From assembly GCA_041744375.1 (NCBI GenBank), contig JBGTLA010000109.1, forward strand, positions 4,553 through 68,552: 64,000 nt of DNA, given 5' to 3'. Position 1 is the stretch's first letter. Each line of letters starts with the position of its first letter. Position numbers and translations under genes: made by a program. Source of the DNA: Acidimicrobiia bacterium. GTDB taxonomy: Bacteria > Actinomycetota > Acidimicrobiia > Spongiisociales > ZC4RG35. The notes under the pieces were generated by a model. The model saw only the letters and a program-made list of their open reading frames with translations. It was not told where the DNA came from and made no database searches. Positions 1-64,000 of this stretch are shown here, one piece after another.

Positions 1-222
1 GGTTTCTACGTCGCCATCGGTTCCAGCGGAAACCAGTTCAAGAATGCTTCGGTGGCCGCCTACTGCATGACCCAACTCATCCAGAGAGTGGAGGGCGGTC
101 ACGACCACGACTCAGACCCCGTGACTGTCGAGATGGTCCACACCGGCCTCCACCTCGACATGAGTGCCTTCGGTCGCAACCGCGAGATCAACCAAGACTC
201 CTCCTTCAGCGTCCTCGGCTGA
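1..222 (+). CDS. FAD-dependent oxidoreductase (DAO/sarcosine-oxidase-beta-like), C-terminal fragment; 5' end lies outside the window
   Basis: Frame +1 is open from position 1 to TGA at 220-222. The tail GFYVAIGSSGNQFKNASVAAYCMTQLIQ resembles the C-terminal FAD-contact segment of DAO-family flavoproteins. Confidence 0.45.
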   Translation, partial: GFYVAIGSSGNQFKNASVAAYCMTQLIQRVEGGHDHDSDPVTVEMVHTGLHLDMSAFGRNREINQDSSFSVLG

Positions 223-315
223 GAGGCATTCGGTGGATGTGAGCGACAGGCCCGTTGTTGTCGAAGGGGAGAAGCGGAAGAACCCGTATCCTGGCACGGA
301 GATCTCGAAGGGAAT

Positions 316-801
316 GTGATGAGAGCATTGGTGACGGTTGCGTCGAAACACGGCGCCACGGCCGAGATCGGTGACGCCATCGCCCGAGAGTTGGAGGCGG
401 CCGGTCACAACGTGACGAGCACGCTTCCTCAAGATGTGGCCGACGTGACCGCCTTCGGCGGTGTCATCATCGGCAGTGCCGTGTATGCGGGACGATGGCA
501 GAAAACGGCTCGGGAACTGGTGGACCGGGTCGGGTCGGACCTGGCCGGCCGAGCGGTCTGGCTGTTCTCGAGCGGCCCGGTGGGCGACCCGCCCAAACCC
601 GACGCCGAACCCGTCGACGTGGCCGCCATCGTCGAGTCCACAGCCGCCCTCGGACATCGCCTCTTCGCCGGCCGCTTGGACCCCGCCCTCCTCAACTTCG
701 GCGAGCGCGCCATCGTTACTGCCCTGCGGGCGCCGGCGGGCGACTTCCGCGACTGGGACGAGATCCGAGCGTGGGCACGCGAAATAGCGGCGCACGCGTG
801 A
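316..801 (+). CDS. Flavodoxin-like protein (HemG / Flavodoxin_5-type)
   Basis: 161 aa. Pattern VTVASKHGATAEIGDAIARELE ... VIIGSAVYAGRW ... VWLFSSGPVG parallels the HemG-type long-chain flavodoxin fold. Confidence 0.6.
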   Translation: MMRALVTVASKHGATAEIGDAIARELEAAGHNVTSTLPQDVADVTAFGGVIIGSAVYAGRWQKTARELVDRVGSDLAGRAVWLFSSGPVGDPPKPDAEPVDVAAIVESTAALGHRLFAGRLDPALLNFGERAIVTALRAPAGDFRDWDEIRAWAREIAAHA

Positions 802-803
802 AA

Positions 804-826
804 GGGCCGGGAGTCGATCCCGGCCC
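804..826. terminator. GC-rich hairpin (9-bp stem GGGCCGGGA / TCCCGGCCC, 5-nt loop) between convergent genes; putative bidirectional terminator
   Basis: Perfect inverted repeat read directly from the sequence, starting 3 nt after the flavodoxin stop codon. No U-tract follows, which is common for actinobacterial terminators. Confidence 0.4.
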
Positions 827-842
827 CACACGCATCAGGCGA

Positions 843-1214
843 TCAGAGCATCCAGATGAGGACCATCACCAGGGCGACCGTCGCCATGAGAGCGGTTACC
901 GCCCAGACGGTCCGGGTCACCGCGATGTCGTTCCACCGCGACTCGCCTCCGAGGGCTCGACGGGCAGCGAGACCGAACGCTGCTGCCATCATCAGGCCTC
1001 CACCCGTGAACATGCCCAGGTACCAACCCGGGACCAATCCACCGAGGAACCAATTGGTGGGAACTGCGTACATCCATGCTCCAACCACGATGGCGGCCAG
1101 ACCGAACCACCCCGCCACCTTCTCGGTGAGGTTGAACCCTGCGCGGGGCTGGACGACTTCCGTCGTGGGACGTTCTTGCAGCATCGTCACAACGACCTCC
1201 TCTCCGGACGGCAC
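843..1214 (-). CDS. Small hydrophobic membrane protein (about 3 TM), unknown function
   Basis: 123-aa ORF with long hydrophobic stretches (WFGLAAIVVGAWMYAV; LMMAAAFGLAA; VWAVTALMATVALVMVLIWML). The start could also be the internal Met11. Confidence 0.4.
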   Translation of the reverse strand: MPSGEEVVVTMLQERPTTEVVQPRAGFNLTEKVAGWFGLAAIVVGAWMYAVPTNWFLGGLVPGWYLGMFTGGGLMMAAAFGLAARRALGGESRWNDIAVTRTVWAVTALMATVALVMVLIWML

Positions 1215-1319
1215 CTATCGGGCCATCCTGTTTCATCCTGAGTGAGCCGGCGTCGAGCCGCCAGAGGAGAAAGACCCAACCCCCGCCTGACTCGCATTTT
1301 GCACTAAAGTGCCTGCCAC

Positions 1320-2081
1320 ATGAGCACCCCGACAGCTACCCGTTCGCTCGGCAGGCTTCGCCTCTACAACGTCGTCATGGGTCTGCTCCATGCGGCCCAA
1401 GGCTTGGCCGTCTTGGCCCTGGCCAGCTCCTTTACCTTGCCGGTGGTGGCCACCTACCTGCAAGGCCCGCCCGGCTCACCGGCCGATAACCCGACCGTAC
1501 TGGCCAACCTCTCGGTGGCCTGGGGAGTTGCCGTGTTCTTGTTCCTCTCGGCATCGTTCCACCTGCTCATCTCCAGCCCGTGGTTTTTCGACCACTACGC
1601 CGGCGGCCTCACCCAGGGACGCAACTATTTCCGATGGGTGGAGTATTCGCTTTCGTCTTCGGCCATGATCGTGCTCATCGCCATGCTCACGGGGATCAGC
1701 GACGTCGCCGCACTGGTGGCCCTCTTCGGCGTCAACACCGCCATGATCTTCTTCGGCGCCGTACAGGAGAAATACGAGCAGCCCGGTGGCTCGCTGCTTC
1801 CGTTCTGGCTGGGCTGCATCGCCGGCGCCGTGCCCTGGGTGGCAATCGGCTTCTATCTGTTCTCCCCCGGTAGTAGCGTCCAACCACCCGGGTTCGTGTA
1901 CGCAATCTTCTTCTCGCTGTTCATCTTCTTCAACGTGTTCGCCGTCAACATGTGGCTCCAGTACCGGCGCATCGGCCGGTGGAGCAACTACCTGTTCGGT
2001 GAATCGGCGTACATCCTTCTCAGCTTGGTGGCCAAGTCGGCGCTGGCTTGGCAGGTGTTCGCAGGCACGCTGGCCGTGTGA
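1320..2081 (+). CDS. Heliorhodopsin
   Basis: 253 aa with seven hydrophobic segments. N-terminal RLYNVVMGLLHAAQGLAVL, central FRWVEYSLSSSAMIVLIA and C-terminal WSNYLFGESAYILLSLVAKSALAWQVF (Lys about 239, the Schiff-base lysine position) match the conserved heliorhodopsin blocks as I recall them. Confidence 0.8.
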   Translation: MSTPTATRSLGRLRLYNVVMGLLHAAQGLAVLALASSFTLPVVATYLQGPPGSPADNPTVLANLSVAWGVAVFLFLSASFHLLISSPWFFDHYAGGLTQGRNYFRWVEYSLSSSAMIVLIAMLTGISDVAALVALFGVNTAMIFFGAVQEKYEQPGGSLLPFWLGCIAGAVPWVAIGFYLFSPGSSVQPPGFVYAIFFSLFIFFNVFAVNMWLQYRRIGRWSNYLFGESAYILLSLVAKSALAWQVFAGTLAV

Positions 2082-2099
2082 GCAGCCCCTCAGTGAGCG

Positions 2100-3104
2100 T
2101 CACCGACCCCCGACGAGGGCGGCGGTGTCGACGAGCCGGGCGGAATATCCCCACTCGTTGTCGTACCAGCTCACGACCTTCACGACCCGGTCCCGCAGCA
2201 CCATGGTCGATTCGGCGTCGACGATCGACGAGTGCGGGTCGCCGATGATGTCACGCGAGACGAGGGCCTCGTCTGTCACCCGCAGTACTCCTCGCATCGG
2301 CCCGTCGGCGGCTGCCCGCAGGGCATCGTTTACGTCATGGGTGGTGACGTCGGCGTTCAGCTGGGCGACGATGTCGCATACCGAGCCGTCCTCCACGGGA
2401 ACCCGAAACGCCATGCCGTCCATGCGACCGGCCAACTCGGGTATGACCAACCCGGTGGCCTTGGCGGCTCCGGTGGTGGTGGGCACGATCGACAGCGCCG
2501 CCGCTCTCCCCCGCCGCCTCTTGCGCATGGGGGTGTCCATGAGAGCCTGGCTAGAGGTGTAGGCGTGAATGGTGGTGACCATGACGTGCTCGATCCCGAA
2601 GCTGTCGTTGAGCACCTTGGCCACAGGCGCCAGGCAATTGGTGGTACATGACGCGTTCGAGATCATCACATGCTCATCGACGTCGAAGGCGTCCTGGTTG
2701 ACGCCGAACACGACGGTGACGTCCACATCGTCCGATGGAGCCGAGATGATGACCTTTTCGGCACCTGCCGCCAGATGCCCACCTGCCTCGGCCCGGCCGC
2801 GGAACGCCCCGGTGCACTCGATGACCACTTCAGCTCCCAGCTCCCCCCAGGGGATATCTGCCGGTGACCGCTCCGACGAGAATGCCACCTTCAGATCGTC
2901 GACGATGATGGTCGACGAGTCGTTGGACACCTTGCGGGGGTACCAACCGTGCACCGAGTCGTACTTCAGGAGATAGGCCAGGTCCCCGATATCGCTGAGG
3001 TCGTTGACCCCGACGACCTCGAAGCGGTCGTCGGCGAGAAACTGCTTGAAGACACATCGACCGATGCGTCCGAAACCGTTGATTCCGATCTTGAGTGGTG
3101 CCAT
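2100..3104 (-). CDS. gap: Type I glyceraldehyde-3-phosphate dehydrogenase
   Basis: 334 aa. N-terminal KIGINGFGRIGR Rossmann motif, catalytic SNASCTTNCLAP and a full-length GAPDH signature. Confidence 0.95.
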   Translation of the reverse strand: MAPLKIGINGFGRIGRCVFKQFLADDRFEVVGVNDLSDIGDLAYLLKYDSVHGWYPRKVSNDSSTIIVDDLKVAFSSERSPADIPWGELGAEVVIECTGAFRGRAEAGGHLAAGAEKVIISAPSDDVDVTVVFGVNQDAFDVDEHVMISNASCTTNCLAPVAKVLNDSFGIEHVMVTTIHAYTSSQALMDTPMRKRRRGRAAALSIVPTTTGAAKATGLVIPELAGRMDGMAFRVPVEDGSVCDIVAQLNADVTTHDVNDALRAAADGPMRGVLRVTDEALVSRDIIGDPHSSIVDAESTMVLRDRVVKVVSWYDNEWGYSARLVDTAALVGGR

Positions 3105-3131
3105 GGACCTCCTCTGGTCTTAGATACCAAC

Positions 3132-3821
3132 CTACCCCACCGTCCGGTTCAACCAGAAGGCACCGCTCACCAGGCTCTGCCGCTCCAGCAAAGCGAAGAC
3201 AACGGCGAACATCACGGCCAGAGCGGCGATGAGGCCGAGCATCACACCGATCAGATAGGCTGAATCGCCGCCGAAATCGACCAGACCGATCGGCGACACG
3301 TTGAGACCCAAGAAGAGCACGAGGACCGCCACCGTCGCCAAGATCGGTCCGAGATCGGACCATCCCCGACCGAACAACCGAGTCAGCACCGCCGCGGCCG
3401 CCCCCGTGAAGACCAGGGTCATCGGCAGCGCCTTCACGATGAGGTCGTCGACCGGTCCGCCCACCGCCACAATGGCCTCCATCGAGGTCACGGGTTCGAA
3501 GACCAACACTGACACCAATCCGAGGAGCCCGAACATAGCCATGAAGGCGAGGTTGTATCGCCACCAGGCCGCCAGGGACGGCTCCGCGAAGAGTCGGCGA
3601 AAGGTCACGGCGAGGCCGAACCCGCAGAGAGCCCCAGCAACCATCATCACCACGAGCATGTCCCAAATGTCGCTTATGAAGATGTCGTGGATGATGGTGA
3701 AGCCGACCGTCGCCGCCACGCCGGCAACGACACCCGAACGGCCATAGCCGGCGACTTCGGCTCGGCTGTCGGGCGGGCTCACGACTCCGCCCTCGCCGGG
3801 TCCCGAGTCGTCACCAACCAT
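3132..3821 (-). CDS. Integral membrane protein (about 6 TM), unknown function
   Basis: 229-aa ORF with multiple hydrophobic helices and no recognisable motif. Confidence 0.45.
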   Translation of the reverse strand: MVGDDSGPGEGGVVSPPDSRAEVAGYGRSGVVAGVAATVGFTIIHDIFISDIWDMLVVMMVAGALCGFGLAVTFRRLFAEPSLAAWWRYNLAFMAMFGLLGLVSVLVFEPVTSMEAIVAVGGPVDDLIVKALPMTLVFTGAAAAVLTRLFGRGWSDLGPILATVAVLVLFLGLNVSPIGLVDFGGDSAYLIGVMLGLIAALAVMFAVVFALLERQSLVSGAFWLNRTVG

Positions 3822-4049
3822 CCCCCAACCAGCCCGATCCCGAAGAAATGTCTGACCAAAGCAGTTGTCCGCCCCGCCACCACTCTCGCTCCTCTCGCTC
3901 GACCTGGTGGGAACCTACGCCTCCGACGTCCGGTGGACAACGGTGCTGGCTGGAGTTCAGGGGTGGGGCCTGTCTGAGATTCCTCGACGTTTTCGGTCGA
4001 CGTTTGGCCGCCGGACAGAACCATCCACTAGGTTGAGTGCCAGAGCCAC

Positions 4050-4913
4050 ATGAGGGGAACCTTGAACATCGCCGACAAATTGCACGACATCGCGGTCTCG
4101 GAGCTCGATCTCGCCCGCCACGTCACCGTCGAAGCCGACACCAGCGTCAACCAGACCATCCGCCGAATGAACGACGCCGAGCGCTCGAGCGCCTTGATCG
4201 TCGACGCCGACCAACTCGTGGGCATTTTCACCCAGCGAGACGTCGTCATGAGCGTCCTCGGTGTCGATGGCATCTGCGATCGACCTGTGCGTGACGTCAT
4301 GACTCCCTCACCCCGCACCGTGGGCAGCGATGCTTCCGTCACCGATGCTCTGGCCGTCATGACTGAGATGTGGGTGCGGAGCGTCCCGGTGGTCGACCAC
4401 GGGTCGATCATCGGCAACTTCTCGTTCTACACCGCCATGAAACTCATCGCCGACCTGCTCACCGACAAGTCCAGCCGCAGCGAGAACGACCTCTCGGCTC
4501 AGCATGGACTGATGTTCGTGGACCTCACCGGACTGCACACAGCTGCACCGGTGACGGTGCGAACCAACGACACCCTCGACACCGCCGTCCACCACATGAA
4601 CGCCAGGGCGCTCGGGTCGGTCCTCGTCGTCAACGCCCGCGAGTCCCTCGTCGGCGTTCTCACCGAGTTCGACCTCCAGACCAAGTTCGCCTGCCGAGGA
4701 CAAGACCTGGCCCAGGTGATGGTGGAGCAGGTCATGACACCGGACCCGGAGGCGCTGACGGTCCGCTCTCCCATCTCCGACGCCATTGCCCGTATGACCG
4801 ACCGGGAGATGTCTTACGTGGCTCTCGTCGGAGAGACGGGCCGACCGGTGGGGACGGCCACCTTCCGAGAAGTTGCCGACTACTTCGAATCGAGCCTGGT
4901 GGCGCTCGGTTGA
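4050..4913 (+). CDS. CBS-domain protein (two CBS pairs)
   Basis: 287 aa with repeated CBS-like blocks (SALIVDADQLVGIFTQRDVV; SVPVVDHGSIIGNFS; GSVLVVNARESLVGVLTEFDL; SYVALVGETGRPVGTATFREV). Confidence 0.7.
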   Translation: MRGTLNIADKLHDIAVSELDLARHVTVEADTSVNQTIRRMNDAERSSALIVDADQLVGIFTQRDVVMSVLGVDGICDRPVRDVMTPSPRTVGSDASVTDALAVMTEMWVRSVPVVDHGSIIGNFSFYTAMKLIADLLTDKSSRSENDLSAQHGLMFVDLTGLHTAAPVTVRTNDTLDTAVHHMNARALGSVLVVNARESLVGVLTEFDLQTKFACRGQDLAQVMVEQVMTPDPEALTVRSPISDAIARMTDREMSYVALVGETGRPVGTATFREVADYFESSLVALG

Positions 4914-4925
4914 AGCGCGCCTCCT

Positions 4926-6236
4926 TCAGGTGACCGCTGCGTAGAGCTGCCACTGCTCGGGGATGCCCTTGAAGGAGTGGACACCGGCATCGGCGAGGGT
5001 GATGCCCGATCCGGCCACGAGATCCTTCACGGTGCGCGAAATCAACACGTCGCTCGCACCGGCGATGGCGGAGACACGAGCGGCGATGTTGACTGCCATT
5101 CCTTCGACGTCGCCCCCGGCGAAGCGGACTTCTCCGGTGTGGAGCCCGGCCCGAACCTGGAGGCCGATGGGACGGACTGCCCTTGTGATCTCGACGGCAC
5201 AGCGAATGGCACGGGCCGGACCGTCGAATGTGGCCAGGAAGCCGTCACCGAGCAATTTGATCTCTCTGCCCCGGAACCGCTCGAGCTGGGCACGCACCAC
5301 CCGGTTGTGGGCGTCGAGCAGGTCTCCCCACCGCTCGTCACCGAGGGCATGAGCACGCGCCGTGGAGTCGACGATGTCGGTGAAGAGCACGGTGGCGAGC
5401 ACGCTTTCACCGGTCGGAAGGGTGCGTTGGCCGGTGAGAAAAACCTCGATCTCGTCCAAGATCTGGCCGGCGTTGTCTCCGACGGAGAGCAGATGATCCT
5501 CCCCGGGCAGATCCACCAGCCGGGCCCCGGGGATTCTATCGGCGAGCATCTGACCGGCTTCGAAATCTATGAGCATGTCGTCGTGACGGTGGATCACCAG
5601 GGTTGGGACCTGCACGGCCCCGAGCACGTCGGAGATGTCGATCTGGCGGTTCATCTCCATGAGCTCGGTCACGGCTCGCGGATCTCCACCGAGGCGTTCG
5701 AACTTCCCCCACCACACCATCATGTCGGCTTCGTCGGCCGCCCCGGGAGCGAACAGGGGAAGGCTTTTTCCGCTGCCCCAGCTCGTGTCGACGTAGACGA
5801 GGAACTCCTCGAACTCCTCGTCGGTCGCCAGCCACGACGAGAACCGGGCGAACGCCCCGTATAGGACGAGGGCGGTGCAACGGTCGGGGTGATGGGCGGC
5901 GAACAACGTGGCCAGTGAACCACCTTCGGATACGCCGAAGATCGCCGCCCGTTCGATGCCCTCGGCGTCCATGACCGCGCGGACGTCGTCCATACGCTTG
6001 TCCATCGTCGGAAGGGTGGACACCCGAGACGACAGGCCCGTTCCCCGCTTGTCGAACATTAGGACACGAGCAAAGCTCCCCAAGCGCTCCAACATGCGGG
6101 AGAAACGGGGATCGTCCCAATAGTTGTCGATGTGGGAGACGAACCCCGGCACGAACACCAGGTCGAGGCCGGCACCGAACACCTGATAGGCGACATGGAC
6201 GTTGTCGGCTCTGGCATAGCGGGTGGTCGGGTTCAT
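4926..6236 (-). CDS. Alpha/beta-hydrolase fused to class III adenylate/guanylate cyclase domain (LipJ-like architecture)
   Basis: 436 aa. The N-terminal half has hydrolase-fold blocks (VFVPGFVSHID; GVSEGG nucleophile elbow). The C-terminal half has cyclase homology motifs LFTDIVDST, LLGDGFLATFD, GLHTGEV and NIAARV. Confidence 0.8.
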   Translation of the reverse strand: MNPTTRYARADNVHVAYQVFGAGLDLVFVPGFVSHIDNYWDDPRFSRMLERLGSFARVLMFDKRGTGLSSRVSTLPTMDKRMDDVRAVMDAEGIERAAIFGVSEGGSLATLFAAHHPDRCTALVLYGAFARFSSWLATDEEFEEFLVYVDTSWGSGKSLPLFAPGAADEADMMVWWGKFERLGGDPRAVTELMEMNRQIDISDVLGAVQVPTLVIHRHDDMLIDFEAGQMLADRIPGARLVDLPGEDHLLSVGDNAGQILDEIEVFLTGQRTLPTGESVLATVLFTDIVDSTARAHALGDERWGDLLDAHNRVVRAQLERFRGREIKLLGDGFLATFDGPARAIRCAVEITRAVRPIGLQVRAGLHTGEVRFAGGDVEGMAVNIAARVSAIAGASDVLISRTVKDLVAGSGITLADAGVHSFKGIPEQWQLYAAVT

Positions 6237-6271
6237 CGCGAAGGCGAGTATGCCAGCCTCCGCCTCAAGGT

Positions 6272-6706
6272 TCAGCCGGTGGTCGCCACCAGCCGGTCGA
6301 ACTCGGCGCGGAGCTGGGTCCAGGCATCACGCAGCTGTGCCTCGACTTCGGAGCCGTCGAGCGTCTGCTGGAACTCGTCCATCTCCTCTCGGATCGCCAC
6401 GGTGTCGACGGCTACTCCCGACCTGATCGACTCCACAGCCCCTCTCAACTGGCCCTCAACACGCCGCCAGGCGGACTCGAGGTCTGCTTGAACGGCACCG
6501 GCATCGACCTCGTCGCTCATGCGGCGAATCTCGGCTTCGACCTGGCTGACGTCGGGGACGGCCACAGTGTCGGGGATCTCGAGGGTGTCAGGGATCTCGA
6601 GGGAGTCGGGGGTCTCGAGATCCATGTCGACTCCGGTGTCTCCGGCGCAGGCGGCGAGCATGAACACCGACAGCACGGCGCCGGTTGCAAGGGTTCGCGT
6701 CCTCAT
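6272..6706 (-). CDS. Lipoprotein with internal PD(S/T)LEI tandem repeats, unknown function
   Basis: 144 aa. Signal peptide plus lipobox (VFMLAACAGD); the repeat PDSLEIPDTLEIPDTVAVPD is encoded by an 18-nt tandem DNA repeat. Confidence 0.5.
   Translation of the reverse strand: MRTRTLATGAVLSVFMLAACAGDTGVDMDLETPDSLEIPDTLEIPDTVAVPDVSQVEAEIRRMSDEVDAGAVQADLESAWRRVEGQLRGAVESIRSGVAVDTVAIREEMDEFQQTLDGSEVEAQLRDAWTQLRAEFDRLVATTG
6570..6620. repeat. About 18-nt tandem repeat (gggatctcgagggtgtca-like, about 2.7 copies) inside the lipoprotein gene
   Basis: Directly visible: tcggggatctcgagggtg / tcagggatctcgagggag / tcgggggtctcgag. Confidence 0.5.
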
Positions 6707-6908
6707 TGGTTCTCTCCGTTGGGTAGATCGTTGCCCTAACCGCTACCCGCTGGCGCGCTTTTCAAACCGCCCGGCCCGCCCGGTATCGGATTCATCGATT
6801 GCGGACGCATGCCATGGAGTCGAGTCGTTTCGCCCTCTCGTGGCCGTCTTCTTCGGCTGACGCATAGTCGAACCGCCGGGTGGAGGCTCGATCCATTGCA
6901 CAGGCACT

Positions 6909-7577
6909 TTGATACGCTGGCACCGCATGGAGCGGATCTCGTTGGGAAAGATGCAGAACCCGGTACGGGGATTCCTCCATGGTTCAGCAGCCGTCGTCTC
7001 CCTCGCCGTCCTCGTTGCTCTCGGGACGCTGGCCGTCGGTGGCGGTCTCAAGGTGGCGTTGTGGGTGTATGGGGTGTCATTGGTGGCCCTCTACACCACC
7101 AGCACCCTCTACCACACCATGCCCTGGGGACCACGCTGGAAAGCCTGGTGGCAACGTCTGGATCACACCGCCATCTACATACTCGTGGCCGGCACCAGCA
7201 CTCCGCTCTTCGTGGCGGTTCTCGACGGTGCCTGGATGTGGGCCGGTCTGGCGCTCATCTGGGGGATCGGCGTGGTGGGCGCGTTGCGAGAGTTCGTTCC
7301 CGCCTTGAGACGCCGGTGGACGGTGGGTGTGCAGATGGCGATGGGAGCCCTCGGTGCCATCCCGATGGCCGTCATGCTGATTCGGATGGACACCAGGCCG
7401 ATGGTGCTGACCATCGCCGGCAGCGTTATGTACTTGGTGGCGTTGGTTCTCTTCATCAACAAGCGGCCCCGGCTCTTCCCGCGCATCTTCTCCCACCACG
7501 AGGTCTTCCACGTCTTCGTGATAGCCGCCAGCGTCACTCATTTCACCGCAGTGTGGAGCGTCGTCAAACAGTTCTGA
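6909..7577 (+). CDS. Hemolysin III / PAQR family membrane protein
   Basis: 222 aa, 7 TM. Motifs WQRLDHTAIYILVAGTSTP and HHEVFHVFV are typical of the hlyIII/YqfA family. Confidence 0.8.
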   Translation: MIRWHRMERISLGKMQNPVRGFLHGSAAVVSLAVLVALGTLAVGGGLKVALWVYGVSLVALYTTSTLYHTMPWGPRWKAWWQRLDHTAIYILVAGTSTPLFVAVLDGAWMWAGLALIWGIGVVGALREFVPALRRRWTVGVQMAMGALGAIPMAVMLIRMDTRPMVLTIAGSVMYLVALVLFINKRPRLFPRIFSHHEVFHVFVIAASVTHFTAVWSVVKQF

Positions 7578-7627
7578 AACGCCTTCCGCATGGGCAGTGC
7601 CTCGGCGCATTTCGAACTCATGGTATA

Positions 7628-7646
7628 TAGTGGACCGAGTCCACTA
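7628..7646. promoter_or_regulatory. Perfect 19-bp palindrome TAGTGGAC-cga-GTCCACTA directly upstream of the MarR-GNAT RBS; putative MarR autoregulatory operator
   Basis: Inverted repeat with 8-bp arms read from the sequence. It is followed by GGAGG (7650-7654) and ATG at 7659. Confidence 0.5.
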
Positions 7647-7658
7647 GTTGGAGGCGAG

Positions 7659-8576
7659 ATGACTGCAGGAGCCGTCGAGCGGGTCCGGGAGTTCAACCGG
7701 GGGTGGACCGAGGTGCTCGGTCTGTTGGATCAGGGACTGTTGGAGACCGAACACTCGCTGGCAGAAGCTCGGGTCCTCTTCGAATTGGCGCAACGCCCAT
7801 CGTGGGAGCGCCTGGAGCTTCGGCAGCGTTTGGGAATGGATGCCAGCTTCCTCACGCGAGTTCTCGGCCGCTTGGAACACAAGGATCTGGTGGCTTTGAG
7901 CGCCTCGCCCACGGATAGACGGGCACTGGTGGTGGCGCTGACCCAGGCCGGCCGAGCCGCCTTCGATGACCTCGATCGACGTTCGGCCGAACAGGTGGCT
8001 GAGATGCTCGTCCGTCTGACGCCCGAGCAGCAGTCGACACTGATAGAGGCGATGACGGTCGTGTCCCAGCTCCTCCGACCGCCGGCGACGGAACGGGGAA
8101 GCGTCATCAGGGGGTTGCAACCGGGAGACCTGGGTTGGGTCGTCGGCCGTCACGGCGCCGCCTATTGGGACGAGTTCGGCTGGAATCTCGAGTTCGAAGC
8201 CCTCGTGGCGCGCATCGTGGCCGACTATCACTCCCATCTCGCGCCCGGCCGTGAGAACGCTTGGATCGCCGAGATGGACGGGGCCCGGGCCGGATGTGTG
8301 TTCTGTTGCCAACGAGATGCCGACACGGCCCAGCTTCGCATCCTCCTGGTGGAGCGATGGGCCCGAGGATTTGGGGTGGGCAGGCGTCTGGTCGACGAAT
8401 GCGTAAGCTTCGCCCGGGCGGCCGGCTACTCGAAGATGATGCTGTGGACCAACGACGTGTTGGTCTCGGCCCGACGTATCTACGAGGCCGTCGGCTTCGA
8501 GCTCGTCGAAGAAGAGGAGCATCACAGCTTCGGTCACGACCTCGTGGGCCAGAACTGGGAGATGGATCTGAACTGA
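7659..8576 (+). CDS. MarR-family HTH regulator fused to GNAT N-acetyltransferase
   Basis: N-terminal MarR wHTH (LAEARVLFELAQRPSWERLELRQRLGMDASFLTRVLGRLEHKDLV...DRR). C-terminal GNAT fold (AWIAEMDGARAGCV; RWARGFGVGRRLVDECVSFARAAGYSKMMLWTN). Start chosen at the ATG preceded by GGAGG. Confidence 0.8.
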   Translation: MTAGAVERVREFNRGWTEVLGLLDQGLLETEHSLAEARVLFELAQRPSWERLELRQRLGMDASFLTRVLGRLEHKDLVALSASPTDRRALVVALTQAGRAAFDDLDRRSAEQVAEMLVRLTPEQQSTLIEAMTVVSQLLRPPATERGSVIRGLQPGDLGWVVGRHGAAYWDEFGWNLEFEALVARIVADYHSHLAPGRENAWIAEMDGARAGCVFCCQRDADTAQLRILLVERWARGFGVGRRLVDECVSFARAAGYSKMMLWTNDVLVSARRIYEAVGFELVEEEEHHSFGHDLVGQNWEMDLN

Positions 8577-8583
8577 GCCGCAA

Positions 8584-9921
8584 CTACGAATCTACGGCCC
8601 TCACCAGATGCAGCTCCCACTCGTCGGGGACCCCCTTGAGTGAGTGCCTGCCCAGTGATTCGAATCGAAGGCCGCTCCCGGCTACGAGGTCCTTGACGGT
8701 GCGGGACACCACCACCTCTCCGGGGCCGGCCAGTGAGGCGATGCGGGCGGCTATGTGGACCACCAACCCGGCGACGTCGTCGCCCACGATCTCGACCTCG
8801 CCCGTGTGGAGGCCGCAGCGAACATCGATCTTGAGGGCGGGGACGGCCGCAGCGATCGCTTGCGAGCAGCTGATGGCCCGGGCAGGCCCATCGAAAGTGG
8901 CGACGAACCCGTCGCCGGTCGTGTTGACCTCTTTCCCGCGCCAGCGATGCAACTCATCGCGAACTATGGCGTTGTGCCGTTCGAGTACGTCGGTCCACAC
9001 CCGGTCTCCCAAACTCGACGCCACCTCATTGGATGAGACGATGTCGGTGAACAAGACGGTGGCGAGCACTCGATCCGGCACCTGGGCCGTGCGGTGACCG
9101 GTGACGAATTCTTCTATCTCGGCCAGGAGCGGGTCGGGATCACCCGCCCAGAAGAAGTGGTCGGCACCGGCCAGCTCCACCAGGCGAGCGTCGGGGATGT
9201 AAGAGGCTATGTAGCGGCCCTCCTCGACGTCGACGTCTGGATCCTCCCGGCGATAGAGCAACAAGGTTGGAACACGAATGACGGGAAGGATCGAAGTGAC
9301 GTCGATCTGTGAGTTCATCCTCATCAAGGCGGCCGCGGCCTTGGGACTCGACGACAGACGGGCGTACCGGCTCATCCAGGACCCGAAGGCCTCGTCGCCC
9401 GCCCGACTGGGCGCCGAGGTCTCGACCGTCATCGTTTCGGGCCACGTTTGCTCGGTCTCTTCGATGGCTTTCTCTCGCTCATCCCACGTCGGTGCCCACG
9501 GGTGGTCGTCAGAACGGATCCGCTTGGCATAGGAACCGGTCAGGACCAAACCCTCGGTTCGCTGGGGATAGGTGGCGGCGAAGAGGATGCACATGTTGCC
9601 GCCCTCCGAGTGCCCAAAGAGCGTGGCCCGCTCCGAGCCGACGGCATCCATGACCGCCCTCACGTCGTCCATCCGCACCTCGAGGGTGGGGAGTTGGTCC
9701 AGCCCGACTGAATCTGACAGCCCGGTGCCACGTTTGTCGAAGGTGATGAGACGCGTAAACGAGGCGAGACGTCGCAGGAACCGGGCCAGACCGGGGTCCT
9801 CCCACATCACCTCGATGTTGGAGATCCATCCCGGCACATAGACGAGGTCACGGGGACCGTCCCCGGTCACCTGACAGGCGATGTTGACGTCGCCACTTCG
9901 GGCGTAATTGGTCACCGGCAA
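8584..9921 (-). CDS. Alpha/beta-hydrolase fused to class III adenylate/guanylate cyclase domain (paralog of 4926-6236)
   Basis: 445 aa. Same architecture: LVYVPGWISNIE / GHSEGG hydrolase blocks, then LFTDIVSS, TTGDGFVATFDGP, GLHTGEV and IAARIA cyclase blocks. Confidence 0.8.
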   Translation of the reverse strand: MPVTNYARSGDVNIACQVTGDGPRDLVYVPGWISNIEVMWEDPGLARFLRRLASFTRLITFDKRGTGLSDSVGLDQLPTLEVRMDDVRAVMDAVGSERATLFGHSEGGNMCILFAATYPQRTEGLVLTGSYAKRIRSDDHPWAPTWDEREKAIEETEQTWPETMTVETSAPSRAGDEAFGSWMSRYARLSSSPKAAAALMRMNSQIDVTSILPVIRVPTLLLYRREDPDVDVEEGRYIASYIPDARLVELAGADHFFWAGDPDPLLAEIEEFVTGHRTAQVPDRVLATVLFTDIVSSNEVASSLGDRVWTDVLERHNAIVRDELHRWRGKEVNTTGDGFVATFDGPARAISCSQAIAAAVPALKIDVRCGLHTGEVEIVGDDVAGLVVHIAARIASLAGPGEVVVSRTVKDLVAGSGLRFESLGRHSLKGVPDEWELHLVRAVDS

Positions 9922-10109
9922 GGTGAGTAGATCCTAGAGCCCCCATAGCGTGGCCGACCGAGGATGATCTCAGGGGACGGGCGAATAGGGACGGCTGCAG
10001 GAACCCGAGCCACTCTTCAACGGCGTTCCATGGCTTGGCCGGCCGCCTATCCGCGCGTTCCCTCGGTTCGATGCTTAGAGGTTGGTCGATTCGGGTAAGA
10101 CGAGGCACA

Positions 10110-10589
10110 ATGTTCAACGCACGCACGATCGCACGCACCCTGTTGGCCGGGATCTTCATCGTCGGGGGATGGGACTCGCTCCAACACCCCAAGCCGAAAA
10201 CGGGAGCGGCCCAAGAAGTGGGTGTTCCCATCGCCGAGAAAGTTGGCCTCTCCACCGACCCCATGGATCTCGTCAAGATCAACGGCGCCGTCCAGTTCGG
10301 CGGTGGCATACTGCTGGCGTTGGGGTGGATGCCGCGCCTAGCCGCCCTCGCACTCGGCGCCACCCTGGTGCCCACCACCGTCTCAGCCCACCGATTCTGG
10401 GAGATCAAAGACACCGACCAGCGCAAGGCCCAAATGATGCATGCGTTCAAGAACGCCTCGATACTCGGTGGACTGATCATGGCGGCCCTCGACCATGGCA
10501 GCCGCCCCTCGGTCTTCTGGATGACACGCAGGGCCACCGATCGCGCCGGCGACGCCCTGGCCGGGGCCATGGACAAGGTCACTGGATAA
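10110..10589 (+). CDS. DoxX-family membrane protein
   Basis: The sequence MFNARTIARTLLAGIFIVGGWDSLQHPK ... GGGILLALGW is typical of DoxX. The ATG at 10110 is preceded by a gacgagg RBS-like sequence. The track ORF extends to 10035, but that N-terminal part is Arg-rich. Confidence 0.7.
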   Translation: MFNARTIARTLLAGIFIVGGWDSLQHPKPKTGAAQEVGVPIAEKVGLSTDPMDLVKINGAVQFGGGILLALGWMPRLAALALGATLVPTTVSAHRFWEIKDTDQRKAQMMHAFKNASILGGLIMAALDHGSRPSVFWMTRRATDRAGDALAGAMDKVTG

Positions 10590-10611
10590 GACTGCGCCCC
10601 GACGACGGTGG

Positions 10612-13600
10612 CTAGCCGACAGATTCGAGGGGGACGGCAGCGGCGGTTGCCCCCCTGAACCTCTCCCGAAGACGCTCGTCGACCATGTCAGAAACGATCG
10701 ACTCGATCGTCTCGCGGGCTGCGTCCATGGCAGCGGCCGCGTCAGATTCCCGCCCCAGCTCGGTGTAGGCACGGGAGATGGTGGCGTGGATACGCCACAG
10801 CTCACCTCGTAGCCCCATCGTGGCCGCGGAAGCCCCCACCGGGTCCAGAATCTCGAGAGCGGCGGCTGGGTCGCCCTCGTCGAGTGCCAGCAATCCCATG
10901 ACGCGTCCCAAGGCAGGCTGAACGTTGGCCGTTTGACTGTCATCGAGGAAACGTCCCGCCTTCGACAGGAATTCACGCGCCGTATCCCGGTCGCCCAGTG
11001 CCAGGTGGGCCTCAGCCGAACCGACGAGTGACCAGGGCTTCTCCAGGTAAGTGGTGGCCGAGGAGGCAGAGAGGCTACGAGCGAACTGCTCGGCCGCCTC
11101 CTGGGGACGGCCCAGCTGCAGGTCGCTCCACCCCAGCTGCCCCCAAATTGAAGCGGCGAACATCTCCCCGAGGGGTCGCTCCATCAGCTCCAGCGCCTCC
11201 GCCCGCAACCGTGCGACCTCCGCGGAGTCAGCCGCGACCTCGGCGTGCAGGCGGGCGAGATAGGCAGAGGATGAGGCCGTTATGAACACCTGGCCCAGCT
11301 CCTCGGCCAGGCGGAGGCTCTCGTGGATGAGGGCGAAGGCGTCCCCGTAGCGTCCGAGCTGGCGGGCGATGTAGCCCGCCATCATCGCCGCCTCCGCCGC
11401 CCACGACGAACCGTGTTTCTTCATCGTCTCGAATCCTGCCCGAGTCTCCCGGTAGGCCTCCTCCACCCGGCCCTGCCGCAGGCGGTATACCGGCGACCCA
11501 ACGGCGTCGACGGCCGCCTGGAACACCTCGTCGCCGGATTCGTCGGCCGCCCGGACCGCCTCGGCCAAGGCGAGCTCTCCGTCTTCGTAACGGCCTCCGC
11601 TGGCGAGAGAGACGGCGCGCTGGATCAGGCCCTGCATGCGGAACTGAACCGATCCCGCAGCCGTCCCGCTCTTTGACGCTCCGGCGTCGTGGGCGGCGGC
11701 TTTGTCCATGTCTCCCTGGCCCGTGGCGATCATGCAGCTGTTGAGGTGGTACTCGGCCAGACCAAGGTCGTCGTGGTGCACCTCGGCGAGACGGCGGGCC
11801 TGTTCGAGGTAGTCGGTGGCGAGGTCGAAGTCGCCGCCCAGAGCAGCAGCGGTGAAGCCGAGCCGGTTCAGGGCGGTGACCTGCACCTTCGGCTCCGAAC
11901 GCACCTTCCCGAACTCGAACATCTCCTGGTAGCTCGAGGCGGCCTGGGTGAGGTCAGGAATGAGGGTGTAGGCGTTGCCCAGACCCTCGTGGGCCCGCCG
12001 AAGCAACCCTTCGTCGGAGTCTTCGAGCGCCGAGTCGAGCGCCCGGGAGTAGAAGCGGATGGCGTCGGCCAACGACATGGCCCGGGCGGCTCGGTCGCCC
12101 GCCTCGACCAGGTACGGCAGGGCCCGCGCCGTCTCTCCGGCCTCGACGAGATGGAAAGCGATCACGGGCGCATCGTCGGGTCGAACCTCCTCGAGATAGG
12201 CCGCCATGCGGGCGTGGAGACTGCGACGAGATCGCCGGAGCACCGACTGGTAGGCGGTATCCTGGACGAGAGCGTGACGGAAGGCGTACACCCGCTCGGG
12301 GAGGTAGGCCCGCTCCTCCATCAGGTTCCGGCGCTGTAAGTCGGCCAGAGCTACCTCCAGGTCGACTCCCTCGTCGGCCAGATGCTCGAGCTCGGAGAGC
12401 CGGAACTCACGCCCGATCACAGAGGCGAGTTGGGCCACGACCTTGCCACCCTCATCGAGCCGATCGAGCCGGGATGTCAGGAGCCCAGTAATCGTGGGCG
12501 ACAAGTCGACTTCGGTGATGGTGTCGGCGACACGCCACCGACCGTTCTTCTCGACGAGGGAGCCCGACTCGAGGAGGGAGCCGAGCAGCTCCTCGAGGTA
12601 GAAGGGGTTGCCCTCCGCTCGGGTGATCAAGGTGGCGGACAGTTCGGGGTCGAAGCCCTCGCCCAACATCTGTGTCACCATGTCGGCGGCGGCCTGGGGA
12701 CCGAGCGGCTCGAGGGTAATGGGTGTGTAGCGATGCTCGTAGAGGCGAGCCGCCGTCTCGTGGAAGTGCCAGGAGGGATCCTCGCGGTAGGGCCGCATGG
12801 CCACCAATAGGAGGAGCATCGCCCGGTCGGTGACGGCCTTGAGCTCTTCGAGCAGGGCGAGGCTGACGGCGTCCGCCCAGTGCAGGTCTTCGATGACGAG
12901 GATGAGGGGACGGTGGCCGACGGCGGCCTCGATGAGGGCGATCACCGCCGCGAAAGTACGCCGCTGCAGCATCGGGGCGGCCATGTTGGCGATGATTCGG
13001 TCCGCTTCGGGGCCGGCTTCCACACCTAACAGCGGCGCCAGGTAAGGCAGGTGCGTTTCGGCCTCCTCGGGGAGGAGGCTCTTGAGGGCATCGGTCAGCT
13101 TGGAGCGCCGGACGAGGTCGTTGTCCTCGGGGTGGAACTCGAGGCAATCGGAGAGAAGATCGACGATCGGCCAGTAGGGAACGGCCGAGTTGTAGGAGAT
13201 GGACCGCCCCTGACCCCACCCAATGGTGTCGCGGGGAGCATCGTCCGACCACCACGGGCCTCTTCGGCCCTGGGCTTCGAGGTCGTTGGCCAGCTCGGCA
13301 ATGAGCCGGGACTTGCCGTGACCGGCCTCACCGATCAGCGCACAGATACCACCCCGGCCCTGCCCCAACCGGTCGGTGAGGTCGTGCAACGTTTCCATTT
13401 CGGCTAGACGGCCAACGATCCCCGAGGCCAGGCCGGGAACACCCCGGGTCGGCCCAGGCCGGTCGCGGTGGCGCAGGGGCCGGTAGGTCTGGATCGGCTC
13501 GACCTTGCCCTTGACCTCGATGGCGCCCAGCTCGGCGAACTCGAAGAGGGGGGCGGTGAGGCGGTGGGTGTTGTCGCTGACCTGAACGGTGCCCGGCTCG

Positions 13601-14271
13601 GCGGTCTGTTCCATGCGGGCGGCGACATTGATGGCGTCGCCGATGGCCGTGTAGGTGACCCGCAGGTCGGAGCCGACCTCGCCTACCACCACCAGCCCGG
13701 TGTTGACGCCAACGCGGATGCGGATGGGAATGCCCCACTGCTTCTCCACCCGCAGCGAGTAGGGAGCGATGGAGTCGATCATCTCCAGACCAGCGAGCAC
13801 GGCCCGCTCGGGATCGTCCTCGTGGGCGATGGGAGCCCCGAAGAAGGCGAGGACACCGTCGCCCTGGAGGGTGGCCAGGGTTCCTTCGTAGCGATAGACG
13901 GGTCGGATCATCCGCTCGAAGGCCCCGTTGATGATCTCCACCCAATCCTCGGGATCGAGTTGCTCGGCGGCCGCCGTGGAACCGGTCACATCGGCGAAGA
14001 GGGCGGTGACGGTGCGCCGCTCCCCCGACATGGCCCGCCCGGTGCGGGCCGCCTCGATCTTGGTGAGGAGCGTCTCGGGCAGGTAGCGGCTCAGGTCATC
14101 GGCCCGCTCAGAGCGGGATGCGTCCAACTGATGTCCGCAATTGGGACAGAAGTGGGCATCGGAGGGAATGCGATGGGCGCAGACCGGGCAGGCCATACCC
14201 AGCGACTGCCCGCAGTCGGCGCAGAACGACGCATCCGGCGGGTTGAGATAGCTACAGGTTGGGCATTCCAC
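10612..14271 (-). CDS. Multidomain signalling protein: double zinc ribbon, class III cyclase domain, AAA/STAND-type ATPase and TPR-like helical repeats
   Basis: 1219 aa, GTG start after AGGTGA. Two CxxC...CxxC ribbons (CPTCS..CADCG; CPVCA..CPNCG). Cyclase blocks LFADVTGST, LQGDGVLAFFGAP, GVNTGLVVVGEVG, INVAARM. Walker A GEAGHGKSRL with Walker B LILVIEDLHWAD. Long alpha-helical Ala/Leu-rich C-terminus. Confidence 0.85.
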   Translation of the reverse strand: MECPTCSYLNPPDASFCADCGQSLGMACPVCAHRIPSDAHFCPNCGHQLDASRSERADDLSRYLPETLLTKIEAARTGRAMSGERRTVTALFADVTGSTAAAEQLDPEDWVEIINGAFERMIRPVYRYEGTLATLQGDGVLAFFGAPIAHEDDPERAVLAGLEMIDSIAPYSLRVEKQWGIPIRIRVGVNTGLVVVGEVGSDLRVTYTAIGDAINVAARMEQTAEPGTVQVSDNTHRLTAPLFEFAELGAIEVKGKVEPIQTYRPLRHRDRPGPTRGVPGLASGIVGRLAEMETLHDLTDRLGQGRGGICALIGEAGHGKSRLIAELANDLEAQGRRGPWWSDDAPRDTIGWGQGRSISYNSAVPYWPIVDLLSDCLEFHPEDNDLVRRSKLTDALKSLLPEEAETHLPYLAPLLGVEAGPEADRIIANMAAPMLQRRTFAAVIALIEAAVGHRPLILVIEDLHWADAVSLALLEELKAVTDRAMLLLLVAMRPYREDPSWHFHETAARLYEHRYTPITLEPLGPQAAADMVTQMLGEGFDPELSATLITRAEGNPFYLEELLGSLLESGSLVEKNGRWRVADTITEVDLSPTITGLLTSRLDRLDEGGKVVAQLASVIGREFRLSELEHLADEGVDLEVALADLQRRNLMEERAYLPERVYAFRHALVQDTAYQSVLRRSRRSLHARMAAYLEEVRPDDAPVIAFHLVEAGETARALPYLVEAGDRAARAMSLADAIRFYSRALDSALEDSDEGLLRRAHEGLGNAYTLIPDLTQAASSYQEMFEFGKVRSEPKVQVTALNRLGFTAAALGGDFDLATDYLEQARRLAEVHHDDLGLAEYHLNSCMIATGQGDMDKAAAHDAGASKSGTAAGSVQFRMQGLIQRAVSLASGGRYEDGELALAEAVRAADESGDEVFQAAVDAVGSPVYRLRQGRVEEAYRETRAGFETMKKHGSSWAAEAAMMAGYIARQLGRYGDAFALIHESLRLAEELGQVFITASSSAYLARLHAEVAADSAEVARLRAEALELMERPLGEMFAASIWGQLGWSDLQLGRPQEAAEQFARSLSASSATTYLEKPWSLVGSAEAHLALGDRDTAREFLSKAGRFLDDSQTANVQPALGRVMGLLALDEGDPAAALEILDPVGASAATMGLRGELWRIHATISRAYTELGRESDAAAAMDAARETIESIVSDMVDERLRERFRGATAAAVPLESVG

Positions 14272-14381
14272 CGCTCACCTATCCTAGATCCGCAACGGTC
14301 AAGGTACACCTCCGCGCACGCGTCGGGTCAGGTCGACCGTCCAGTCGCCGAACCGACGGCGAAGCTACCCGATTCGCCTTG

Positions 14382-15668
14382 TCAGGGTGGGTTGGGGCCG
14401 GTCAGGTAGGTGTGGCCGCGGGGGCTGGTCCACACGTAAGTGGCGGGGGTGGGTTGTTGGAACTTCCAGCCGCCTTCGTGGCGGAGGCGGTGGTCGTGGC
14501 GGCAGGCCGGCTCGAGAGCCCTCACCAGGGTCTTGCCTCCCTTGGCCACCTCGAGGGCGTGATCGAAATCCGACTTCTGGGCGGGAACGCGACACCCGGG
14601 GAAGGTACAGGTGGGTTGGCGGGCCTCGACCCAGCGCCTTTGGGTGGCGGTGGGACGGCGCCGGGTAGTCCCATCCCACAACACCGCCCCGGTGTCGGGG
14701 TCAGTCACTACCACGCGCCACTCCCCATCCGGCTGTTGTTCGACGGCTTGGCGGGCCACGTCGGCGATGACCGGCCCCCATCCCGGAATCTCCCCCGACC
14801 GCTCGTCGAGACCCACCAGCGTTGCCAGGTCGACGCGGATGTCGACCATCGCCCGCCGCCGAGATGTGGGGTGGTGACGGCCCTCCAACAGGTCCAAGAA
14901 CACGTCGGCCCGCAACTGATCCATTGTGCGGGACTCGTCGCGGCTCTTCAGCCCCTGGGCCAGGCGGGTGAGATGCTCCATCACCGCCCCAGCCCGGTCG
15001 GCAAGCATGTTGAACCCGCACAGGCCGGCGGTGCCGTCGGGTGCCCGCTGGGCCACCACCCGACGGTCGTCCACCGCCCGCCAGTAGCGTTCGGAGGCAT
15101 CGTCGGGGTCGGCGTCGACGCACAACCGCTCCAAACGGACCCGGAGCTGACCGGTGGTCAGATCCCCTGCCCGAGGCAGAACCTTCTCGGCCACCTCCCG
15201 GGCCGTCTCCTCGGCGAGGTGATCGGTGCGGTCACACACCACCCTGGCCCGCGGCAGGTCGATGTCGCCGGCGTGCAAGGCCGCCCACACCGCCGGGAGA
15301 CGCTCCACCAGCCGCCACGCCACATCCAAGTTGTGCTCGGCGGCAGCACGGGTCCACGACATGGCGGCCCGGATCTCATCGGAAGCGAACTCGTCGGGCT
15401 CTTCCAGCCGCTCAGGCGGATCATCGGGACCACCAGGCGGCGAATACGCCATCGCCACCACGTCGGCGAAGAACTCCGCCTGCACCCGGGCCAACAGGCG
15501 GGACCGGGCCCGCATCAACACAACCAGCTCCCAACCGTTCAACCCATCCCTATCAACCGAATCCAACACCCCGGCCAACTCGGGACCGGGCGCCATGGCA
15601 TCGAGATCGTCGGGTAACACGGCACGGGGCGTAGCCCCCTGGCGGGGTTCGCTTATCCCCACCCCCAT
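14382..15668 (-). mobile_element. DUF222-type HNH endonuclease (13E12-repeat-family-like selfish element gene)
   Basis: C-terminal HNH block CTFPGCRVPAQKSDFDHALEVAKGGKT...CRHDHRLRHEG with the usual DUF222 N-terminal region. Start chosen at the ATG (15668) preceded by GGAGG; the track ORF extends to 15722. Confidence 0.7.
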
Positions 15669-15699
15669 ATGAGCCTCCACTCTCATACGCCACATCCTA

Positions 15700-15736
15700 A
15701 TCGAACACATGTTCGATTTCACGTACCTCTAGAGGT
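15700..15736. promoter_or_regulatory. AT-richer patch with two perfect palindromes (ATCGAACA-ca-TGTTCGAT at 15700-15717; ACCTCTAGAGGT at 15725-15736) just upstream of the HNH gene
   Basis: Both inverted repeats were verified base by base. Local GC is visibly lower than the flanks. Confidence 0.4.
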
Positions 15737-15894
15737 GAAGAGGTGGAGTCTCTGGCTTCGTATTTCTCGCCGTGCGTGGCCATCCAAGGCGCCGGTCGTG
15801 TCGCGGACGACAGGAGCCGGTCGAGAATGGTCCCAGAAGCCTTGCCTCACCAGCGATCCCGCCGGCGAAAATGGTCGACGATGTCTGCTTGGAC

Positions 15895-15916
15895 AGTAGT
15901 TGATATAACAACTACT
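15895..15916. promoter_or_regulatory. Palindrome AGTAGTTG-atataa-CAACTACT about 35 nt upstream of the LLM oxidoreductase start
   Basis: 8-bp perfect arms with a 6-nt AT spacer, followed by a taggagc RBS and ATG at 15951. Confidence 0.4.
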
Positions 15917-15950
15917 ATTGTGAGGAGACATTCCACCGAGTAGGAGCACC

Positions 15951-17105
15951 ATGCAGTTTGGAGTCTTCAGTGTCGGGGACGTCACCACCGACCCCACCAA
16001 CGGGCGCACGCCCACCGAAGCCGAGCGCATCGGGGCCATGGTGACGATCGCCCTCAAGACCGAAGAGGTCGGGCTGGACGTGTTCGCCACCGGTGAGCAC
16101 CACAACCCGCCTTTCGTTCCCTCCTCGCCCACCACGATGCTCGGCTTCATCGCCGCGCGCACCGAGCGGCTGACCTTGTCGACGGCCACCACGTTGATCA
16201 CCACCAACGACCCCGTGAAGATCGCCGAGGACTACGCCATGCTCCAGCATCTTGCCGAGGGCCGCGTCGACCTGATGATGGGCCGAGGCAACACCGGGCC
16301 CGTCTACCCGTGGTTCGGAAAGGACATCCGCGATGGCATCCCTCTCGCTATCGAGAACTATCACCTGCTCTGGCGCCTGTGGCGTGAAGACGTGGTGGAC
16401 TGGGAGGGCGAGTTCCGTACCCCGTTGCAGTCGTTCACATCCACTCCCCGCCCCCTGGACGGGGTACCTCCGTTCGTGTGGCACGGGTCTATCCGCAGTC
16501 CCGAGATCGCCGAACAGGCCGCCTTCTACGGCGACGGTTTCTTCGCCAACAACATCTTCTGGCCCAAGGACCATTTCCAGCGCCTCATCGACCTGTACCG
16601 GCAACGCTACGAGCACTATGGACACGGACGTGCCGACCAGGCCTTCGTTGGGATTGGTGGCCAGGTATACATGGCGAAGAACTCACAGGACGCCGTCCGT
16701 GAGTTCCGCCCCTATTTCGACCACGCCCCCGTGTACGGGTACGGGCCCTCCTTGGAGGAGTTCACCGACCAGACACCGTTGACGGTGGGCAGCCCCCAAC
16801 AGGTCATCGAAAAGACCCTTACCTTTCGTGACTATTTCGGCGACTACCAACGCCAGCTCTTCCTGATGGATCACGCCGGGTTGCCGCTCGGGTCCGTCCT
16901 CGACCAGCTCGAGATACTGGGAGCCGAAGTGGTTCCAGTTCTGCGTCGCGAGTTCGAGTCGCGGCGACCTGAGCATGTCCCCGCCAACCCACCGGGTCAC
17001 ACCGACCGGATCGTGGAGGCAGAACACCACAGCTATGTCGACCGAAAGCATGAAGGTGCCGGCGGTGGCAAGGAACGGCGGTCGGGTCTCAAGGGCGGTC
17101 TCTGA
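15951..17105 (+). CDS. LLM-class (luciferase-like) flavin/F420-dependent oxidoreductase
   Basis: 384 aa. N-terminal MQFGVFSVGD and a TIM-barrel LLM pattern (VFATGEHHNPPF; GRVDLMMGRGN). Confidence 0.8.
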   Translation: MQFGVFSVGDVTTDPTNGRTPTEAERIGAMVTIALKTEEVGLDVFATGEHHNPPFVPSSPTTMLGFIAARTERLTLSTATTLITTNDPVKIAEDYAMLQHLAEGRVDLMMGRGNTGPVYPWFGKDIRDGIPLAIENYHLLWRLWREDVVDWEGEFRTPLQSFTSTPRPLDGVPPFVWHGSIRSPEIAEQAAFYGDGFFANNIFWPKDHFQRLIDLYRQRYEHYGHGRADQAFVGIGGQVYMAKNSQDAVREFRPYFDHAPVYGYGPSLEEFTDQTPLTVGSPQQVIEKTLTFRDYFGDYQRQLFLMDHAGLPLGSVLDQLEILGAEVVPVLRREFESRRPEHVPANPPGHTDRIVEAEHHSYVDRKHEGAGGGKERRSGLKGGL

Positions 17106-17206
17106 TATCCTCGACAGATCGAGACCGAAGCCACCTTCCCACTGTCCAGCCTTCGCCCGAGTACCGGGATGCCGGTCGATGTAGTCGTCGCCGACGGCGC
17201 CGGCGC

Positions 17207-17878
17207 ATGAGCGGCGGGGACCTGACGGTGGTGGGAAATGAGGTGGGCCACTACCAGGAGTCTCTCCTAGCTCGCCACGACGAGCCGGTGCTGGTGGAGA
17301 TGGAACGTGTGGCCGGCGAGAGACGTTTCCCGATCGTGGGCCGGGCAGTGGGTGTCACGCTCGAGCTGCTGGCCCGCGGCATCGGCGCCCGCCGGGTCTT
17401 CGAGCTGGGGTCGGGCTTCGGCTATTCCGCCTACTGGTTCGCCCGGGCCGTGGGACCCGAAGGCGAGGTTCACTGCACCGACGGCGACCCCGCCAACCGT
17501 GACGAGGCGGAGCGTCATCTGATGGCAGCCGGCCTGTGGGACCGGGTGGAGTACCACGTCTCCGACGCGGTGGCGGCGATGGGCCGAACCGAGGGGGATT
17601 TCGATATCGTCTACAACGACGTCGACAAGGACGGGTACCCGGCGGCCTGGGAGGCGGCTCGGAGTCGGGTTCGGGTCGGGGGTCTGTACCTATGCGACAA
17701 CGTGCTGTGGTCGGGTCACGTGGCGGCCGAACCGCCCAGCACCCGACCCGGGTTCGAAGGTCGGGGTTACACCGAGGCCGTGGTCGCGCACAATCGAGTC
17801 GTCTCCGACGACCCCGATTTCCTCTCGGTGATCATCCCCACCCGTGACGGGGTGATGTGCGCCCTGCGGCTCCGCTAG
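17207..17878 (+). CDS. Class I SAM-dependent O-methyltransferase (caffeoyl-CoA OMT-like)
   Basis: 223 aa. SAM motif VFELGSGFGYSAYWFA; FDIVYNDVDKDGYP; GGLYLCDNVLWSG. Confidence 0.75.
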   Translation: MSGGDLTVVGNEVGHYQESLLARHDEPVLVEMERVAGERRFPIVGRAVGVTLELLARGIGARRVFELGSGFGYSAYWFARAVGPEGEVHCTDGDPANRDEAERHLMAAGLWDRVEYHVSDAVAAMGRTEGDFDIVYNDVDKDGYPAAWEAARSRVRVGGLYLCDNVLWSGHVAAEPPSTRPGFEGRGYTEAVVAHNRVVSDDPDFLSVIIPTRDGVMCALRLR

Positions 17879-17955
17879 AACGTTGCTCAACCACAGCGGA
17901 AGCCCGGTTACTTTGTTCATCCCTGTCCTGATGTAGAGATCAAGGTGAGACACCC

Positions 17956-19395
17956 TCAGGGATAGCGCACCGGGGTGGTGGTGCGGGGGAGGCGGGACAC
18001 ATCAACGGGGCACACTCCGGGAGCGTCGACCTCGATGACGGTTCTGGCGACGTCACCGAAGGCGGATCGCCAGGCCACCGCTCCCTTGGCAGAGATGACC
18101 GACGCCCGGGCCGGGTCGATACCCAGGTGGGTCACCTGTTCGACATGGAAGGGCGGAGTAGGGACGGTGGTGACGACCAGGTCGATTCCTCCGACTCCCA
18201 ACCAGGCGGTCAGCCCCATCGAGTACTGCTGACCGGTGCCCCACGATCCCCCCGAGGTGTAGCGGCCGTCGGACAACCCCTCGACGGTGGCGACGATCTC
18301 CACCGGGTCGCCGTGGAGCTCGTCGGTCTTGCCGCCCACCTCGGCCCTCAGGGTGGCACCGATGCCCGCTTCGTGGGCTGCGGCGGCCACGTCACCGTCG
18401 GCGATGACGACGAGCGCTCCCACCGCTTCCTGTTCCAGGAGTTGGGCCAAGAGGGCGGTGCCGTCGCCGGCGGAACCTCCCCCGATGTTGTCGGCGACGT
18501 CGGCCAGGACCACCGGCCGGTCGGAGGCGACGAGGGCCTCGGTCACGGCGTCGGCGGGCCCGGGTCGTTCCAGGGTGAAGTCGTCGACGACCTTGTCGAC
18601 GGCGGCAAGGACCTCGCCGATGAGGGAGTCGGCGGCCGCCCCGTTGTCGGCGCCGGTCGTGGCCAAGACACTGATGCCGGCCCGCTCGGTGTCGGAGTAG
18701 GCGAAACCCCCGGTGATGCATACCCGCTCCACACCCAACCGGCGTGCGGCGGCCTGCGCCGAATGGAACAGCGACGCCATGGGGTCGGCAGCGGTCCACT
18801 GCGACAAGGGCGTGACTAGGAGTGGGTGTTTACCGATGCGGGTCCTGGGCCGCTCTCCTGCCAGCAGGCGCATCATCCACCCGGTCGCCTCGGCGCCTCG
18901 TTCGTACATGTCGACATGGGGGTACGTGTCGTATCCGATGACTACATCGGCGTCGTCGATGAAGTTCACCGACGGATTGGCGTGGAAGTCGACCACCGCC
19001 ACCACCGGGGCGTCGGCGGTAACCGAACGGATGGCGGCGATGGCGTCACCTTCCATGTCGGGGCGGCCGTCGGCCACCATGGCCCCATGCAGGTTGGCGA
19101 GGACCCCGTCGAGGGGCCCGGCCGCCGCCAGCCCGTCGGTGAGCATGCCCAGGAGTCGCTCGGCGGCGTCGGCGGTGACAGTCCCGGCGGGCCACGCTCC
19201 TGCTGAGAAGATCGGTACCAGTTCGAAATCGGAGCCGTCGAGAAAACCTCCGACGACGGTGCGGGTTCCGGCGTGACGCTCGAAGATGGCGGGGCCCCAG
19301 TCGAGCTCGAAGTCTGCGAACGAGCCAAGGGTGGTGGGGCGCGACGAGTAGGTGTTGGTCTCGTGCCAGAGGCCCACCACTCCGACCCGGGTCAC
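17956..19395 (-). CDS. M81-family metallopeptidase (MlrC / microcystinase-C-like)
   Basis: The real start is a GTG overlapping the upstream TGA (GTGA). N-terminal VTRVGVVGLWHETNTYS matches the MlrC/DUF1485 start. The track ORF has a spurious 198-aa Arg-rich extension. Confidence 0.75.
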   Translation of the reverse strand: MTRVGVVGLWHETNTYSSRPTTLGSFADFELDWGPAIFERHAGTRTVVGGFLDGSDFELVPIFSAGAWPAGTVTADAAERLLGMLTDGLAAAGPLDGVLANLHGAMVADGRPDMEGDAIAAIRSVTADAPVVAVVDFHANPSVNFIDDADVVIGYDTYPHVDMYERGAEATGWMMRLLAGERPRTRIGKHPLLVTPLSQWTAADPMASLFHSAQAAARRLGVERVCITGGFAYSDTERAGISVLATTGADNGAAADSLIGEVLAAVDKVVDDFTLERPGPADAVTEALVASDRPVVLADVADNIGGGSAGDGTALLAQLLEQEAVGALVVIADGDVAAAAHEAGIGATLRAEVGGKTDELHGDPVEIVATVEGLSDGRYTSGGSWGTGQQYSMGLTAWLGVGGIDLVVTTVPTPPFHVEQVTHLGIDPARASVISAKGAVAWRSAFGDVARTVIEVDAPGVCPVDVSRLPRTTTPVRYP

Positions 19396-20663
19396 GACAC
19401 CGTCGCTTTCATGGCGGCATCGACGCGCTGGAGGGTCTCGTCGATGTCGGCGTCGTCGTGGGCGGCCGACAGGTACCAGATTCCCCGGCCCGCCACCCAC
19501 ACCCCGTGGGCGATGAGAGTGTGGGAGAAGGCGGCGTAGGCGTCGGCGTCGAGACGCCCGAGGGAGCGGTAATCGGTGACGGGCCCCGCCCCGAAACCGG
19601 CATGGAAAGCCATCGGCACACCCTGGATGTTGAGATCGAGGCCGTGGCCGATCGCCAGCTCCGCCAGGCCGTCCTTGAGCCGTGTGCCCAGTTGAGCGAT
19701 TCGCTCGTACGGCGGGTCGGCGGCCAGTCGGTGCAGGGTGGCGGCGGTGGCGGCACAGGCCATGACCGAGGCGTTGAAGGTGCCGGAATGGTTGACCTCG
19801 CCGGTGCCGAACCGTTCCATCATGGCGCCGGTGCCCGCTAGAGCCGACACCGGCCACCCCCCCGCCATCGCTTTGCCATAGGTGGCCATGTCGGGGGTCA
19901 CTCCGTACCGCTGGGCAGCGCCGCCGGCCGCGACCCGAAAGCCCGAGATGACCTCGTCGAAGATGAGGACCACCCCGGCGGCGTCGCACACCGCTCGCAC
20001 CCCTTCCAGATAGTTGGGGAGAGGCTCGATCGACCCGGCATTGAGCATCGTCGGTTCCATCAGCACGGCCGCGATGTCATCGTGGCGGGCGAGCACCGCC
20101 TCGACGGCGGCTAGGTCGTTCCAAGGCAACATGATGGAATCCTCCAGGTGGGAAGCGAGTTGCCCGGCCGAGGCGGGAACGGCGCGGCCGTTTTCGACGG
20201 CTGCGAGGGTGTTGTCGAGCCAGCCGTGGTAGTGGCCTTCGAAACGCACGAAGCGTGGGCGGCCGGTGACGGCGCGGGCCATGCGCAGCGCCGCCTGGAT
20301 CGATTCGGTACCCGAGACACCGAACCGCACCTTGTCGGGCCAGCCGAGGGCGTCGATCATGAGCTCGGCGGCTTCCAGCTCGAGGGGGTGCTGAGCACCG
20401 TAGACCATCCCCCGGCGGGTGGCGGCGTCGACGGCGTCGAGGATGTCGGCGGGGGCGTGACCCAAGAAGTTGGGCCCCTGGCCCAATAGATAGTCGACGT
20501 ACTCGTTGCCGTCTATATCGACGAGCCGCGACCCCGACCCGTGGTCGAAGAACACGGCCGGGGCGAGCAGGCGGACGTTGGAGTTGACTCCGCCCGGCAG
20601 CACCCGTTGGGCCCGGGACCGCAGCTCGGCGGATCGTTCGGTTTGATAGGGACCGGAGGTCAT
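19392..20663 (-). CDS. Class III (GSA-like) PLP-dependent aminotransferase
   Basis: 423 aa. GGVNSNVR...FDHGSGSRLVDIDGNEYVDY; the PLP-Lys region ATYGKAMAGGWP; strong family resemblance. Confidence 0.85.
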   Translation of the reverse strand: MTSGPYQTERSAELRSRAQRVLPGGVNSNVRLLAPAVFFDHGSGSRLVDIDGNEYVDYLLGQGPNFLGHAPADILDAVDAATRRGMVYGAQHPLELEAAELMIDALGWPDKVRFGVSGTESIQAALRMARAVTGRPRFVRFEGHYHGWLDNTLAAVENGRAVPASAGQLASHLEDSIMLPWNDLAAVEAVLARHDDIAAVLMEPTMLNAGSIEPLPNYLEGVRAVCDAAGVVLIFDEVISGFRVAAGGAAQRYGVTPDMATYGKAMAGGWPVSALAGTGAMMERFGTGEVNHSGTFNASVMACAATAATLHRLAADPPYERIAQLGTRLKDGLAELAIGHGLDLNIQGVPMAFHAGFGAGPVTDYRSLGRLDADAYAAFSHTLIAHGVWVAGRGIWYLSAAHDDADIDETLQRVDAAMKATVS

Positions 20664-20694
20664 CGCTTCCTTTCTCGTCGGGTGAACCTTGTGG

Positions 20695-22140
20695 TCATGT
20701 CACATCCAGGTTGATGGTCTTGAGCTGGGTCATCTCGAGCAGCGTCCACCGACCCCCCAACCGCCCCACTCCACTCTGTTTTCCGCTGAACCCGCCGAAC
20801 GGAGTGTGAGGCTGCCAGTAGGCAGTGGTCTCGTTTACGTTGACGACCCCGGTGTGGAGCGCCTCGGCCACCCGCATGGCTCGGCCGATATCGCGAGTGA
20901 AGACGCTGCCGACCAGTCCGGTCTCGGAGCGGTTGGCGTCAGCGATCGCTTCCTCCTCGTCGGCAAAGGTCATGACCGGCGCCACCGGCCCGAACGTCTC
21001 CTCGGTCTCGATGAGCATGCCGGGGCGGATCCCGTCGACGACGGTGGGTTGGTAGTAGAGGGAGGTGGGGTGGCCGTGGGCGCGGGCCCCGCCGGCGACC
21101 ACGACAGCGCCCTTGTCGGTCGCGTCGGCGAGATGGGCGTCGATGCGAGCGGCACCAGCCTCGGAGGTCAACGGTCCGAGGGTGGTCCCTGCGTCGAAGG
21201 GCGAGCCCAAGCGGAGGCGGTGCGCCGTTTCCACGAGACCGGAGACAACCCGGTCGTGGACCGCTTCGTGGACGAGGATCCTCTCGACCGAGTCACAGAT
21301 CTGGCCGGCGTTGGCGAAACAGCCCACCTCCAGCTTGGCGACGACGGCGTCGATGTCGGCGTCGTCGAAGACGATCACCGGGCAGTTGCCGCCCAATTCC
21401 AACAGCATGGGCTTCCCCGCCGCTGCCTCTGCCACCAGACGCCCGGTGCGGCTGCTGCCGGTGAAACCAACGGCGACGATCCCGGGGTGGGCGGCTATTC
21501 CACCGCCCATCCCCGCCGGGTCACCGTGGAGGAGGTTGAGGGTGCCGGCCGGGACGCCGGCGTCGACGAAGCAGCGGGCCAGGTGCCAGGCCGATATGGG
21601 AGTGAGCTCGGACGGCTTCCATACCATGGCGTTGCCTGTGGCGAGCCCGGCACTGAGGTACTCCGACGGGATGGTGACGGGAAAGTTCCAGGGAGTCAGC
21701 AGCCCGTACACCCCGCGCGGCTGGCGAATGGTCAGGACCCGTTTGGCCGGATCGGAGCTGGGGATGACCGACGTCTCCAGACGTTTGATGCCTTCAGCGG
21801 CATCTCGGAACATCTCCACTGCCGCCGCCACTTCGGGGAGCGCCTCGGCGTGCAGCGGTTTTCCCTGTTCGGTGGAGACGTCCCAGGCGATCTCTGAGGC
21901 GCGTTCTTCCAGGAGGTCGGCGACTCGGTGGGTGAGCTCTGCTCGCTCGAAGGCGGTCATTGCCGCCAGGGCCCGGTGCGCCGACCAGGCGGCTGCGGTG
22001 GCCTGGTCGAGTTGGGCGGCGTCGCCCTGGTGGACGTCGGCCACCACCTCGCCCGAGGCGGGGCTCGTCACAGGGAGCGGGCCGGCGGCGGCGCCGGGAC
22101 GCCATACGTTGTCGATGAGCAGCTCGAGGGTACGGGTCAT
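20695..22140 (-). CDS. NAD(P)-dependent aldehyde dehydrogenase
   Basis: 481 aa. ALDH glutamate/cysteine blocks (LELGGNCPVIVFDDAD; FANAGQICDSVERILV). Confidence 0.9.
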   Translation of the reverse strand: MTRTLELLIDNVWRPGAAAGPLPVTSPASGEVVADVHQGDAAQLDQATAAAWSAHRALAAMTAFERAELTHRVADLLEERASEIAWDVSTEQGKPLHAEALPEVAAAVEMFRDAAEGIKRLETSVIPSSDPAKRVLTIRQPRGVYGLLTPWNFPVTIPSEYLSAGLATGNAMVWKPSELTPISAWHLARCFVDAGVPAGTLNLLHGDPAGMGGGIAAHPGIVAVGFTGSSRTGRLVAEAAAGKPMLLELGGNCPVIVFDDADIDAVVAKLEVGCFANAGQICDSVERILVHEAVHDRVVSGLVETAHRLRLGSPFDAGTTLGPLTSEAGAARIDAHLADATDKGAVVVAGGARAHGHPTSLYYQPTVVDGIRPGMLIETEETFGPVAPVMTFADEEEAIADANRSETGLVGSVFTRDIGRAMRVAEALHTGVVNVNETTAYWQPHTPFGGFSGKQSGVGRLGGRWTLLEMTQLKTINLDVT

Positions 22141-22904
22141 GTCATTTCTCCCGGGAGGGACCGCTCGGCGAGGCGGCGAGCAAACCCGAGAGCCCGTTCC
22201 ACCACCAACTCGACGATTGTGCGCCCGGCCTCTTCACTGGCGAGGCGAGCATCGCCCAGGGCGCCGTCGTCGCTCCACTCTTCGAACCAGACCGCCTGGT
22301 CGACAACGGGCCGGGGCGGGTCTATCAGTTCCTCGACCTGGTAACGGCCGCCGGGCTCCGCGATCTTCTCGGGACGGACCCGGTCGGGCACGAGCGCCAT
22401 CGCCACCGATGTCTCCACCTCGCAGGCGTGGCCGTAGGCGGGACTGCGGGCGATGTCGGCGGCGGCATCGGCGGCGATGATCGCCCACATCACCGAAGCC
22501 ACCAGCATCCCGTGGTCACGGCGAGCGGCACGCCCGGCCAGGCTGAGAGCGTCGATATTGCCTCCGTGGCCGTTGACGAAGAGCACCCGGCCGATGCCGT
22601 GGTGCGCCAGGCTCTCGAGGATGTCCCCCACAACGGCCAGGTAGGTGGCAGGGCGGAGGGTGAGGGTGCCGGCGAAGGAGAGATGATGCTCGGAGAGGCC
22701 GTAGCCGAGGAGCGGACACAACACGGCCTCGTCCCCTAACTCGGAGGCGAGACGGCGGGCGATGGCCTCGGCCACGGCCGCATCGGTGTCCAAGGTGAGG
22801 TGGGGACCGTGCTGTTCGCAGCTCCCCACCGGGACGATGGCGATGCGGGCACCGGCCAGCGCCTGGGCGGCATCGGTTGTCGTCATGCGGGCCAATTCGT
22901 TCAT
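22137..22904 (-). CDS. Creatininase-family amidohydrolase
   Basis: IAIVPVGSCEQHGPHLTLDTD and VNGHGGN motifs. Start taken at the ATG (MNELARM) just downstream of the IclR gene's stop (overlapping by 4 nt); the track ORF is extended by an Arg-rich run. Confidence 0.8.
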   Translation of the reverse strand: MNELARMTTTDAAQALAGARIAIVPVGSCEQHGPHLTLDTDAAVAEAIARRLASELGDEAVLCPLLGYGLSEHHLSFAGTLTLRPATYLAVVGDILESLAHHGIGRVLFVNGHGGNIDALSLAGRAARRDHGMLVASVMWAIIAADAAADIARSPAYGHACEVETSVAMALVPDRVRPEKIAEPGGRYQVEELIDPPRPVVDQAVWFEEWSDDGALGDARLASEEAGRTIVELVVERALGFARRLAERSLPGEMT

Positions 22905-23647
22905 TTGACATCTCCTGCGATTCTGCGGGCGGCCTCGGCCAACACTTCGAAGGCGTCTTTCGCCTCCTGATCCGAGAAGCGAGCGGCGGGAGCGCTGAGG
23001 CTGAGCGCCGCCGGGAAGGCCACCCCGGCGATGGGAACCGCCACGCACCGTCCCTCGGCCTCGTTCTCCCCGTCGTCGATGGCGTAGCCGACTTCGCGGC
23101 TGTGGCGGATGGTTTCGATGAAGCGGTCGGGATCGGTGATGGTGCGGGCGGTGCGGGCGGGCATGCCCTCGGCCTCGAGTATGGCGGCCACCTCCTGGTC
23201 TTCGAGAAGCATGGATATGGCTTTGCCGAGGCCGGTGGAATGGATCGGCTCGTGATCACCCTTGCGGGCCACGAAACGCATGCTGTGGCGGCTCTCGACG
23301 ATCTCGAGGTAGACGACTCGCGAGCCGTCGAGCACACCCAGGTTGACGGTCTCGCCGAAGCGGTCGCGCACCTCCTCGAGGATGGGGCGAGCGCGCAAGG
23401 CGAGAAGACTGAGATGACGCACGTCCGATGACAGGAACGCCGGACCGAGGTGGTACGAGCCGCCGTCGTTGCGCTCCACGTAGCCGCGGGCCTCGAGGGT
23501 GGCGAGGTAGCGGAAAACGGAACTGCGGGGCATGTCGGTGATGGCGGCGAGTTGAGCGAGGGTGGCGCCATCGTTGTTGTTGCGCAACAGGTCTAACAGG
23601 TCGAGAACCCGGGTGACGGAGCGGACGGCGTAGCGAGAGTCGGTCAC
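22901..23647 (-). CDS. IclR-family transcriptional regulator
   Basis: 248 aa. N-terminal wHTH (SVTRVLDLLDLL...ATLAQLAAITDMPRSSVFRYLATLEARGYV) plus a C-terminal IclR effector domain. Confidence 0.85.
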   Translation of the reverse strand: MTDSRYAVRSVTRVLDLLDLLRNNNDGATLAQLAAITDMPRSSVFRYLATLEARGYVERNDGGSYHLGPAFLSSDVRHLSLLALRARPILEEVRDRFGETVNLGVLDGSRVVYLEIVESRHSMRFVARKGDHEPIHSTGLGKAISMLLEDQEVAAILEAEGMPARTARTITDPDRFIETIRHSREVGYAIDDGENEAEGRCVAVPIAGVAFPAALSLSAPAARFSDQEAKDAFEVLAEAARRIAGDVK

Positions 23648-24645
23648 GGCGTCACCAGCTCCCCCGTGTCGGCCGCCTGTTCCATCGCCAGCGCCACCCG
23701 CAGCGCTTCGGTGCCGTCGGCGGCGGTGCAGACCGGGGTGCTATCGCCCCGGACGCAGCGGATGAAGTGGTCGGCTTCGATGCCCATGGCGCCGCCCATG
23801 ATGCCGTGGAGGTCGGGCGAGTACCCGACGTCGTCGTCGGCCGGCCCGTCGGCCAGGACCTTGAGGTACCCGGTGGTGCCCTGGGCGACCGAGAGCATCC
23901 CCGACTGACCGATGACGGTGAACCCCGCCGAGCCGTACCCGGGGGTGCGGGACGGCAGCGACCACCCGATCTGGGCGGTGCCGTGGGCACCGCCTGAGAA
24001 TCGCAGCCCTACCGAGTACAGGTCCTCGACGTCGTGGCCGTGAGACGCCACCACCCCCGAGCTGCGGGCCGCCCACACCTCGGCGACGTCGCCGGCATAC
24101 CAGCGGGCCAGATCGAACTCATGGACGCCGTAGTAGAGGGCGATGGAGGTGCGACCGCCGAGGATGTCCTGGTCAGACACGAGCCCGATCCGTTCGCTAC
24201 GGATGGCTTGCACCGCCCCGATCTCTCCGTTGCCGACAGCCCGATGGATGGCGGCGTAACGGGGCTCGAAACGGAGGATGTGGGCGGCGAGGACCGGCAC
24301 CCCAGCCGCGTCGGCGGCTGCCCGGATCGCCTCGGCGTCGGCGACGGTGTGGGCGATGGGCTTTTCGATCGCCACCGCCTTGCCGGCGGCCACGGCGGCC
24401 AGGGCGACATCGGTGTGGAGGTGCTCGGGGGTGGCCACCACGACCCCGTCCACCCGAGGGTGGGAGGCGGCCTCCAGAGGATCAGTGACAGCGGAGGCGC
24501 CGTAGTGGTCGGCGGCCGTGTCAGCCACGTCGGAACGGATGTCGGACACGATCGCCAGGTCGGCAGCGCCGTTCTCGGCGACGGTCCGGCACCAGCGGCC
24601 GCCCATGAAACCCAGTCCGATGACGGCGATCCGTGGCTTGGTCAA
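23644..24645 (-). CDS. Gfo/Idh/MocA-family NAD(P)-dependent oxidoreductase
   Basis: PRIAVIGLGFMGG Rossmann start and EKP catalytic block (AVAIEKPIA). TTG start preceded by GGAGGA. Confidence 0.8.
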   Translation of the reverse strand: MTKPRIAVIGLGFMGGRWCRTVAENGAADLAIVSDIRSDVADTAADHYGASAVTDPLEAASHPRVDGVVVATPEHLHTDVALAAVAAGKAVAIEKPIAHTVADAEAIRAAADAAGVPVLAAHILRFEPRYAAIHRAVGNGEIGAVQAIRSERIGLVSDQDILGGRTSIALYYGVHEFDLARWYAGDVAEVWAARSSGVVASHGHDVEDLYSVGLRFSGGAHGTAQIGWSLPSRTPGYGSAGFTVIGQSGMLSVAQGTTGYLKVLADGPADDDVGYSPDLHGIMGGAMGIEADHFIRCVRGDSTPVCTAADGTEALRVALAMEQAADTGELVTP

Positions 24646-25643
24646 CGTGGTCCTCCGCTGGTAGCTATGGGCTGTCCGAGGCGTTCGGGCACCTGGGACG
24701 CGAAATGACAGGCTGCCCAACGCCCTGGCTCCCACTCGGCCAAATCGGGCCGATCGGTGGCGCACACAGGCTGGGCCATCGGGCAGCGGGGCGCAAAGGC
24801 GCAGCCACCCACGATATCGCTGTGGTTGGGGGACTCGATGTCGATGCGAACGGTGACCCCCTCGGCGGAGATCTTGGGGACCGCCGACAAGAGTCCCACC
24901 GTGTACGGGTGGAGAGGGCGGATGGCGAGCTCAGGGGCGGCGCCCATCTCGACGATGCGGCCCAGGTACATGACCGCCACCCGGTGGCTCATGTAGCGGA
25001 CCACACCGAGGTCGTGGGAGATGAAGAGGTAAGCGAGGCCCCGTTCCGCCTGCAGGTCCTTCAACAGGTTGAGGATCTGGGCCTGGACGGACACGTCGAG
25101 GGCCGAGACGGCTTCGTCGGCGACGATGAGCGAAGGCTCCACCGCCAGCGCCCGGGCGATGCTGACCCGTTGCCGCTGTCCGCCCGACAACTGATGGGGG
25201 AAGGACCGGGCAAGGTCGACCGACAGGCCGACGGCGGAGAGCAACGATCCCACCCGCTCTCCGATCTCGGAGCGGGGGACGACGTGGTGGATGAGGAGCG
25301 GCTCGGCCAGGATGCGGCCCACCCGCATCCGTGGGGGCAGCGACGAGTAAGGGTCCTGGAAGACGATCTGCGCCCGGCGCCGAAGCAGGGAGGTGTCGTC
25401 GGCGCCCACCACGGCGCCGTCGAACACGACCTCGCCAGAGGTTGGCTCGAGAAGCCGGAGGACGGTGCGACCGAGTGTCGACTTGCCACAGCCGCTCTCG
25501 CCGACGAGACCCAGTGTCTCGCCGGGCGCAATGTCGAAGGAGACGTCTTCGACGGCGCGTATGGTCGAGCCCTGCTTCTTTCCGACGGACCTAACCGTGA
25601 ACTCCTTGGACAGATGGCGGACTTCGAGGAGAGGGGTGGTCAC
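24642..25643 (-). CDS. Peptide/nickel (Dpp/Opp-type) ABC transporter ATP-binding protein
   Basis: Walker A GESGCGKST, signature LSGGQRQR, and a C-terminal oligopeptide-ABC tail with Cys cluster. GTG start overlaps the upstream TGA. Confidence 0.85.
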   Translation of the reverse strand: MTTPLLEVRHLSKEFTVRSVGKKQGSTIRAVEDVSFDIAPGETLGLVGESGCGKSTLGRTVLRLLEPTSGEVVFDGAVVGADDTSLLRRRAQIVFQDPYSSLPPRMRVGRILAEPLLIHHVVPRSEIGERVGSLLSAVGLSVDLARSFPHQLSGGQRQRVSIARALAVEPSLIVADEAVSALDVSVQAQILNLLKDLQAERGLAYLFISHDLGVVRYMSHRVAVMYLGRIVEMGAAPELAIRPLHPYTVGLLSAVPKISAEGVTVRIDIESPNHSDIVGGCAFAPRCPMAQPVCATDRPDLAEWEPGRWAACHFASQVPERLGQPIATSGGPR

Positions 25644-27583
25644 GAGGTCACCGCCTCGACCGGTTGGGGGGCCCACAGGTGACAGGCGGCCAGGTGGCCG
25701 GGGCCTATGTCGAAACGGGGCGGGACCACATCGCGACAGACGTCCATCACTTCGGGGCAGCGGGCGGCGAAGGGACAGCCAACCCGGTCCTGGCGGGGGT
25801 CGGGCAGCTCACCGGGGATGGCCTCGAGGCGCTCTGCGGCGTTCTCGACACGGGGCACCGATTGGAGCAGGGCACGCGTGTACGGGTGGTGAGGGGAGGC
25901 GATGACCCGGCGCACCGGGCCGTACTCGCACACTTCGCCGGCGTACAGGACCAACATGGTGTCGGCGTATTCGGAGACAAGGGCGATGTCGTGGGTGATG
26001 AGGAGGAGGCTGATGTCGTCGCGCTCGGTCAGCTCGACGAGCCGACTGAGGATCTGGGCCTGCGTTGTCGTGTCGAGGGCGGTGGTGGGCTCGTCGGCGA
26101 TGAGGAGGCGGGGCCGGGCAGCGAGGGTCATGGCGATCATGACCCGCTGGTTCATTCCCCCCGAGAGCTGGAACGGATACTGGCGGCTGATGCGCTCGGG
26201 GTCGGCGATCCCCACCATCTGGAGCGCTCGGCGGGCCACATCCGCGACGGTGCCCCGGTCGGCGTCGGTGACGTGACGGATCGCCTCGCGCAGTTGGAAC
26301 CCGATCGTGAGGACGGGGTTGAGGGAGGCGGCGGGGTTTTGGAAGATCATGGCCACCTGCCGTCCCCGCAAGGCGGCCATGCGCCGGTCGCCTATTCGGG
26401 CCAGGTCGTCGCCGTCGAACACGACACTGCCGGCGCTGACCCGGCCGGGCGGGTCGAGGAGCTGGATGACGGCGGCGGCGGTCACCGACTTGCCGGAGCC
26501 GCTCTCGCCCACCACTCCCAGCGTCTCACCACCGGCGAGATCGAAGTCGATACCGCGCACGGCCTTCAGGGTCCCTCCGGGGAGTGGGAACTCGACGTGG
26601 AGCCCGCGCACGGCGAGCAGGCGCTCGCCGTCGGAGTCGACGGCGGGAGCGGGGGTGGTAGGGCGCAGGCGACGGAACCCGCCTCGGACATGACGAGTGT
26701 CGAACACCGACGCCAGGCCATCGCCCAGCAGGTTGATGGACAGGACAGTGATCATGATGGCCAGGCCGGGGAGGATGGGCAGCCACGCCGACACCACCAT
26801 GTTGCGACGGCCGTCGGCGAGAATTCCGCCCCACGTGGCCGCCGGTGGGGGCAACCCCAGGCCCAAAAAGCTGAGAGTCGATTCCATGATGATGAGGAAT
26901 CCCACATCCAACAGAGCGATGACCGGCACCACCTGCCACACGGACGGGAACACGTAGCGGAACAGGCGCCGCCACGGCCCCGCCCCCAGGGCGGTGGCGG
27001 CAGCGACATAGTCCTTCTCCTTCTCGGCCAGGACGCGGCTGCGCACCACCCGGGCATAGATGATCCACCCGGGGATGCCCAACACCACCACCAGCAGCAG
27101 GGCGCCGCGGTTGGCGACTACCCCGAGGATGGCGATGGCCAAGAGGATGAAGGGGAAAGCGAGCTGGACGTCGCCCAGGCGCATGAGGACAGAATCGACC
27201 TTCCCGCCGAAGAAACCTGCCAACAGCCCGGTGGCGAGGCCGAGGGAGGATCCGAGGAGCATGGCCGAGAAGGCGATGAAAAGGGAGTTGCGGGCGCCGA
27301 AGAGGAGGCGGCTGGCCACGTCGCGTCCCAACACATCGGTGCCCAACAGGTGCTCGGTGTTCCCGCCCGCCCAGATCGGCGGGGCGAGGATGTTGGCCAG
27401 GTTCTGGGCGGAGGGGTCGTAGGGGGCGATGACAGGGGCGAAGAGGGCGGCAGTGCCGATCAGGGTGATCCCGAGCGCGCCTATGAGGAGTAGGGGGCTG
27501 CGGAGGATGCGCCGCCCGGCACCACCGACGGCTGAGCGCGCCGATGGGGCGCTTAGTTCGACGGCGCCGAGGGCGTCGCTCAT
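25640..27583 (-). CDS. Fused Dpp/Opp-type ABC permease (DppC-like) and ATP-binding (DppD-like) protein
   Basis: 647 aa. N-terminal 6-TM permease with the EAA-like region. C-terminal ATPase (GESGSGKS; LSGGMNQR; LLIADEPTTALD). Confidence 0.85.
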   Translation of the reverse strand: MSDALGAVELSAPSARSAVGGAGRRILRSPLLLIGALGITLIGTAALFAPVIAPYDPSAQNLANILAPPIWAGGNTEHLLGTDVLGRDVASRLLFGARNSLFIAFSAMLLGSSLGLATGLLAGFFGGKVDSVLMRLGDVQLAFPFILLAIAILGVVANRGALLLVVVLGIPGWIIYARVVRSRVLAEKEKDYVAAATALGAGPWRRLFRYVFPSVWQVVPVIALLDVGFLIIMESTLSFLGLGLPPPAATWGGILADGRRNMVVSAWLPILPGLAIMITVLSINLLGDGLASVFDTRHVRGGFRRLRPTTPAPAVDSDGERLLAVRGLHVEFPLPGGTLKAVRGIDFDLAGGETLGVVGESGSGKSVTAAAVIQLLDPPGRVSAGSVVFDGDDLARIGDRRMAALRGRQVAMIFQNPAASLNPVLTIGFQLREAIRHVTDADRGTVADVARRALQMVGIADPERISRQYPFQLSGGMNQRVMIAMTLAARPRLLIADEPTTALDTTTQAQILSRLVELTERDDISLLLITHDIALVSEYADTMLVLYAGEVCEYGPVRRVIASPHHPYTRALLQSVPRVENAAERLEAIPGELPDPRQDRVGCPFAARCPEVMDVCRDVVPPRFDIGPGHLAACHLWAPQPVEAVTS

Positions 27584-28509
27584 GCCTGGGCGGCTCCGAC
27601 GCGCGGGTCGAGCACGGCGTAGAGCATGTCGACGACGAAATTGAGGACGACGAAAACCACGGCCGCCACCAGGATCCCGCCCTGGATCATGGGGAAGTCG
27701 CGGCTGGCGAGGGAGTCCAAGATGAGCTTGCCGATGCCCGGCCAGTTGAAGATCGCTTCCACCACCACCGCCCCGGCGAGAAGGAAACCGAGCTGAAGGC
27801 CGATGAGGGTGACGAGGGGTAGAGACGCCGCCTTGACGCCGTGGACGGTGAACACCCGCCAGGAAGGGAGGCCGCGAGCGCGGGCGGCCTTGATGTAGTC
27901 CTCGCGGAGGGTCTCAATGAACGATTGTCGGGCGGTGCGAATGAGGACGGGGCTGAGGGTGACGACGAGGGTGGTGACGGGGAGCACGAAGCTGCGCCAC
28001 CCACCCATGTCGATGGCGGGGAACCAACGCAGGTTGAGGGAGAACACGAGCACCAGCAGAACTGCCAGCCAGAAGGCGGGGGTGGCCTGGGCGATGGCCA
28101 CCCACCCCAAGATGAGACGGTCCAATAGGCCGGAGGGCCGCCAGGCTGCGACCGCTCCCAGCGCGACGGCCAACGTGGCCGACACGACCACGGTGATGCC
28201 GGCGAGGGCGAGGGTGTTGGGCAGGGCACCGAAGACAGCCGAGGCCACGGGTTGAGCTCCCCTGAATGAGGTGCCCAGGTCACCCTGCGCGGCGTTCCAC
28301 AAGTACTCGAAGTACTGGACGGCGACCGGCTTGTCCGTCCCGATCCGCTCGCGCGTCTGGGCGATGATGTCCTCGGGCGTGCCCGGCGGGTTGACGAGAC
28401 GGGCCGGGTCGCCGGTGGCGATACGCAATACGAAGAAGGCGATGGTGACCACTGCCAGCACCACCAGCACCATTTGGCCGAGGCGGATGAGGAGGACCCT
28501 CCCCCTCAT
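27580..28509 (-). CDS. Dpp/Opp-type ABC transporter permease (DppB-like)
   Basis: 309 aa. Typical N-terminal anchor and a binding-protein-dependent transport motif region. Confidence 0.85.
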   Translation of the reverse strand: MRGRVLLIRLGQMVLVVLAVVTIAFFVLRIATGDPARLVNPPGTPEDIIAQTRERIGTDKPVAVQYFEYLWNAAQGDLGTSFRGAQPVASAVFGALPNTLALAGITVVVSATLAVALGAVAAWRPSGLLDRLILGWVAIAQATPAFWLAVLLVLVFSLNLRWFPAIDMGGWRSFVLPVTTLVVTLSPVLIRTARQSFIETLREDYIKAARARGLPSWRVFTVHGVKAASLPLVTLIGLQLGFLLAGAVVVEAIFNWPGIGKLILDSLASRDFPMIQGGILVAAVVFVVLNFVVDMLYAVLDPRVGAAQA

Positions 28510-28551
28510 CCGCCGTTGCCTTGGTTCGAGCAGAAGCTCGAAGTCATCCGA

Positions 28552-30201
28552 TCAGCCGCCGAGGCTGGCCGGGTAGAAGTCGGTGCGGAACACATGTGGC
28601 TGGACCAAGATCCCCTGCAACTCGCTGGCATGTGCCAGCGTGAAGTCGGAGTTGTACAGCGGCACATGCCAGGCCTGCTCCCACATATGAGCCTGCAGCT
28701 CAGCGTAGATCTGTTCCCGCTCGGCCGGATCCAGGGTGGTGCGGCCCTGGGCGATGAGATCGTCGAGCTCCTCGTCGCCGAAGTACCAGGCGAACGCCGA
28801 GGAGTACACGGCCGCCGCCTGGTTGGGGTCTCCGGCACTGGCCCAGCTCAGGTGGTACATCGCTCCGGTGCCCGTCTCGCTGAAGGCGTCATCGATAAGG
28901 CCGGCCACGTCGCTTGTGACGACCGTCGCATTCAGTCCTACCGCCTGCATCTGGGCGACCATTGCCTCCACCACCGGGACGGCCCGGGGCAGGAACCCCT
29001 CGGCCACCCAGATCTCGAAGGGAGGTCCGCCGTCGGGCACTCCGGCAGCCTCGAGGGCGGCGGCGGCTCCCGCCGGGTCGGCCGTGAACGGCGGCTGCTG
29101 TTCCTGGTAGTAGAGGGTGTTGGTCGGCAAGAAGCTTCCAGCCGGGGCGCTGGCACCCATCACCAGGTTCTCGACCAGGGGGCCGCGGTCGAACGAGAGG
29201 TTGACGGCCCGACGGAAGTCGGCGTTCTCGTCCCAGATCGGCAGCCGACCCGGGCGCACATACAGGTTGACCGACTCGATGCCCGTGACGCCGATCAGCT
29301 CGATGCCCGCTTCGGCTTCGAGGATATCGAGGTGCTCGGGCGGGACTCGGTCGATGGCGTGGGCCTGGCCGTCCAACAGAGCGTCGAGGCGGGTCTGGGG
29401 ATCCTGGATGAACTCCCACACCAGCGTGTCGATGGTGGCCGGCTCCTGCCAGTAGTCGGAGTTGGGTTCCATCGTCTTGACGTTGACGGTGTCGGTCACG
29501 AGCCGGAACGGGCCCGTCCCGTTCGGGGAGCCGGCGAGCTGCTCCTCGTCGCCTTCCAGCCACTGGGCCGAGACGATGGGGGTCCACCACAACTCGACCA
29601 GGATGGGGGCGAAGGGCTCCTCGGTGGCAAGGCGCACCGTGTAGTCGTCGATGATCTCGACTTCGGCCGGCGCCCAGGTCAGGGCGTAAGCCGAGTCGCC
29701 GCTGAAGCCCGATGCCAGTTCTACCGAAGCTTTGACGTCGGCGGCGGTCAGGGGCTGACCGTCGTGGAACACGACGTCGTCGCGCAGCGTGAACTCCCAG
29801 GTGGTGTCGTCGATCTGCTCCCACGAAGTGGCCAGGCTCGGCTCGGGCTGGCTCAGGTCACCGGTGGGGAAGTCGACGAGGTAGTCATAGATCTGGCGCT
29901 CGAGCCGTTTCTGGCTGAGAGCCGTGGATGAATAGGGCGTCCAGTCCGCCCAGAAGTTCTCCGCCATCAGGAACCGGACGACCCCGTCGTCGTCGCCGTC
30001 CGGGTCGGGGGCGGCGGTGGTATCGGGGGTGTCGGGGGAGGGCGCCTCGGTAGTCGTAGGCGCCTCGGGGTCGGGCGAGGCGGCAGTGGTAGTTGTTTCG
30101 ACGCCGGTGTCGGCGGTGCAAGCGGCGATCACCAGACAGAGGATGGCGAAAAGACCGATCCGTCGTTGGAGTGACCCAGACCTTGACAGAATGCGCATCA
30201 T
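28552..30201 (-). CDS. ABC transporter substrate-binding lipoprotein, family 5 (peptide/nickel/opine type)
   Basis: 549 aa. Lipobox LVIAACTAD, a Thr/Pro/Asp-rich linker and an SBP_bac_5-like body. Confidence 0.85.
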   Translation of the reverse strand: MMRILSRSGSLQRRIGLFAILCLVIAACTADTGVETTTTAASPDPEAPTTTEAPSPDTPDTTAAPDPDGDDDGVVRFLMAENFWADWTPYSSTALSQKRLERQIYDYLVDFPTGDLSQPEPSLATSWEQIDDTTWEFTLRDDVVFHDGQPLTAADVKASVELASGFSGDSAYALTWAPAEVEIIDDYTVRLATEEPFAPILVELWWTPIVSAQWLEGDEEQLAGSPNGTGPFRLVTDTVNVKTMEPNSDYWQEPATIDTLVWEFIQDPQTRLDALLDGQAHAIDRVPPEHLDILEAEAGIELIGVTGIESVNLYVRPGRLPIWDENADFRRAVNLSFDRGPLVENLVMGASAPAGSFLPTNTLYYQEQQPPFTADPAGAAAALEAAGVPDGGPPFEIWVAEGFLPRAVPVVEAMVAQMQAVGLNATVVTSDVAGLIDDAFSETGTGAMYHLSWASAGDPNQAAAVYSSAFAWYFGDEELDDLIAQGRTTLDPAEREQIYAELQAHMWEQAWHVPLYNSDFTLAHASELQGILVQPHVFRTDFYPASLGG

Positions 30202-30214
30202 TTGCTCCTATTCC

Positions 30215-30238
30215 AGTGAGTGAAACTGCTATCTCACT
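30215..30238. promoter_or_regulatory. Inverted repeat AGTGAG-N12-CTCACT in a low-GC leader 14 nt upstream of the transporter operon start; candidate operator (possibly for the operon-internal IclR)
   Basis: Read from the sequence. Sits in an AT-richer 5' leader of the SBP gene. Confidence 0.3.
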
Positions 30239-30437
30239 TGCTGAATGGTTCATACCACCCTCTGTTCCAGCTGTCAACGGATCCCCACTCCGGCGGTAAT
30301 GCGATTCGCTCCCAGGAAAGCGGCGGTGAAGAAGCTAGGACAGTGTTGAGCAAGTCGTTTCCGCCATCGCCGACAGTCCTCCTGCCAGGCACTGTGATGG
30401 GCCAGCGGTCGAACTTCCGCTCTTTTTCAACAACGTC

Positions 30438-31397
30438 CTAGTGGCGCGGGCGGATGCCGGAGTCGCTCCCACCGAGGATGGTCGCCACCTCGGCCGCCGA
30501 GAGGCCTTCGAGAGCTGCCTCCACAGAATCGACACCCATCGGGAAGGGCCAGTCGCTGCCGAACTCGACCGATTCGAGGCCGAAGGTGTCGACTACGTGG
30601 CGCAAGTACGAACGGTCGTGCACGACAGTGTCCACCGCGAAGCGACGCACCGCCTCACGGGGGGCGAGGGTGAGTGCCCCGAGGCCGAGCCGTCCCGTCG
30701 TCACCCCCCGCTCCCAGCGGCCCGCCAGGGCTGCAGTCGCTCCCCCGCCGTGGGCCAGCAGGATGCGCAGGTCGCGATGGCGACCCATCACGTCACCGAA
30801 CACCAGGTGGGCGGCCGCCACGGCCGTCTCATAGGGGTTGCCCACCAGGTTGCCGAGGTAGAAGTGGGCGAGTCGATCGTCGCGGCACTCACCAGGATGG
30901 ATGAACCCCGGCAGCGCCCGATCCTCCAGCACCTCCCACAGGGGGGCGTAGACCTCGTCCGAATAGACGAGGTCCCCGAGCTCGGTCCCGAGAGTTACCC
31001 CCGCCCATGAGTCGTCGAGGCCTGCCACCACCTCGGCAGCGAGGCGGGGCCGCTCGACGGGCACGTAGGCCATGGGCCGCAGACGCCCACCCGCACACGC
31101 CTCCACCAGGCCCTCGTTGACGAGAGTCACCCACCTCTCGGTATCACGGTCGCCAAGGTCGGGCCGGTAGAGGGGCGGGGGGGGCGAGACGAGCGCGCCC
31201 ACTAGCCCGTTGTCGTCGAGCCAACCGCTCAATACCTCAGAACGGGTGATGCGGTGCATGGCAAACCGAAGCATCGGTGTGACCAGGACGTCGCCGTCGA
31301 CGGCCATCCCATATCTTTGTCGCTTCGCCTCGTCGACGACCGAAGCTGGGACCAGGTGGGTGTGAACGTCCCATCCTCGGCGTTTCTCAGCGAGCAT
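30438..31397 (-). CDS. Amidohydrolase-2 family enzyme (ACMSD / hydroxy-aromatic acid decarboxylase type)
   Basis: HTHL metal-binding start, internal H/D ligand positions and a C-terminal FGSDWPF block typical of amidohydrolase_2. Start at the ATG after an aggaag sequence. Confidence 0.75.
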   Translation of the reverse strand: MLAEKRRGWDVHTHLVPASVVDEAKRQRYGMAVDGDVLVTPMLRFAMHRITRSEVLSGWLDDNGLVGALVSPPPPLYRPDLGDRDTERWVTLVNEGLVEACAGGRLRPMAYVPVERPRLAAEVVAGLDDSWAGVTLGTELGDLVYSDEVYAPLWEVLEDRALPGFIHPGECRDDRLAHFYLGNLVGNPYETAVAAAHLVFGDVMGRHRDLRILLAHGGGATAALAGRWERGVTTGRLGLGALTLAPREAVRRFAVDTVVHDRSYLRHVVDTFGLESVEFGSDWPFPMGVDSVEAALEGLSAAEVATILGGSDSGIRPRH

Positions 31398-31821
31398 CTT
31401 CCTCGTTCGTGTACCAGGACGGGACCTCGGGATAGTGGTGTCCGTCATACACCTCCAGGAGCACCGACGTCTCGTCGGCGACGGTGGGACCGTGAGTGCT
31501 TCCTTTGGGGTTCCAGTAGAAGTCACCCGGCTGCAAAGTGGTACCTGTGGGGATGTATCGGTAACGACCACTCAGGCAGTACATGAACTGGTTGGATGAG
31601 TGGACGTGTGCCGAAGGGATCCCCGATCCCTGTGCGAAGCGGACGAGGGCGATCGAGGCCCCCGAGTCCTCGTCGCGCCACAGCATCTTGTGCGAGAGGC
31701 CATCGAGGGACTTATCGATCCATTCCATGTCCCCGGTGTGCAACAGCACCTCCCGGAAGGAACCCATCGCTTCGACCGGAACCTCTCCGGCCGGTCCACC
31801 GAACGGGCTGACGTCACTCAC
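31387..31821 (-). CDS. Cupin-domain protein
   Basis: Single cupin barrel with His-rich motif block (HVHSSNQFMYCLSG...). GTG start chosen 7 nt before the upstream stop. Confidence 0.6.
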   Translation of the reverse strand: MSDVSPFGGPAGEVPVEAMGSFREVLLHTGDMEWIDKSLDGLSHKMLWRDEDSGASIALVRFAQGSGIPSAHVHSSNQFMYCLSGRYRYIPTGTTLQPGDFYWNPKGSTHGPTVADETSVLLEVYDGHHYPEVPSWYTNEEDAR

Positions 31822-32170
31822 CGGTCCACTCCTCTGTCTTGATCTCGATGAGGCGGCACCGATACGGAACGTCGGATACGTTGACCAGCCGGTGGACGGG
31901 CCCCTGTTCGCTGCGGACCACCACGTTCCCGGCCGGCTCGAACGTGTCGCGGGTATCACCGAAGATCGTTTGCACCTGGTTGGCGTCTCCGCCGAGAGAG
32001 ATGACGACGTAGGGGTGACGGTGGAAGTGGAACGGCTGAGAATCGCTCGGCTCGAGGGCGATTCCCCACACTCTTACCGAGTCGTCCTCATACAACAGGT
32101 CCTGGCCGACGTCGTCCAGATCTATGCCCTGGCGACTGGCTTCCACCAGCCCGAAACGGTCTTCGTTCAT
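31814..32170 (-). CDS. Cupin-domain protein
   Basis: 118 aa. FHFHRHPYVVISLGG motif 1 and a second His block. Confidence 0.65.
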   Translation of the reverse strand: MNEDRFGLVEASRQGIDLDDVGQDLLYEDDSVRVWGIALEPSDSQPFHFHRHPYVVISLGGDANQVQTIFGDTRDTFEPAGNVVVRSEQGPVHRLVNVSDVPYRCRLIEIKTEEWTGE

Positions 32171-33747
32171 ATCTCCTCCGTTGTGGATGGCCTTCCGGTG
32201 ATCGTGCGATAGACATCCTCGGCGACGCCGCCGCCCATCGGTGCGGTGGCGGCTACGTGCCCGTCGGGCCGGACCAGCACCGTCGTGTCGGGGGCGCAGC
32301 CGAACCGGGCCTGGACGAGGGATCCGACGTCGAGGAGCGTCCGTTCCCGGCGTCCGCCGTCGAGAGTGGCGTCCCAGCGAGAAACGACAAAATGCCCCAG
32401 GGCCGTCGTCGAGTCGGGGATCGTCGGGCGCCGCCGGGCGTCGGTGAAGTGGAAGGCTACGAAGCGGTCGGCCACCAGCTGATGAGTGCTCACGGTCCCC
32501 TCGTTGCGGCGGAGGACCATATCGGGGATGCGGTCGCCCACCCGCAGCGGAGAGAGCGCAGGACCGTCAGGAGTCAGGGCCCACTCTCCCGTCCCGGCGA
32601 CGTCGAGACGAACGGCCAGCATCGAGCGGGTCATGGCGTTGGCCCAGTCGTGGTCGGTCATGGCCGCCAGTGATTGGGACCGGCGGGCCATGTACTCAGA
32701 GGCCGCTTCGGCCATGGCGGCCGAGCCGTGCCGGGCCAGCGGACCCTGTTCGCGTTCGTAACCGTCGAGCAGGGAAGGTTCCGCCCAGCCCCGGGCCACC
32801 CATGCCAGCCGCCACGGCAGGTTGGAGGCGTCGAGAACACCGGTGTTGAGACCCAACGCCCACATCGGGGTGATGAGATGGGCGGCGTCGCCCATGAGGA
32901 AAACCCGACCGTCTCGCCACCGGTCGACGGATCGGGCGTGGACCGTATACTCGTAGGAACCCATCACCTCGAGCCGGTCTACATCCCCGATGTACTGGCG
33001 AGCCTTGGTGGCCAGGGCGGACTGGTCAAAGCCGGGTGAGTCGGCCTTGCGTGGGTAGAGAAACCGCCAGAACTCGGGTTGGCGCACCAGGACCATCCAC
33101 TCTTCGGGGTCGGCAAAATAGGCGAGGTAGGGGTAGTCGCGAGGATTGGCGACATCGAGGTCGACGGCCACGTCCACGAGCATGTACCGCTCCGGGAAGG
33201 TGGTGCCGCTCACCCCTACCCCGAGGCCCTTGCGGATGGTGGAGCGACCCCCATCACATGCCAGCAGGTAGGACGCCTCGATCTCGACCGAACCGTTCTC
33301 GGCCTGGGCCGACACCATGACATGATCCTCTCGGGCATCGAATGCCATCACCCGGTGGCCGAGGCGCAGCGCTCCCGGTGCCCTGACAGCCAATGCACCG
33401 GCCAGAACTGGCTCCAGAACGTGTTGGGGGATGTTGACCACGAACGGGTACCGGGTGTCGTCGCGCAGCAACCACGTCTTGATAGACCGCAGTGTCTGGC
33501 CACTGGCACGATCCACGTCGCCGATCTCGTCGATGCGCAGCGCCTGGGCCAAGACGTCATCGGCGACGCCGTAACGGTCGAGTACCTCGACGGTGCGGGT
33601 CAGGAGCGTCCCCGCCTTTGTTTCCCGGGAGAGTTCGGTGTCTTCTTCCAAGACGACCACGTCGAGACCGTAGTGCACGAGCCCGAGAGCAGTGATCAGA
33701 CCCACCGGACCGGCTCCGACCACCACGACGGGTCGAGCGGCCGTCAC
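32167..33747 (-). CDS. FAD-dependent aromatic-ring monooxygenase (PheA/TfdB-like hydroxylase)
   Basis: VVVVGAGPVGLITALGL dinucleotide fold; a DG and GD FAD motif (FLMGDAAH); C-terminal thioredoxin-like dimerisation region. GTG start overlaps the upstream TGA; the track ORF has a 158-aa spurious extension. Confidence 0.8.
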   Translation of the reverse strand: MTAARPVVVVGAGPVGLITALGLVHYGLDVVVLEEDTELSRETKAGTLLTRTVEVLDRYGVADDVLAQALRIDEIGDVDRASGQTLRSIKTWLLRDDTRYPFVVNIPQHVLEPVLAGALAVRAPGALRLGHRVMAFDAREDHVMVSAQAENGSVEIEASYLLACDGGRSTIRKGLGVGVSGTTFPERYMLVDVAVDLDVANPRDYPYLAYFADPEEWMVLVRQPEFWRFLYPRKADSPGFDQSALATKARQYIGDVDRLEVMGSYEYTVHARSVDRWRDGRVFLMGDAAHLITPMWALGLNTGVLDASNLPWRLAWVARGWAEPSLLDGYEREQGPLARHGSAAMAEAASEYMARRSQSLAAMTDHDWANAMTRSMLAVRLDVAGTGEWALTPDGPALSPLRVGDRIPDMVLRRNEGTVSTHQLVADRFVAFHFTDARRRPTIPDSTTALGHFVVSRWDATLDGGRRERTLLDVGSLVQARFGCAPDTTVLVRPDGHVAATAPMGGGVAEDVYRTITGRPSTTEEI

Positions 33748-34469
33748 GTCTCCACCTCGAGTGCTCGCTCGCGACTCAGGGAAGAGGCGGCCATCGTGGC
33801 GGCGTCCGACAGAAGGAAGAGGATGGGTTGGACCACGTCTTCGGGCCTGCCCACCCCCACCGTGGCAGCCCAGTGCCGGCGCTCGGACTCGTCGTTGGCG
33901 GCCCGATACTGTCGGGTGTCGACCACGCCGGGGGAAACGAGGTGGACCCGCACGCCCGACCTGGATACCTCGGCGGCGAGGGTACGGGCAAGGCCGTGGG
34001 CGGCGGCCTTGGTGGTGGAGTAGGCGGCCGCCCCCGGCCACCCGGACAGGGCGATGCCGGAGGTGAACATCACCACCGCTCCGCGCCCGGCGTCCACCAT
34101 GGCCGGGACAAAAGCCTGACACGTCCACAGGATCCCCTCGAGGTTGACAGCCTGGACCCTCCGCCATTCTTCGGCATCGACTTCGAGCACACGCCCGCGC
34201 GGCTGGATGACGGCGCCGCACACCAATCCCGTCACTAGACCCAACCCCGCTGCGACGGCGCCGGCGGCTTCGACCACGGCGGTGCGGTCGGAGACGTCCA
34301 CCCGGTGGTAGTCGATTTGTTCGTGGAGATCGTGGGGGCGGGTGTCAACGTCGAGAACGGCCACGGAAGCCCCCACGGCAAGTGCTGCTTCGGCCACCGC
34401 CCGGGAGATGCCGTTGGCGCCTCCCGTCACGACCACCACGTCACCGGCCCCGTCGAAGGTGGCTTTCAT
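33744..34469 (-). CDS. SDR-family oxidoreductase
   Basis: TGGANGIS Rossmann motif; YSTTKAA catalytic YxxxK. Confidence 0.85.
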   Translation of the reverse strand: MKATFDGAGDVVVVTGGANGISRAVAEAALAVGASVAVLDVDTRPHDLHEQIDYHRVDVSDRTAVVEAAGAVAAGLGLVTGLVCGAVIQPRGRVLEVDAEEWRRVQAVNLEGILWTCQAFVPAMVDAGRGAVVMFTSGIALSGWPGAAAYSTTKAAAHGLARTLAAEVSRSGVRVHLVSPGVVDTRQYRAANDESERRHWAATVGVGRPEDVVQPILFLLSDAATMAASSLSRERALEVET

Positions 34470-35158
34470 GCAGAGCCCTCGTCTGAGATATGGGCGGCCA
34501 TTCGTTCAGCGGCGCGGTTGAGATGGGCGACCAGTGCCTTGCCGGCTCGATGACGGTCGTTGGCCTGGCAGGCTTCGAGGATGGGATTGTGCTCGTGATA
34601 CGAGACCTGTTGCTCGTCGCGCCCGGATGGGTAGGTGAATCGATATCGCTCGCTATTACGCCACACCGCTTCGATGGCATGCATCAGCCATTTCGACCCC
34701 GCCGATCGGTAGAGGGTGAAGTGGGCCTCGGTGTGGGCCTCGCGCGCTTCGACGATCTTGCCGGCCTGGGCGAATTCCACATATCGTTGGAGCCACTGTT
34801 GTGTCTCCTTGGCGGCCTCGGGGGTGAAGGCCGCGGCTGCTTTCTCCACTGCAGCCCGTTCCAGCAAGCGGCGGGTCTCCATCGTGTCCTCGAAGTCGGC
34901 CCGGCTGAGCGTGCGCACGAAAGCGCCCCGACGCGGGTGCACCTCGACCAGGCCGAGGGACTCGAGGCGGCGCAGGGCCTCGCGTACAGGCATCATGCTC
35001 ATGTCCAGTTTCGCCGCCAGGTCGACCAGGCGGAGATGCGACCCGGCGGGAACCTCGCCTGCGACAATTGCCTGGTGGAGGTGGGCGGCCGCCTGCTCGG
35101 CCATGGTCGGGCGGTCGTTGCGGGAAGTCGCGCCCCGGCTCCCGGACACGTCAGGCAC
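34466..35158 (-). CDS. GntR-family transcriptional regulator (FadR/FCD subfamily)
   Basis: N-terminal wHTH (LRLVDLAAKLDMSMMPVREALRRLESLGLV) with a helical FCD C-terminal domain. The start may be the internal Met18. Confidence 0.8.
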   Translation of the reverse strand: MPDVSGSRGATSRNDRPTMAEQAAAHLHQAIVAGEVPAGSHLRLVDLAAKLDMSMMPVREALRRLESLGLVEVHPRRGAFVRTLSRADFEDTMETRRLLERAAVEKAAAAFTPEAAKETQQWLQRYVEFAQAGKIVEAREAHTEAHFTLYRSAGSKWLMHAIEAVWRNSERYRFTYPSGRDEQQVSYHEHNPILEACQANDRHRAGKALVAHLNRAAERMAAHISDEGSA

Positions 35159-35555
35159 GATCGGAGACGACGGCGATGGCGTTCATCTCGATGAGGTAGT
35201 CGGGCGACGTGAACTTGGTCACCTCGACCATGGTCGAGGCGGGGGCAACGCCGGTGAAGTACTCGGCGCGCACGGCGTGGATGGCATCGAAATGCTCCAT
35301 ATTGCGGATGTAGACGTCGACCCGACAGATGTCTTCGAGCGTGCCACCCGCCTCCTCGACCGCCGCCTTCAGATTTTCGCACACCTGGCGAGCCTGTGCC
35401 GTCACGTCGCCCACCCCGGCGATGGTTCCGTCGGGCCGGCGCGAGGTCATCCCCGAGATGAAGACCAGCCTGCCCGAGCCCTCGGCTTCGACTGCCTGAG
35501 AGAAGTGTCCGTTCGGTTCGCTGAGCCGGTTCGTTCGTATCTCACGTTTCGGCAT
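35151..35555 (-). CDS. RidA/YjgF-family (enamine/imine deaminase-like) protein
   Basis: 134 aa. Motifs GVGDVTAQARQVCENL...RVDVYI...VEV. Confidence 0.85.
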   Translation of the reverse strand: MPKREIRTNRLSEPNGHFSQAVEAEGSGRLVFISGMTSRRPDGTIAGVGDVTAQARQVCENLKAAVEEAGGTLEDICRVDVYIRNMEHFDAIHAVRAEYFTGVAPASTMVEVTKFTSPDYLIEMNAIAVVSDRA

Positions 35556-36648
35556 CGGCTCCTCCTTCGGATGGATGAATGAATTCCAGGGCGGGCGCTT
35601 CGGCGCCGACCCGGCCGGCCGTCTCGATGAGGGCCGCCACCACCGACCGTTCCAATCGGGCTACTCCTGCCGCCAGGTGCCGACGTTCGAAAGCCGGTTG
35701 GCCGGGGCTATACACCCTCTCGTGGCCTGCAGCGGGAGCAGAGCCGCGTAGGCGCTCCGCCGCTGCCGCCACCTCCTCTTCCAGCTCGGAAAGGGGCCGG
35801 AAGAAGGAAGCGTCGATGGCAGCAAAGAGGTGGGAGGAGTCGTAGGGAACAGCCGGATCGCCGTAGAGCGGAGCGACGGCGTCACCCCACGCCCCCGAGG
35901 ACAGGGAACCGGCCAACAGGTCGAGCATGAACGCCAGCCCGAAGCCTTTGTGACCGCCGGCCGGCAACAGCATGCCGGCAATGGCCTGGGCGGGGTCGGT
36001 GGTGGGGCGACCACTGGCGTCGGTCGCCCACGTCGGGGGTATCTCCCGGCCCGCCTGGTCAGCCATGCGCACCTTTCCCATCGCCGCCTCGCTGAGGGCG
36101 ACGTCGAGAACCACCGGTATCTCCCCGGTTGACGGCAGGGCGATGGCAAGGGGGTTGTTGCCCACCATCCGCTCCGCCCCGCCCGGGGCCGGCATGAGCG
36201 GCCGGGTGTTGCACGAGGCGAAACCGACGCAGCCGGCGGCGGTGGCGGCAAGGGCGTAGCGCCGGGCCATGCCGAAATGGAAACCGTGGCGAACGGTCAC
36301 CAACCCGAGGCCATACGCCTGAGCCTTGGCAACGGCGATCCTCATCGCCTCGTCTCCGCTCACCTGGCCGAACCCATGGCGACCGTCGAGCACAGCCACC
36401 GCCGCCCGGTCGACGACGATCTCGGGTCGGGCCACGGGGTCGACCGATCCGGCCAAGACCCGATCCACATACATCGGGACGAGCATGACCCCATGCGACG
36501 ACACACCTTCCAGGTCGGCGTCGACCAGGCTCTCGGCGACGGTACGGGCGGTATCAGCGTCGGCGCCGGCCGCCTCGAAGAGCGCCGACACCGTGGCTAT
36601 GAGCGAGTGGGCAACCACCGCCACACGAGGCGACTCGAGGGTCGTCAC
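35542..36648 (-). CDS. Ldh_2-family (malate/L-lactate/imine-acid reductase type) oxidoreductase
   Basis: 368 aa. GVSSHGV and GNNPLAIALP blocks characteristic of the Ldh_2 family. Confidence 0.8.
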   Translation of the reverse strand: MTTLESPRVAVVAHSLIATVSALFEAAGADADTARTVAESLVDADLEGVSSHGVMLVPMYVDRVLAGSVDPVARPEIVVDRAAVAVLDGRHGFGQVSGDEAMRIAVAKAQAYGLGLVTVRHGFHFGMARRYALAATAAGCVGFASCNTRPLMPAPGGAERMVGNNPLAIALPSTGEIPVVLDVALSEAAMGKVRMADQAGREIPPTWATDASGRPTTDPAQAIAGMLLPAGGHKGFGLAFMLDLLAGSLSSGAWGDAVAPLYGDPAVPYDSSHLFAAIDASFFRPLSELEEEVAAAAERLRGSAPAAGHERVYSPGQPAFERRHLAAGVARLERSVVAALIETAGRVGAEAPALEFIHPSEGGADAET

Positions 36649-37472
36649 ACTTGTTCCTCAGCCCACGGCACCAGCCACCTTTCGACGGCGGTGAGGGCGT
36701 AGTACAACACGATCGAGATGATGGCGAGGAAGGCCAGGGCAGCGAACGCCAACGACGTGTCGGCGGTGCCGCCGGAGATCACGATCAGGTAGCCAAGACC
36801 TTTTGTGGCACCCACAAACTCGCCGATCACGGCTCCGATGACTGCCAGCGAGATGGCGAGCTTCAAGCCGACGAAGAGATGGGGCAAGGCCGAGGGCAGA
36901 CGCACTTTGCGGAAAGCCTGGAAGGGGGTGGCTTCGAGCGACCGGATCAGCTCGCGCAGTTCCTCGGGAGTGGACTTGACCCCCGCCGCCGTCGACAGGA
37001 CGATCGGGAAAAAGCACAACAGCACGACCATCACGATCTTGGGGAGAACACCAAAGCCCATCCAGATGACCAGGAGGGGTGCGACTGCGATCTTAGGGAC
37101 GGCATTGAACCCGAAGAGGATCGGCGAGAACATCCGGTCGAAGATCCACGAGTAGGCGAGGGCAACGCCCAGCGGGACGCCGATCACCACCGCCAGAACG
37201 AATCCGGCCACCGTCTCCCACACCGTCACCCAGGTGTTGGAGATCATGATGTCCCATTTGTCGACGATCGTCGTCACGACGTCGGCCGGCGAGGGGAGGA
37301 TGAACGAGTTCCAGCCCGTGATGATCTTTACGAGCCACCAGCCACCGAGCAGCACGACCAAGCCGACCAAAGGAAGAACGATGGGAAGCATTCGGCTCCG
37401 TCGCTGTGCGGCCGCCCGGTCGGGAGCAGCCGCCTTCTCGGCGGCGGTGACGGAAGCCGAGTCGAAGGTCAC
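36645..37472 (-). CDS. NitT/TauT-family ABC transporter permease
   Basis: 275 aa, 6 TM, EAA-type loop (LEATPFQAFRKVRLPSALP). Confidence 0.8.
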   Translation of the reverse strand: MTFDSASVTAAEKAAAPDRAAAQRRSRMLPIVLPLVGLVVLLGGWWLVKIITGWNSFILPSPADVVTTIVDKWDIMISNTWVTVWETVAGFVLAVVIGVPLGVALAYSWIFDRMFSPILFGFNAVPKIAVAPLLVIWMGFGVLPKIVMVVLLCFFPIVLSTAAGVKSTPEELRELIRSLEATPFQAFRKVRLPSALPHLFVGLKLAISLAVIGAVIGEFVGATKGLGYLIVISGGTADTSLAFAALAFLAIISIVLYYALTAVERWLVPWAEEQV

Positions 37473-38239
37473 GATGCCTCCGCTCCGGGTGTCTCGAACA
37501 AGAGGTCGCGGAGGGCGGCCGCATACCCGGACAGGGTCTCGGTGTGGGCGGTTTGCCCCAGGCTGCGTGGCCGGGGAACGTCGACCTCGACGATCTGGCG
37601 AATCTGGCCGGGACGCGGGGTCATGACCGCCACCCGGTCGGCCAGAATCACGGCTTCGTCGATCGAGTGGGTGACGAACACCACGGTCTGACCGCTGGCG
37701 GCGCAGATGCGCTGCAGCTCCATCGACAGCTCCTCACGCGTAAGGGCATCGAGGGCCGCGAATGGCTCGTCCATCAACAACACCTCGGGGTCGTACACGA
37801 GGGAGCGACACAACGAGGCCCGCTGCTGCATGCCACCCGAAAGTTCCCGGGGCAGTCGAGTAGCGAATTCGGTGAGACCGGTCGTCTCCAACAACTCCCC
37901 GGCTTTGCGCCGGTACGGGTCAGAATCGCCGTCCATCAACTCGATGGGCAGCATGACGTTCTCGAAGACCGTTCTCCACGGCAGCAAGGCCGGACGCTGA
38001 AACATCACGGCCACCCCCCGGCGGGGTTTCTCCACCAGGCGTCCACCCACCGTCACCTTCCCGCCAGTAGGCGGGACGAGCCCGGCGATGATACGTAACA
38101 GGGTCGACTTGCCGCAGCCCGACCGGCCGACGAGGGTGAGAAACTCACCCTCGTCGACCTGCAGGTCGATGCCGCGGAGGGCTTCGACGGCGCCTTCATT
38201 GGTGGAGAACGCCTTCGAAACCTGCTCGACCGAGATCAT
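37469..38239 (-). CDS. NitT/TauT-family ABC transporter ATP-binding protein
   Basis: GRSGCGKST, LSGGMQQR, LLMDEPFAALD. Confidence 0.85.
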   Translation of the reverse strand: MISVEQVSKAFSTNEGAVEALRGIDLQVDEGEFLTLVGRSGCGKSTLLRIIAGLVPPTGGKVTVGGRLVEKPRRGVAVMFQRPALLPWRTVFENVMLPIELMDGDSDPYRRKAGELLETTGLTEFATRLPRELSGGMQQRASLCRSLVYDPEVLLMDEPFAALDALTREELSMELQRICAASGQTVVFVTHSIDEAVILADRVAVMTPRPGQIRQIVEVDVPRPRSLGQTAHTETLSGYAAALRDLLFETPGAEAS

Positions 38240-38240
38240 G

Positions 38241-39359
38241 TCAGCCGCCGGCTACAAAACCGGGGGCGAAGACGTCGTCCACCGTCACCTCGTTCTCCAG
38301 GGCTCCGGCCTCGGACAGCTGGTCGATGATCGTCTGCACCTTGGCCGGGTCGATGCTGCCGATCGGGCCGGCGAAACCCTCCGGCATGACATAAGGTGCC
38401 ATGATGTCCACCTCTCCGGCGGCGACCACGGCGCTCTGCTCGGGCACGGCCGCCTCGAGGATGGCCCCCGTCTCCTCGGGGTTCTGGATCGAGTACTCGA
38501 GGCCCCGCAGCAGCGCCGAAATGAACCTCTCGACGACCTCGGGTTGCTCGTCGATCATGTCCTGGCGAGCGAGGATGAGGTTGCCGTACAGGTCCGGCAG
38601 GTATTCGCTGTAGGGGAAGAAAACGGCGGTGTCTCCGGTGGCCGCCTCGATCAGTCCCTTCCCGACCACGAATTGCCCGATGTAGTCGACCTCACCGGAA
38701 GCCAGCAGGCGGGGCAGGTCGGGCGGGGGGGCGGGGACGAACTCGACGGTCGAGTCGTCGAAACCGGCCGCATCGGCGAAGAAGGGAAAGAGGATGCGAA
38801 CCGTGGAACCGGCGGCATCGGCGAAGGTCTTACCCGCCAGGTCGGTCACCTCGGAGATCCCTGTCGACTCCGTGGTGGCGATGGCGGCGAGGGTGTTTTG
38901 CTGGATAGCAGCCACCCCCTTCACCTCGAGTCCTTGGTTGGCGATGGTCAAGATGGCGGTTGCGGCGTCGCCAGGTCCGAAGTCCGCCGTGCCGGCGGCG
39001 ATGAAGCGCATCACGTCGACAGTGCCCGAACCGGGACTGATGGTCACGTCGAGACCCACCTCGTCGAAGTAACCCAATTCCTGGGCGACGTATACGTAGG
39101 CATCCCGGCCGAAGGTGCTGAACGAGGTGAGATAGTCGATCGACACCCTCTCGACCGGCGCCGTCGTGTCGGGTGGGGTGGTCGTCTCGGGCGGCGTCGT
39201 CGTGTGGGCGGTGGTGTCGGGAGTGTCGGGTGCTGCGGTGGTGGTGGGGGCCGCGGGGGCCGTTGTGTCTGGGGTGCCAGAATCGCCACAGGCTGCTGCG
39301 ACCAGGGCGATGGCAAGCATGAGAACCAGCACCTTCAGCGGTGATGAGATCCGTTGCAT
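38241..39359 (-). CDS. NMT1/THI5-like (SsuA/ThiY-type) ABC transporter substrate-binding lipoprotein
   Basis: Lipobox LVAAACGD, a Thr/Pro-rich linker and an NMT1-like periplasmic-binding-protein body. Confidence 0.75.
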   Translation of the reverse strand: MQRISSPLKVLVLMLAIALVAAACGDSGTPDTTAPAAPTTTAAPDTPDTTAHTTTPPETTTPPDTTAPVERVSIDYLTSFSTFGRDAYVYVAQELGYFDEVGLDVTISPGSGTVDVMRFIAAGTADFGPGDAATAILTIANQGLEVKGVAAIQQNTLAAIATTESTGISEVTDLAGKTFADAAGSTVRILFPFFADAAGFDDSTVEFVPAPPPDLPRLLASGEVDYIGQFVVGKGLIEAATGDTAVFFPYSEYLPDLYGNLILARQDMIDEQPEVVERFISALLRGLEYSIQNPEETGAILEAAVPEQSAVVAAGEVDIMAPYVMPEGFAGPIGSIDPAKVQTIIDQLSEAGALENEVTVDDVFAPGFVAGG

Positions 39360-39424
39360 TATGATCCTTCCTGATAATCGCGTCGCCGTTTCTCCCTGGT
39401 GGGAAACTTGACGCCCGGCTTGAT

Positions 39425-39441
39425 TTGATCAAAGATATATC
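39425..39441. promoter_or_regulatory. Two adjacent perfect palindromes, TTGATCAA and GATATATC, in the AT-rich divergent promoter region between the NitT/TauT operon and the P450 operon
   Basis: Read from the sequence. Strongly AT-rich against a 70% GC background. Confidence 0.3.
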
Positions 39442-39579
39442 ATCAATGAGGCTCTGGCAACTCGGTGGTGCAAGGACAGTCTTGAACAAATCGTTCCAGT
39501 CTTGGGGGCTAGTCCTCCTAACTGGGACCTTGCCGAGTTTCAGGTCGGCTTTCACTGCTATTCAACACCGTCCAAGTCC

Positions 39580-40815
39580 ATGATCGGCTCCTGTCCTCTT
39601 CGTTTCGACCCCCTCTCACCCGACCAGCTCGCCGACCCCTATCCGACATACGCCTCCTTACGTGAGCGGTCTCCGGTTCATTACGAGCCCGAGCATGACC
39701 TTTGGATCGTATCCCGTCACGAAGACGTGGTGGCGGTCTCTCTCAACACGGCAGACTTCTCTTCTGTCGGGTCCGTGCAGTCGACCACGACACCCTATCC
39801 GGACGAGGTGCAGGAGGTGCTGGCGGGAGGAATCGGAGAGATGATCTGGATGACCGCATCCGACGATCCCGATCATCGACGCGTGCGCGGCCTTATCAAT
39901 CGAGTGTTCACCCCCAAGCGGGTACGCGATCTCGAACCCCAGATCGAACGGTATGTCCATGCTCTCATCGATGAGTTCGCCGGTGACGGTCGCGCCGACA
40001 TCATCGAACGGTTTGCCTGGCCGTTGCCCCTGTGGGGGTTAGTCGAAATCCTGGGGATCCCGCGCAGTGATCTGGAGCGGCTCCACAAGTGGAGTTACGA
40101 GTGGCTGCGCCTCATGCAGGTGACAGACCCCCTCGACCAGCTCGTCGCCTACGCCCACAGCTTCGTGGAACTTCAGCACTACGTTCTCGATGCGCTCCAC
40201 CGTCGCCAGGCCGAGCCCACCGACGACCTCATGACCGGTCTCCTCGAGGCGCGTCTCACCGTGGACCCTCCCCTGTCGGTCACCCAGTTGGCGTGGGTGC
40301 CCATGAACTTGATCGTGGCCGGCCACGTCACCGTGACCCGTGCCATCGGGAGCGGTCTGGTCTCGTTGATCGACCGGCCGGAACAGATGGAGAAGGTCCG
40401 GAAAGCGTCCGACGGGGTGATGGCCAACGCTGTCGAAGAGATCCTGCGCTACGAGTCTCCCGCCCAGGGCCTATTCCGGACAGCCCTGCGAGACGTGGAG
40501 ATCGCCGGGACTGTGATCCCCGAGGGGGCCAAGGTCATGGTTCATTACGGCTCCGCCAATCGCGACCCGGCGCTCTTCGACGGTCCCGCCGAGTTCCGCA
40601 TCGACCGTCCCGACGTTCGTCACCACGTGGCGTTTGGCAAGGGTGCCCACTTCTGCGTGGGTGCCCCGCTGGCACGGGCCGAGCTGAAGCACTCCTTTCG
40701 GGGTCTCCTCGATCGGCTTCCCGGTCTGCGTCGGGCCGGGGAAGGCACTCGAGACACCATCTTTTTCGCCCGGGGGTGGTCGAGCCTCCCCCTGGCGTGG
40801 GATCCTCCCCGATGA
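39580..40815 (+). CDS. Cytochrome P450
   Basis: Heme-ligand loop FGKGAHFCVGAPLA, EXXR (EEILRYES) and I-helix region. The start at 39580 is uncertain; the track begins at 39502. Confidence 0.85.
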   Translation: MIGSCPLRFDPLSPDQLADPYPTYASLRERSPVHYEPEHDLWIVSRHEDVVAVSLNTADFSSVGSVQSTTTPYPDEVQEVLAGGIGEMIWMTASDDPDHRRVRGLINRVFTPKRVRDLEPQIERYVHALIDEFAGDGRADIIERFAWPLPLWGLVEILGIPRSDLERLHKWSYEWLRLMQVTDPLDQLVAYAHSFVELQHYVLDALHRRQAEPTDDLMTGLLEARLTVDPPLSVTQLAWVPMNLIVAGHVTVTRAIGSGLVSLIDRPEQMEKVRKASDGVMANAVEEILRYESPAQGLFRTALRDVEIAGTVIPEGAKVMVHYGSANRDPALFDGPAEFRIDRPDVRHHVAFGKGAHFCVGAPLARAELKHSFRGLLDRLPGLRRAGEGTRDTIFFARGWSSLPLAWDPPR

Positions 40816-41624
40816 CCTCACCGGTGCATGTCTTCACGGTGGTCGACGGCCGCCGGCTCCATCACCTCGACTACGGAGGGGAGGGACCACCCATCGTGCT
40901 CGTCCACGGTGTCCTCGGAAACGCCTGGATGTGGAGCGGGGTTGCTGGCCGTCTGACGGGCCACGGCCGGGTGATCGCTCTCGACCTCCGGGGCTACGGA
41001 GACTCGCAGTGGTCGGTGGAGGGAGCCGATCCGACCACCGCCCACGCCTCCGACCTGGCTGGTCTGGCCGACGCCCATGGATGGCCCTCGATCACTCTCG
41101 TCGGATTCTCGCTCGGGGGACTCGTCGGATTGGCCCTCTGGGAGCTCCGGCCTGAGCTCGTGACACGCTTGGTGATGGTCGACCTGGCTCCCTCCTCAAC
41201 CCGCACCGAGACAGATGTGCAACCGATCCCGATGACTGTCGCCGGCCATGCTGAGGCGGTGGCGGTCGAACGGGCCGGCCTGCCTCACACCTCCGACGAA
41301 CTGGTTGAGGTGATGGCCGGCCACGGCTGGAGACCGGGTACCGACGGGATGCTGGTGCGCAAACACCATCCTGGCATCGCCTCGCGCTGGCGTTTTCGCA
41401 GCGAAGATTGGTGGCACACGGTGGATCGATTCGAGCCACCCCTCTTGTTCGTCCACGCCCCCGACAGCCCCGTCTGTCCGCCCGCCGAGGCGGGCGCGGT
41501 TGCCGAGCGAGCGCGCCGTGGCCACATGGTCGCGGTGAGCGGATCCGGCCACCTCATCCCTCTCGAGCAGCCGGACGCCTTTGTCGCCCACGTGATCGAG
41601 TTCTTGGACGACTCTGTTGCCTAG
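40812..41624 (+). CDS. Alpha/beta-fold hydrolase
   Basis: 270 aa. PIVLVHGVLGN and the GFSLGG nucleophile elbow. ATGA overlap with the P450 stop. Confidence 0.8.
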   Translation: MTSPVHVFTVVDGRRLHHLDYGGEGPPIVLVHGVLGNAWMWSGVAGRLTGHGRVIALDLRGYGDSQWSVEGADPTTAHASDLAGLADAHGWPSITLVGFSLGGLVGLALWELRPELVTRLVMVDLAPSSTRTETDVQPIPMTVAGHAEAVAVERAGLPHTSDELVEVMAGHGWRPGTDGMLVRKHHPGIASRWRFRSEDWWHTVDRFEPPLLFVHAPDSPVCPPAEAGAVAERARRGHMVAVSGSGHLIPLEQPDAFVAHVIEFLDDSVA

Positions 41625-42360
41625 CAGCGTCGTGATCGTCACGGGCGGAGCCAAAGGCATCGGCCTCGCCTATGTGAAAGGCCTCGCTGCCCGGGGACAC
41701 CGGATCGTCGTCGCCGACCTCAGCAATGGCAGCGAGGCAGTGGCGACGGCACGCGCCGCGGGAGCCGAAGCGATCTCGGTGGTCGTCGACGTGGCGGATG
41801 AAACAGCCACCGACGCCATGGCCACGGCCACGCTCGAACGTTTCGGCCGCATCGACGCCCTCGTCAACAATGCCGGCTACTTCAGCCAGATCCACAAGAC
41901 CACTTTCGACCAACTCACAGTCGAAGAATGGGACAGGGTCTTCGCCGTGAACGTCCGTGGAACCTGGTTGTGCGCCAAAGCTGTGGCTCCCGCCATGAAG
42001 GCCCAGGGCTCGGGACGCATCATCAACACCTCGTCGATGACGGTCCCCACCGGAGTGCCCCATTTTCTGCACTACGTTGCCTCCAAGTCGGCGATCGTCG
42101 GTCTGACCCGCTCCCTCGCCAGAGAGTTGGGCGAGTTCGGGATCTCCGTCAACACCGTCAGCCCCGACTACATCCCCCACGATCGCGACTATGCGGGCCG
42201 CCAGCCGGAAATGGCCGAGTTCATCCGCAACCAGCGCTGCTTCGCGCGCGATCAAGAACCCGAGGACATGGTGGGCGTGGTGGCCTTCTTGGTGTCGCCG
42301 GACTCAGACTTCATCACGGGTCAGAACTTCTACGTCAACGGAGGCCGGTGGTTTGGCTGA
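41617..42360 (+). CDS. SDR-family oxidoreductase
   Basis: TGGAKGIG and YVASK motifs. TTG start overlaps the upstream stop. Confidence 0.85.
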   Translation: MPSSVVIVTGGAKGIGLAYVKGLAARGHRIVVADLSNGSEAVATARAAGAEAISVVVDVADETATDAMATATLERFGRIDALVNNAGYFSQIHKTTFDQLTVEEWDRVFAVNVRGTWLCAKAVAPAMKAQGSGRIINTSSMTVPTGVPHFLHYVASKSAIVGLTRSLARELGEFGISVNTVSPDYIPHDRDYAGRQPEMAEFIRNQRCFARDQEPEDMVGVVAFLVSPDSDFITGQNFYVNGGRWFG

Positions 42361-42366
42361 CCGGGC

Positions 42367-42966
42367 TCAGCTCTCGATGGGGCGACCAAACGTGACGGCG
42401 TCGAGGACCGGCGGCGGGGCGGTGCGGCGATAGGCGCCGTCGGGGTGGGCTCCCAGGGCGTCGTTGACGGTAGAAAAGGCGATGCGCAGGGCCACGTACG
42501 TGGTCATGGCGAAGATCTGCTGGTCCTCGAAGCCGGCTTCTCGCAATGCCCGCACATCGCCCTCGTCGATGCCGTTGGGATCCCGGGTGACCTTGCGAGC
42601 CCAGTCGGCCATGACTTGCTCGGGCGACGTGAGACCAGCGTCGTGCGCCAACAAGACCCCGGCGGCAGTGTCGGCACCGGCTGCTGCAGCCAGCCTCGAA
42701 CCCCAGGCCAGCGAGCAGTAAGAATCGCCCAGGGTGGAAGCGGAGGCCGTCACCAGGATGGCCCGCTGACGCACGGTCAACCCACCGGCCTTGGTCACTG
42801 CCTCCATCAGCTCGAATAGGCCCTCGTGCGTCTCCGGCTGGTAGCCCCACAGGCGAGACGAATTCATGACATACCCGACCTCTTCGATGTCCTCGTCGAA
42901 TATGGCCCGGACCGCCGGGGTCGTCGCGGGCGCCGAGAGGAAGAGCGTTTGCTTTCTGGTCGACAA
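42367..42966 (-). CDS. Carboxymuconolactone decarboxylase (AhpD-like) family protein
   Basis: 199 aa, all-helical. A CxxxH-like region (CSLAWGSRL) resembles the AhpD/CMD core. Confidence 0.65.
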   Translation of the reverse strand: MSTRKQTLFLSAPATTPAVRAIFDEDIEEVGYVMNSSRLWGYQPETHEGLFELMEAVTKAGGLTVRQRAILVTASASTLGDSYCSLAWGSRLAAAAGADTAAGVLLAHDAGLTSPEQVMADWARKVTRDPNGIDEGDVRALREAGFEDQQIFAMTTYVALRIAFSTVNDALGAHPDGAYRRTAPPPVLDAVTFGRPIES

Positions 42967-43015
42967 TGCAACTCCTCTGATTGGGACGGAGTCAGTATCC
43001 CACCGGCCGACCTAC

Positions 43016-44257
43016 TCAGCTCGCGACGGGGCGAGCCTGGCGTATGGCCGTGGCCGCCATCCCCGCCAGCACAGCCATCGCCCCGGCGGCGAGGAAGGCC
43101 GGGGCGTAGTTGCCGGCCTGTTCGCGCACCACTCCCCCCGCCCAGGCGGCGAAGGCGGCTCCCACCTGGTGGGAGGCGAAGATCCACCCGTACACGGTGC
43201 CGACATTCTGGCGCCCGAACACGTCAGCGGCCAGGGCAACGGTTGGTGGAACCGTGGCGATGTAGTCGAGCCCGAAGAGGACGGCGAAGGCGATCAGCCC
43301 CAGCTGATCATGGATGACGGGGATCAGAAACAAAGAGATTCCCCGGAACCCGTAGTACATGAGGAGTAAGCGTCGGGGGTCGTAGCGATCGGTGAGCCAG
43401 CCCGAGGCGATGGTACCGACGAAGTTGAACCCACCCATCACAGCCAGGGTCCCTGCCGCCACCGACTGCGTGAAGCCATGCTCGACGGCGTGAGCGATGA
43501 AATGGGTCCCGACGATGCCGTTGGAGGTGAGCCCACAAATACCGAAGGTGCCTACCAGGAGCCAGAAGTCGACACTCCGCACCGCCTGGCGCATGATGCG
43601 GGCGTCCGGTTTCGGGGGGATGACCGTAACGGTGCCTCCGTAGGGGGGGAGATCCATGTCGGCGGGGTCGTCGCGCACCAACAACGCCACCGGCACGATC
43701 AACAGTCCCGCAACGGCGGCGATCCACAGCGACGTCTGGCGCCAGCCGATGCCGAGGGTGAGGCTGCTGAGCCAGGGCACAAAAACGAGCTGCCCGGCCG
43801 AGGTGGTGGCACCGAAGATGCCCACCACCAGGCCGCGGCGTTCCACGAACCAGCGGTTGGCTACGGCCGCCCCCAACACGGAACCCAACAAACCGGTGCC
43901 GACCCCACTGAGAACGCCGAAGAAGAGGGCAAGCTGGACGGCGTTCTGGGAAGCGGCGCTGAGGAGCATGGATCCTCCCGAAACCACCAGCCCGGCCACG
44001 GCCACCGCCCTGGAACCGACCCGGTCGATGAGCTTTCCAGACAACGGCGCCGACAAACCGTAGACCAACAACCCGAGCGAAACCGCCAGCGAGACCGTCG
44101 ACCGGCCCAGGCCCATGTCGCCCTCGATCGGCAGCAGGAAAACACCCGGGGCCGAGCGAATCCCGGCGGTGAGGAAGACCGCCGCACCGGATGCGATAAC
44201 CACCCACCAGGCGTAGTGGATCTTCGACCATTTCGATGACCGTCGGCCGACCCTCAC
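43016..44257 (-). CDS. MFS transporter (oxalate:formate-antiporter-like)
   Basis: 413 aa, 12 predicted TM helices. An MFS signature appears between TM2 and TM3 (GKLIDRVGSR). Confidence 0.8.
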   Translation of the reverse strand: MRVGRRSSKWSKIHYAWWVVIASGAAVFLTAGIRSAPGVFLLPIEGDMGLGRSTVSLAVSLGLLVYGLSAPLSGKLIDRVGSRAVAVAGLVVSGGSMLLSAASQNAVQLALFFGVLSGVGTGLLGSVLGAAVANRWFVERRGLVVGIFGATTSAGQLVFVPWLSSLTLGIGWRQTSLWIAAVAGLLIVPVALLVRDDPADMDLPPYGGTVTVIPPKPDARIMRQAVRSVDFWLLVGTFGICGLTSNGIVGTHFIAHAVEHGFTQSVAAGTLAVMGGFNFVGTIASGWLTDRYDPRRLLLMYYGFRGISLFLIPVIHDQLGLIAFAVLFGLDYIATVPPTVALAADVFGRQNVGTVYGWIFASHQVGAAFAAWAGGVVREQAGNYAPAFLAAGAMAVLAGMAATAIRQARPVAS

Positions 44258-44455
44258 GTGCGTCCTTTCGGCTGGCGGCCGCCGGGCCGCCGACCGCTAC
44301 AAGATAGACCCACGTGCTCCCTCACGATTCTCTCGGGGAGGCTTCGTTCCCGTGTCGGTGCTGTATGAGGGTGGTTGCCCGGGGTTGTAAACGAAAAGGT
44401 GCCCGCGGTTCCCTCGACGGCTGCACGCGAGACCAGTACCTACTCCGAGGGCGGT

Positions 44456-45490
44456 TCAGCGATCGCGCTCCACCATGTAGGCGATGAGGCCCTTCACGAA
44501 ACGCCGGGCGGGTGAGTCTCCTACGTCGACAAAGGCTTCCTCGAAGGCGACGGCGGCAGATCGGGCGATTCCCTGCGCAAACTCATTCGCAAACTCCACG
44601 CTGCCGTGCTCCTGCATCAGCGCGAACACCTCCTCGATCAAGGCATCGGATCGGAAATGTGGGTCCGTGGCCAAATAGCGCTCGAGTTGGTGGCGATGGA
44701 TCGGGTCGGCGGCGGTGAGGAGGTGGAGCAGCATCAATGTCCGCTTTCCCTCGCGCAGGTCGCCCCGCGCCTCTTTGCCGTAGAGGTCAGGGGATCCAGT
44801 GAGGTTGAGGATGTCGTCGCGTATCTGAAAGGCCGCCCCGAGAAAGAACCCGAAGCGCACCATCGGTGTGGGGTCGACCGCTCCCTGGGTTCCGATGAGT
44901 GCCCCCACCCGCAGTGGAAGCACCGTGGTGTACCAGCAGGTCTTCTTCATGATCATGTCGAGGTAGTCGTCGGGGGTGAGATCGGTGCGCCCATCGCGCT
45001 GCCATCCCAGCTCGATCGCCTGGCCTTCGACGGTCTGGAGGGCCATGAAATCGAACTCGGACCAGACCCGGGCGGCGAGGCGCCGGCCCAGCCTTCGCTG
45101 GTTGCCCTTCAGCGCCCCGAGGGCGAAAACGGCGAGGCCGTCGCCGGCGTTGATGGCCAGCGCCCGGCCGAAGCTGCGATGCAGTGTGGGTTTGCCTCGC
45201 CGCAGTTCGCTGCCGTCTTCTACGTCGTCATGGATTAAGAAGGCGGTGTGGAACAGTTCGAGAGCGGCCGCCGAGCCCAACGCGTCATCCACGGTACCTC
45301 CGAAGGCCTCGCAGGTGGCGAGGCACAAGGCCGGCCGGAGCCCCTTGCCTCCCCGAGCGAGATAGTCGGTGGCGGGAGCCACCAGGTAGCGGGAGGTTTC
45401 TTGGTTGGGGATATAGGAGGCGGCGGCCCGCCGGGCCATCTGGCTGTAGCGCCCCAGCTCGTTCGAGAAACCGGTGCGAGTGGTGGTCAT
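44456..45490 (-). CDS. Polyprenyl diphosphate synthase (trans-IPPS; GGPP/FPP-synthase-like)
   Basis: First aspartate-rich motif LIHDDVED, second FQIRDDILN; KGLRPAL near the N-terminus. Confidence 0.85.
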   Translation of the reverse strand: MTTTRTGFSNELGRYSQMARRAAASYIPNQETSRYLVAPATDYLARGGKGLRPALCLATCEAFGGTVDDALGSAAALELFHTAFLIHDDVEDGSELRRGKPTLHRSFGRALAINAGDGLAVFALGALKGNQRRLGRRLAARVWSEFDFMALQTVEGQAIELGWQRDGRTDLTPDDYLDMIMKKTCWYTTVLPLRVGALIGTQGAVDPTPMVRFGFFLGAAFQIRDDILNLTGSPDLYGKEARGDLREGKRTLMLLHLLTAADPIHRHQLERYLATDPHFRSDALIEEVFALMQEHGSVEFANEFAQGIARSAAVAFEEAFVDVGDSPARRFVKGLIAYMVERDR

Positions 45491-46092
45491 CGCCTGGCCT
45501 CCTCTCGATTCAGGACCTCCAGCTGCAGAGCTACCGGTTCGTCAGGAGCCGTGGAGATCAGAACGAGGCCGTGGTAGTGCCCGGACGGCTGGCCCTCGCC
45601 GACATCTACTCGGAGGCGGACCTCCCGGCTGGTCGACGGGCCGATGCGATCGATCTTCGCCGGTGACACCGACACCGTCGCGGCAGGAATGACGACACCA
45701 CCCAGCGACGCCAGGTCGGTCACTTCGACATGGAGGCCACCCGAAGACTGCGTGGTGAGATTGTGCACCCACACAGAAGTCGCCGAGCTGCCCGCCGGTC
45801 GCACCGCAGGAAAGAGGGCCCGCTCGATCACTGGTGCGCCGGGTTTGCGTTCGGTGCGCGACTCGACCAGCTCCGTGGTGGTGGCGAGAAACCGCAGATA
45901 AGCATCCGTCAGCCGGGCGGCCCGGCCGAGCTCCAAGGGCGGGGGTGGTTCATCTGGCATAGAAGGCAGCACGTCGAGGCGGTCGTTCGATGTCGCCCTG
46001 TCGACCATTCCGGCGTAGCGCTCGACCACGGCTGCTGCCGAGAAGAGGCCGAAGAGCTGCACATCCGCAACGAGGTCCCGGCGGTTGGTCAT
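45487..46092 (-). CDS. Hypothetical protein (201 aa), translationally coupled between the FAD oxidoreductase and the polyprenyl synthase
   Basis: ATGA overlap with the upstream gene and 4-nt overlap with the downstream gene. No recognisable motif. The C-terminal half looks beta-rich. Confidence 0.5.
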   Translation of the reverse strand: MTNRRDLVADVQLFGLFSAAAVVERYAGMVDRATSNDRLDVLPSMPDEPPPPLELGRAARLTDAYLRFLATTTELVESRTERKPGAPVIERALFPAVRPAGSSATSVWVHNLTTQSSGGLHVEVTDLASLGGVVIPAATVSVSPAKIDRIGPSTSREVRLRVDVGEGQPSGHYHGLVLISTAPDEPVALQLEVLNREEARR

Positions 46093-55830: not shown

Positions 55831-57263
55831 AGCACCTCCACCCGAGTCCGGCCGAAGAGCCCGGCCGGCCGGAAGTTCATCAGCGCCACCAGGGTCGCCC
55901 CGATGAGAAGCAGTCGAGTGACACTCGGATCCTGGGATAGCCGGGTCTGCCAGGCGAGAGCCAGCAGCCACAGAGAAGGAACGAGCACCAACAGCTTGGC
56001 CGTTGGCGACGTCAGGTAGGCCGAAAGGAACATCAGGCCCAACACCGCCACGAAAGCGACGTTGCCGACCAGCGTGGCGTTCTCGACGGGCAGGATGAGG
56101 ATGTGGCTGACCAACGCGCCGAGACCTTCGCCCGGCGGCAGCGAAGCTTCGGGGGCGGCCAGCCGGGCCAGACCGCCGAGGGCTGCCACCGCCAAGATGA
56201 CCGCACCTGCCCGCCACAGGGGCTTGATGGCGACGATCAACGTCAGGACGACCGCTCCGTAGAAGAGGGTGGACGCCAGCGCCACGTCGCGCAACAGTTC
56301 CGGCACCACCACCAGTACGAACGATCCGACCAGCACCCCGGGGATGCTCCCCAATCCCCCCAGCACGATGATCGAGTACAGCGTGATCAGCACGGGCACG
56401 GCGAAGTTGTTGGGAAACACCGCCCCCTGCCAGGCAGCGAACACCGCCCCACTCAACCCGGCGATCGACGAGCCGAACACGAAAGCGAGGAGCTTGAGCC
56501 GCTTGGTGGGCATCCCCATCGTCTCGGCGGCCAGGTCGTTCTCGCGCAATGCCCGCCACCCCCGCCCGATGCGGGAACGGTCGACGTTGTGGACCACCGT
56601 CATCACGGTCAACAACATCACGACGATGATGATCACATAGTGCTTGATGCTGGTGGCCGTCAGTCCGAACAGTGACAGGTCGTCGAGGTTGATGATGCCG
56701 TTGGGACCACCGGTCATGTCCACCGGCCCGTCGGTCCACGGGAGGTGGACCCGAGTCAGGCTGGCGGTGAGCTGATTGAACACGAGCAGGAAGCCGAGCG
56801 TGGCGATCGCCAGGTAATCGCCCACCAGGCGCATCGACGGCAGCCCCAAGAGCCAGCCGAACAAGACACCGGTAGCTATGACGATGATCAACGTCAGGGG
56901 GGTCGGGAGGTGGATCCCCAGGAACTCCGACGACAGGTAGGCGTACGTGTACCCACCGATCCCGTAGAAGGCGACGTAGCCCAGGTCCAAGAGCCCGGCG
57001 AACCCGGCCACGAGGTTCAGCCCGAGAGCGAGAGCCGCGAAGAGAGCCACGGTCCCCACGATGCGCAGCACATAGCTGTTGTCGGTCAGGAGGGGGAAGG
57101 CCGCGAAGCCGACGGCGATCACCGCCAGCCGGAGGGCGAAGGGCACCCGTTCGATGGCCGCCCCTACCGCCGCCACCGGGTCGCGTCGTGTCCGCCCCGT
57201 GTGCTCGGCCACCCATTCGTCGCGACCGAGACGGTCGCTGCTTGCTTTGAGCTCGCCGTTCAT
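55827..57263 (-). CDS. livM: Branched-chain amino acid ABC transporter permease (LivM-like)
   Basis: 478 aa, 8-10 TM, with the usual soluble N-terminal extension. Confidence 0.85.
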   Translation of the reverse strand: MNGELKASSDRLGRDEWVAEHTGRTRRDPVAAVGAAIERVPFALRLAVIAVGFAAFPLLTDNSYVLRIVGTVALFAALALGLNLVAGFAGLLDLGYVAFYGIGGYTYAYLSSEFLGIHLPTPLTLIIVIATGVLFGWLLGLPSMRLVGDYLAIATLGFLLVFNQLTASLTRVHLPWTDGPVDMTGGPNGIINLDDLSLFGLTATSIKHYVIIIVVMLLTVMTVVHNVDRSRIGRGWRALRENDLAAETMGMPTKRLKLLAFVFGSSIAGLSGAVFAAWQGAVFPNNFAVPVLITLYSIIVLGGLGSIPGVLVGSFVLVVVPELLRDVALASTLFYGAVVLTLIVAIKPLWRAGAVILAVAALGGLARLAAPEASLPPGEGLGALVSHILILPVENATLVGNVAFVAVLGLMFLSAYLTSPTAKLLVLVPSLWLLALAWQTRLSQDPSVTRLLLIGATLVALMNFRPAGLFGRTRVEVL

Positions 57264-58189
57264 GCCTTGTCCGGGAGCTTGGCGCCGAGCAGTCCCTGCG
57301 GGCGGATGAGGAGGATGAGAATGAGGACGGCGAAGGCGATGACGTCACGGAACGTCGCCGAGACGAAACCGATGGCGAAGGTCTCGACCAGGCCGAGGAT
57401 GAAGCCGCCGAGCATCGCCCCGGGGATGTTCCCGATGCCGCCGATGACCGCCGCCACGAAACCCTTGAGCCCGGCCAAAAATCCCATGAAATGCCACACG
57501 CGGATGAAAACGAGACCGGTGATGACGCCGGCGGCACCGGCCAGAGCGCTGCCGATGAAGAAGGTCGCCACGATCACCCGGTCGACGTCGATGCCCATCA
57601 TCGCCGCCGCCTCCGGGTCGGTGGCCACCGCCCGCATCGACTTGCCCAACTTGGTCCGCTGGACCAGTCGATGGAGGGCGAACATGAGGACGACCGCCAT
57701 CACGATCGCCAGACCGCGCGTGGCGGAGATTCGCACATCGAGGAGTGAGAGCCCGAGCTCGGGGGGGATGAGGAGTTGGGGCTGGTAGGAGCGGAAGTTG
57801 GCCGACAGGGTGAGCTGAACGGCGTTCTGGATGAAGAAGGACACGCCGAGGGCGCTGATCAGGGCTGCGATCCGAGGGGCCTTGCGCAACCGGCGATAGG
57901 CGATCCGCTCCACCCCCACGCCCAGGATCCCACAGCCGACCATGGCCGCCAGGAACATGAGCAACACCACGAGAACCGCCGGAATGATCGGGCCGGCGCC
58001 GTCCAGGAAACCCGTCATCACGAAGAAGCCGATGAAGGCGCCCACCATGTACACGTCGCCGTGGGCGAAATTGAGCAACTTGAGGACCCCGTACACCATC
58101 GAGTAGCCGAGGGCGATCAGCGCATAGACACCTCCGAGGCTGAGGCCGTTGACCAGCTGCTGGGGAAGTTGTGCGAGGAAGGCGTCCAT
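57260..58189 (-). CDS. livH: Branched-chain amino acid ABC transporter permease (LivH-like)
   Basis: 309 aa; MDAFLAQLPQQLVNGLSLGGVYALIALGYSMVYG start is typical of LivH. Confidence 0.85.
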   Translation of the reverse strand: MDAFLAQLPQQLVNGLSLGGVYALIALGYSMVYGVLKLLNFAHGDVYMVGAFIGFFVMTGFLDGAGPIIPAVLVVLLMFLAAMVGCGILGVGVERIAYRRLRKAPRIAALISALGVSFFIQNAVQLTLSANFRSYQPQLLIPPELGLSLLDVRISATRGLAIVMAVVLMFALHRLVQRTKLGKSMRAVATDPEAAAMMGIDVDRVIVATFFIGSALAGAAGVITGLVFIRVWHFMGFLAGLKGFVAAVIGGIGNIPGAMLGGFILGLVETFAIGFVSATFRDVIAFAVLILILLIRPQGLLGAKLPDKA

Positions 58190-58247
58190 GGGACATCCTT
58201 TGGGGGGCGAGGCCGCGGCGGCCCCGCCCCCCGGCAGGCCTGGTGGC

Positions 58248-59495
58248 TCAGTCGGCCAGCACGAACTCCCCGCCTTCCACTCGGAAGATGAAGAACTGGG
58301 CGCCTACCACGTCGCCGTTGGCTTCGAACGAGAGCGGCTGTCCGAGGATCGTCGAGGCCAGGTTGGTGTTGCCGACCTCGGCCAGCACACCGGCGCGGTC
58401 GACGGTGCCGCTCGCCTCGAAGGCCCTCAGCATCGCCTCGAGGACCACCTGAGCGGAGACGTACGTCGGGGGCCCGAAGGTCCCGAAGTCCCCATGCATG
58501 TCCTGGAACTGGGTGACAACGTCGGCGGCTTCGTCAACTCCGGTGATGTCGGGAGCGAACGAGGAGACATACGAGCCTTCGGACGCTCCCCCGGCCCCTT
58601 CTATGAAGTCTTCCGCCGAGAAGAACCCATCGCCACCGAAAACGGTCACGTCGATCCCCTGCTCTTGCAGTGCCCGGGTGAGCAAGGCCCCTTGGGAGGC
58701 GATCTGGCCGGGGAAGGCGACCACTTCAGCCCCGGAGCCGCCGATGACGGTGGCGAGCGACGAGAAGTCGCTCAGGTCCTGGGTGACCGACTCGCGTCCT
58801 GCAACTTCGGCTCCACCCGCGTCAAGGGCGTCGCTGATCTGGTCGGCCAGCCCGACCGAATATGAGGTCTGGTCATCGATGATGAAGACGCTGGATGCCC
58901 CGATCTCGTCGACGATGAAGTTCCCTATGGTCGGCCCCTGGTCGGCATCGGTGGGCACCACTCGGAAAAAGGCGTCGAAGCCCCTGTCGCTCAGACCGGG
59001 ATCGGTCGCCGACGGAGACACGAAGGCCAGCGTGGCATCGGTGAACATCTGCCCGACGGCATCGACTTCTTGGGAACCGGCCGGACCCACCACACCGTAG
59101 ACGTTGGAGTCGGAGATGATGCCCTCGGCCACCGTCACCGCTCTGGACGCGTCGAGCTCGGTGTCGCCCTCGAACACCTGGACGTCCCAGCCGTGCTCTT
59201 CGTTGAAGTGCTGCACGGCCAGGCGGGCGAAGTTGAGCTGCTCCTGACCGATCGACGCCGCTCCTCCGGTGAACGGCCCCATTACGGCCAGCGTGATGGG
59301 TCCGTCGGGAACTGCTGTTGGGCCCTCCATCACCTCGGTCGTGGTGGGGGCTGGGGTGGTCGTGTCTGCGTCGGGTGCCGGTGCGGTCGTGGTGTCGGGT
59401 GCGGCGGCTGTAGTCGTTGTCTCGTCAGCTTCGCCGCCGCAGGCGGCGAGCACCAGGGCCAGCAACGCCATCAACACCGTCAGTCGTGTTCTCAT
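58248..59495 (-). CDS. Liv-type (periplasmic-binding-protein type I) ABC transporter substrate-binding lipoprotein
   Basis: Lipobox LVLAACGGE, a Thr/Pro linker and a Peripla_BP_6-like body. Confidence 0.8.
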   Translation of the reverse strand: MRTRLTVLMALLALVLAACGGEADETTTTAAAPDTTTAPAPDADTTTPAPTTTEVMEGPTAVPDGPITLAVMGPFTGGAASIGQEQLNFARLAVQHFNEEHGWDVQVFEGDTELDASRAVTVAEGIISDSNVYGVVGPAGSQEVDAVGQMFTDATLAFVSPSATDPGLSDRGFDAFFRVVPTDADQGPTIGNFIVDEIGASSVFIIDDQTSYSVGLADQISDALDAGGAEVAGRESVTQDLSDFSSLATVIGGSGAEVVAFPGQIASQGALLTRALQEQGIDVTVFGGDGFFSAEDFIEGAGGASEGSYVSSFAPDITGVDEAADVVTQFQDMHGDFGTFGPPTYVSAQVVLEAMLRAFEASGTVDRAGVLAEVGNTNLASTILGQPLSFEANGDVVGAQFFIFRVEGGEFVLAD

Positions 59496-59574
59496 GTCTT
59501 CTCCATAGGGTCGTTGGGGATCGCCGAGCCGCCCGGCGGCCGCGATCGGTTTTCATGCGGTCAAATCCGAGGAA

Positions 59575-60357
59575 TCACGCTCCTGCTCGTGCTTTGGGAG
59601 AGCCGGCGGGGCAAAACACTCCGAGAAGAGCGAGGGGCTCATTTCCCTGGTTCTCGAGGCAGTGCACCGAGCCGGGGGGAAGATACACGCTGTGCCCGGG
59701 ACCGATCGGGTGAGACCCTTCGTCGATGTGGACGATGCCTTCGCCGCCGGTGATGTACACGACCTCATCGTAGGTGTGGGTGTGGGGCGGGGCCTTGCTG
59801 CGCTCGATGAAACCGAGGAACTGGGTCACGTAATGGGCGCCGTGGCGGGGATCGATCATCAGTTTGAAGTACCGGTCCATGAGATTACGGTCGGGGTCGT
59901 CACCGGCGGCGATGATCTCTTCTTCCGACTCGTGTACCCACGGCCGGGCATCCTCGACGGCCTCCGCTGACGGGGAGAGCGCCCCGGGTCGTCCCGGAGG
60001 CGGGGCCAGCACCGAGACGAGGTGCAGCGTTTCCGACGCACGGACGCGGTACCCGACGTCGGCCGGAACCAGCAGGCCGGTCCCCGGCCGCAGCGCAACA
60101 TGGTGATCAGCGTAGATGGCCACGCCCTTCCCCTGCTGTACGAAGAGGACGTCCTCGGAGTGACGGTGACGCTGGACGACTTCTTGGCCGGCATCGATGT
60201 GCACAAGCCGCTGGACGAGGTTGGGAGCGCCGATGCGCTCGAGGTCGACCCGGATGCACACCTCACCCCCGCCGCCCGCCAGCTCCTCCCACTCCGCATC
60301 CTCGGGAGCAATCACCGCCGGCTTCGAACCGCCCATCGCCCGGCCATCGTCGGTCAT
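59575..60357 (-). CDS. Bicupin protein
   Basis: Two cupin barrels (IDAGQEVVQRHRHSEDVLFVQQGKG; PPHTHTYDEVVYITGGEG). Start taken at the ATG (Met15 of the track ORF) preceded by GGGAGGGA. Confidence 0.65.
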   Translation of the reverse strand: MTDDGRAMGGSKPAVIAPEDAEWEELAGGGGEVCIRVDLERIGAPNLVQRLVHIDAGQEVVQRHRHSEDVLFVQQGKGVAIYADHHVALRPGTGLLVPADVGYRVRASETLHLVSVLAPPPGRPGALSPSAEAVEDARPWVHESEEEIIAAGDDPDRNLMDRYFKLMIDPRHGAHYVTQFLGFIERSKAPPHTHTYDEVVYITGGEGIVHIDEGSHPIGPGHSVYLPPGSVHCLENQGNEPLALLGVFCPAGSPKARAGA

Positions 60358-60394
60358 CGGCGTATGCTGTCCCTCCCCCATGCACTTGTCAAAT

Positions 60395-60408
60395 ATCAAA
60401 GATCAAAG
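60395..60408. promoter_or_regulatory. Tandem heptamer ATCAAAG-ATCAAAG in the AT-rich divergent promoter region between the bicupin and aldo/keto reductase genes
   Basis: Direct repeat read from the sequence; sharply lower local GC. Confidence 0.25.
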
Positions 60409-60450
60409 GCTGACTTCGCCCGAGAACCGGGCGAGGAGATCGGTGACGGA

Positions 60451-61440
60451 ATGGACTACGTGAACCTCGGCACCACCGGTCTGGCGGTGTCCCGGGTGGG
60501 TCTGGGGTGTGGCAACTTCGGTGGGATCGGAAGTGCTCCCGAGTTCTACGGACAGGGCGAATCCCCCGAGGAGGCCTTCGCCCTGATGGACCGGGCCTTC
60601 GACATGGGGATCAACCTCTTCGACACCGCCGACGCCTACGGTGGCGGCCGGAGCGAGGAGACCATCGGTCGGTGGCTGGCCCAAAAGGGATCTCGGGTCC
60701 GCGATCAGATCATCTTGTCGACGAAGGTGTTCAACCCGGTGGGAGACGGACCCAACGACCGCGGCCTCTCCCGCCGTCATCTCAGGAGGCAGGTCGATGC
60801 CAGTCTCGCCCGGCTGGGTACCGACGCTGTGGACCTCTATCTCATCCACGAGCCGGACCCCTCCACCCCCCTCGCCGAGACCCTGGGGGCGCTGGACGAC
60901 CTGGTCCACCAGGGAAAGGTCCACTACATCGGGGCCTCCAACATGCCGGCGTGGCTCACCGTCAAGGCGCTGGGGGTGAGCGAGCGCCACGGGCTGGAGA
61001 GGTTTGGTTGGGTGCAGAATGCGTTCAGTCTGCTCGAACGGGGCGACGAGACCGAGATGCTGCCCATGTGCGAGGATCAGGGGCTGGGTTACACGCCGTT
61101 CAGTCCCCTGGCCGGTGGCCTCTTGACGGGCAAATACCGATTCGGCGACGACTACCCGGGTGAGTCTCGGATGACACTGCGTCCCGAGCCATATCTGCGT
61201 CACTGGACCGAGGAGACCTTCACCGGCCTGGAACGGCTCTCAGCCGCCGCCTCTGCTCGCTCGGTTTCGGTCGCCGGGCTGGCTCTGGCGTGGGTCATGA
61301 CCGATCCCCGGGTCACCGCCCCCATCGTCGGCCCCCGGGCACCAAACCACCTCGTCCCGGTGGCCGAGGCGCTGAGCCTGGACCTCACGCCCGGCGAGCG
61401 CGCCGAGATGGCGGCCTGGTTCCCCACCGGGGCGGCCTGA
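60451..61440 (+). CDS. Aldo/keto reductase
   Basis: 329 aa. LFDTADAYGGG, catalytic tetrad positions, and IGASNMPAW. Confidence 0.85.
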   Translation: MDYVNLGTTGLAVSRVGLGCGNFGGIGSAPEFYGQGESPEEAFALMDRAFDMGINLFDTADAYGGGRSEETIGRWLAQKGSRVRDQIILSTKVFNPVGDGPNDRGLSRRHLRRQVDASLARLGTDAVDLYLIHEPDPSTPLAETLGALDDLVHQGKVHYIGASNMPAWLTVKALGVSERHGLERFGWVQNAFSLLERGDETEMLPMCEDQGLGYTPFSPLAGGLLTGKYRFGDDYPGESRMTLRPEPYLRHWTEETFTGLERLSAAASARSVSVAGLALAWVMTDPRVTAPIVGPRAPNHLVPVAEALSLDLTPGERAEMAAWFPTGAA

Positions 61441-61441
61441 G

Positions 61442-62395
61442 ATGGTGCCGGCCGAGCTCCCCACGGGCGAGGAGATCGAAGAGGCGCGCCGGCGCCTGGA
61501 AGGCAAGGTGGTGCGCACGCCCCTGGTGCGTCTGCGTGCCGGCGAAGACGATGCCGAGGTGTACTTGAAACTCGAGAACCTCCAGCCGATCGGGTCGTTC
61601 AAGCTGCGGGGCGCCTGCAACGCCATGGAGGGTGCCCCCGCCTCCTTACTGGAGCGCGGCGTCTACACGGCCAGCGCGGGAAACATGGCCCAAGGCGTGG
61701 CCTGGAACGCCCGTCGTCTCGGCATCCCCTGTGTGGTCGTCGTCCCCGACCATGCCCCCCGGGCCAAGCTCGACGCCATCGCTCGCCTCGGCGCCGAAGT
61801 GATCCCGGTCCCGTTTCCCGAGTGGTGGCAGGTGATCGTCGACTCCCACTACCCGGGACTCGAGGGCCTGTTTGTCCATCCCGTCAAGGACCGCGCCGTC
61901 ATGGCCGGCAACGGCACCATCGGCATCGAGATCCTCGAGGATCTCGAAGATGTCGCCTCCGTGGTCATCCCCTTCGGTGGGGGCGGCCTCAGCTGTGGGA
62001 TCGCCGCCGCCCTCGAGGCGCGCGGGTCGCAGGCGCGCATTTTTGCCGCCGAGGTGTCGACGGCCGCTCCCCTCGCCGCCGCCTTCGCCGCCGATCGGCC
62101 GGTGCAAATCGACTACGTTCCCAGCTTCGTCGACGGTATCGGGAGCAGCGGGGTGCTCGAGGACATGTGGCCCCTGGCGCGCCGCCTCATCGACGAGTCA
62201 CTCGTCGTGACGCCCGAGGAGATCGCACAAGCCGTGAGGATCCTCGCCGGACGCAACCAGGTCGTGGCCGAAGGTGCGGGAGCGGCATCGGTGGCGGCCA
62301 CACTGGGCGGCGGGGCCGGGCCCGGACCGGTGGTGTGTGTGGTGTCCGGCGGCAACATCGACCTCGCCAAACTGGCCACGATTCTCACCGGCTGA
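61442..62395 (+). CDS. PLP-dependent (fold type II) threonine/serine dehydratase-like enzyme
   Basis: PLP Lys in LENLQPIGSFKLRGA; a Gly-rich phosphate loop GGGGL. Confidence 0.8.
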   Translation: MVPAELPTGEEIEEARRRLEGKVVRTPLVRLRAGEDDAEVYLKLENLQPIGSFKLRGACNAMEGAPASLLERGVYTASAGNMAQGVAWNARRLGIPCVVVVPDHAPRAKLDAIARLGAEVIPVPFPEWWQVIVDSHYPGLEGLFVHPVKDRAVMAGNGTIGIEILEDLEDVASVVIPFGGGGLSCGIAAALEARGSQARIFAAEVSTAAPLAAAFAADRPVQIDYVPSFVDGIGSSGVLEDMWPLARRLIDESLVVTPEEIAQAVRILAGRNQVVAEGAGAASVAATLGGGAGPGPVVCVVSGGNIDLAKLATILTG

Positions 62396-62780
62396 GGACG
62401 GCGGTGCACTCGATCTCGATGAGCAGCCCCGGGATGGCCAGGCCGGTGATGCCGACGATGGTCTGGGCTGGGTGATCGGTGGTTCCGGTGACTTCTTCGA
62501 TCCCGCGGGTGATGGCCTCGAACTCGGAGGGGTGGAGGGTGTAGATCGTTCTCCGCACGATGTCGTCCCAGCCCACGCCGGCCGCCTCCACGGCCACTGC
62601 GAGATTGCGCATGGCCGCCTTGGTCTGCTCTTCGAGGTCGTCACCTCCCACCACGTTGAATTGGGCATCGAGCGCCACCTGGCCGGCGAAATGGACGACG
62701 GTCGACCCGTCGGCGATGGCGACATGGCTGAATCCGGGGGCGGGGTGGATCCCTTCGGGGTTGATGAGGCGTCTGGTCAT
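62385..62780 (-). CDS. RidA/YjgF-family protein
   Basis: 131 aa; conserved RidA blocks GQVALD...RTIYTL...IEIECTA. Confidence 0.85.
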   Translation of the reverse strand: MTRRLINPEGIHPAPGFSHVAIADGSTVVHFAGQVALDAQFNVVGGDDLEEQTKAAMRNLAVAVEAAGVGWDDIVRRTIYTLHPSEFEAITRGIEEVTGTTDHPAQTIVGITGLAIPGLLIEIECTAVLSR

Positions 62781-62808
62781 TGCTTGCTCCTCTCGTGATC
62801 GGTGCTGG

Positions 62809-63957
62809 TTACCTCTCGGTGCCGTCGAAAGCGACGATGGGGACGCTGGAAAGCTGCTCGCCGCCGGTCTCGGTCACCCGGAAGGTCTCTTGCATGTATA
62901 GGCAGTAGCGGTCGTCGGCGGTGATCACGTGGGGGTGGATCGAGATGATCATGTTCTCTTCCAGCACCGTCTCCACGCCGTCGCCTATGCGCGGATTCGC
63001 CACCATCACCATGTCGATGGAGTGGCCGGTGACGTGGCCCGGCTTGACCTCGAGCCCGGCAAAGGACCCGAACACGGCATGGTGGACGTCGTGGGCGGTG
63101 GTGCCGGCCCTGAGATGCGACCGGGCCTGCTCGAAGCACTCCTTGTAGGCCTCCATCATCCGTCCCGACAGGGGGCTGAGGCCCCCACGGGAGATCGGGC
63201 GGGCGAACTCGGCCCAATATCCGCTCGGTCCGGCGATCTCCACCGAATAAAAGAGCAGGTCGGCGGGATCCACCGGGCGGAAAGCGTCGGGGTGCTTGAA
63301 CTCGGGGCCGGCGTGGCCGTCTCTCCCCGACAGCACCATGTTCTGGGTGGTGCGCTGGGTGCCGCTGCGGACGAAGAGCTCTTCGGCGGGCGCCAGGATC
63401 TCGGCTTCGGTCTTTCCCGGTTCGTACGCCTCCAGCACGGTCCAGAACCCCCGCTCGTTGAGCTCGAAGCTGTGGCGTACTCCGACGAGCTCCTCTTCGC
63501 TCTTGGGGGCCCGAATGAGGTCGAAAGGCTCGTCGTAGTCAATGAGCTCGAGCTCCCCCGCCGACAGGGCCCGGTAGTCACGTACGTTCATGATGAAGTT
63601 CAGCCCGAACACGGCCACTCGCTTCCAGCCGCGTCCCTCTGCCAGTTCTCGGATCCATTGCCCGGGCACGTCGGCGAATACCTGGTCGGGAATCCAGCAT
63701 TCGTCGTGACGGCCGACCCAGCGCGCCTCGGTGGGGAACACGGCCACGGGCTCCCCGTCGCGGGGGATGACGGCGTGGGCATAGCGATGGACCATGCGGA
63801 AGCCCGACACCCAGCGGATTCCGCCCTCGAACCCCGTGTACTCGGAGGCGGCCACCACCAGGGCGTCGATATCGTCTTCGGCCAGTTGTCGACGGATGGC
63901 GGCGTAGCGGCGGTCGATCTCGCCCTGGCTGACAACTCGAACATCTACAGCTTCCAT
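62809..63957 (-). CDS. M24-family metallohydrolase with creatinase-type N-terminal domain (creatinase / Xaa-Pro peptidase / ectoine-hydrolase-like)
   Basis: C-terminal pita-bread fold with metal-ligand His/Glu positions (HSIDMVM..., EENMIISIHPHV). The ATG at 63957 is preceded by GGAGG. Confidence 0.8.
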   Translation of the reverse strand: MEAVDVRVVSQGEIDRRYAAIRRQLAEDDIDALVVAASEYTGFEGGIRWVSGFRMVHRYAHAVIPRDGEPVAVFPTEARWVGRHDECWIPDQVFADVPGQWIRELAEGRGWKRVAVFGLNFIMNVRDYRALSAGELELIDYDEPFDLIRAPKSEEELVGVRHSFELNERGFWTVLEAYEPGKTEAEILAPAEELFVRSGTQRTTQNMVLSGRDGHAGPEFKHPDAFRPVDPADLLFYSVEIAGPSGYWAEFARPISRGGLSPLSGRMMEAYKECFEQARSHLRAGTTAHDVHHAVFGSFAGLEVKPGHVTGHSIDMVMVANPRIGDGVETVLEENMIISIHPHVITADDRYCLYMQETFRVTETGGEQLSSVPIVAFDGTER

Positions 63958-64000
63958 GAGGCCTCCAAGCCACGCACAAGCGCCCACGCCGTCCGGTTGA

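Follow-up and report, generated by a model that had tools for sequence, protein, structure and literature searches.

A conserved ten-gene, probable uptake-and-breakdown cluster with an embedded iclR gene in an Acidimicrobiia-like actinobacterium

In the ectoine degradation system doeABCD of Halomonas elongata, the M24-like hydrolase DoeA opens the ring and the metallohydrolase DoeB, from the succinylglutamate-desuccinylase family, carries out the N-deacylation; the freed amine then becomes a carboxylate through an aminotransferase of class III and an aldehyde dehydrogenase (ALDH). Ectoine systems employ Ehu or TRAP transporters and MocR or AsnC regulators, and the doe genes occur without a Gfo-type dehydrogenase. 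More generally, ABC systems that depend on a substrate-binding protein (SBP) are importers. Published operators of IclR-family regulators, e.g., the KdgR box, resemble half-sites of the TGAAA/TTTCA type, the sites of PcaU and PobR combine a palindrome with a third repeat, and IclR-family repressors typically have such half-sites lying across the transcription start. Within the M81 family MlrC alone has been characterised; its zinc centre serves to cut an amide bond in linearised microcystin (PMC9982164).

We have analysed a DNA stretch of 64 kb (the window) from an uncultured, high-G+C, Acidimicrobiia-like actinobacterium, whose minus strand has been found to carry ten open reading frames (ORFs) running from 30201 to 17956, with the ends given in a preliminary description of the locus:

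28552 to 30201, minus strand: substrate-binding lipoprotein of family 5 (Dpp/Opp/Nik class), 549 aa; Pfam SBP_bac_5, 216 bits
27580 to 28509, minus strand: ABC permease (DppB/NikB-like, permease B), 309 aa; Pfam BPD_transp_1 and BPD_transp_1_N
25640 to 27583, minus strand: DppC-like permease fused to a DppD-like ATPase, 647 aa; a single ORF with Pfam OppC_N, BPD_transp_1, ABC_tran and oligo_HPY
24642 to 25643, minus strand: second ATPase (DppF-like), 333 aa, GTG start; Pfam ABC_tran and oligo_HPY
23644 to 24645, minus strand: Gfo/Idh/MocA NAD(P)-dependent oxidoreductase (Gfo), 333 aa, TTG start; Pfam N- and C-terminal domains
22901 to 23647, minus strand: IclR-family transcription regulator, 248 aa; Pfam HTH_IclR and IclR_C
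22137 to 22904, minus strand: creatininase-fold metal hydrolase, 255 aa; Pfam Creatininase, 231 bits
20695 to 22140, minus strand: NAD(P)+ aldehyde dehydrogenase, 481 aa; Pfam Aldedh, 483 bits
19392 to 20663, minus strand: class-III aminotransferase of the glutamate-1-semialdehyde (GSA)-aminomutase-like clade, 423 aa; Pfam Aminotran_3
17956 to 19395, minus strand: M81 (MlrC-like) zinc hydrolase, 479 aa, GTG start; Pfam DUF1485/M81 and MlrC_C

All ten families assigned previously have been confirmed by Pfam, each well above its gathering score, and no further Pfam family has been found in the operon. The junctions have also been described correctly, as seven of the nine are computed to be 4-nt overlaps (ATGA, GTGA or TTGA), among them those of iclR with both of its neighbours, while the SBP/permease B and ALDH/aminotransferase junctions are gaps of 42 and 31 nt. 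Compared with the longest ORFs, these overlaps need internal starts at GTG 25643 (where the DppF-like ATPase overlaps the preceding stop by 4 nt), TTG 24645, ATG 22904 and GTG 19395, and alignments of homologues start at the same four codons. The outcome is a co-oriented, tightly coupled set of an ABC importer, six enzymes and an embedded IclR gene. Where two permeases and two ATPases had been listed, the domains are all present, but permease C and ATPase D are fused and the four components thus make up three genes; the fusion has been kept as a single gene of 646–668 aa in L003, L008, L009, L162, L164, L166 and L170–L173 (L numbers denote related loci). The SBP starts with a lipobox (IAAC) followed by a Thr/Pro-rich linker, and its homologues in L003 and L008 are 84–89% identical.

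The operon is real and conserved across relatives. Colinear copies of the ten-gene set have been found in at least four other contigs (L003, L085, L087, L172), and, where the preliminary description had taken scattered orthologues as an argument against its reading, the genes remain clustered in all related contigs of sufficient length to tell, with three rearranged gene orders among them. The iclR gene lies between the Gfo and creatininase-family genes in the window and in L003, L006, L007, L085, L087, L088, L164 and L170–L172. The embedded position reported earlier is the commonest layout, but its contrast to a divergent arrangement does not extend to all relatives: L008, L162 and L171 carry M81–aminotransferase–IclR divergently from SBP…Gfo–creatininase–ALDH, and L166 carries Gfo…SBP divergently from IclR–creatininase–ALDH–aminotransferase–M81, an arrangement that recurs without M81 in L009, the cultured Conexibacter arvalis. 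The genes flanking the cluster differ between loci, which argues for a functional association and not only for inherited synteny. Gene content varies as well, with an extra FAH-family hydrolase gene in L003, L007 and L085, Gfo missing from L173, M81 from L170 and L009, and aminotransferase and M81 both from L164. The M81 partner has been swapped between subfamilies among related clusters, and the aminotransferase gene always adjoins the M81 gene in loci with both. Given this variation, the window set may not be a complete route. The cluster has been described in no paper that we have found; the ten genes are an ordinary kind of uptake-and-breakdown system.

Enzyme identities have been tested against the curated equivalog cut-offs of NCBIfam, and the threshold has been reached by none of the operon's enzymes. 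The best match of Gfo is IolG (141 bits, cut-off 355; sole PDB match at E ≤ 1e-20 the myo-inositol dehydrogenase 3euw, 78 bits) and that of the ALDH is the SSADH subfamily (372 bits, cut-off 646), while the aminotransferase scores 341 bits against HemL (cut-off 527) and 331 against GntE (cut-off 525), its best PDB match being a GSA aminomutase (264 bits), ahead of D-phenylglycine and beta-transaminases. The creatininase-fold enzyme comes closest to the peptidase MftE among characterised relatives (138 bits, cut-off 172), followed by creatininase (98, cut-off 235) and IolN (62, cut-off 245), and the M81 enzyme reaches 153 of the 999 bits set for MlrC. Consequently, none of them is a creatininase, MftE, IolN, MlrC, HemL, IolG or SSADH, and every enzymatic step is assigned at family level only; the designation of the route as complete has therefore been dropped, as no characterised equivalog is matched and relatives gain or lose genes. 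Both hydrolases retain intact catalytic metal ligands: E, H, D, H and E in the creatininase-fold enzyme, and residues identical to the MlrC zinc ligands E39, D167, H169 and H191 in the M81 enzyme, in which the MlrC general base E70 aligns to a gap. A strict creatininase identity has been rejected, since G stands in place of both Y121 and E122, the W174 region is absent, and the threshold is missed. The remaining components likewise reach no equivalog, with best NCBIfam matches to GsiB for the SBP (126 bits, cut-off 594; best PDB matches YliB/GsiB with 129 and AccA with 99 bits), to Opp2B for permease B (307 bits, cut-off 350) and to BhcR for IclR (169 bits, cut-off 350).

As the SBP-dependent ABC system is an importer, catabolism or salvage is indicated rather than biosynthesis. 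On balance, we favour the reading that the cluster forms one substrate-inducible catabolic operon for the import and breakdown of a small amide- or ring-type nitrogen compound under repression by IclR. The lipoprotein SBP and the Dpp/Opp/Nik-class importer, built of permease B, the fused permease C–ATPase D and ATPase F, would bring in a small organic nitrogen compound with at least one amide (or ring) bond, which the creatininase-fold and M81 hydrolases may then cut inside the cell. The aminotransferase would remove the freed primary amine to leave a carbonyl, Gfo would oxidise a hydroxyl group, and from the aldehyde so formed the ALDH would make a carboxylate for entry into central metabolism; both the order of these reactions and the substrate class are inferred. 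Cleavage by MlrC releases the beta-amino acid Adda, the type of product that aminotransferases of this clade could accept. As a substrate, a peptide-like or cyclic amide, as proposed in the preliminary description, is plausible, but the peptide class is not secure, because distant Gfo–creatininase–ALDH triads occur in sugar-type operons.

A serious competing proposal is a sugar-derived amine or amide, which we regard as a real though lesser possibility. Candidates would be amino sugars, amino-sugar acids, aminocyclitols and conjugates of the sugar-amine or sugar-amide type. In such a compound Gfo would oxidise the anomeric carbon or a hydroxyl on the ring, the creatininase-fold enzyme would act as an IolN-like lactone or ring hydrolase or as an N-deacylase, the aminotransferase would turn the amino carbon into a keto group, and the ALDH would oxidise a sugar aldehyde. 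The best family matches of Gfo, inositol 2-dehydrogenase and UDP-GlcNAc 3-dehydrogenase, fit this proposal, as does the ring-opening hydrolase IolN, itself a member of the creatininase family. Triads of Gfo, creatininase-family and ALDH genes accompany an orthologous sugar-type SBP (CUT1, SBP_bac_1) in L013, L015, L041, L092, L093 and L112; in L041 they follow IclR, a PfkB kinase, a KDPG aldolase and the CUT1 ABC genes, and L093 retains ALDH–creatininase–aminotransferase–M81 behind its CUT1-type SBP. Some clusters come with FAH-family and RraA-like genes, as is typical for non-phosphorylative sugar-acid routes, a GH46 chitosanase lies downstream of the cluster in L166, the candidate operator described below has KdgR-box-like half-sites, and family-5 SBPs, AccA among the PDB matches, bind sugar derivatives too. 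However, the sugar-type contexts have been found only with homologues of 31–55% identity, which may serve a different substrate, and kinase, aldolase, dehydratase and glycosidase are all absent from the window operon. Moreover, M81 enzymes are characterised only as peptide-bond hydrolases, and the creatininase-fold enzyme scores higher against the peptidase MftE than against IolN.

Upstream of the SBP gene, the leader (30202–30437) has a G+C content of 0.55 against 0.685 in the operon, in agreement with its earlier description as low in GC, and contains the following elements:

30272 to 30277, minus strand: candidate −35 hexamer TTGACA, invariant in 12/12 aligned leaders
30249 to 30257, minus strand: candidate extended −10, TGgTATGAA, 17 nt after the −35
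30210 to 30238, minus strand: candidate IclR operator of three half-sites, AGTGAGA (30238–30232), TTTCACT (30225–30219) and CTGGAAT (30216–30210), at the same position relative to the −10 in 12 loci
30215 to 30238, minus strand: palindrome AGTGAG-N12-CTCACT proposed earlier, left arm shared with the conserved repeat
30205 to 30209, minus strand: Shine-Dalgarno sequence AGGAG, with spacings of 3 nt to ATG 30201 and 6 nt to ATG 30198

The second SBP start codon, ATG 30198, is the better spaced from AGGAG. A consensus promoter scan of the leader has listed no promoter, which we ascribe to the −10 ending in A rather than T; the pattern TG(g/c)TAnnAn and its 17-nt spacing to the −35 have been kept in the aligned leaders. 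The palindrome put forward in the preliminary description is present, and an operator-like element does lie in the leader, but the exact repeat has been abandoned as no better than chance: in a 236-nt region of the leader's own composition, ~0.8 perfect 6+6 inverted repeats with spacers of ≤14 nt are expected (0.78 per leader, P ~0.45), and the CTCACT arm is absent from L003, the closest colinear homologue, and from other loci. The functional signal appears instead to come from the conservation of an overlapping, slightly different repeat, AGTGAGA-N6-TTTCACT with the third half-site CTGGAAT, which starts ~10–12 nt downstream of the −10 in 12 loci. Across these, 92.9% of cells preserve the inverted repeat, compared with 36–46% in slid controls, and its arms co-vary, with three of the seven positions changing on both. 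The pattern RTGARA-N4-7-TTTCAY occurs once in the window, in the leader, a count that is partly circular as the pattern derives from this very site; independent occurrences lie at the corresponding position of L003, L006, L085 and L087. IclR would bind this conserved repeat (30238–30210) just downstream of the promoter, repress transcription and be released by the substrate or an intermediate, and, since iclR lies inside the operon, it would regulate itself.

The repeat might instead act as an RNA stem-loop in the 5' UTR, affecting mRNA stability or translation, which we judge unlikely. Starting ~10 nt after the −10, it would be transcribed, the hairpin has a dG of −14.3 kcal/mol (z −2.2), and the co-variation of its arms, including G-U-compatible changes, suits an RNA stem as well as a protein-bound palindrome. 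On the other hand, no Rfam family matches, the folding energy is marginal (8/200 shuffles fold at least as well), A-C mismatches are seen besides G-U, and the conserved third half-site downstream, with its invariant AA, has no role in a simple hairpin. Similar boxes also precede iclR itself in divergent layouts (GCTGAAA-N7-TTTCAGC in L166, AGTGATT...GTTTCAC...ATGAAA in L009), and both half-site sequence and placement over the presumed transcription start are those typical of IclR-family repressors, so that an operator bound by IclR remains our preferred assignment. Separately, the IclR recognition helix correlates with the sequence of the half-sites, a relation that is confounded by phylogeny.

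All ten genes are probably read as a single transcript. A co-regulated cluster of two or more transcription units, e.g., SBP alone, ABC–Gfo–IclR–creatininase–ALDH and aminotransferase–M81, seems doubtful, even though the only two real gaps fall after the SBP gene and before the aminotransferase gene. The first contains a stem-loop with a 7-bp stem (TTCGAGC-TTCT-GCTCGAA, 28525–28542, minus strand), and in most related loci this junction is a 30–110-nt gap with a stem-loop fold whose sequence is not conserved; in other genomes, aminotransferase–M81(–IclR) forms a separate divergent unit and ABC–Gfo stands apart from IclR–creatininase–ALDH–aminotransferase. Against this, a scan inside the operon has found no promoter-like site, the operator motif is confined to the leader, both gaps are shorter than a typical promoter plus leader, and 4-nt overlaps join the genes at seven junctions. 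Very improbable, finally, is the import and recycling or degradation of an opine, an opine-type metallophore or its metal complex, as the nickel/Opp2-type scores of the permeases (Opp2B, see above) and the weak, remote SBP matches to NikA, CntA, AccA and AgaA all lie below curated cut-offs and are no stronger than that to GsiB, which binds glutathione. Neither in the operon nor in the adjacent genes examined has an opine oxidase or dehydrogenase, a metallophore synthase or a metal-responsive regulator been found, and the regulator is a catabolic-type IclR; the opine-like substrate suggested in the preliminary description thus has no specific support.

Compared with described systems, the importer resembles Dpp, Opp, Gsi and Nik of the PepT family in its family-5 SBP, two permeases and two oligo_HPY ATPases, and differs from them in that the equivalog is reached for no known substrate and in the fusion of permease C and ATPase D. 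The regulator shares both Pfam domains with the repressors KdgR, IclR and AllR; its candidate operator has half-sites of the TGAAA/TTTCA type and, as with PcaU and PobR, combines a palindrome with a third repeat that overlaps or directly follows the promoter. It is set apart from known IclR repressors by a candidate operator spacer of 5–7 nt, the mid-operon gene and the low BhcR score (169 vs 350 bits). The creatininase-fold enzyme belongs to the fold family of Pseudomonas putida creatinine amidohydrolase and MftE and has the same metal residues, whereas both thresholds are missed, the substitutions and the deletion noted above separate it from creatininase, and no mycofactocin genes have been found in the operon or the flanking genes examined. 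With mlrABCD, the cluster has in common a last gene of the MlrC (M81) family with identical zinc ligands; identity to MlrC is about one third over the aligned region (read by eye), with E70 unaligned and 153 vs 999 bits, and the operon holds no mlrA, mlrB or mlrD homologue. The combination of a Gfo dehydrogenase with a creatininase-family hydrolase in an ABC-fed catabolic operon recalls the IolG/IolM/IolN/IolO myo-inositol pathway of Thermotoga maritima, but both equivalogs are missed (IolN 62 vs 245 bits, IolG 141 vs 355), and the window operon also encodes aminotransferase, ALDH and M81 enzymes and has a Dpp-class instead of a sugar-class transporter. Set against doeABCD, the window operon has creatininase-fold and M81 hydrolases, a Dpp-class transporter, IclR and Gfo, and yet follows the same chemical logic with a similar enzyme count, a likeness that is one of mechanistic analogy only and not of membership.

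The operon comprises ten open reading frames, which run uninterrupted on the minus strand from 30201 to 17956 at a G+C content of ~0.68 throughout, without a compositional break.

Genes of the operon, from the ORF listing and the junction script (short names in brackets)
28552-30201, minus strand: substrate-binding protein (SBP)
27580-28509, minus strand: permease B (B)
25640-27583, minus strand: fused permease C-ATPase D (CD)
24642-25643, minus strand: ATPase F (F)
23644-24645, minus strand: Gfo/Idh/MocA oxidoreductase (Gfo)
22901-23647, minus strand: IclR regulator (IclR)
22137-22904, minus strand: creatininase-family hydrolase (Creat)
20695-22140, minus strand: aldehyde dehydrogenase (ALDH)
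19392-20663, minus strand: class-III aminotransferase (AT)
17956-19395, minus strand: M81/MlrC-like hydrolase (M81)

The junction pattern has been found exactly as originally reported, with gaps of 42 nt between SBP and B and of 31 nt between ALDH and AT and with seven overlaps of 4 nt, and the internal GTG, TTG and ATG starts required by these overlaps are where the homologue alignments begin. The family calls of the preliminary description have held as well, with Pfam scores far above the gathering score for every protein. Its count of two permeases and two ATPases is right for domains but not for genes, which number three: permease C and ATPase D of this Dpp-class importer form a single 647-aa polypeptide (25640-27583), and every long related locus likewise encodes the fusion in one gene (646-668 aa), across Acidimicrobiia, Conexibacter and Beutenbergiaceae. 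A lipoprotein signal (…LVIAAC) marks the N-terminus of the SBP and leads into a linker rich in Thr and Pro. Given the overlaps, the short gaps, the lack of any promoter-like site inside the operon in a consensus scan, and an operator motif confined to the leader upstream of the SBP gene, the ten genes are probably transcribed as a single polycistronic mRNA.

The SBP gene opens with two tandem ATG codons (30196-30201), the second of which (30198) stands at the commoner distance of 6 nt from AGGAG. The 42-nt gap behind it holds a perfect 7-bp stem-loop (TTCGAGC-TTCT-GCTCGAA, 28525-28542), and most related loci show a structured gap of 30-110 nt at the SBP/permease junction, with a sequence that is not conserved; the stem-loop may act as an mRNA stabiliser or partial terminator favouring an excess of SBP. 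The genes flanking the operon are unrelated to it and vary from locus to locus. Upstream in the window (30438-34221), on the operon's strand, a 377-aa Amidohydro_2 protein and an FAD aromatic-ring hydroxylase (684-aa ORF) are encoded, which seem to belong to a cluster of their own for aromatic compounds; the true start of the hydroxylase is probably later, as its Pfam domains begin at residue 164 of the ORF. Directly after the Amidohydro_2 stop, a hairpin (AGCGG-N8-CCGCT, 30404-30421), called terminator-like on the plus strand by the scanner, may shield the operon from transcripts entering from upstream. The neighbours on the downstream side are a convergent O-methyltransferase gene and a gene for a luciferase-like monooxygenase. 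Further ABC ATPase paralogues of the window (37622-38290 and 54389-55863) share 25-32% identity with the operon ATPases.

The conservation of the module has been assessed by mapping the ten proteins onto 160 loci around creatininase-family homologues from genomes and metagenomes, and onto further loci obtained by exact-protein look-ups. The closest homologues of Creat (59-88% identity) form at least 120 clusters and are metagenomic, with named sources among Ilumatobacteraceae, Acidimicrobiia, Acidimicrobiales or Actinomycetota MAGs, and the gene cluster is conserved in well over 100 metagenome protein clusters (90% identity).

Layouts of the module in related loci and contigs (L numbers)
Ten genes colinear, IclR embedded: L003 (69-91% identity), L085, L087, L172
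Partial contigs compatible with the colinear order: L006, L007, L088, L164/L165, L170, L173, L083, L005
M81-AT-IclR divergent from SBP-B-CD-F-Gfo-Creat-ALDH: L008, L162, L171
Gfo-F-CD-B-SBP divergent from IclR-Creat-ALDH-AT-M81: L166; Conexibacter arvalis DSM 23288 (L009, without M81)
ABC-Gfo-ALDH-Creat with AT divergent: Beutenbergiaceae contigs L010, L091

Instead of the scattering of orthologues that had been named as an argument against a unit, the opposite has been found, and the genes remain together despite changes in order, strand and flanks. The mid-operon position of the regulator is a feature of the window and of the colinear loci; it does not extend to L008, L162, L171, L166 and L009, in which the arrangement is divergent. 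Two sub-modules can be distinguished, one composed of the ABC genes, Gfo, Creat and ALDH and the other of AT and M81, which are always neighbours. Gene content varies in that L173 is without Gfo, L170 and L009 are without M81, and L164 is without both AT and M81. In the otherwise colinear L173 (8340-10004), no Gfo gene lies between IclR and an ATPase F of only 271 aa, which may reflect either a genuine gene loss or an error of the assembly. A gene of the fumarylacetoacetate-hydrolase (FAH) family, absent from the 64-kb window, stands beside the cluster in L003 (~15035, directly after M81), L007 (5286-6173) and L085 (~1108); its products share 56-59% mutual identity and could provide a further pathway step. 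The M81 partner is swapped between subfamilies among related clusters: identity to the window M81 amounts to 52-69% in the colinear loci, falls to ~38% where M81-AT-IclR is the divergent unit, and is 33% for L088 and 40% for L093, while Creat, ALDH and AT of the loci compared mostly retain 57-79%. In the plasmid collection, all homologues have shown less than 43% identity and unrelated contexts (e.g., in Tsukamurella and Thermomicrobium) and have been uninformative. A clade of creatininase-family proteins, ~40% identical to the window protein, has a RidA/YjgF gene nearby, in most cases immediately upstream (L014, L016, L020, L021, L026, L096, L098, L103, L109, L111, L113); the pair is often part of an ABC operon of the Dpp class, with the creatininase-family gene placed between the SBP and permease genes in several Firmicutes.

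More distant contexts make a sugar-derived amine or amide a serious, if somewhat unlikely, alternative to a peptide-like or cyclic amide as the substrate. Gfo-Creat-ALDH triads of 31-55% identity have been found beside an orthologous CUT1 sugar-type binding protein in six loci (L013, L015, L041, L092, L093, L112). One of these, from a Chloroflexota member (L041, 529-9844), reads IclR-PfkB kinase-KDPG aldolase-CUT1 SBP-two permeases-Gfo-Creat-ALDH and is a sugar-acid-type context for the triad, and another (L093) keeps ALDH-Creat-AT-M81 behind the CUT1-type SBP. In addition, Creat is accompanied by RraA-like, PALP, RidA and IclR genes in Verrucosispora (L026), and a GH46 chitosanase with a peptidoglycan-binding domain (L166 15010-15930) follows M81 after 72 nt on the same strand, in L166 only.

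Regarding the control of the operon, an alignment of twelve leaders has revealed an ordered set of conserved elements.

Elements of the leader, from the twelve-leader alignment
30277-30272, minus strand: candidate -35 element TTGACA, invariant
30257-30249, minus strand: candidate extended -10 element TG(g/c)TAnnAn (TGgTATGAA in the window), after a 17-nt spacer
30238-30232, minus strand: left arm AGTGAGA, 10-12 nt past the -10 element
30225-30219, minus strand: right arm TTTCACT, after a 5-7 nt spacer
30216-30210, minus strand: third half-site CTGGAAT
30209-30205, minus strand: Shine-Dalgarno AGGAG, immediately after the third half-site

No sigma-70 promoter has passed the rule of the consensus scan, and its terminator-like hits have not exceeded those of shuffled sequences; the promoter is therefore proposed on the ground of cross-locus conservation. 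The palindrome AGTGAG-N12-CTCACT, originally put forward as the operator, is present at 30238-30215, but at chance level and with a right arm that is not conserved in L003 or other loci; shuffling leads one to expect ~0.8 perfect 6+6 repeats with a spacer of ≤14 nt per leader, so that it carries no significance alone. The arms AGTGAGA and TTTCACT, in contrast, pair in 92.9% of cells, compared with 36-46% when the partner is slid, and three of the seven arm positions change on both arms (e.g., AGTGAGA/TTTCACy, AATGAAA/TTTCATT, AGCGAGA/TCTCGCT). Where the layout is divergent, comparable boxes stand in front of iclR, namely GCTGAAA-N7-TTTCAGC in L166 and a pair of TTTCAC-N3-(G/A)TGAAA elements in Conexibacter (L009). 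TGAAA/TTTCA half-sites, as in the KdgR box, and a palindrome with a third repeat, as for PcaU and PobR, are typical of IclR-family operators. The leader repeat is a conserved, co-varying candidate operator to which IclR would bind, and its position from +1 to +35 fits repression. The IclR recognition helix reads SSVF with AGTGAGA and SSAF with AATGAAA, a co-variation that tracks phylogeny and has been discarded as evidence. The repeat would also lie in the transcript, with a modest hairpin predicted for it there (-14.3 kcal/mol, z -2.2). The leader has matched no Rfam family. We judge it unlikely that the repeat serves as an RNA hairpin rather than as the proposed IclR operator. Beyond the leader, three sub-threshold Rfam hits have been regarded as noise, including Guanidine-II (E=0.84) on the opposite strand within the SBP gene.

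Concerning the identity of the proteins, none of the ten has reached a curated NCBIfam cut-off. For Creat, the models for creatinine amidohydrolase (EC 3.5.2.10; TIGR04448, 98.2 bits, cut-off 235), the mycofactocin peptidase MftE (TIGR03964, 137.6 bits, cut-off 172) and the 3-dehydro-scyllo-inosose hydrolase IolN (NF041098, 62 bits, cut-off 245, residues 6-183 only) have all been rejected, and neither radical-SAM nor other mft genes have been found in the operon or the flanking genes examined. The active site of Pseudomonas putida creatininase comprises the metal ligands E34, H36, D45, H120 and E122 together with Y121, W174 and H178. Creat retains the metal-binding E, H, D, H and E. Upon alignment to 1j2t and 1q3k, it shares the E, H and D as well as H120 and H178 with the creatininases, HGG replaces the creatininase HYE (Y121-E122 = GG), and the GW(D)IEH segment with the tryptophan (W174) is gapped. 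Microcystinase MlrC has been rejected for the M81 protein (NF041767, 152.8 bits, cut-off 999), which belongs to peptidase family M81 by its DUF1485/M81 (252 bits) and MlrC_C (168 bits) scores and its four zinc ligands. The zinc ligands of MlrC, E39, D167, H169 and H191 (PMC9982164), as well as H133, N41 and W59, align with identical residues in the window protein; MlrC E70, the proposed general base, falls in a gap of the alignment. At least three to four M81 subfamilies with 31-43% mutual identity have been seen beside AT or divergently upstream (e.g., L172 6-1370, L007 4-1293, L008 17-973, L162 1-966, L088 5034-6620), and L172 carries two M81 genes.

The aminotransferase falls into the GSA-aminomutase-like clade, alongside D-phenylglycine aminotransferase, beta-transaminases and aldehyde/amine transaminases. 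Its model scores (TIGR00713, 341 bits, cut-off 527; subfamily NF000818, 367 bits, cut-off 398) and its conserved catabolic context, as it accompanies the catabolic cluster in every layout, have led to the rejection of the housekeeping glutamate-1-semialdehyde 2,1-aminomutase HemL; the GntE model has given 331 bits (cut-off 525). Inositol 2-dehydrogenase IolG has been rejected for Gfo (TIGR04380, 140.8 bits, cut-off 355), and succinate-semialdehyde dehydrogenase for ALDH (TIGR01780, 372 bits, cut-off 646), for which many ALDH models score within ~10% of one another. The regulator is an IclR-family protein by its HTH_IclR (64 bits) and effector (133 bits) domains, both above the gathering scores, and none of the equivalogs BhcR (169 bits, cut-off 350), PcaR, KdgR, IclR and AllR has been reached. 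With a family-5 SBP, two BPD_transp_1 permeases and two oligo_HPY ATPases, the importer is of the PepT family (Dpp/Opp/Nik), and it has reached no substrate-specific NCBIfam equivalog. The suggested prediction of a ligand from SBP homologues has proved impossible, as the best matches to solved structures are without exception remote and lie at much the same distance (GsiB/YliB, an unnamed SBP, AccA, NikA, DppA, HbpA). An opine, as proposed earlier, or a metallophore is highly improbable as substrate and without specific support: neither the ten proteins nor those flanking genes that were examined include an opine oxidase/dehydrogenase or an AgaFG-type lactamase, and the SBP matches AccA, AgaA and CntA with just 80-99 bits. 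Creatinine, pantothenate, N-acyl-homoserine lactones, 5-aminolevulinate, diketopiperazines, lactams, mycothiol fragments, muropeptides, and chitosan or oxidised-chitin products have been set aside, as no evidence discriminates in favour of any of them.

Soils, sediments and waters harbour Acidimicrobiia in abundance; most of these actinobacteria are uncultured, and their diet is poorly known. To our knowledge, a single activity or a handful at most has been characterised for each of the creatininase and M81 hydrolase families. An ABC importer with catabolic enzymes under an IclR repressor is a thoroughly familiar type of system; the enzyme set itself is uncharacterised, and a full-text literature search has found no published account of this gene combination. 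We see about an even chance that the operon represents an undescribed catabolic pathway for a widespread natural nitrogen compound (for instance an amide, cyclic or N-acylated, or a conjugate of a sugar and an amine), that the reactions of Creat and M81 are each new to their family, and that the module is common to many uncultured Acidimicrobiia and a small number of cultured Actinomycetota, Conexibacter arvalis among them. Identification of the substrate would annotate many genomes at once and give both hydrolase families a new activity, and the defined promoter and candidate operator together with a cultured carrier make the experiment feasible and the operon a well-delimited target for pathway discovery; in other respects, it is a standard repressor-controlled uptake-and-breakdown operon.

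In the proposed pathway, the substrate would be taken up by the SBP-dependent ABC importer, whereupon the two metal hydrolases, Creat and M81, would cleave amide or ring bonds and AT would act on the amine set free; as the AT and M81 genes are always adjacent, AT seems likely to use the product of M81 as its substrate. Gfo would oxidise a hydroxyl and ALDH would turn the resulting aldehyde into the acid, with the embedded, self-regulated IclR repressor presumably controlling the operon at the leader operator. Ectoine degradation employs a ring hydrolase, a deacylase, a class-III transaminase and an aldehyde dehydrogenase, and the logic proposed for the operon would parallel that route by analogy, rather than by membership in it.

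Follow-up and report, generated by a model that had tools for sequence, protein, structure and literature searches.

An operon of eleven co-directional, mostly overlapping genes, transcribed on the minus strand from 39359 down to 30438 of the 64,000-nucleotide stretch of Acidimicrobiia DNA analysed here (the window), is one copy of a module shared by hundreds of bacterial species from soils and the sea. The conserved four-gene core of this module comprises an Ldh_2-family NAD(P) oxidoreductase, a Rid-family protein, a Cupin_7 protein and an amidohydrolase. We give about an even chance to the reading of the operon as a substrate-inducible catabolic unit, with a so far uncharacterised route of ring cleavage, for a hydroxy-aromatic carboxylic acid that contains nitrogen. 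The nitrogen would be either the amino substituent of a hydroxybenzoate or the ring atom of a hydroxypyridine-type acid. This reading is supported by the confirmed gene families, the conservation of the module, gene fusions, an ACMSD-clade enzyme, retained cupin ligands and a phenol-hydroxylase-type hydroxylase; counting against it are a Rid protein without Arg105, the want of any other nitrogen-specific enzyme, the missing FAH gene, a Cupin_7 protein that has no close functional relative, the vague role of Ldh_2 and minimal copies elsewhere that have neither transporter nor hydroxylase.

The operon itself is confirmed, as all eleven genes of the initial annotation were found on the minus strand, in the families it had named and in the single-operon layout it had proposed. 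The substrate-binding protein (SBP) gene (38241-39359; NMT1, 3e-40), whose product has a lipoprotein-like N-terminus and a Pro/Thr-rich linker, is followed after a 1-nt spacer by the ABC ATPase (37469-38239; ABC_tran 6e-33), and 4-nt overlaps connect the ATPase to the permease (36645-37472; BPD_transp_1 1e-34) and the permease to Ldh_2 (35542-36648; Pfam Ldh_2 5e-108, 361 bits). Ldh_2 overlaps the Rid gene (35151-35555; Ribonuc_L-PSP, 7e-27) by 14 nt. The GntR/FCD regulator (34466-35104, with an alternative GTG start at 35158; GntR 2e-17 and FCD 9e-21) is joined to Rid by an 8-nt overlap or separated from it by a 46-nt gap. Further 4-nt overlaps link the regulator to the SDR (33744-34469; adh_short 2e-41), the SDR to the FAD monooxygenase (32167-33747; FAD_binding_3 3.7e-65 and Rng_hyd_C 5e-07), and the latter to the 118-aa cupin 1 (31814-32170), which is without a Pfam or NCBIfam match. 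Cupin 2 (31387-31821; 126-144 aa; Cupin_7/DUF4437, Pfam Cupin_7 4e-16) likewise lies at an 8-nt overlap with, or a 46-nt gap from, cupin 1, and overlaps the amidohydrolase (30438-31397; Amidohydro_2, Pfam 9e-18) by 11 nt. The open reading frames first reported for the amidohydrolase (377 aa) and the hydroxylase (684 aa) were too long; from their actual starts the proteins measure 319 and 526 aa, the same as in genes called independently on a metagenome contig with the same sequence. The 212-aa start of the GntR/FCD protein agrees with that gene call too.

Upstream of the SBP gene, positions 39360..39500 (minus strand) are predicted to form a promoter/operator region common to the operon and a divergently transcribed P450 gene. 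The sigma-70-like site TTGCCA-17-TATCTT at 39460-39432 is the only one on the operon strand in this region; with the two strands taken together the region has 2 such sites, where 0.9 would be expected. Its AT-rich stretch contains the TTGATCAA palindrome, and a 24-nt motif is present in one copy at 39473-39496. The GntR/FCD protein is probably the substrate-responsive repressor of the operon.

The Cupin_7 marker has about 590 matches in a collection of one genome per species. More than 80 loci in several phyla carry these families together, their gene order shuffled, so the grouping is far beyond chance; carriers span Actinomycetota, Alphaproteobacteria, Trueperaceae and Solirubrobacterales. 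Among 33 representative loci, clustered by family for gene counts, 31 have Ldh_2; Rid, Cupin_7 and the amidohydrolase are each found in 28. Parts of the module are further tied together by Rosetta-stone gene fusions elsewhere (cupin1-cupin7 and FAH-cupin7). An FAH-family gene is usual in other copies, and its relatives (OPET decarboxylase, HpcE and 2,4-diketo-acid hydrolase) act on ring-fission-type products. A tblastn search with three FAH orthologues found no such gene in the 64-kb window, so the corresponding step would be encoded elsewhere in the genome, be performed by another hydrolase or not take place at all. On one Agrobacterium plasmid the module adjoins a Rieske dioxygenase system of the benzoate/anthranilate type, consistent with an aromatic substrate. 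One Mesorhizobium plasmid copy adjoins SRPBCC, 2Fe-2S and FAD-binding genes with annotations typical of molybdenum hydroxylase subunits; a molybdenum large subunit was not seen beside it. Phytohabitans carries minimal four-gene copies without transporter or hydroxylase, next to transposases. Literature searches found no characterised member of the module.

The transporter combines an NMT1/THI5-like binding protein with its cognate permease and ATPase, the composition of a NitT/TauT-type ABC importer. The best PDB matches of the SBP are 4nmy and the FAMP-binding protein ThiY (3ix1), and its orthologues, 45-70% identical, are present in actinobacterial copies of the module. By NCBIfam, the models nearest to the ATPase are of the nitrate/taurine/sulfonate type, every one below cutoff, and the permease is TauC/SsuC-like, also below cutoff. 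The joining of an NMT1-type transporter to this enzyme set, pointed out in the initial annotation, holds well beyond the window, since such transporters accompany the module in many taxa. Binding proteins of the TctC family and of the NMT1 type both recur with it, which indicates a carboxylate substrate.

The FAD monooxygenase belongs to group A (PheA/TfdB/MhpA type) and has both domains, including the C-terminal thioredoxin-like Rng_hyd_C. Its best PDB match is PnpA (1.5e-42), its nearest NCBIfam subfamilies are PRK08132 and the MhpA type (below cutoff), and its orthologues are 55-64% identical. The SDR and the flavin hydroxylase are adjacent wherever the pair occurs, and several minimal loci do without it; the two constitute a detachable feeder pair.

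Neither cupin is HAAO-like by Pfam or PDB profile searches, the latter giving no HAAO sequence match with either protein; the HAAO alternative raised in the initial annotation is not supported. Lack of the 3-His/Glu metal site, set beforehand as grounds for giving up the proposal, was not observed, because both proteins keep His-based sites; judged by sequence, both ligand sets appear metal-binding and oxygenase-competent (3-His or 2-His-1-Glu). Pfam-type matches of cupin 2 are confined to Cupin_7, Cupin_2 and DUF4437. Its H54, H56, Q60 and H92, which do not vary among 80 orthologues, form a 3-His/Gln site with Gln at the usual Glu position; the C-terminal tail YDGPHYP...WY..EDA is conserved as well, and orthologues are 53-87% identical across phyla. 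The best PDB matches of cupin 2 are a ChrR-like cupin, KdgF and 2,4'-dihydroxyacetophenone dioxygenase, at only 21-31 bits. It shares Pfam Cupin_7 and a 3-His metal site with that dioxygenase and with ChrR-type cupins, and some sources name its orthologues after the former. We propose that cupin 2, the marker of the module, is a metal-dependent C-C cleaving oxygenase, an activity that is assumed because these faint matches leave it without a close functional relative. Cupin 1 is a small cupin of the same family as AzcA (PDB 9u8n-9u8p), with a profile match to 9u8n of 79 bits (E 2e-21), a fold rmsd of 1.0 A at about 30% identity and the same HxH...H positions; unlike cupin 1 as read here, AzcA is a biosynthetic enzyme, triazine-forming according to the PDB title. 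H48 and H50 are invariant; H93 is shared by all of 12 aligned sequences and kept in at least 80% of 32, a few fused forms having E or Q instead. Many Alphaproteobacteria have cupin 1 fused to cupin 2, and Kribbella has no cupin 1.

The amidohydrolase groups with ACMSD, and not with hydratases, by both profile and fold, in agreement with its earlier classification as ACMSD-type. Profile scores are 202/175 bits for ACMSD, 124 for IDCase, 98 for LigW, 82 for gamma-RSD and 50 for the LigJ hydratase. The 202-bit profile match to human ACMSD is full length (residues 8-315), and a separate match to human ACMSD at 5e-23 aligns HxH, His, His, Asp and Arg. An AF2 model (pLDDT 95.9) has ACMSD as its best fold match, with a TM of 0.84-0.86. 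Orthologues show no or almost no variation at D10, H12, H14, H167, H216, D282 and R227, and the dimer-interface Arg is among the ACMSD-clade features retained; the Arg aligned with human R47 varies among orthologues. Sequence and model thus suggest a probable metal-dependent decarboxylase of the ACMSD clade.

The Rid protein is the sole nitrogen-specific enzyme in the operon, and its retention in the representative loci counted above indicates nitrogen release. The initial annotation called it a RidA deaminase: membership in the Rid family stands, but the Arg105 needed by canonical imine deaminases is replaced by Ser, the motif PAST pairing with PARS of E. coli RidA in the alignment. PAST, Ser included, is invariant in 78 orthologues, and 120 orthologues carry generic RidA names only, never that of an aminomuconate deaminase. 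In RidA, Arg105 binds the substrate carboxylate and is essential for canonical imine deaminases; Rid subfamilies without it are considered unlikely to hydrolyse imines, although Ser occupies this position in about 10% of RidA-subfamily proteins (PMC4433059). The neighbouring Ldh_2 enzyme, previously taken for an imino-acid-type reductase, is closer to 2-hydroxyacid dehydrogenases than to the imine reductase DpkA (PDB bits: type-2 malate/lactate dehydrogenase 210, sulfolactate dehydrogenase 182, ureidoglycolate enzyme AllD 162, DpkA 114), and its role in the proposed route is vague.

In the order that we infer for all steps, the NMT1-type ABC importer would take in the acid, and the GntR/FCD protein would leave the promoter once the substrate is present. 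Next, the SDR together with the flavin monooxygenase of the PheA/TfdB type would add a second hydroxyl to a less oxidised precursor, yielding the ring-cleavage substrate; genomes that take up the core substrate itself could dispense with this pair. The 3-His/Gln Cupin_7 protein and its small AzcA-like cupin partner may cleave a C-C bond with O2, and the ACMSD-like enzyme would decarboxylate the open-chain amino-carboxy-dienoate or, less likely, the ring before cleavage. The Ser-type Rid protein may hydrolyse the enamine/imine, giving ammonia together with a 2-oxo or beta-oxo acid. In most genomes an FAH-family enzyme would cut or decarboxylate the oxo-acid, and Ldh_2 would interconvert the resulting 2-oxo and 2-hydroxy acids.

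Several characterised pathways resemble parts of this scheme. The mab cluster of Comamonas sp. QT12 converts 3-aminobenzoate through 5-aminosalicylate to cis-ACOHDA, followed by deamination and hydrolysis; unlike in the module, no ACMSD-like or Ldh_2 enzyme is described for it (PMC9584955), whereas the window lacks the hydrolase. Its succession of FAD hydroxylase, ring-cleaving dioxygenase, deaminase and C-C hydrolase acting on an amino-hydroxybenzoate makes mab the best functional analogy for the combination of hydroxylase, cupin, Rid and FAH, as judged from the published description. PicC, the 3,6-dihydroxypicolinate decarboxylase, is an amidohydrolase_2 protein. The pic/nic pyridine-carboxylate pathways share with the operon a flavin hydroxylase, an amidohydrolase_2 decarboxylase, a ring-cleaving Fe enzyme and an N-heteroaromatic acid; however, the module has no genes for a NicX/Hpo-type dioxygenase, deformylase, maleamate amidase or isomerase, and those routes give Rid, Ldh_2 and FAH no role. 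In the kpi 4-hydroxypyridine pathway of Arthrobacter sp. IN13, a flavin monooxygenase is likewise followed by oxidative ring opening, an imine and an FAH-family acylpyruvate hydrolase, but the dioxygenase there is KpiC itself, an Amidohydro_1 protein (PF01979), and 'cupin' and 'RidA' appear nowhere in the text of the paper (PMC7356986). The amidohydrolase of the window belongs to PF04909 and is not of the KpiC type.

The initial annotation had likened the operon to nba/amn modules and suggested an amino-substituted aromatic or pyridine/pyrimidine substrate; the similarity in logic and the preference for a nitrogen-bearing aromatic acid stand, the membership does not. As in nba/amn/kynurenine-type pathways, an ACMSD-clade decarboxylase and a Rid/YjgF protein lie beside a ring-cleaving metalloenzyme (here putative), and the order would be cleavage, decarboxylation and deamination; unlike them, the module has Ldh_2 and, elsewhere, a COG0179-type FAH in place of the usual lower pathway. 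It is unlikely that this is a true 3-hydroxyanthranilate or 2-aminophenol meta-cleavage module, with the cupins as 3-hydroxyanthranilate 3,4-dioxygenase, the amidohydrolase as ACMSD and Rid as 2-aminomuconate deaminase. Over its full length the amidohydrolase has no characterised relative closer than ACMSD, but identity is only 23-24%; a Rid-family protein is present, but its orthologues are generically named. A nitrogen-carrying carboxylate would suit the transporters, and the flavin hydroxylase might turn anthranilate into 3-hydroxyanthranilate, but no kynurenine-pathway genes recur near the module in the 33 loci. Both cupins fall outside the HAAO family, and the operon has a ring-cleaving dioxygenase of neither the HAAO (3-HAO cupin) nor the AmnAB (LigB) type. 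None of the eleven genes encodes an Aldedh or FAH-superfamily member, that is, neither an aminomuconate-semialdehyde dehydrogenase nor a 4-oxalocrotonate decarboxylase/hydratase-type protein; an Aldedh gene at 20695-22140 belongs to the next operon. On the cupin, Ldh_2 and dehydrogenase/FAH evidence, the operon is therefore like nba/amn in logic and not a member.

Quite unlikely is a pathway without aromatic ring cleavage that processes an aliphatic or partly saturated nitrogen compound (ureido, imino-acid or opine-like). In it, Ldh_2 would oxidise a 2-hydroxy or 2-amino acid, the imine would fall to Rid, and the cupins would work as an aminohydrolase or isomerase of the kind known from ureidoglycine/ureidoglycolate metabolism. 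The resemblance of Ldh_2 to AllD, sulfolactate and malate dehydrogenases would suit such a pathway, as would the N-heterocycle chemistry ascribed to AzcA and the recurrence of the four core genes without the hydroxylase. Clustering of Rid genes with those of amine-oxidising flavoenzymes is common (PMC4433059), and the neighbourhood of the module repeatedly includes a CrtO-like FAD oxidoreductase. However, allantoinase, amidase and aminotransferase genes do not recur in the 33 loci, and four features are typical of aromatic catabolism: a hydroxylase of the PheA/TfdB type, an enzyme of the ACMSD clade, an FAH of the HpcE/OPET type and the Rieske dioxygenase next to one copy.

A nitrogen-free substrate, such as a gentisate-, 2,3-dihydroxybenzoate- or hydroxyquinol-type acid with Rid as a tautomerase or accessory protein, is distinctly unlikely. 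The module, with the FAH gene of other copies, recalls the classic gentisate layout of hydroxylase, cupin dioxygenase and FAH hydrolase, in which a flavin hydroxylase feeds a bicupin gentisate 1,2-dioxygenase and an FAH-family maleyl/fumarylpyruvate hydrolase cuts the product, and bicupin fusions occur in both. Nitrogen-free products of the 3-carboxymuconate type are also substrates of ACMSD-like decarboxylases, the FAH-cupin fusion suits consecutive cleavage and hydrolysis, and the lack of Arg105 in Rid is in keeping. Yet Cupin_7 has no detectable sequence relation to gentisate dioxygenase, its fold similarity to salicylate/gentisate dioxygenase being at the generic bicupin level only, and the decarboxylase, Rid and Ldh_2 are additional to that pathway. 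The retention of Rid in 28 of 33 loci at 62-87% mutual identity suggests an essential catalytic step, and NMT1-type binding proteins of known ligand bind pyrimidine-type ligands.

A biosynthetic cluster for a small N-heterocyclic natural product, which biosynthetic AzcA as the closest solved relative of cupin 1 and the divergent P450 might suggest, is very improbable given the importer-type ABC system with its binding lipoprotein, the GntR/FCD regulator, the want of core biosynthetic enzymes and the very wide distribution of the module, also on plasmids beside catabolic dioxygenases.

For the proposed ring-cleavage route for a nitrogen-bearing aromatic acid, the enzyme types of the module have so far been uncharacterised, and their conservation across genomes is the main new result.

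The operon comprises eleven minus-strand genes running from position 39359 down to 30438 of the window, and every family named for it in the initial annotation is backed by Pfam and NCBIfam. It encodes an importer (an NMT1/THI5-like binding lipoprotein, an ABC ATPase and a permease), an Ldh_2 oxidoreductase, a Rid-family protein, a GntR/FCD regulator, an SDR, a monooxygenase of FAD_binding_3 plus Rng_hyd_C architecture (the hydroxylase), a 118-aa protein without a family match (cupin 1), a Cupin_7/DUF4437 protein (cupin 2) and an Amidohydro_2 amidohydrolase. The raw open reading frames first proposed for two of these genes were too long at the start: the hydroxylase begins at GTG 33747 (526 aa) and the amidohydrolase at ATG 31397 (319 aa), and gene calling done independently on a sequence-identical metagenome contig yields the same two starts. 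Depending on the starts chosen, nine or all ten of the ten junctions are overlaps or a single-base spacer, two of them being either an 8-nt overlap or a 46-nt gap. The sole sigma-70-like site of the minus strand in this region lies within the 143-bp intergenic gap that precedes the first gene.

The minus strand has two copies of a 24-nt motif, GAACGAYTTGYTCAASACTGTCCT: one (39473-39496) lies upstream of the eleven genes, the other (30337-30360) upstream of the operon that comes next on that strand. The motif belongs to a stretch of similarity, about 50 nt long, which also takes in AGGAGGACT; chance would be expected to produce none, and its presence at both operons suggests a common regulator. 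It was not found in 88 other loci, and a repeat-detection tool found no inverted repeat. The next operon (17956-30201, minus strand), which is possibly co-regulated with the eleven genes, looks like a peptide- or amide-conjugate utilisation unit. For transport it has an SBP_bac_5 binding protein, an ATPase and two permeases, one of which carries a fused ATPase; it also encodes an IclR regulator and, as enzymes, a GFO/IDH/MocA oxidoreductase, a creatininase-family hydrolase, an aldehyde dehydrogenase, a class III aminotransferase and an M81 (MlrC-like) peptidase. A functional tie to this Dpp-type transporter, considered from an SBP_bac_5 gene near the Pelagibacterium counterpart, was rejected because the two binding proteins are only 25% identical. 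Elsewhere on the minus strand, the window contains three proteins with adenylate/guanylate cyclase domains (4926-6236, 8584-9921 and 10612-14271), two of which carry a fused N-terminal alpha/beta hydrolase, while the third (1219 aa) combines zinc ribbon, cyclase, AAA_16 and TPR domains. At 44456-48299 (minus strand), a possible carotenoid or isoprenoid locus comprises a polyprenyl synthetase together with a flavoprotein of 736 aa that resembles amine oxidases and phytoene desaturases.

The same gene families recur as a module in many other genomes. Homologues of the amidohydrolase led to such loci in Pelagibacterium, Kribbella and Bradyrhizobium, and a scan of a one-genome-per-species collection with Cupin_7 (cupin 2), the most conserved protein of the module, gave at least about 590 confirmed matches. 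Across 80 fetched loci, tblastn with the window's proteins found the module repeatedly, in differing gene orders. Carriers include Kribbella, Phytohabitans, Micromonospora, Actinomadura, Streptosporangium, Microbacterium and Georgenia among the Actinomycetota; Rhodoplanes, Devosia, Cucumibacter and Azospirillaceae among the Alphaproteobacteria; and members of the Trueperaceae and Solirubrobacterales, with further copies in Bosea, Phreatobacter and plasmids of Mesorhizobium loti and Agrobacterium. On this comparative footing, the module is both widespread and coherent.

The gene content of the module varies regularly among loci. When representative loci were clustered by family, Ldh_2 was present in 31 of 33, and Rid, Cupin_7 and the amidohydrolase in 28 of 33 each. 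The SDR and the hydroxylase are neighbours wherever present and are jointly missing from Pelagibacterium, Devosia, Cucumibacter, Bosea, Phreatobacter, Phytohabitans and one Micromonospora, while Kribbella lacks cupin 1, its cluster ending instead in a quinone-oxidoreductase-like gene. In Phytohabitans, the module consists of only Ldh_2, Rid, Cupin_7 and the amidohydrolase (three loci). At one of these, L020, the core genes adjoin IS4-type transposase fragments without a transporter, and the genes seen in the flanks (a diacylglycerol kinase, ABC ATPases and transposases) include none of a pathway; such four-gene copies represent either the smallest form that still functions or a remnant in decay. 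A gene of the FAH family is found in most loci and is absent from the entire 64-kb window, whose copy is one ordinary member of the module without FAH. Cupin 1 and cupin 2 are fused into one protein of 256-284 aa in many Alphaproteobacteria and in Trueperaceae, and Devosia and two JGI metagenome proteins have FAH joined to Cupin_7 within a single 437-aa chain. Such fusions indicate joint action of cupin 1, Cupin_7 and FAH, or action on consecutive intermediates.

Cupin 2 retains H54, H56, Q60 and H92 in all 80 orthologues, which also share a conserved C-terminal tail (YDGPHYP..P.WY..EDA). Against the PDB, its profile recovered only weak relatives, namely a ChrR-type cupin (31 bits), KdgF (26 bits) and 2,4'-dihydroxyacetophenone dioxygenase (21 bits), and matched neither HAAO nor gentisate dioxygenase. 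Cupin 1 belongs to no Pfam family; its profile matched two uncharacterised structural-genomics proteins and, at 79 bits (E 2e-21), PDB entry 9u8n, on which the N-domain of a modelled fused bicupin superposes at 1.0 A over 93 residues. By its PDB title, 9u8n is AzcA, a triazine-forming cupin; nothing usable on this entry, AzcA or 5-azacytidine biosynthesis was found in the literature. The initial annotation would have been contradicted by loss of the metal site, and His-based sites are kept in both cupins. Its suggestion that they might be HAAO-type dioxygenases was not borne out, as no HAAO family or PDB profile match was obtained for either.

The amidohydrolase is most closely related to ACMSD, an amidohydrolase_2 decarboxylase. 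Human ACMSD was the top match in a single-sequence search (5e-23), and alignment with it shows the HxH motif and counterparts of His174, His224, Asp291 and Arg235. A profile of 38 orthologues scored 202 bits against human and 175 bits against Pseudomonas ACMSD over the full length, compared with 124 bits (iso-orotate decarboxylase), 98 (LigW), 82 (gamma-resorcylate decarboxylase) and 50 (LigJ, a hydratase). The AlphaFold model (pLDDT 95.9) likewise has ACMSD as its best fold match (TM 0.84-0.86), with IDCase second, so that profile scores and fold place the enzyme in the ACMSD clade and not with the hydratases. Identity to ACMSD is only 23-24%, the Arg matching human Arg47 is not conserved among orthologues and R78 is invariant; accordingly, the substrate need not be ACMS itself.

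The Rid-family protein departs from canonical RidA imine deaminases at a key position. In an alignment with what we take to be the E. coli RidA sequence, it reads PAST in place of PARS, which puts Ser at the site of Arg105, the carboxylate-binding residue needed for imine hydrolysis, and this Ser is invariant across 78 orthologues. The family is large and strongly conserved (5288 clusters at E <= 1e-20), and its members carry only generic names in the sources. The same Ser is shared by about 10% of the RidA subfamily, proteins whose function has been given as unknown (PMC4433059). A second Rid-family gene in the window (62385-62780, minus strand), about 32% identical to the module's Rid orthologues, adjoins a PLP-dependent (PALP) enzyme (61442-62395, plus strand), a classical RidA context unlike that of the operon's copy. 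As for Ldh_2, type-2 malate/lactate dehydrogenases (210 bits), sulfolactate dehydrogenase (182) and AllD (162) all scored above the imine reductase DpkA, at only 114 bits, which disfavours the earlier label of imino-acid-type reductase.

Several features of gene content and context point to aromatic chemistry. The hydroxylase has a phenol-hydroxylase-type architecture, its nearest solved relative being the p-nitrophenol monooxygenase PnpA, and the FAH orthologues are nearest to OPET decarboxylase, HpcE and a 2,4-diketo-acid hydrolase. On the Agrobacterium plasmid pQ15_94_2, the neighbours of a complete module include both subunits (alpha and beta) of a benzoate/anthranilate-type Rieske dioxygenase, with a ferredoxin and a reductase, and also an isochorismatase-family hydrolase, an SDR and a MarR regulator. 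A shorter version on an M. loti plasmid adjoins SRPBCC, 2Fe-2S and FAD-binding genes with annotations typical of molybdenum hydroxylase subunits; no large subunit is among the genes listed there, which makes this neighbour weak evidence. In Bradyrhizobium, Rhodoplanes, Bosea and Phreatobacter, the module comes with a TctC-family binding protein (59-70% identity from genome to genome), which suggests that the substrate is a carboxylate. Divergent from the operon in the window (39502-42360, plus strand) are genes for a P450, a weakly PcaD-like alpha/beta hydrolase and a further SDR, and beyond them lie a CMD-family protein and an MFS transporter (42367-44257, minus strand). P450 homologues occur near the module in two other loci (L009 and L018), and the divergent alpha/beta hydrolase might stand in for the absent FAH.

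Other recurrent or singular neighbours were also observed. A CrtO/CrtI-like NAD(P)/FAD oxidoreductase of 505-548 aa lies beside the module in Actinomycetota and on rhizobial plasmids (L009 at 537-2183, L012, L022, L037, L058, L087 with two copies, and L088), with 34-42% identity between them; identification of the 548-aa flavoprotein as an amine oxidase was rejected, its nearest models being CrtO/CrtI-type and far below cutoff. In two Bosea loci (L090 and L091, 12310-12878), the amidohydrolase and ABC genes are separated by an FMN_red-type flavin reductase gene, and a homologue is found in Rhodoplanes (L039); these loci are without a flavin monooxygenase partner. In Phreatobacter stygius (L092, 3659-8175), the module directly adjoins NrtR-nadA-nadB-nadC, the latter three being genes of NAD synthesis from aspartate. 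This arrangement was seen in one of 93 sequences, and a link to NAD was therefore set aside as probable coincidence, albeit of interest for the hypothesis of a pyridine-type acid.

From families, fusions and genomic context, we infer a route in which the ABC system would import an N-bearing aromatic acid under control of the GntR/FCD protein, and the SDR/hydroxylase pair would generate a dihydroxy or amino-hydroxy ring. Cupin_7 together with cupin 1 would then cleave this ring with O2, the ACMSD-like enzyme would decarboxylate the open-chain product, and the Rid protein would hydrolyse the enamine or imine with release of ammonia. Where present, FAH would cut or decarboxylate the resulting oxo-acid, and Ldh_2 may act on the 2-oxo/2-hydroxy acid product. 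The substrate would be either a carbocyclic aminophenol-type acid or a hydroxypyridine-type acid; less probable rivals are a nitrogen-free and a non-aromatic substrate.

Among published systems, the closest parallel in function is the route for 3-aminobenzoate (mab), with its hydroxylase, 5-aminosalicylate dioxygenase, deaminase and hydrolase (PMC9584955). The nba/amn and gentisate pathways have part of the module's logic in common. The initial annotation had likened the gene set to nba/amn-type modules of 3-hydroxyanthranilate or 2-aminophenol meta-cleavage; membership of that type fails on the wrong dioxygenase family and on the lack of a semialdehyde dehydrogenase and of an FAH-superfamily lower-pathway gene in the operon. 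At the family level, the operon's parts do qualify as an ACMSD-clade enzyme, a group A hydroxylase, an Ldh_2 protein, a NitT/TauT importer and metal-binding cupins. The kpi 4-hydroxypyridine pathway was rejected because KpiC belongs to Amidohydro_1. The operon is classed as an aromatic catabolic operon assembled from non-canonical parts, and no paper describing the module, its gene combination or the Cupin_7/DUF4437 subgroup was found in the literature.

It is tentatively proposed, at rather low confidence, that the module represents an undescribed and very widespread ring-cleavage pathway in which a Cupin_7/AzcA-like pair replaces the known dioxygenases (HAAO, AmnAB, NicX and gentisate dioxygenase), a Ser-type Rid serves as dedicated deaminase and Ldh_2 ends the route. 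Its substrate would be a common environmental N-aromatic acid with poorly known bacterial catabolism, such as a p-aminobenzoate- or anthranilate-derived aminohydroxybenzoate, or a hydroxypyridine carboxylate released when NAD or vitamins are turned over. The compactness of the module, its culturable carriers and the fusions that mark adjacent steps make the question of the substrate directly testable. If this proposal is true, hundreds of soil and marine species, including Kribbella, Actinomadura, Bosea, Bradyrhizobium, Rhodoplanes, Pelagibacterium and uncultured Actinomycetota, would share a route for an N-aromatic acid that every annotation has missed. It would also provide the first function for Cupin_7/DUF4437 proteins with the YDGPHYP tail, for AzcA-like small cupins outside biosynthesis, and for Ser-variant Rid proteins.
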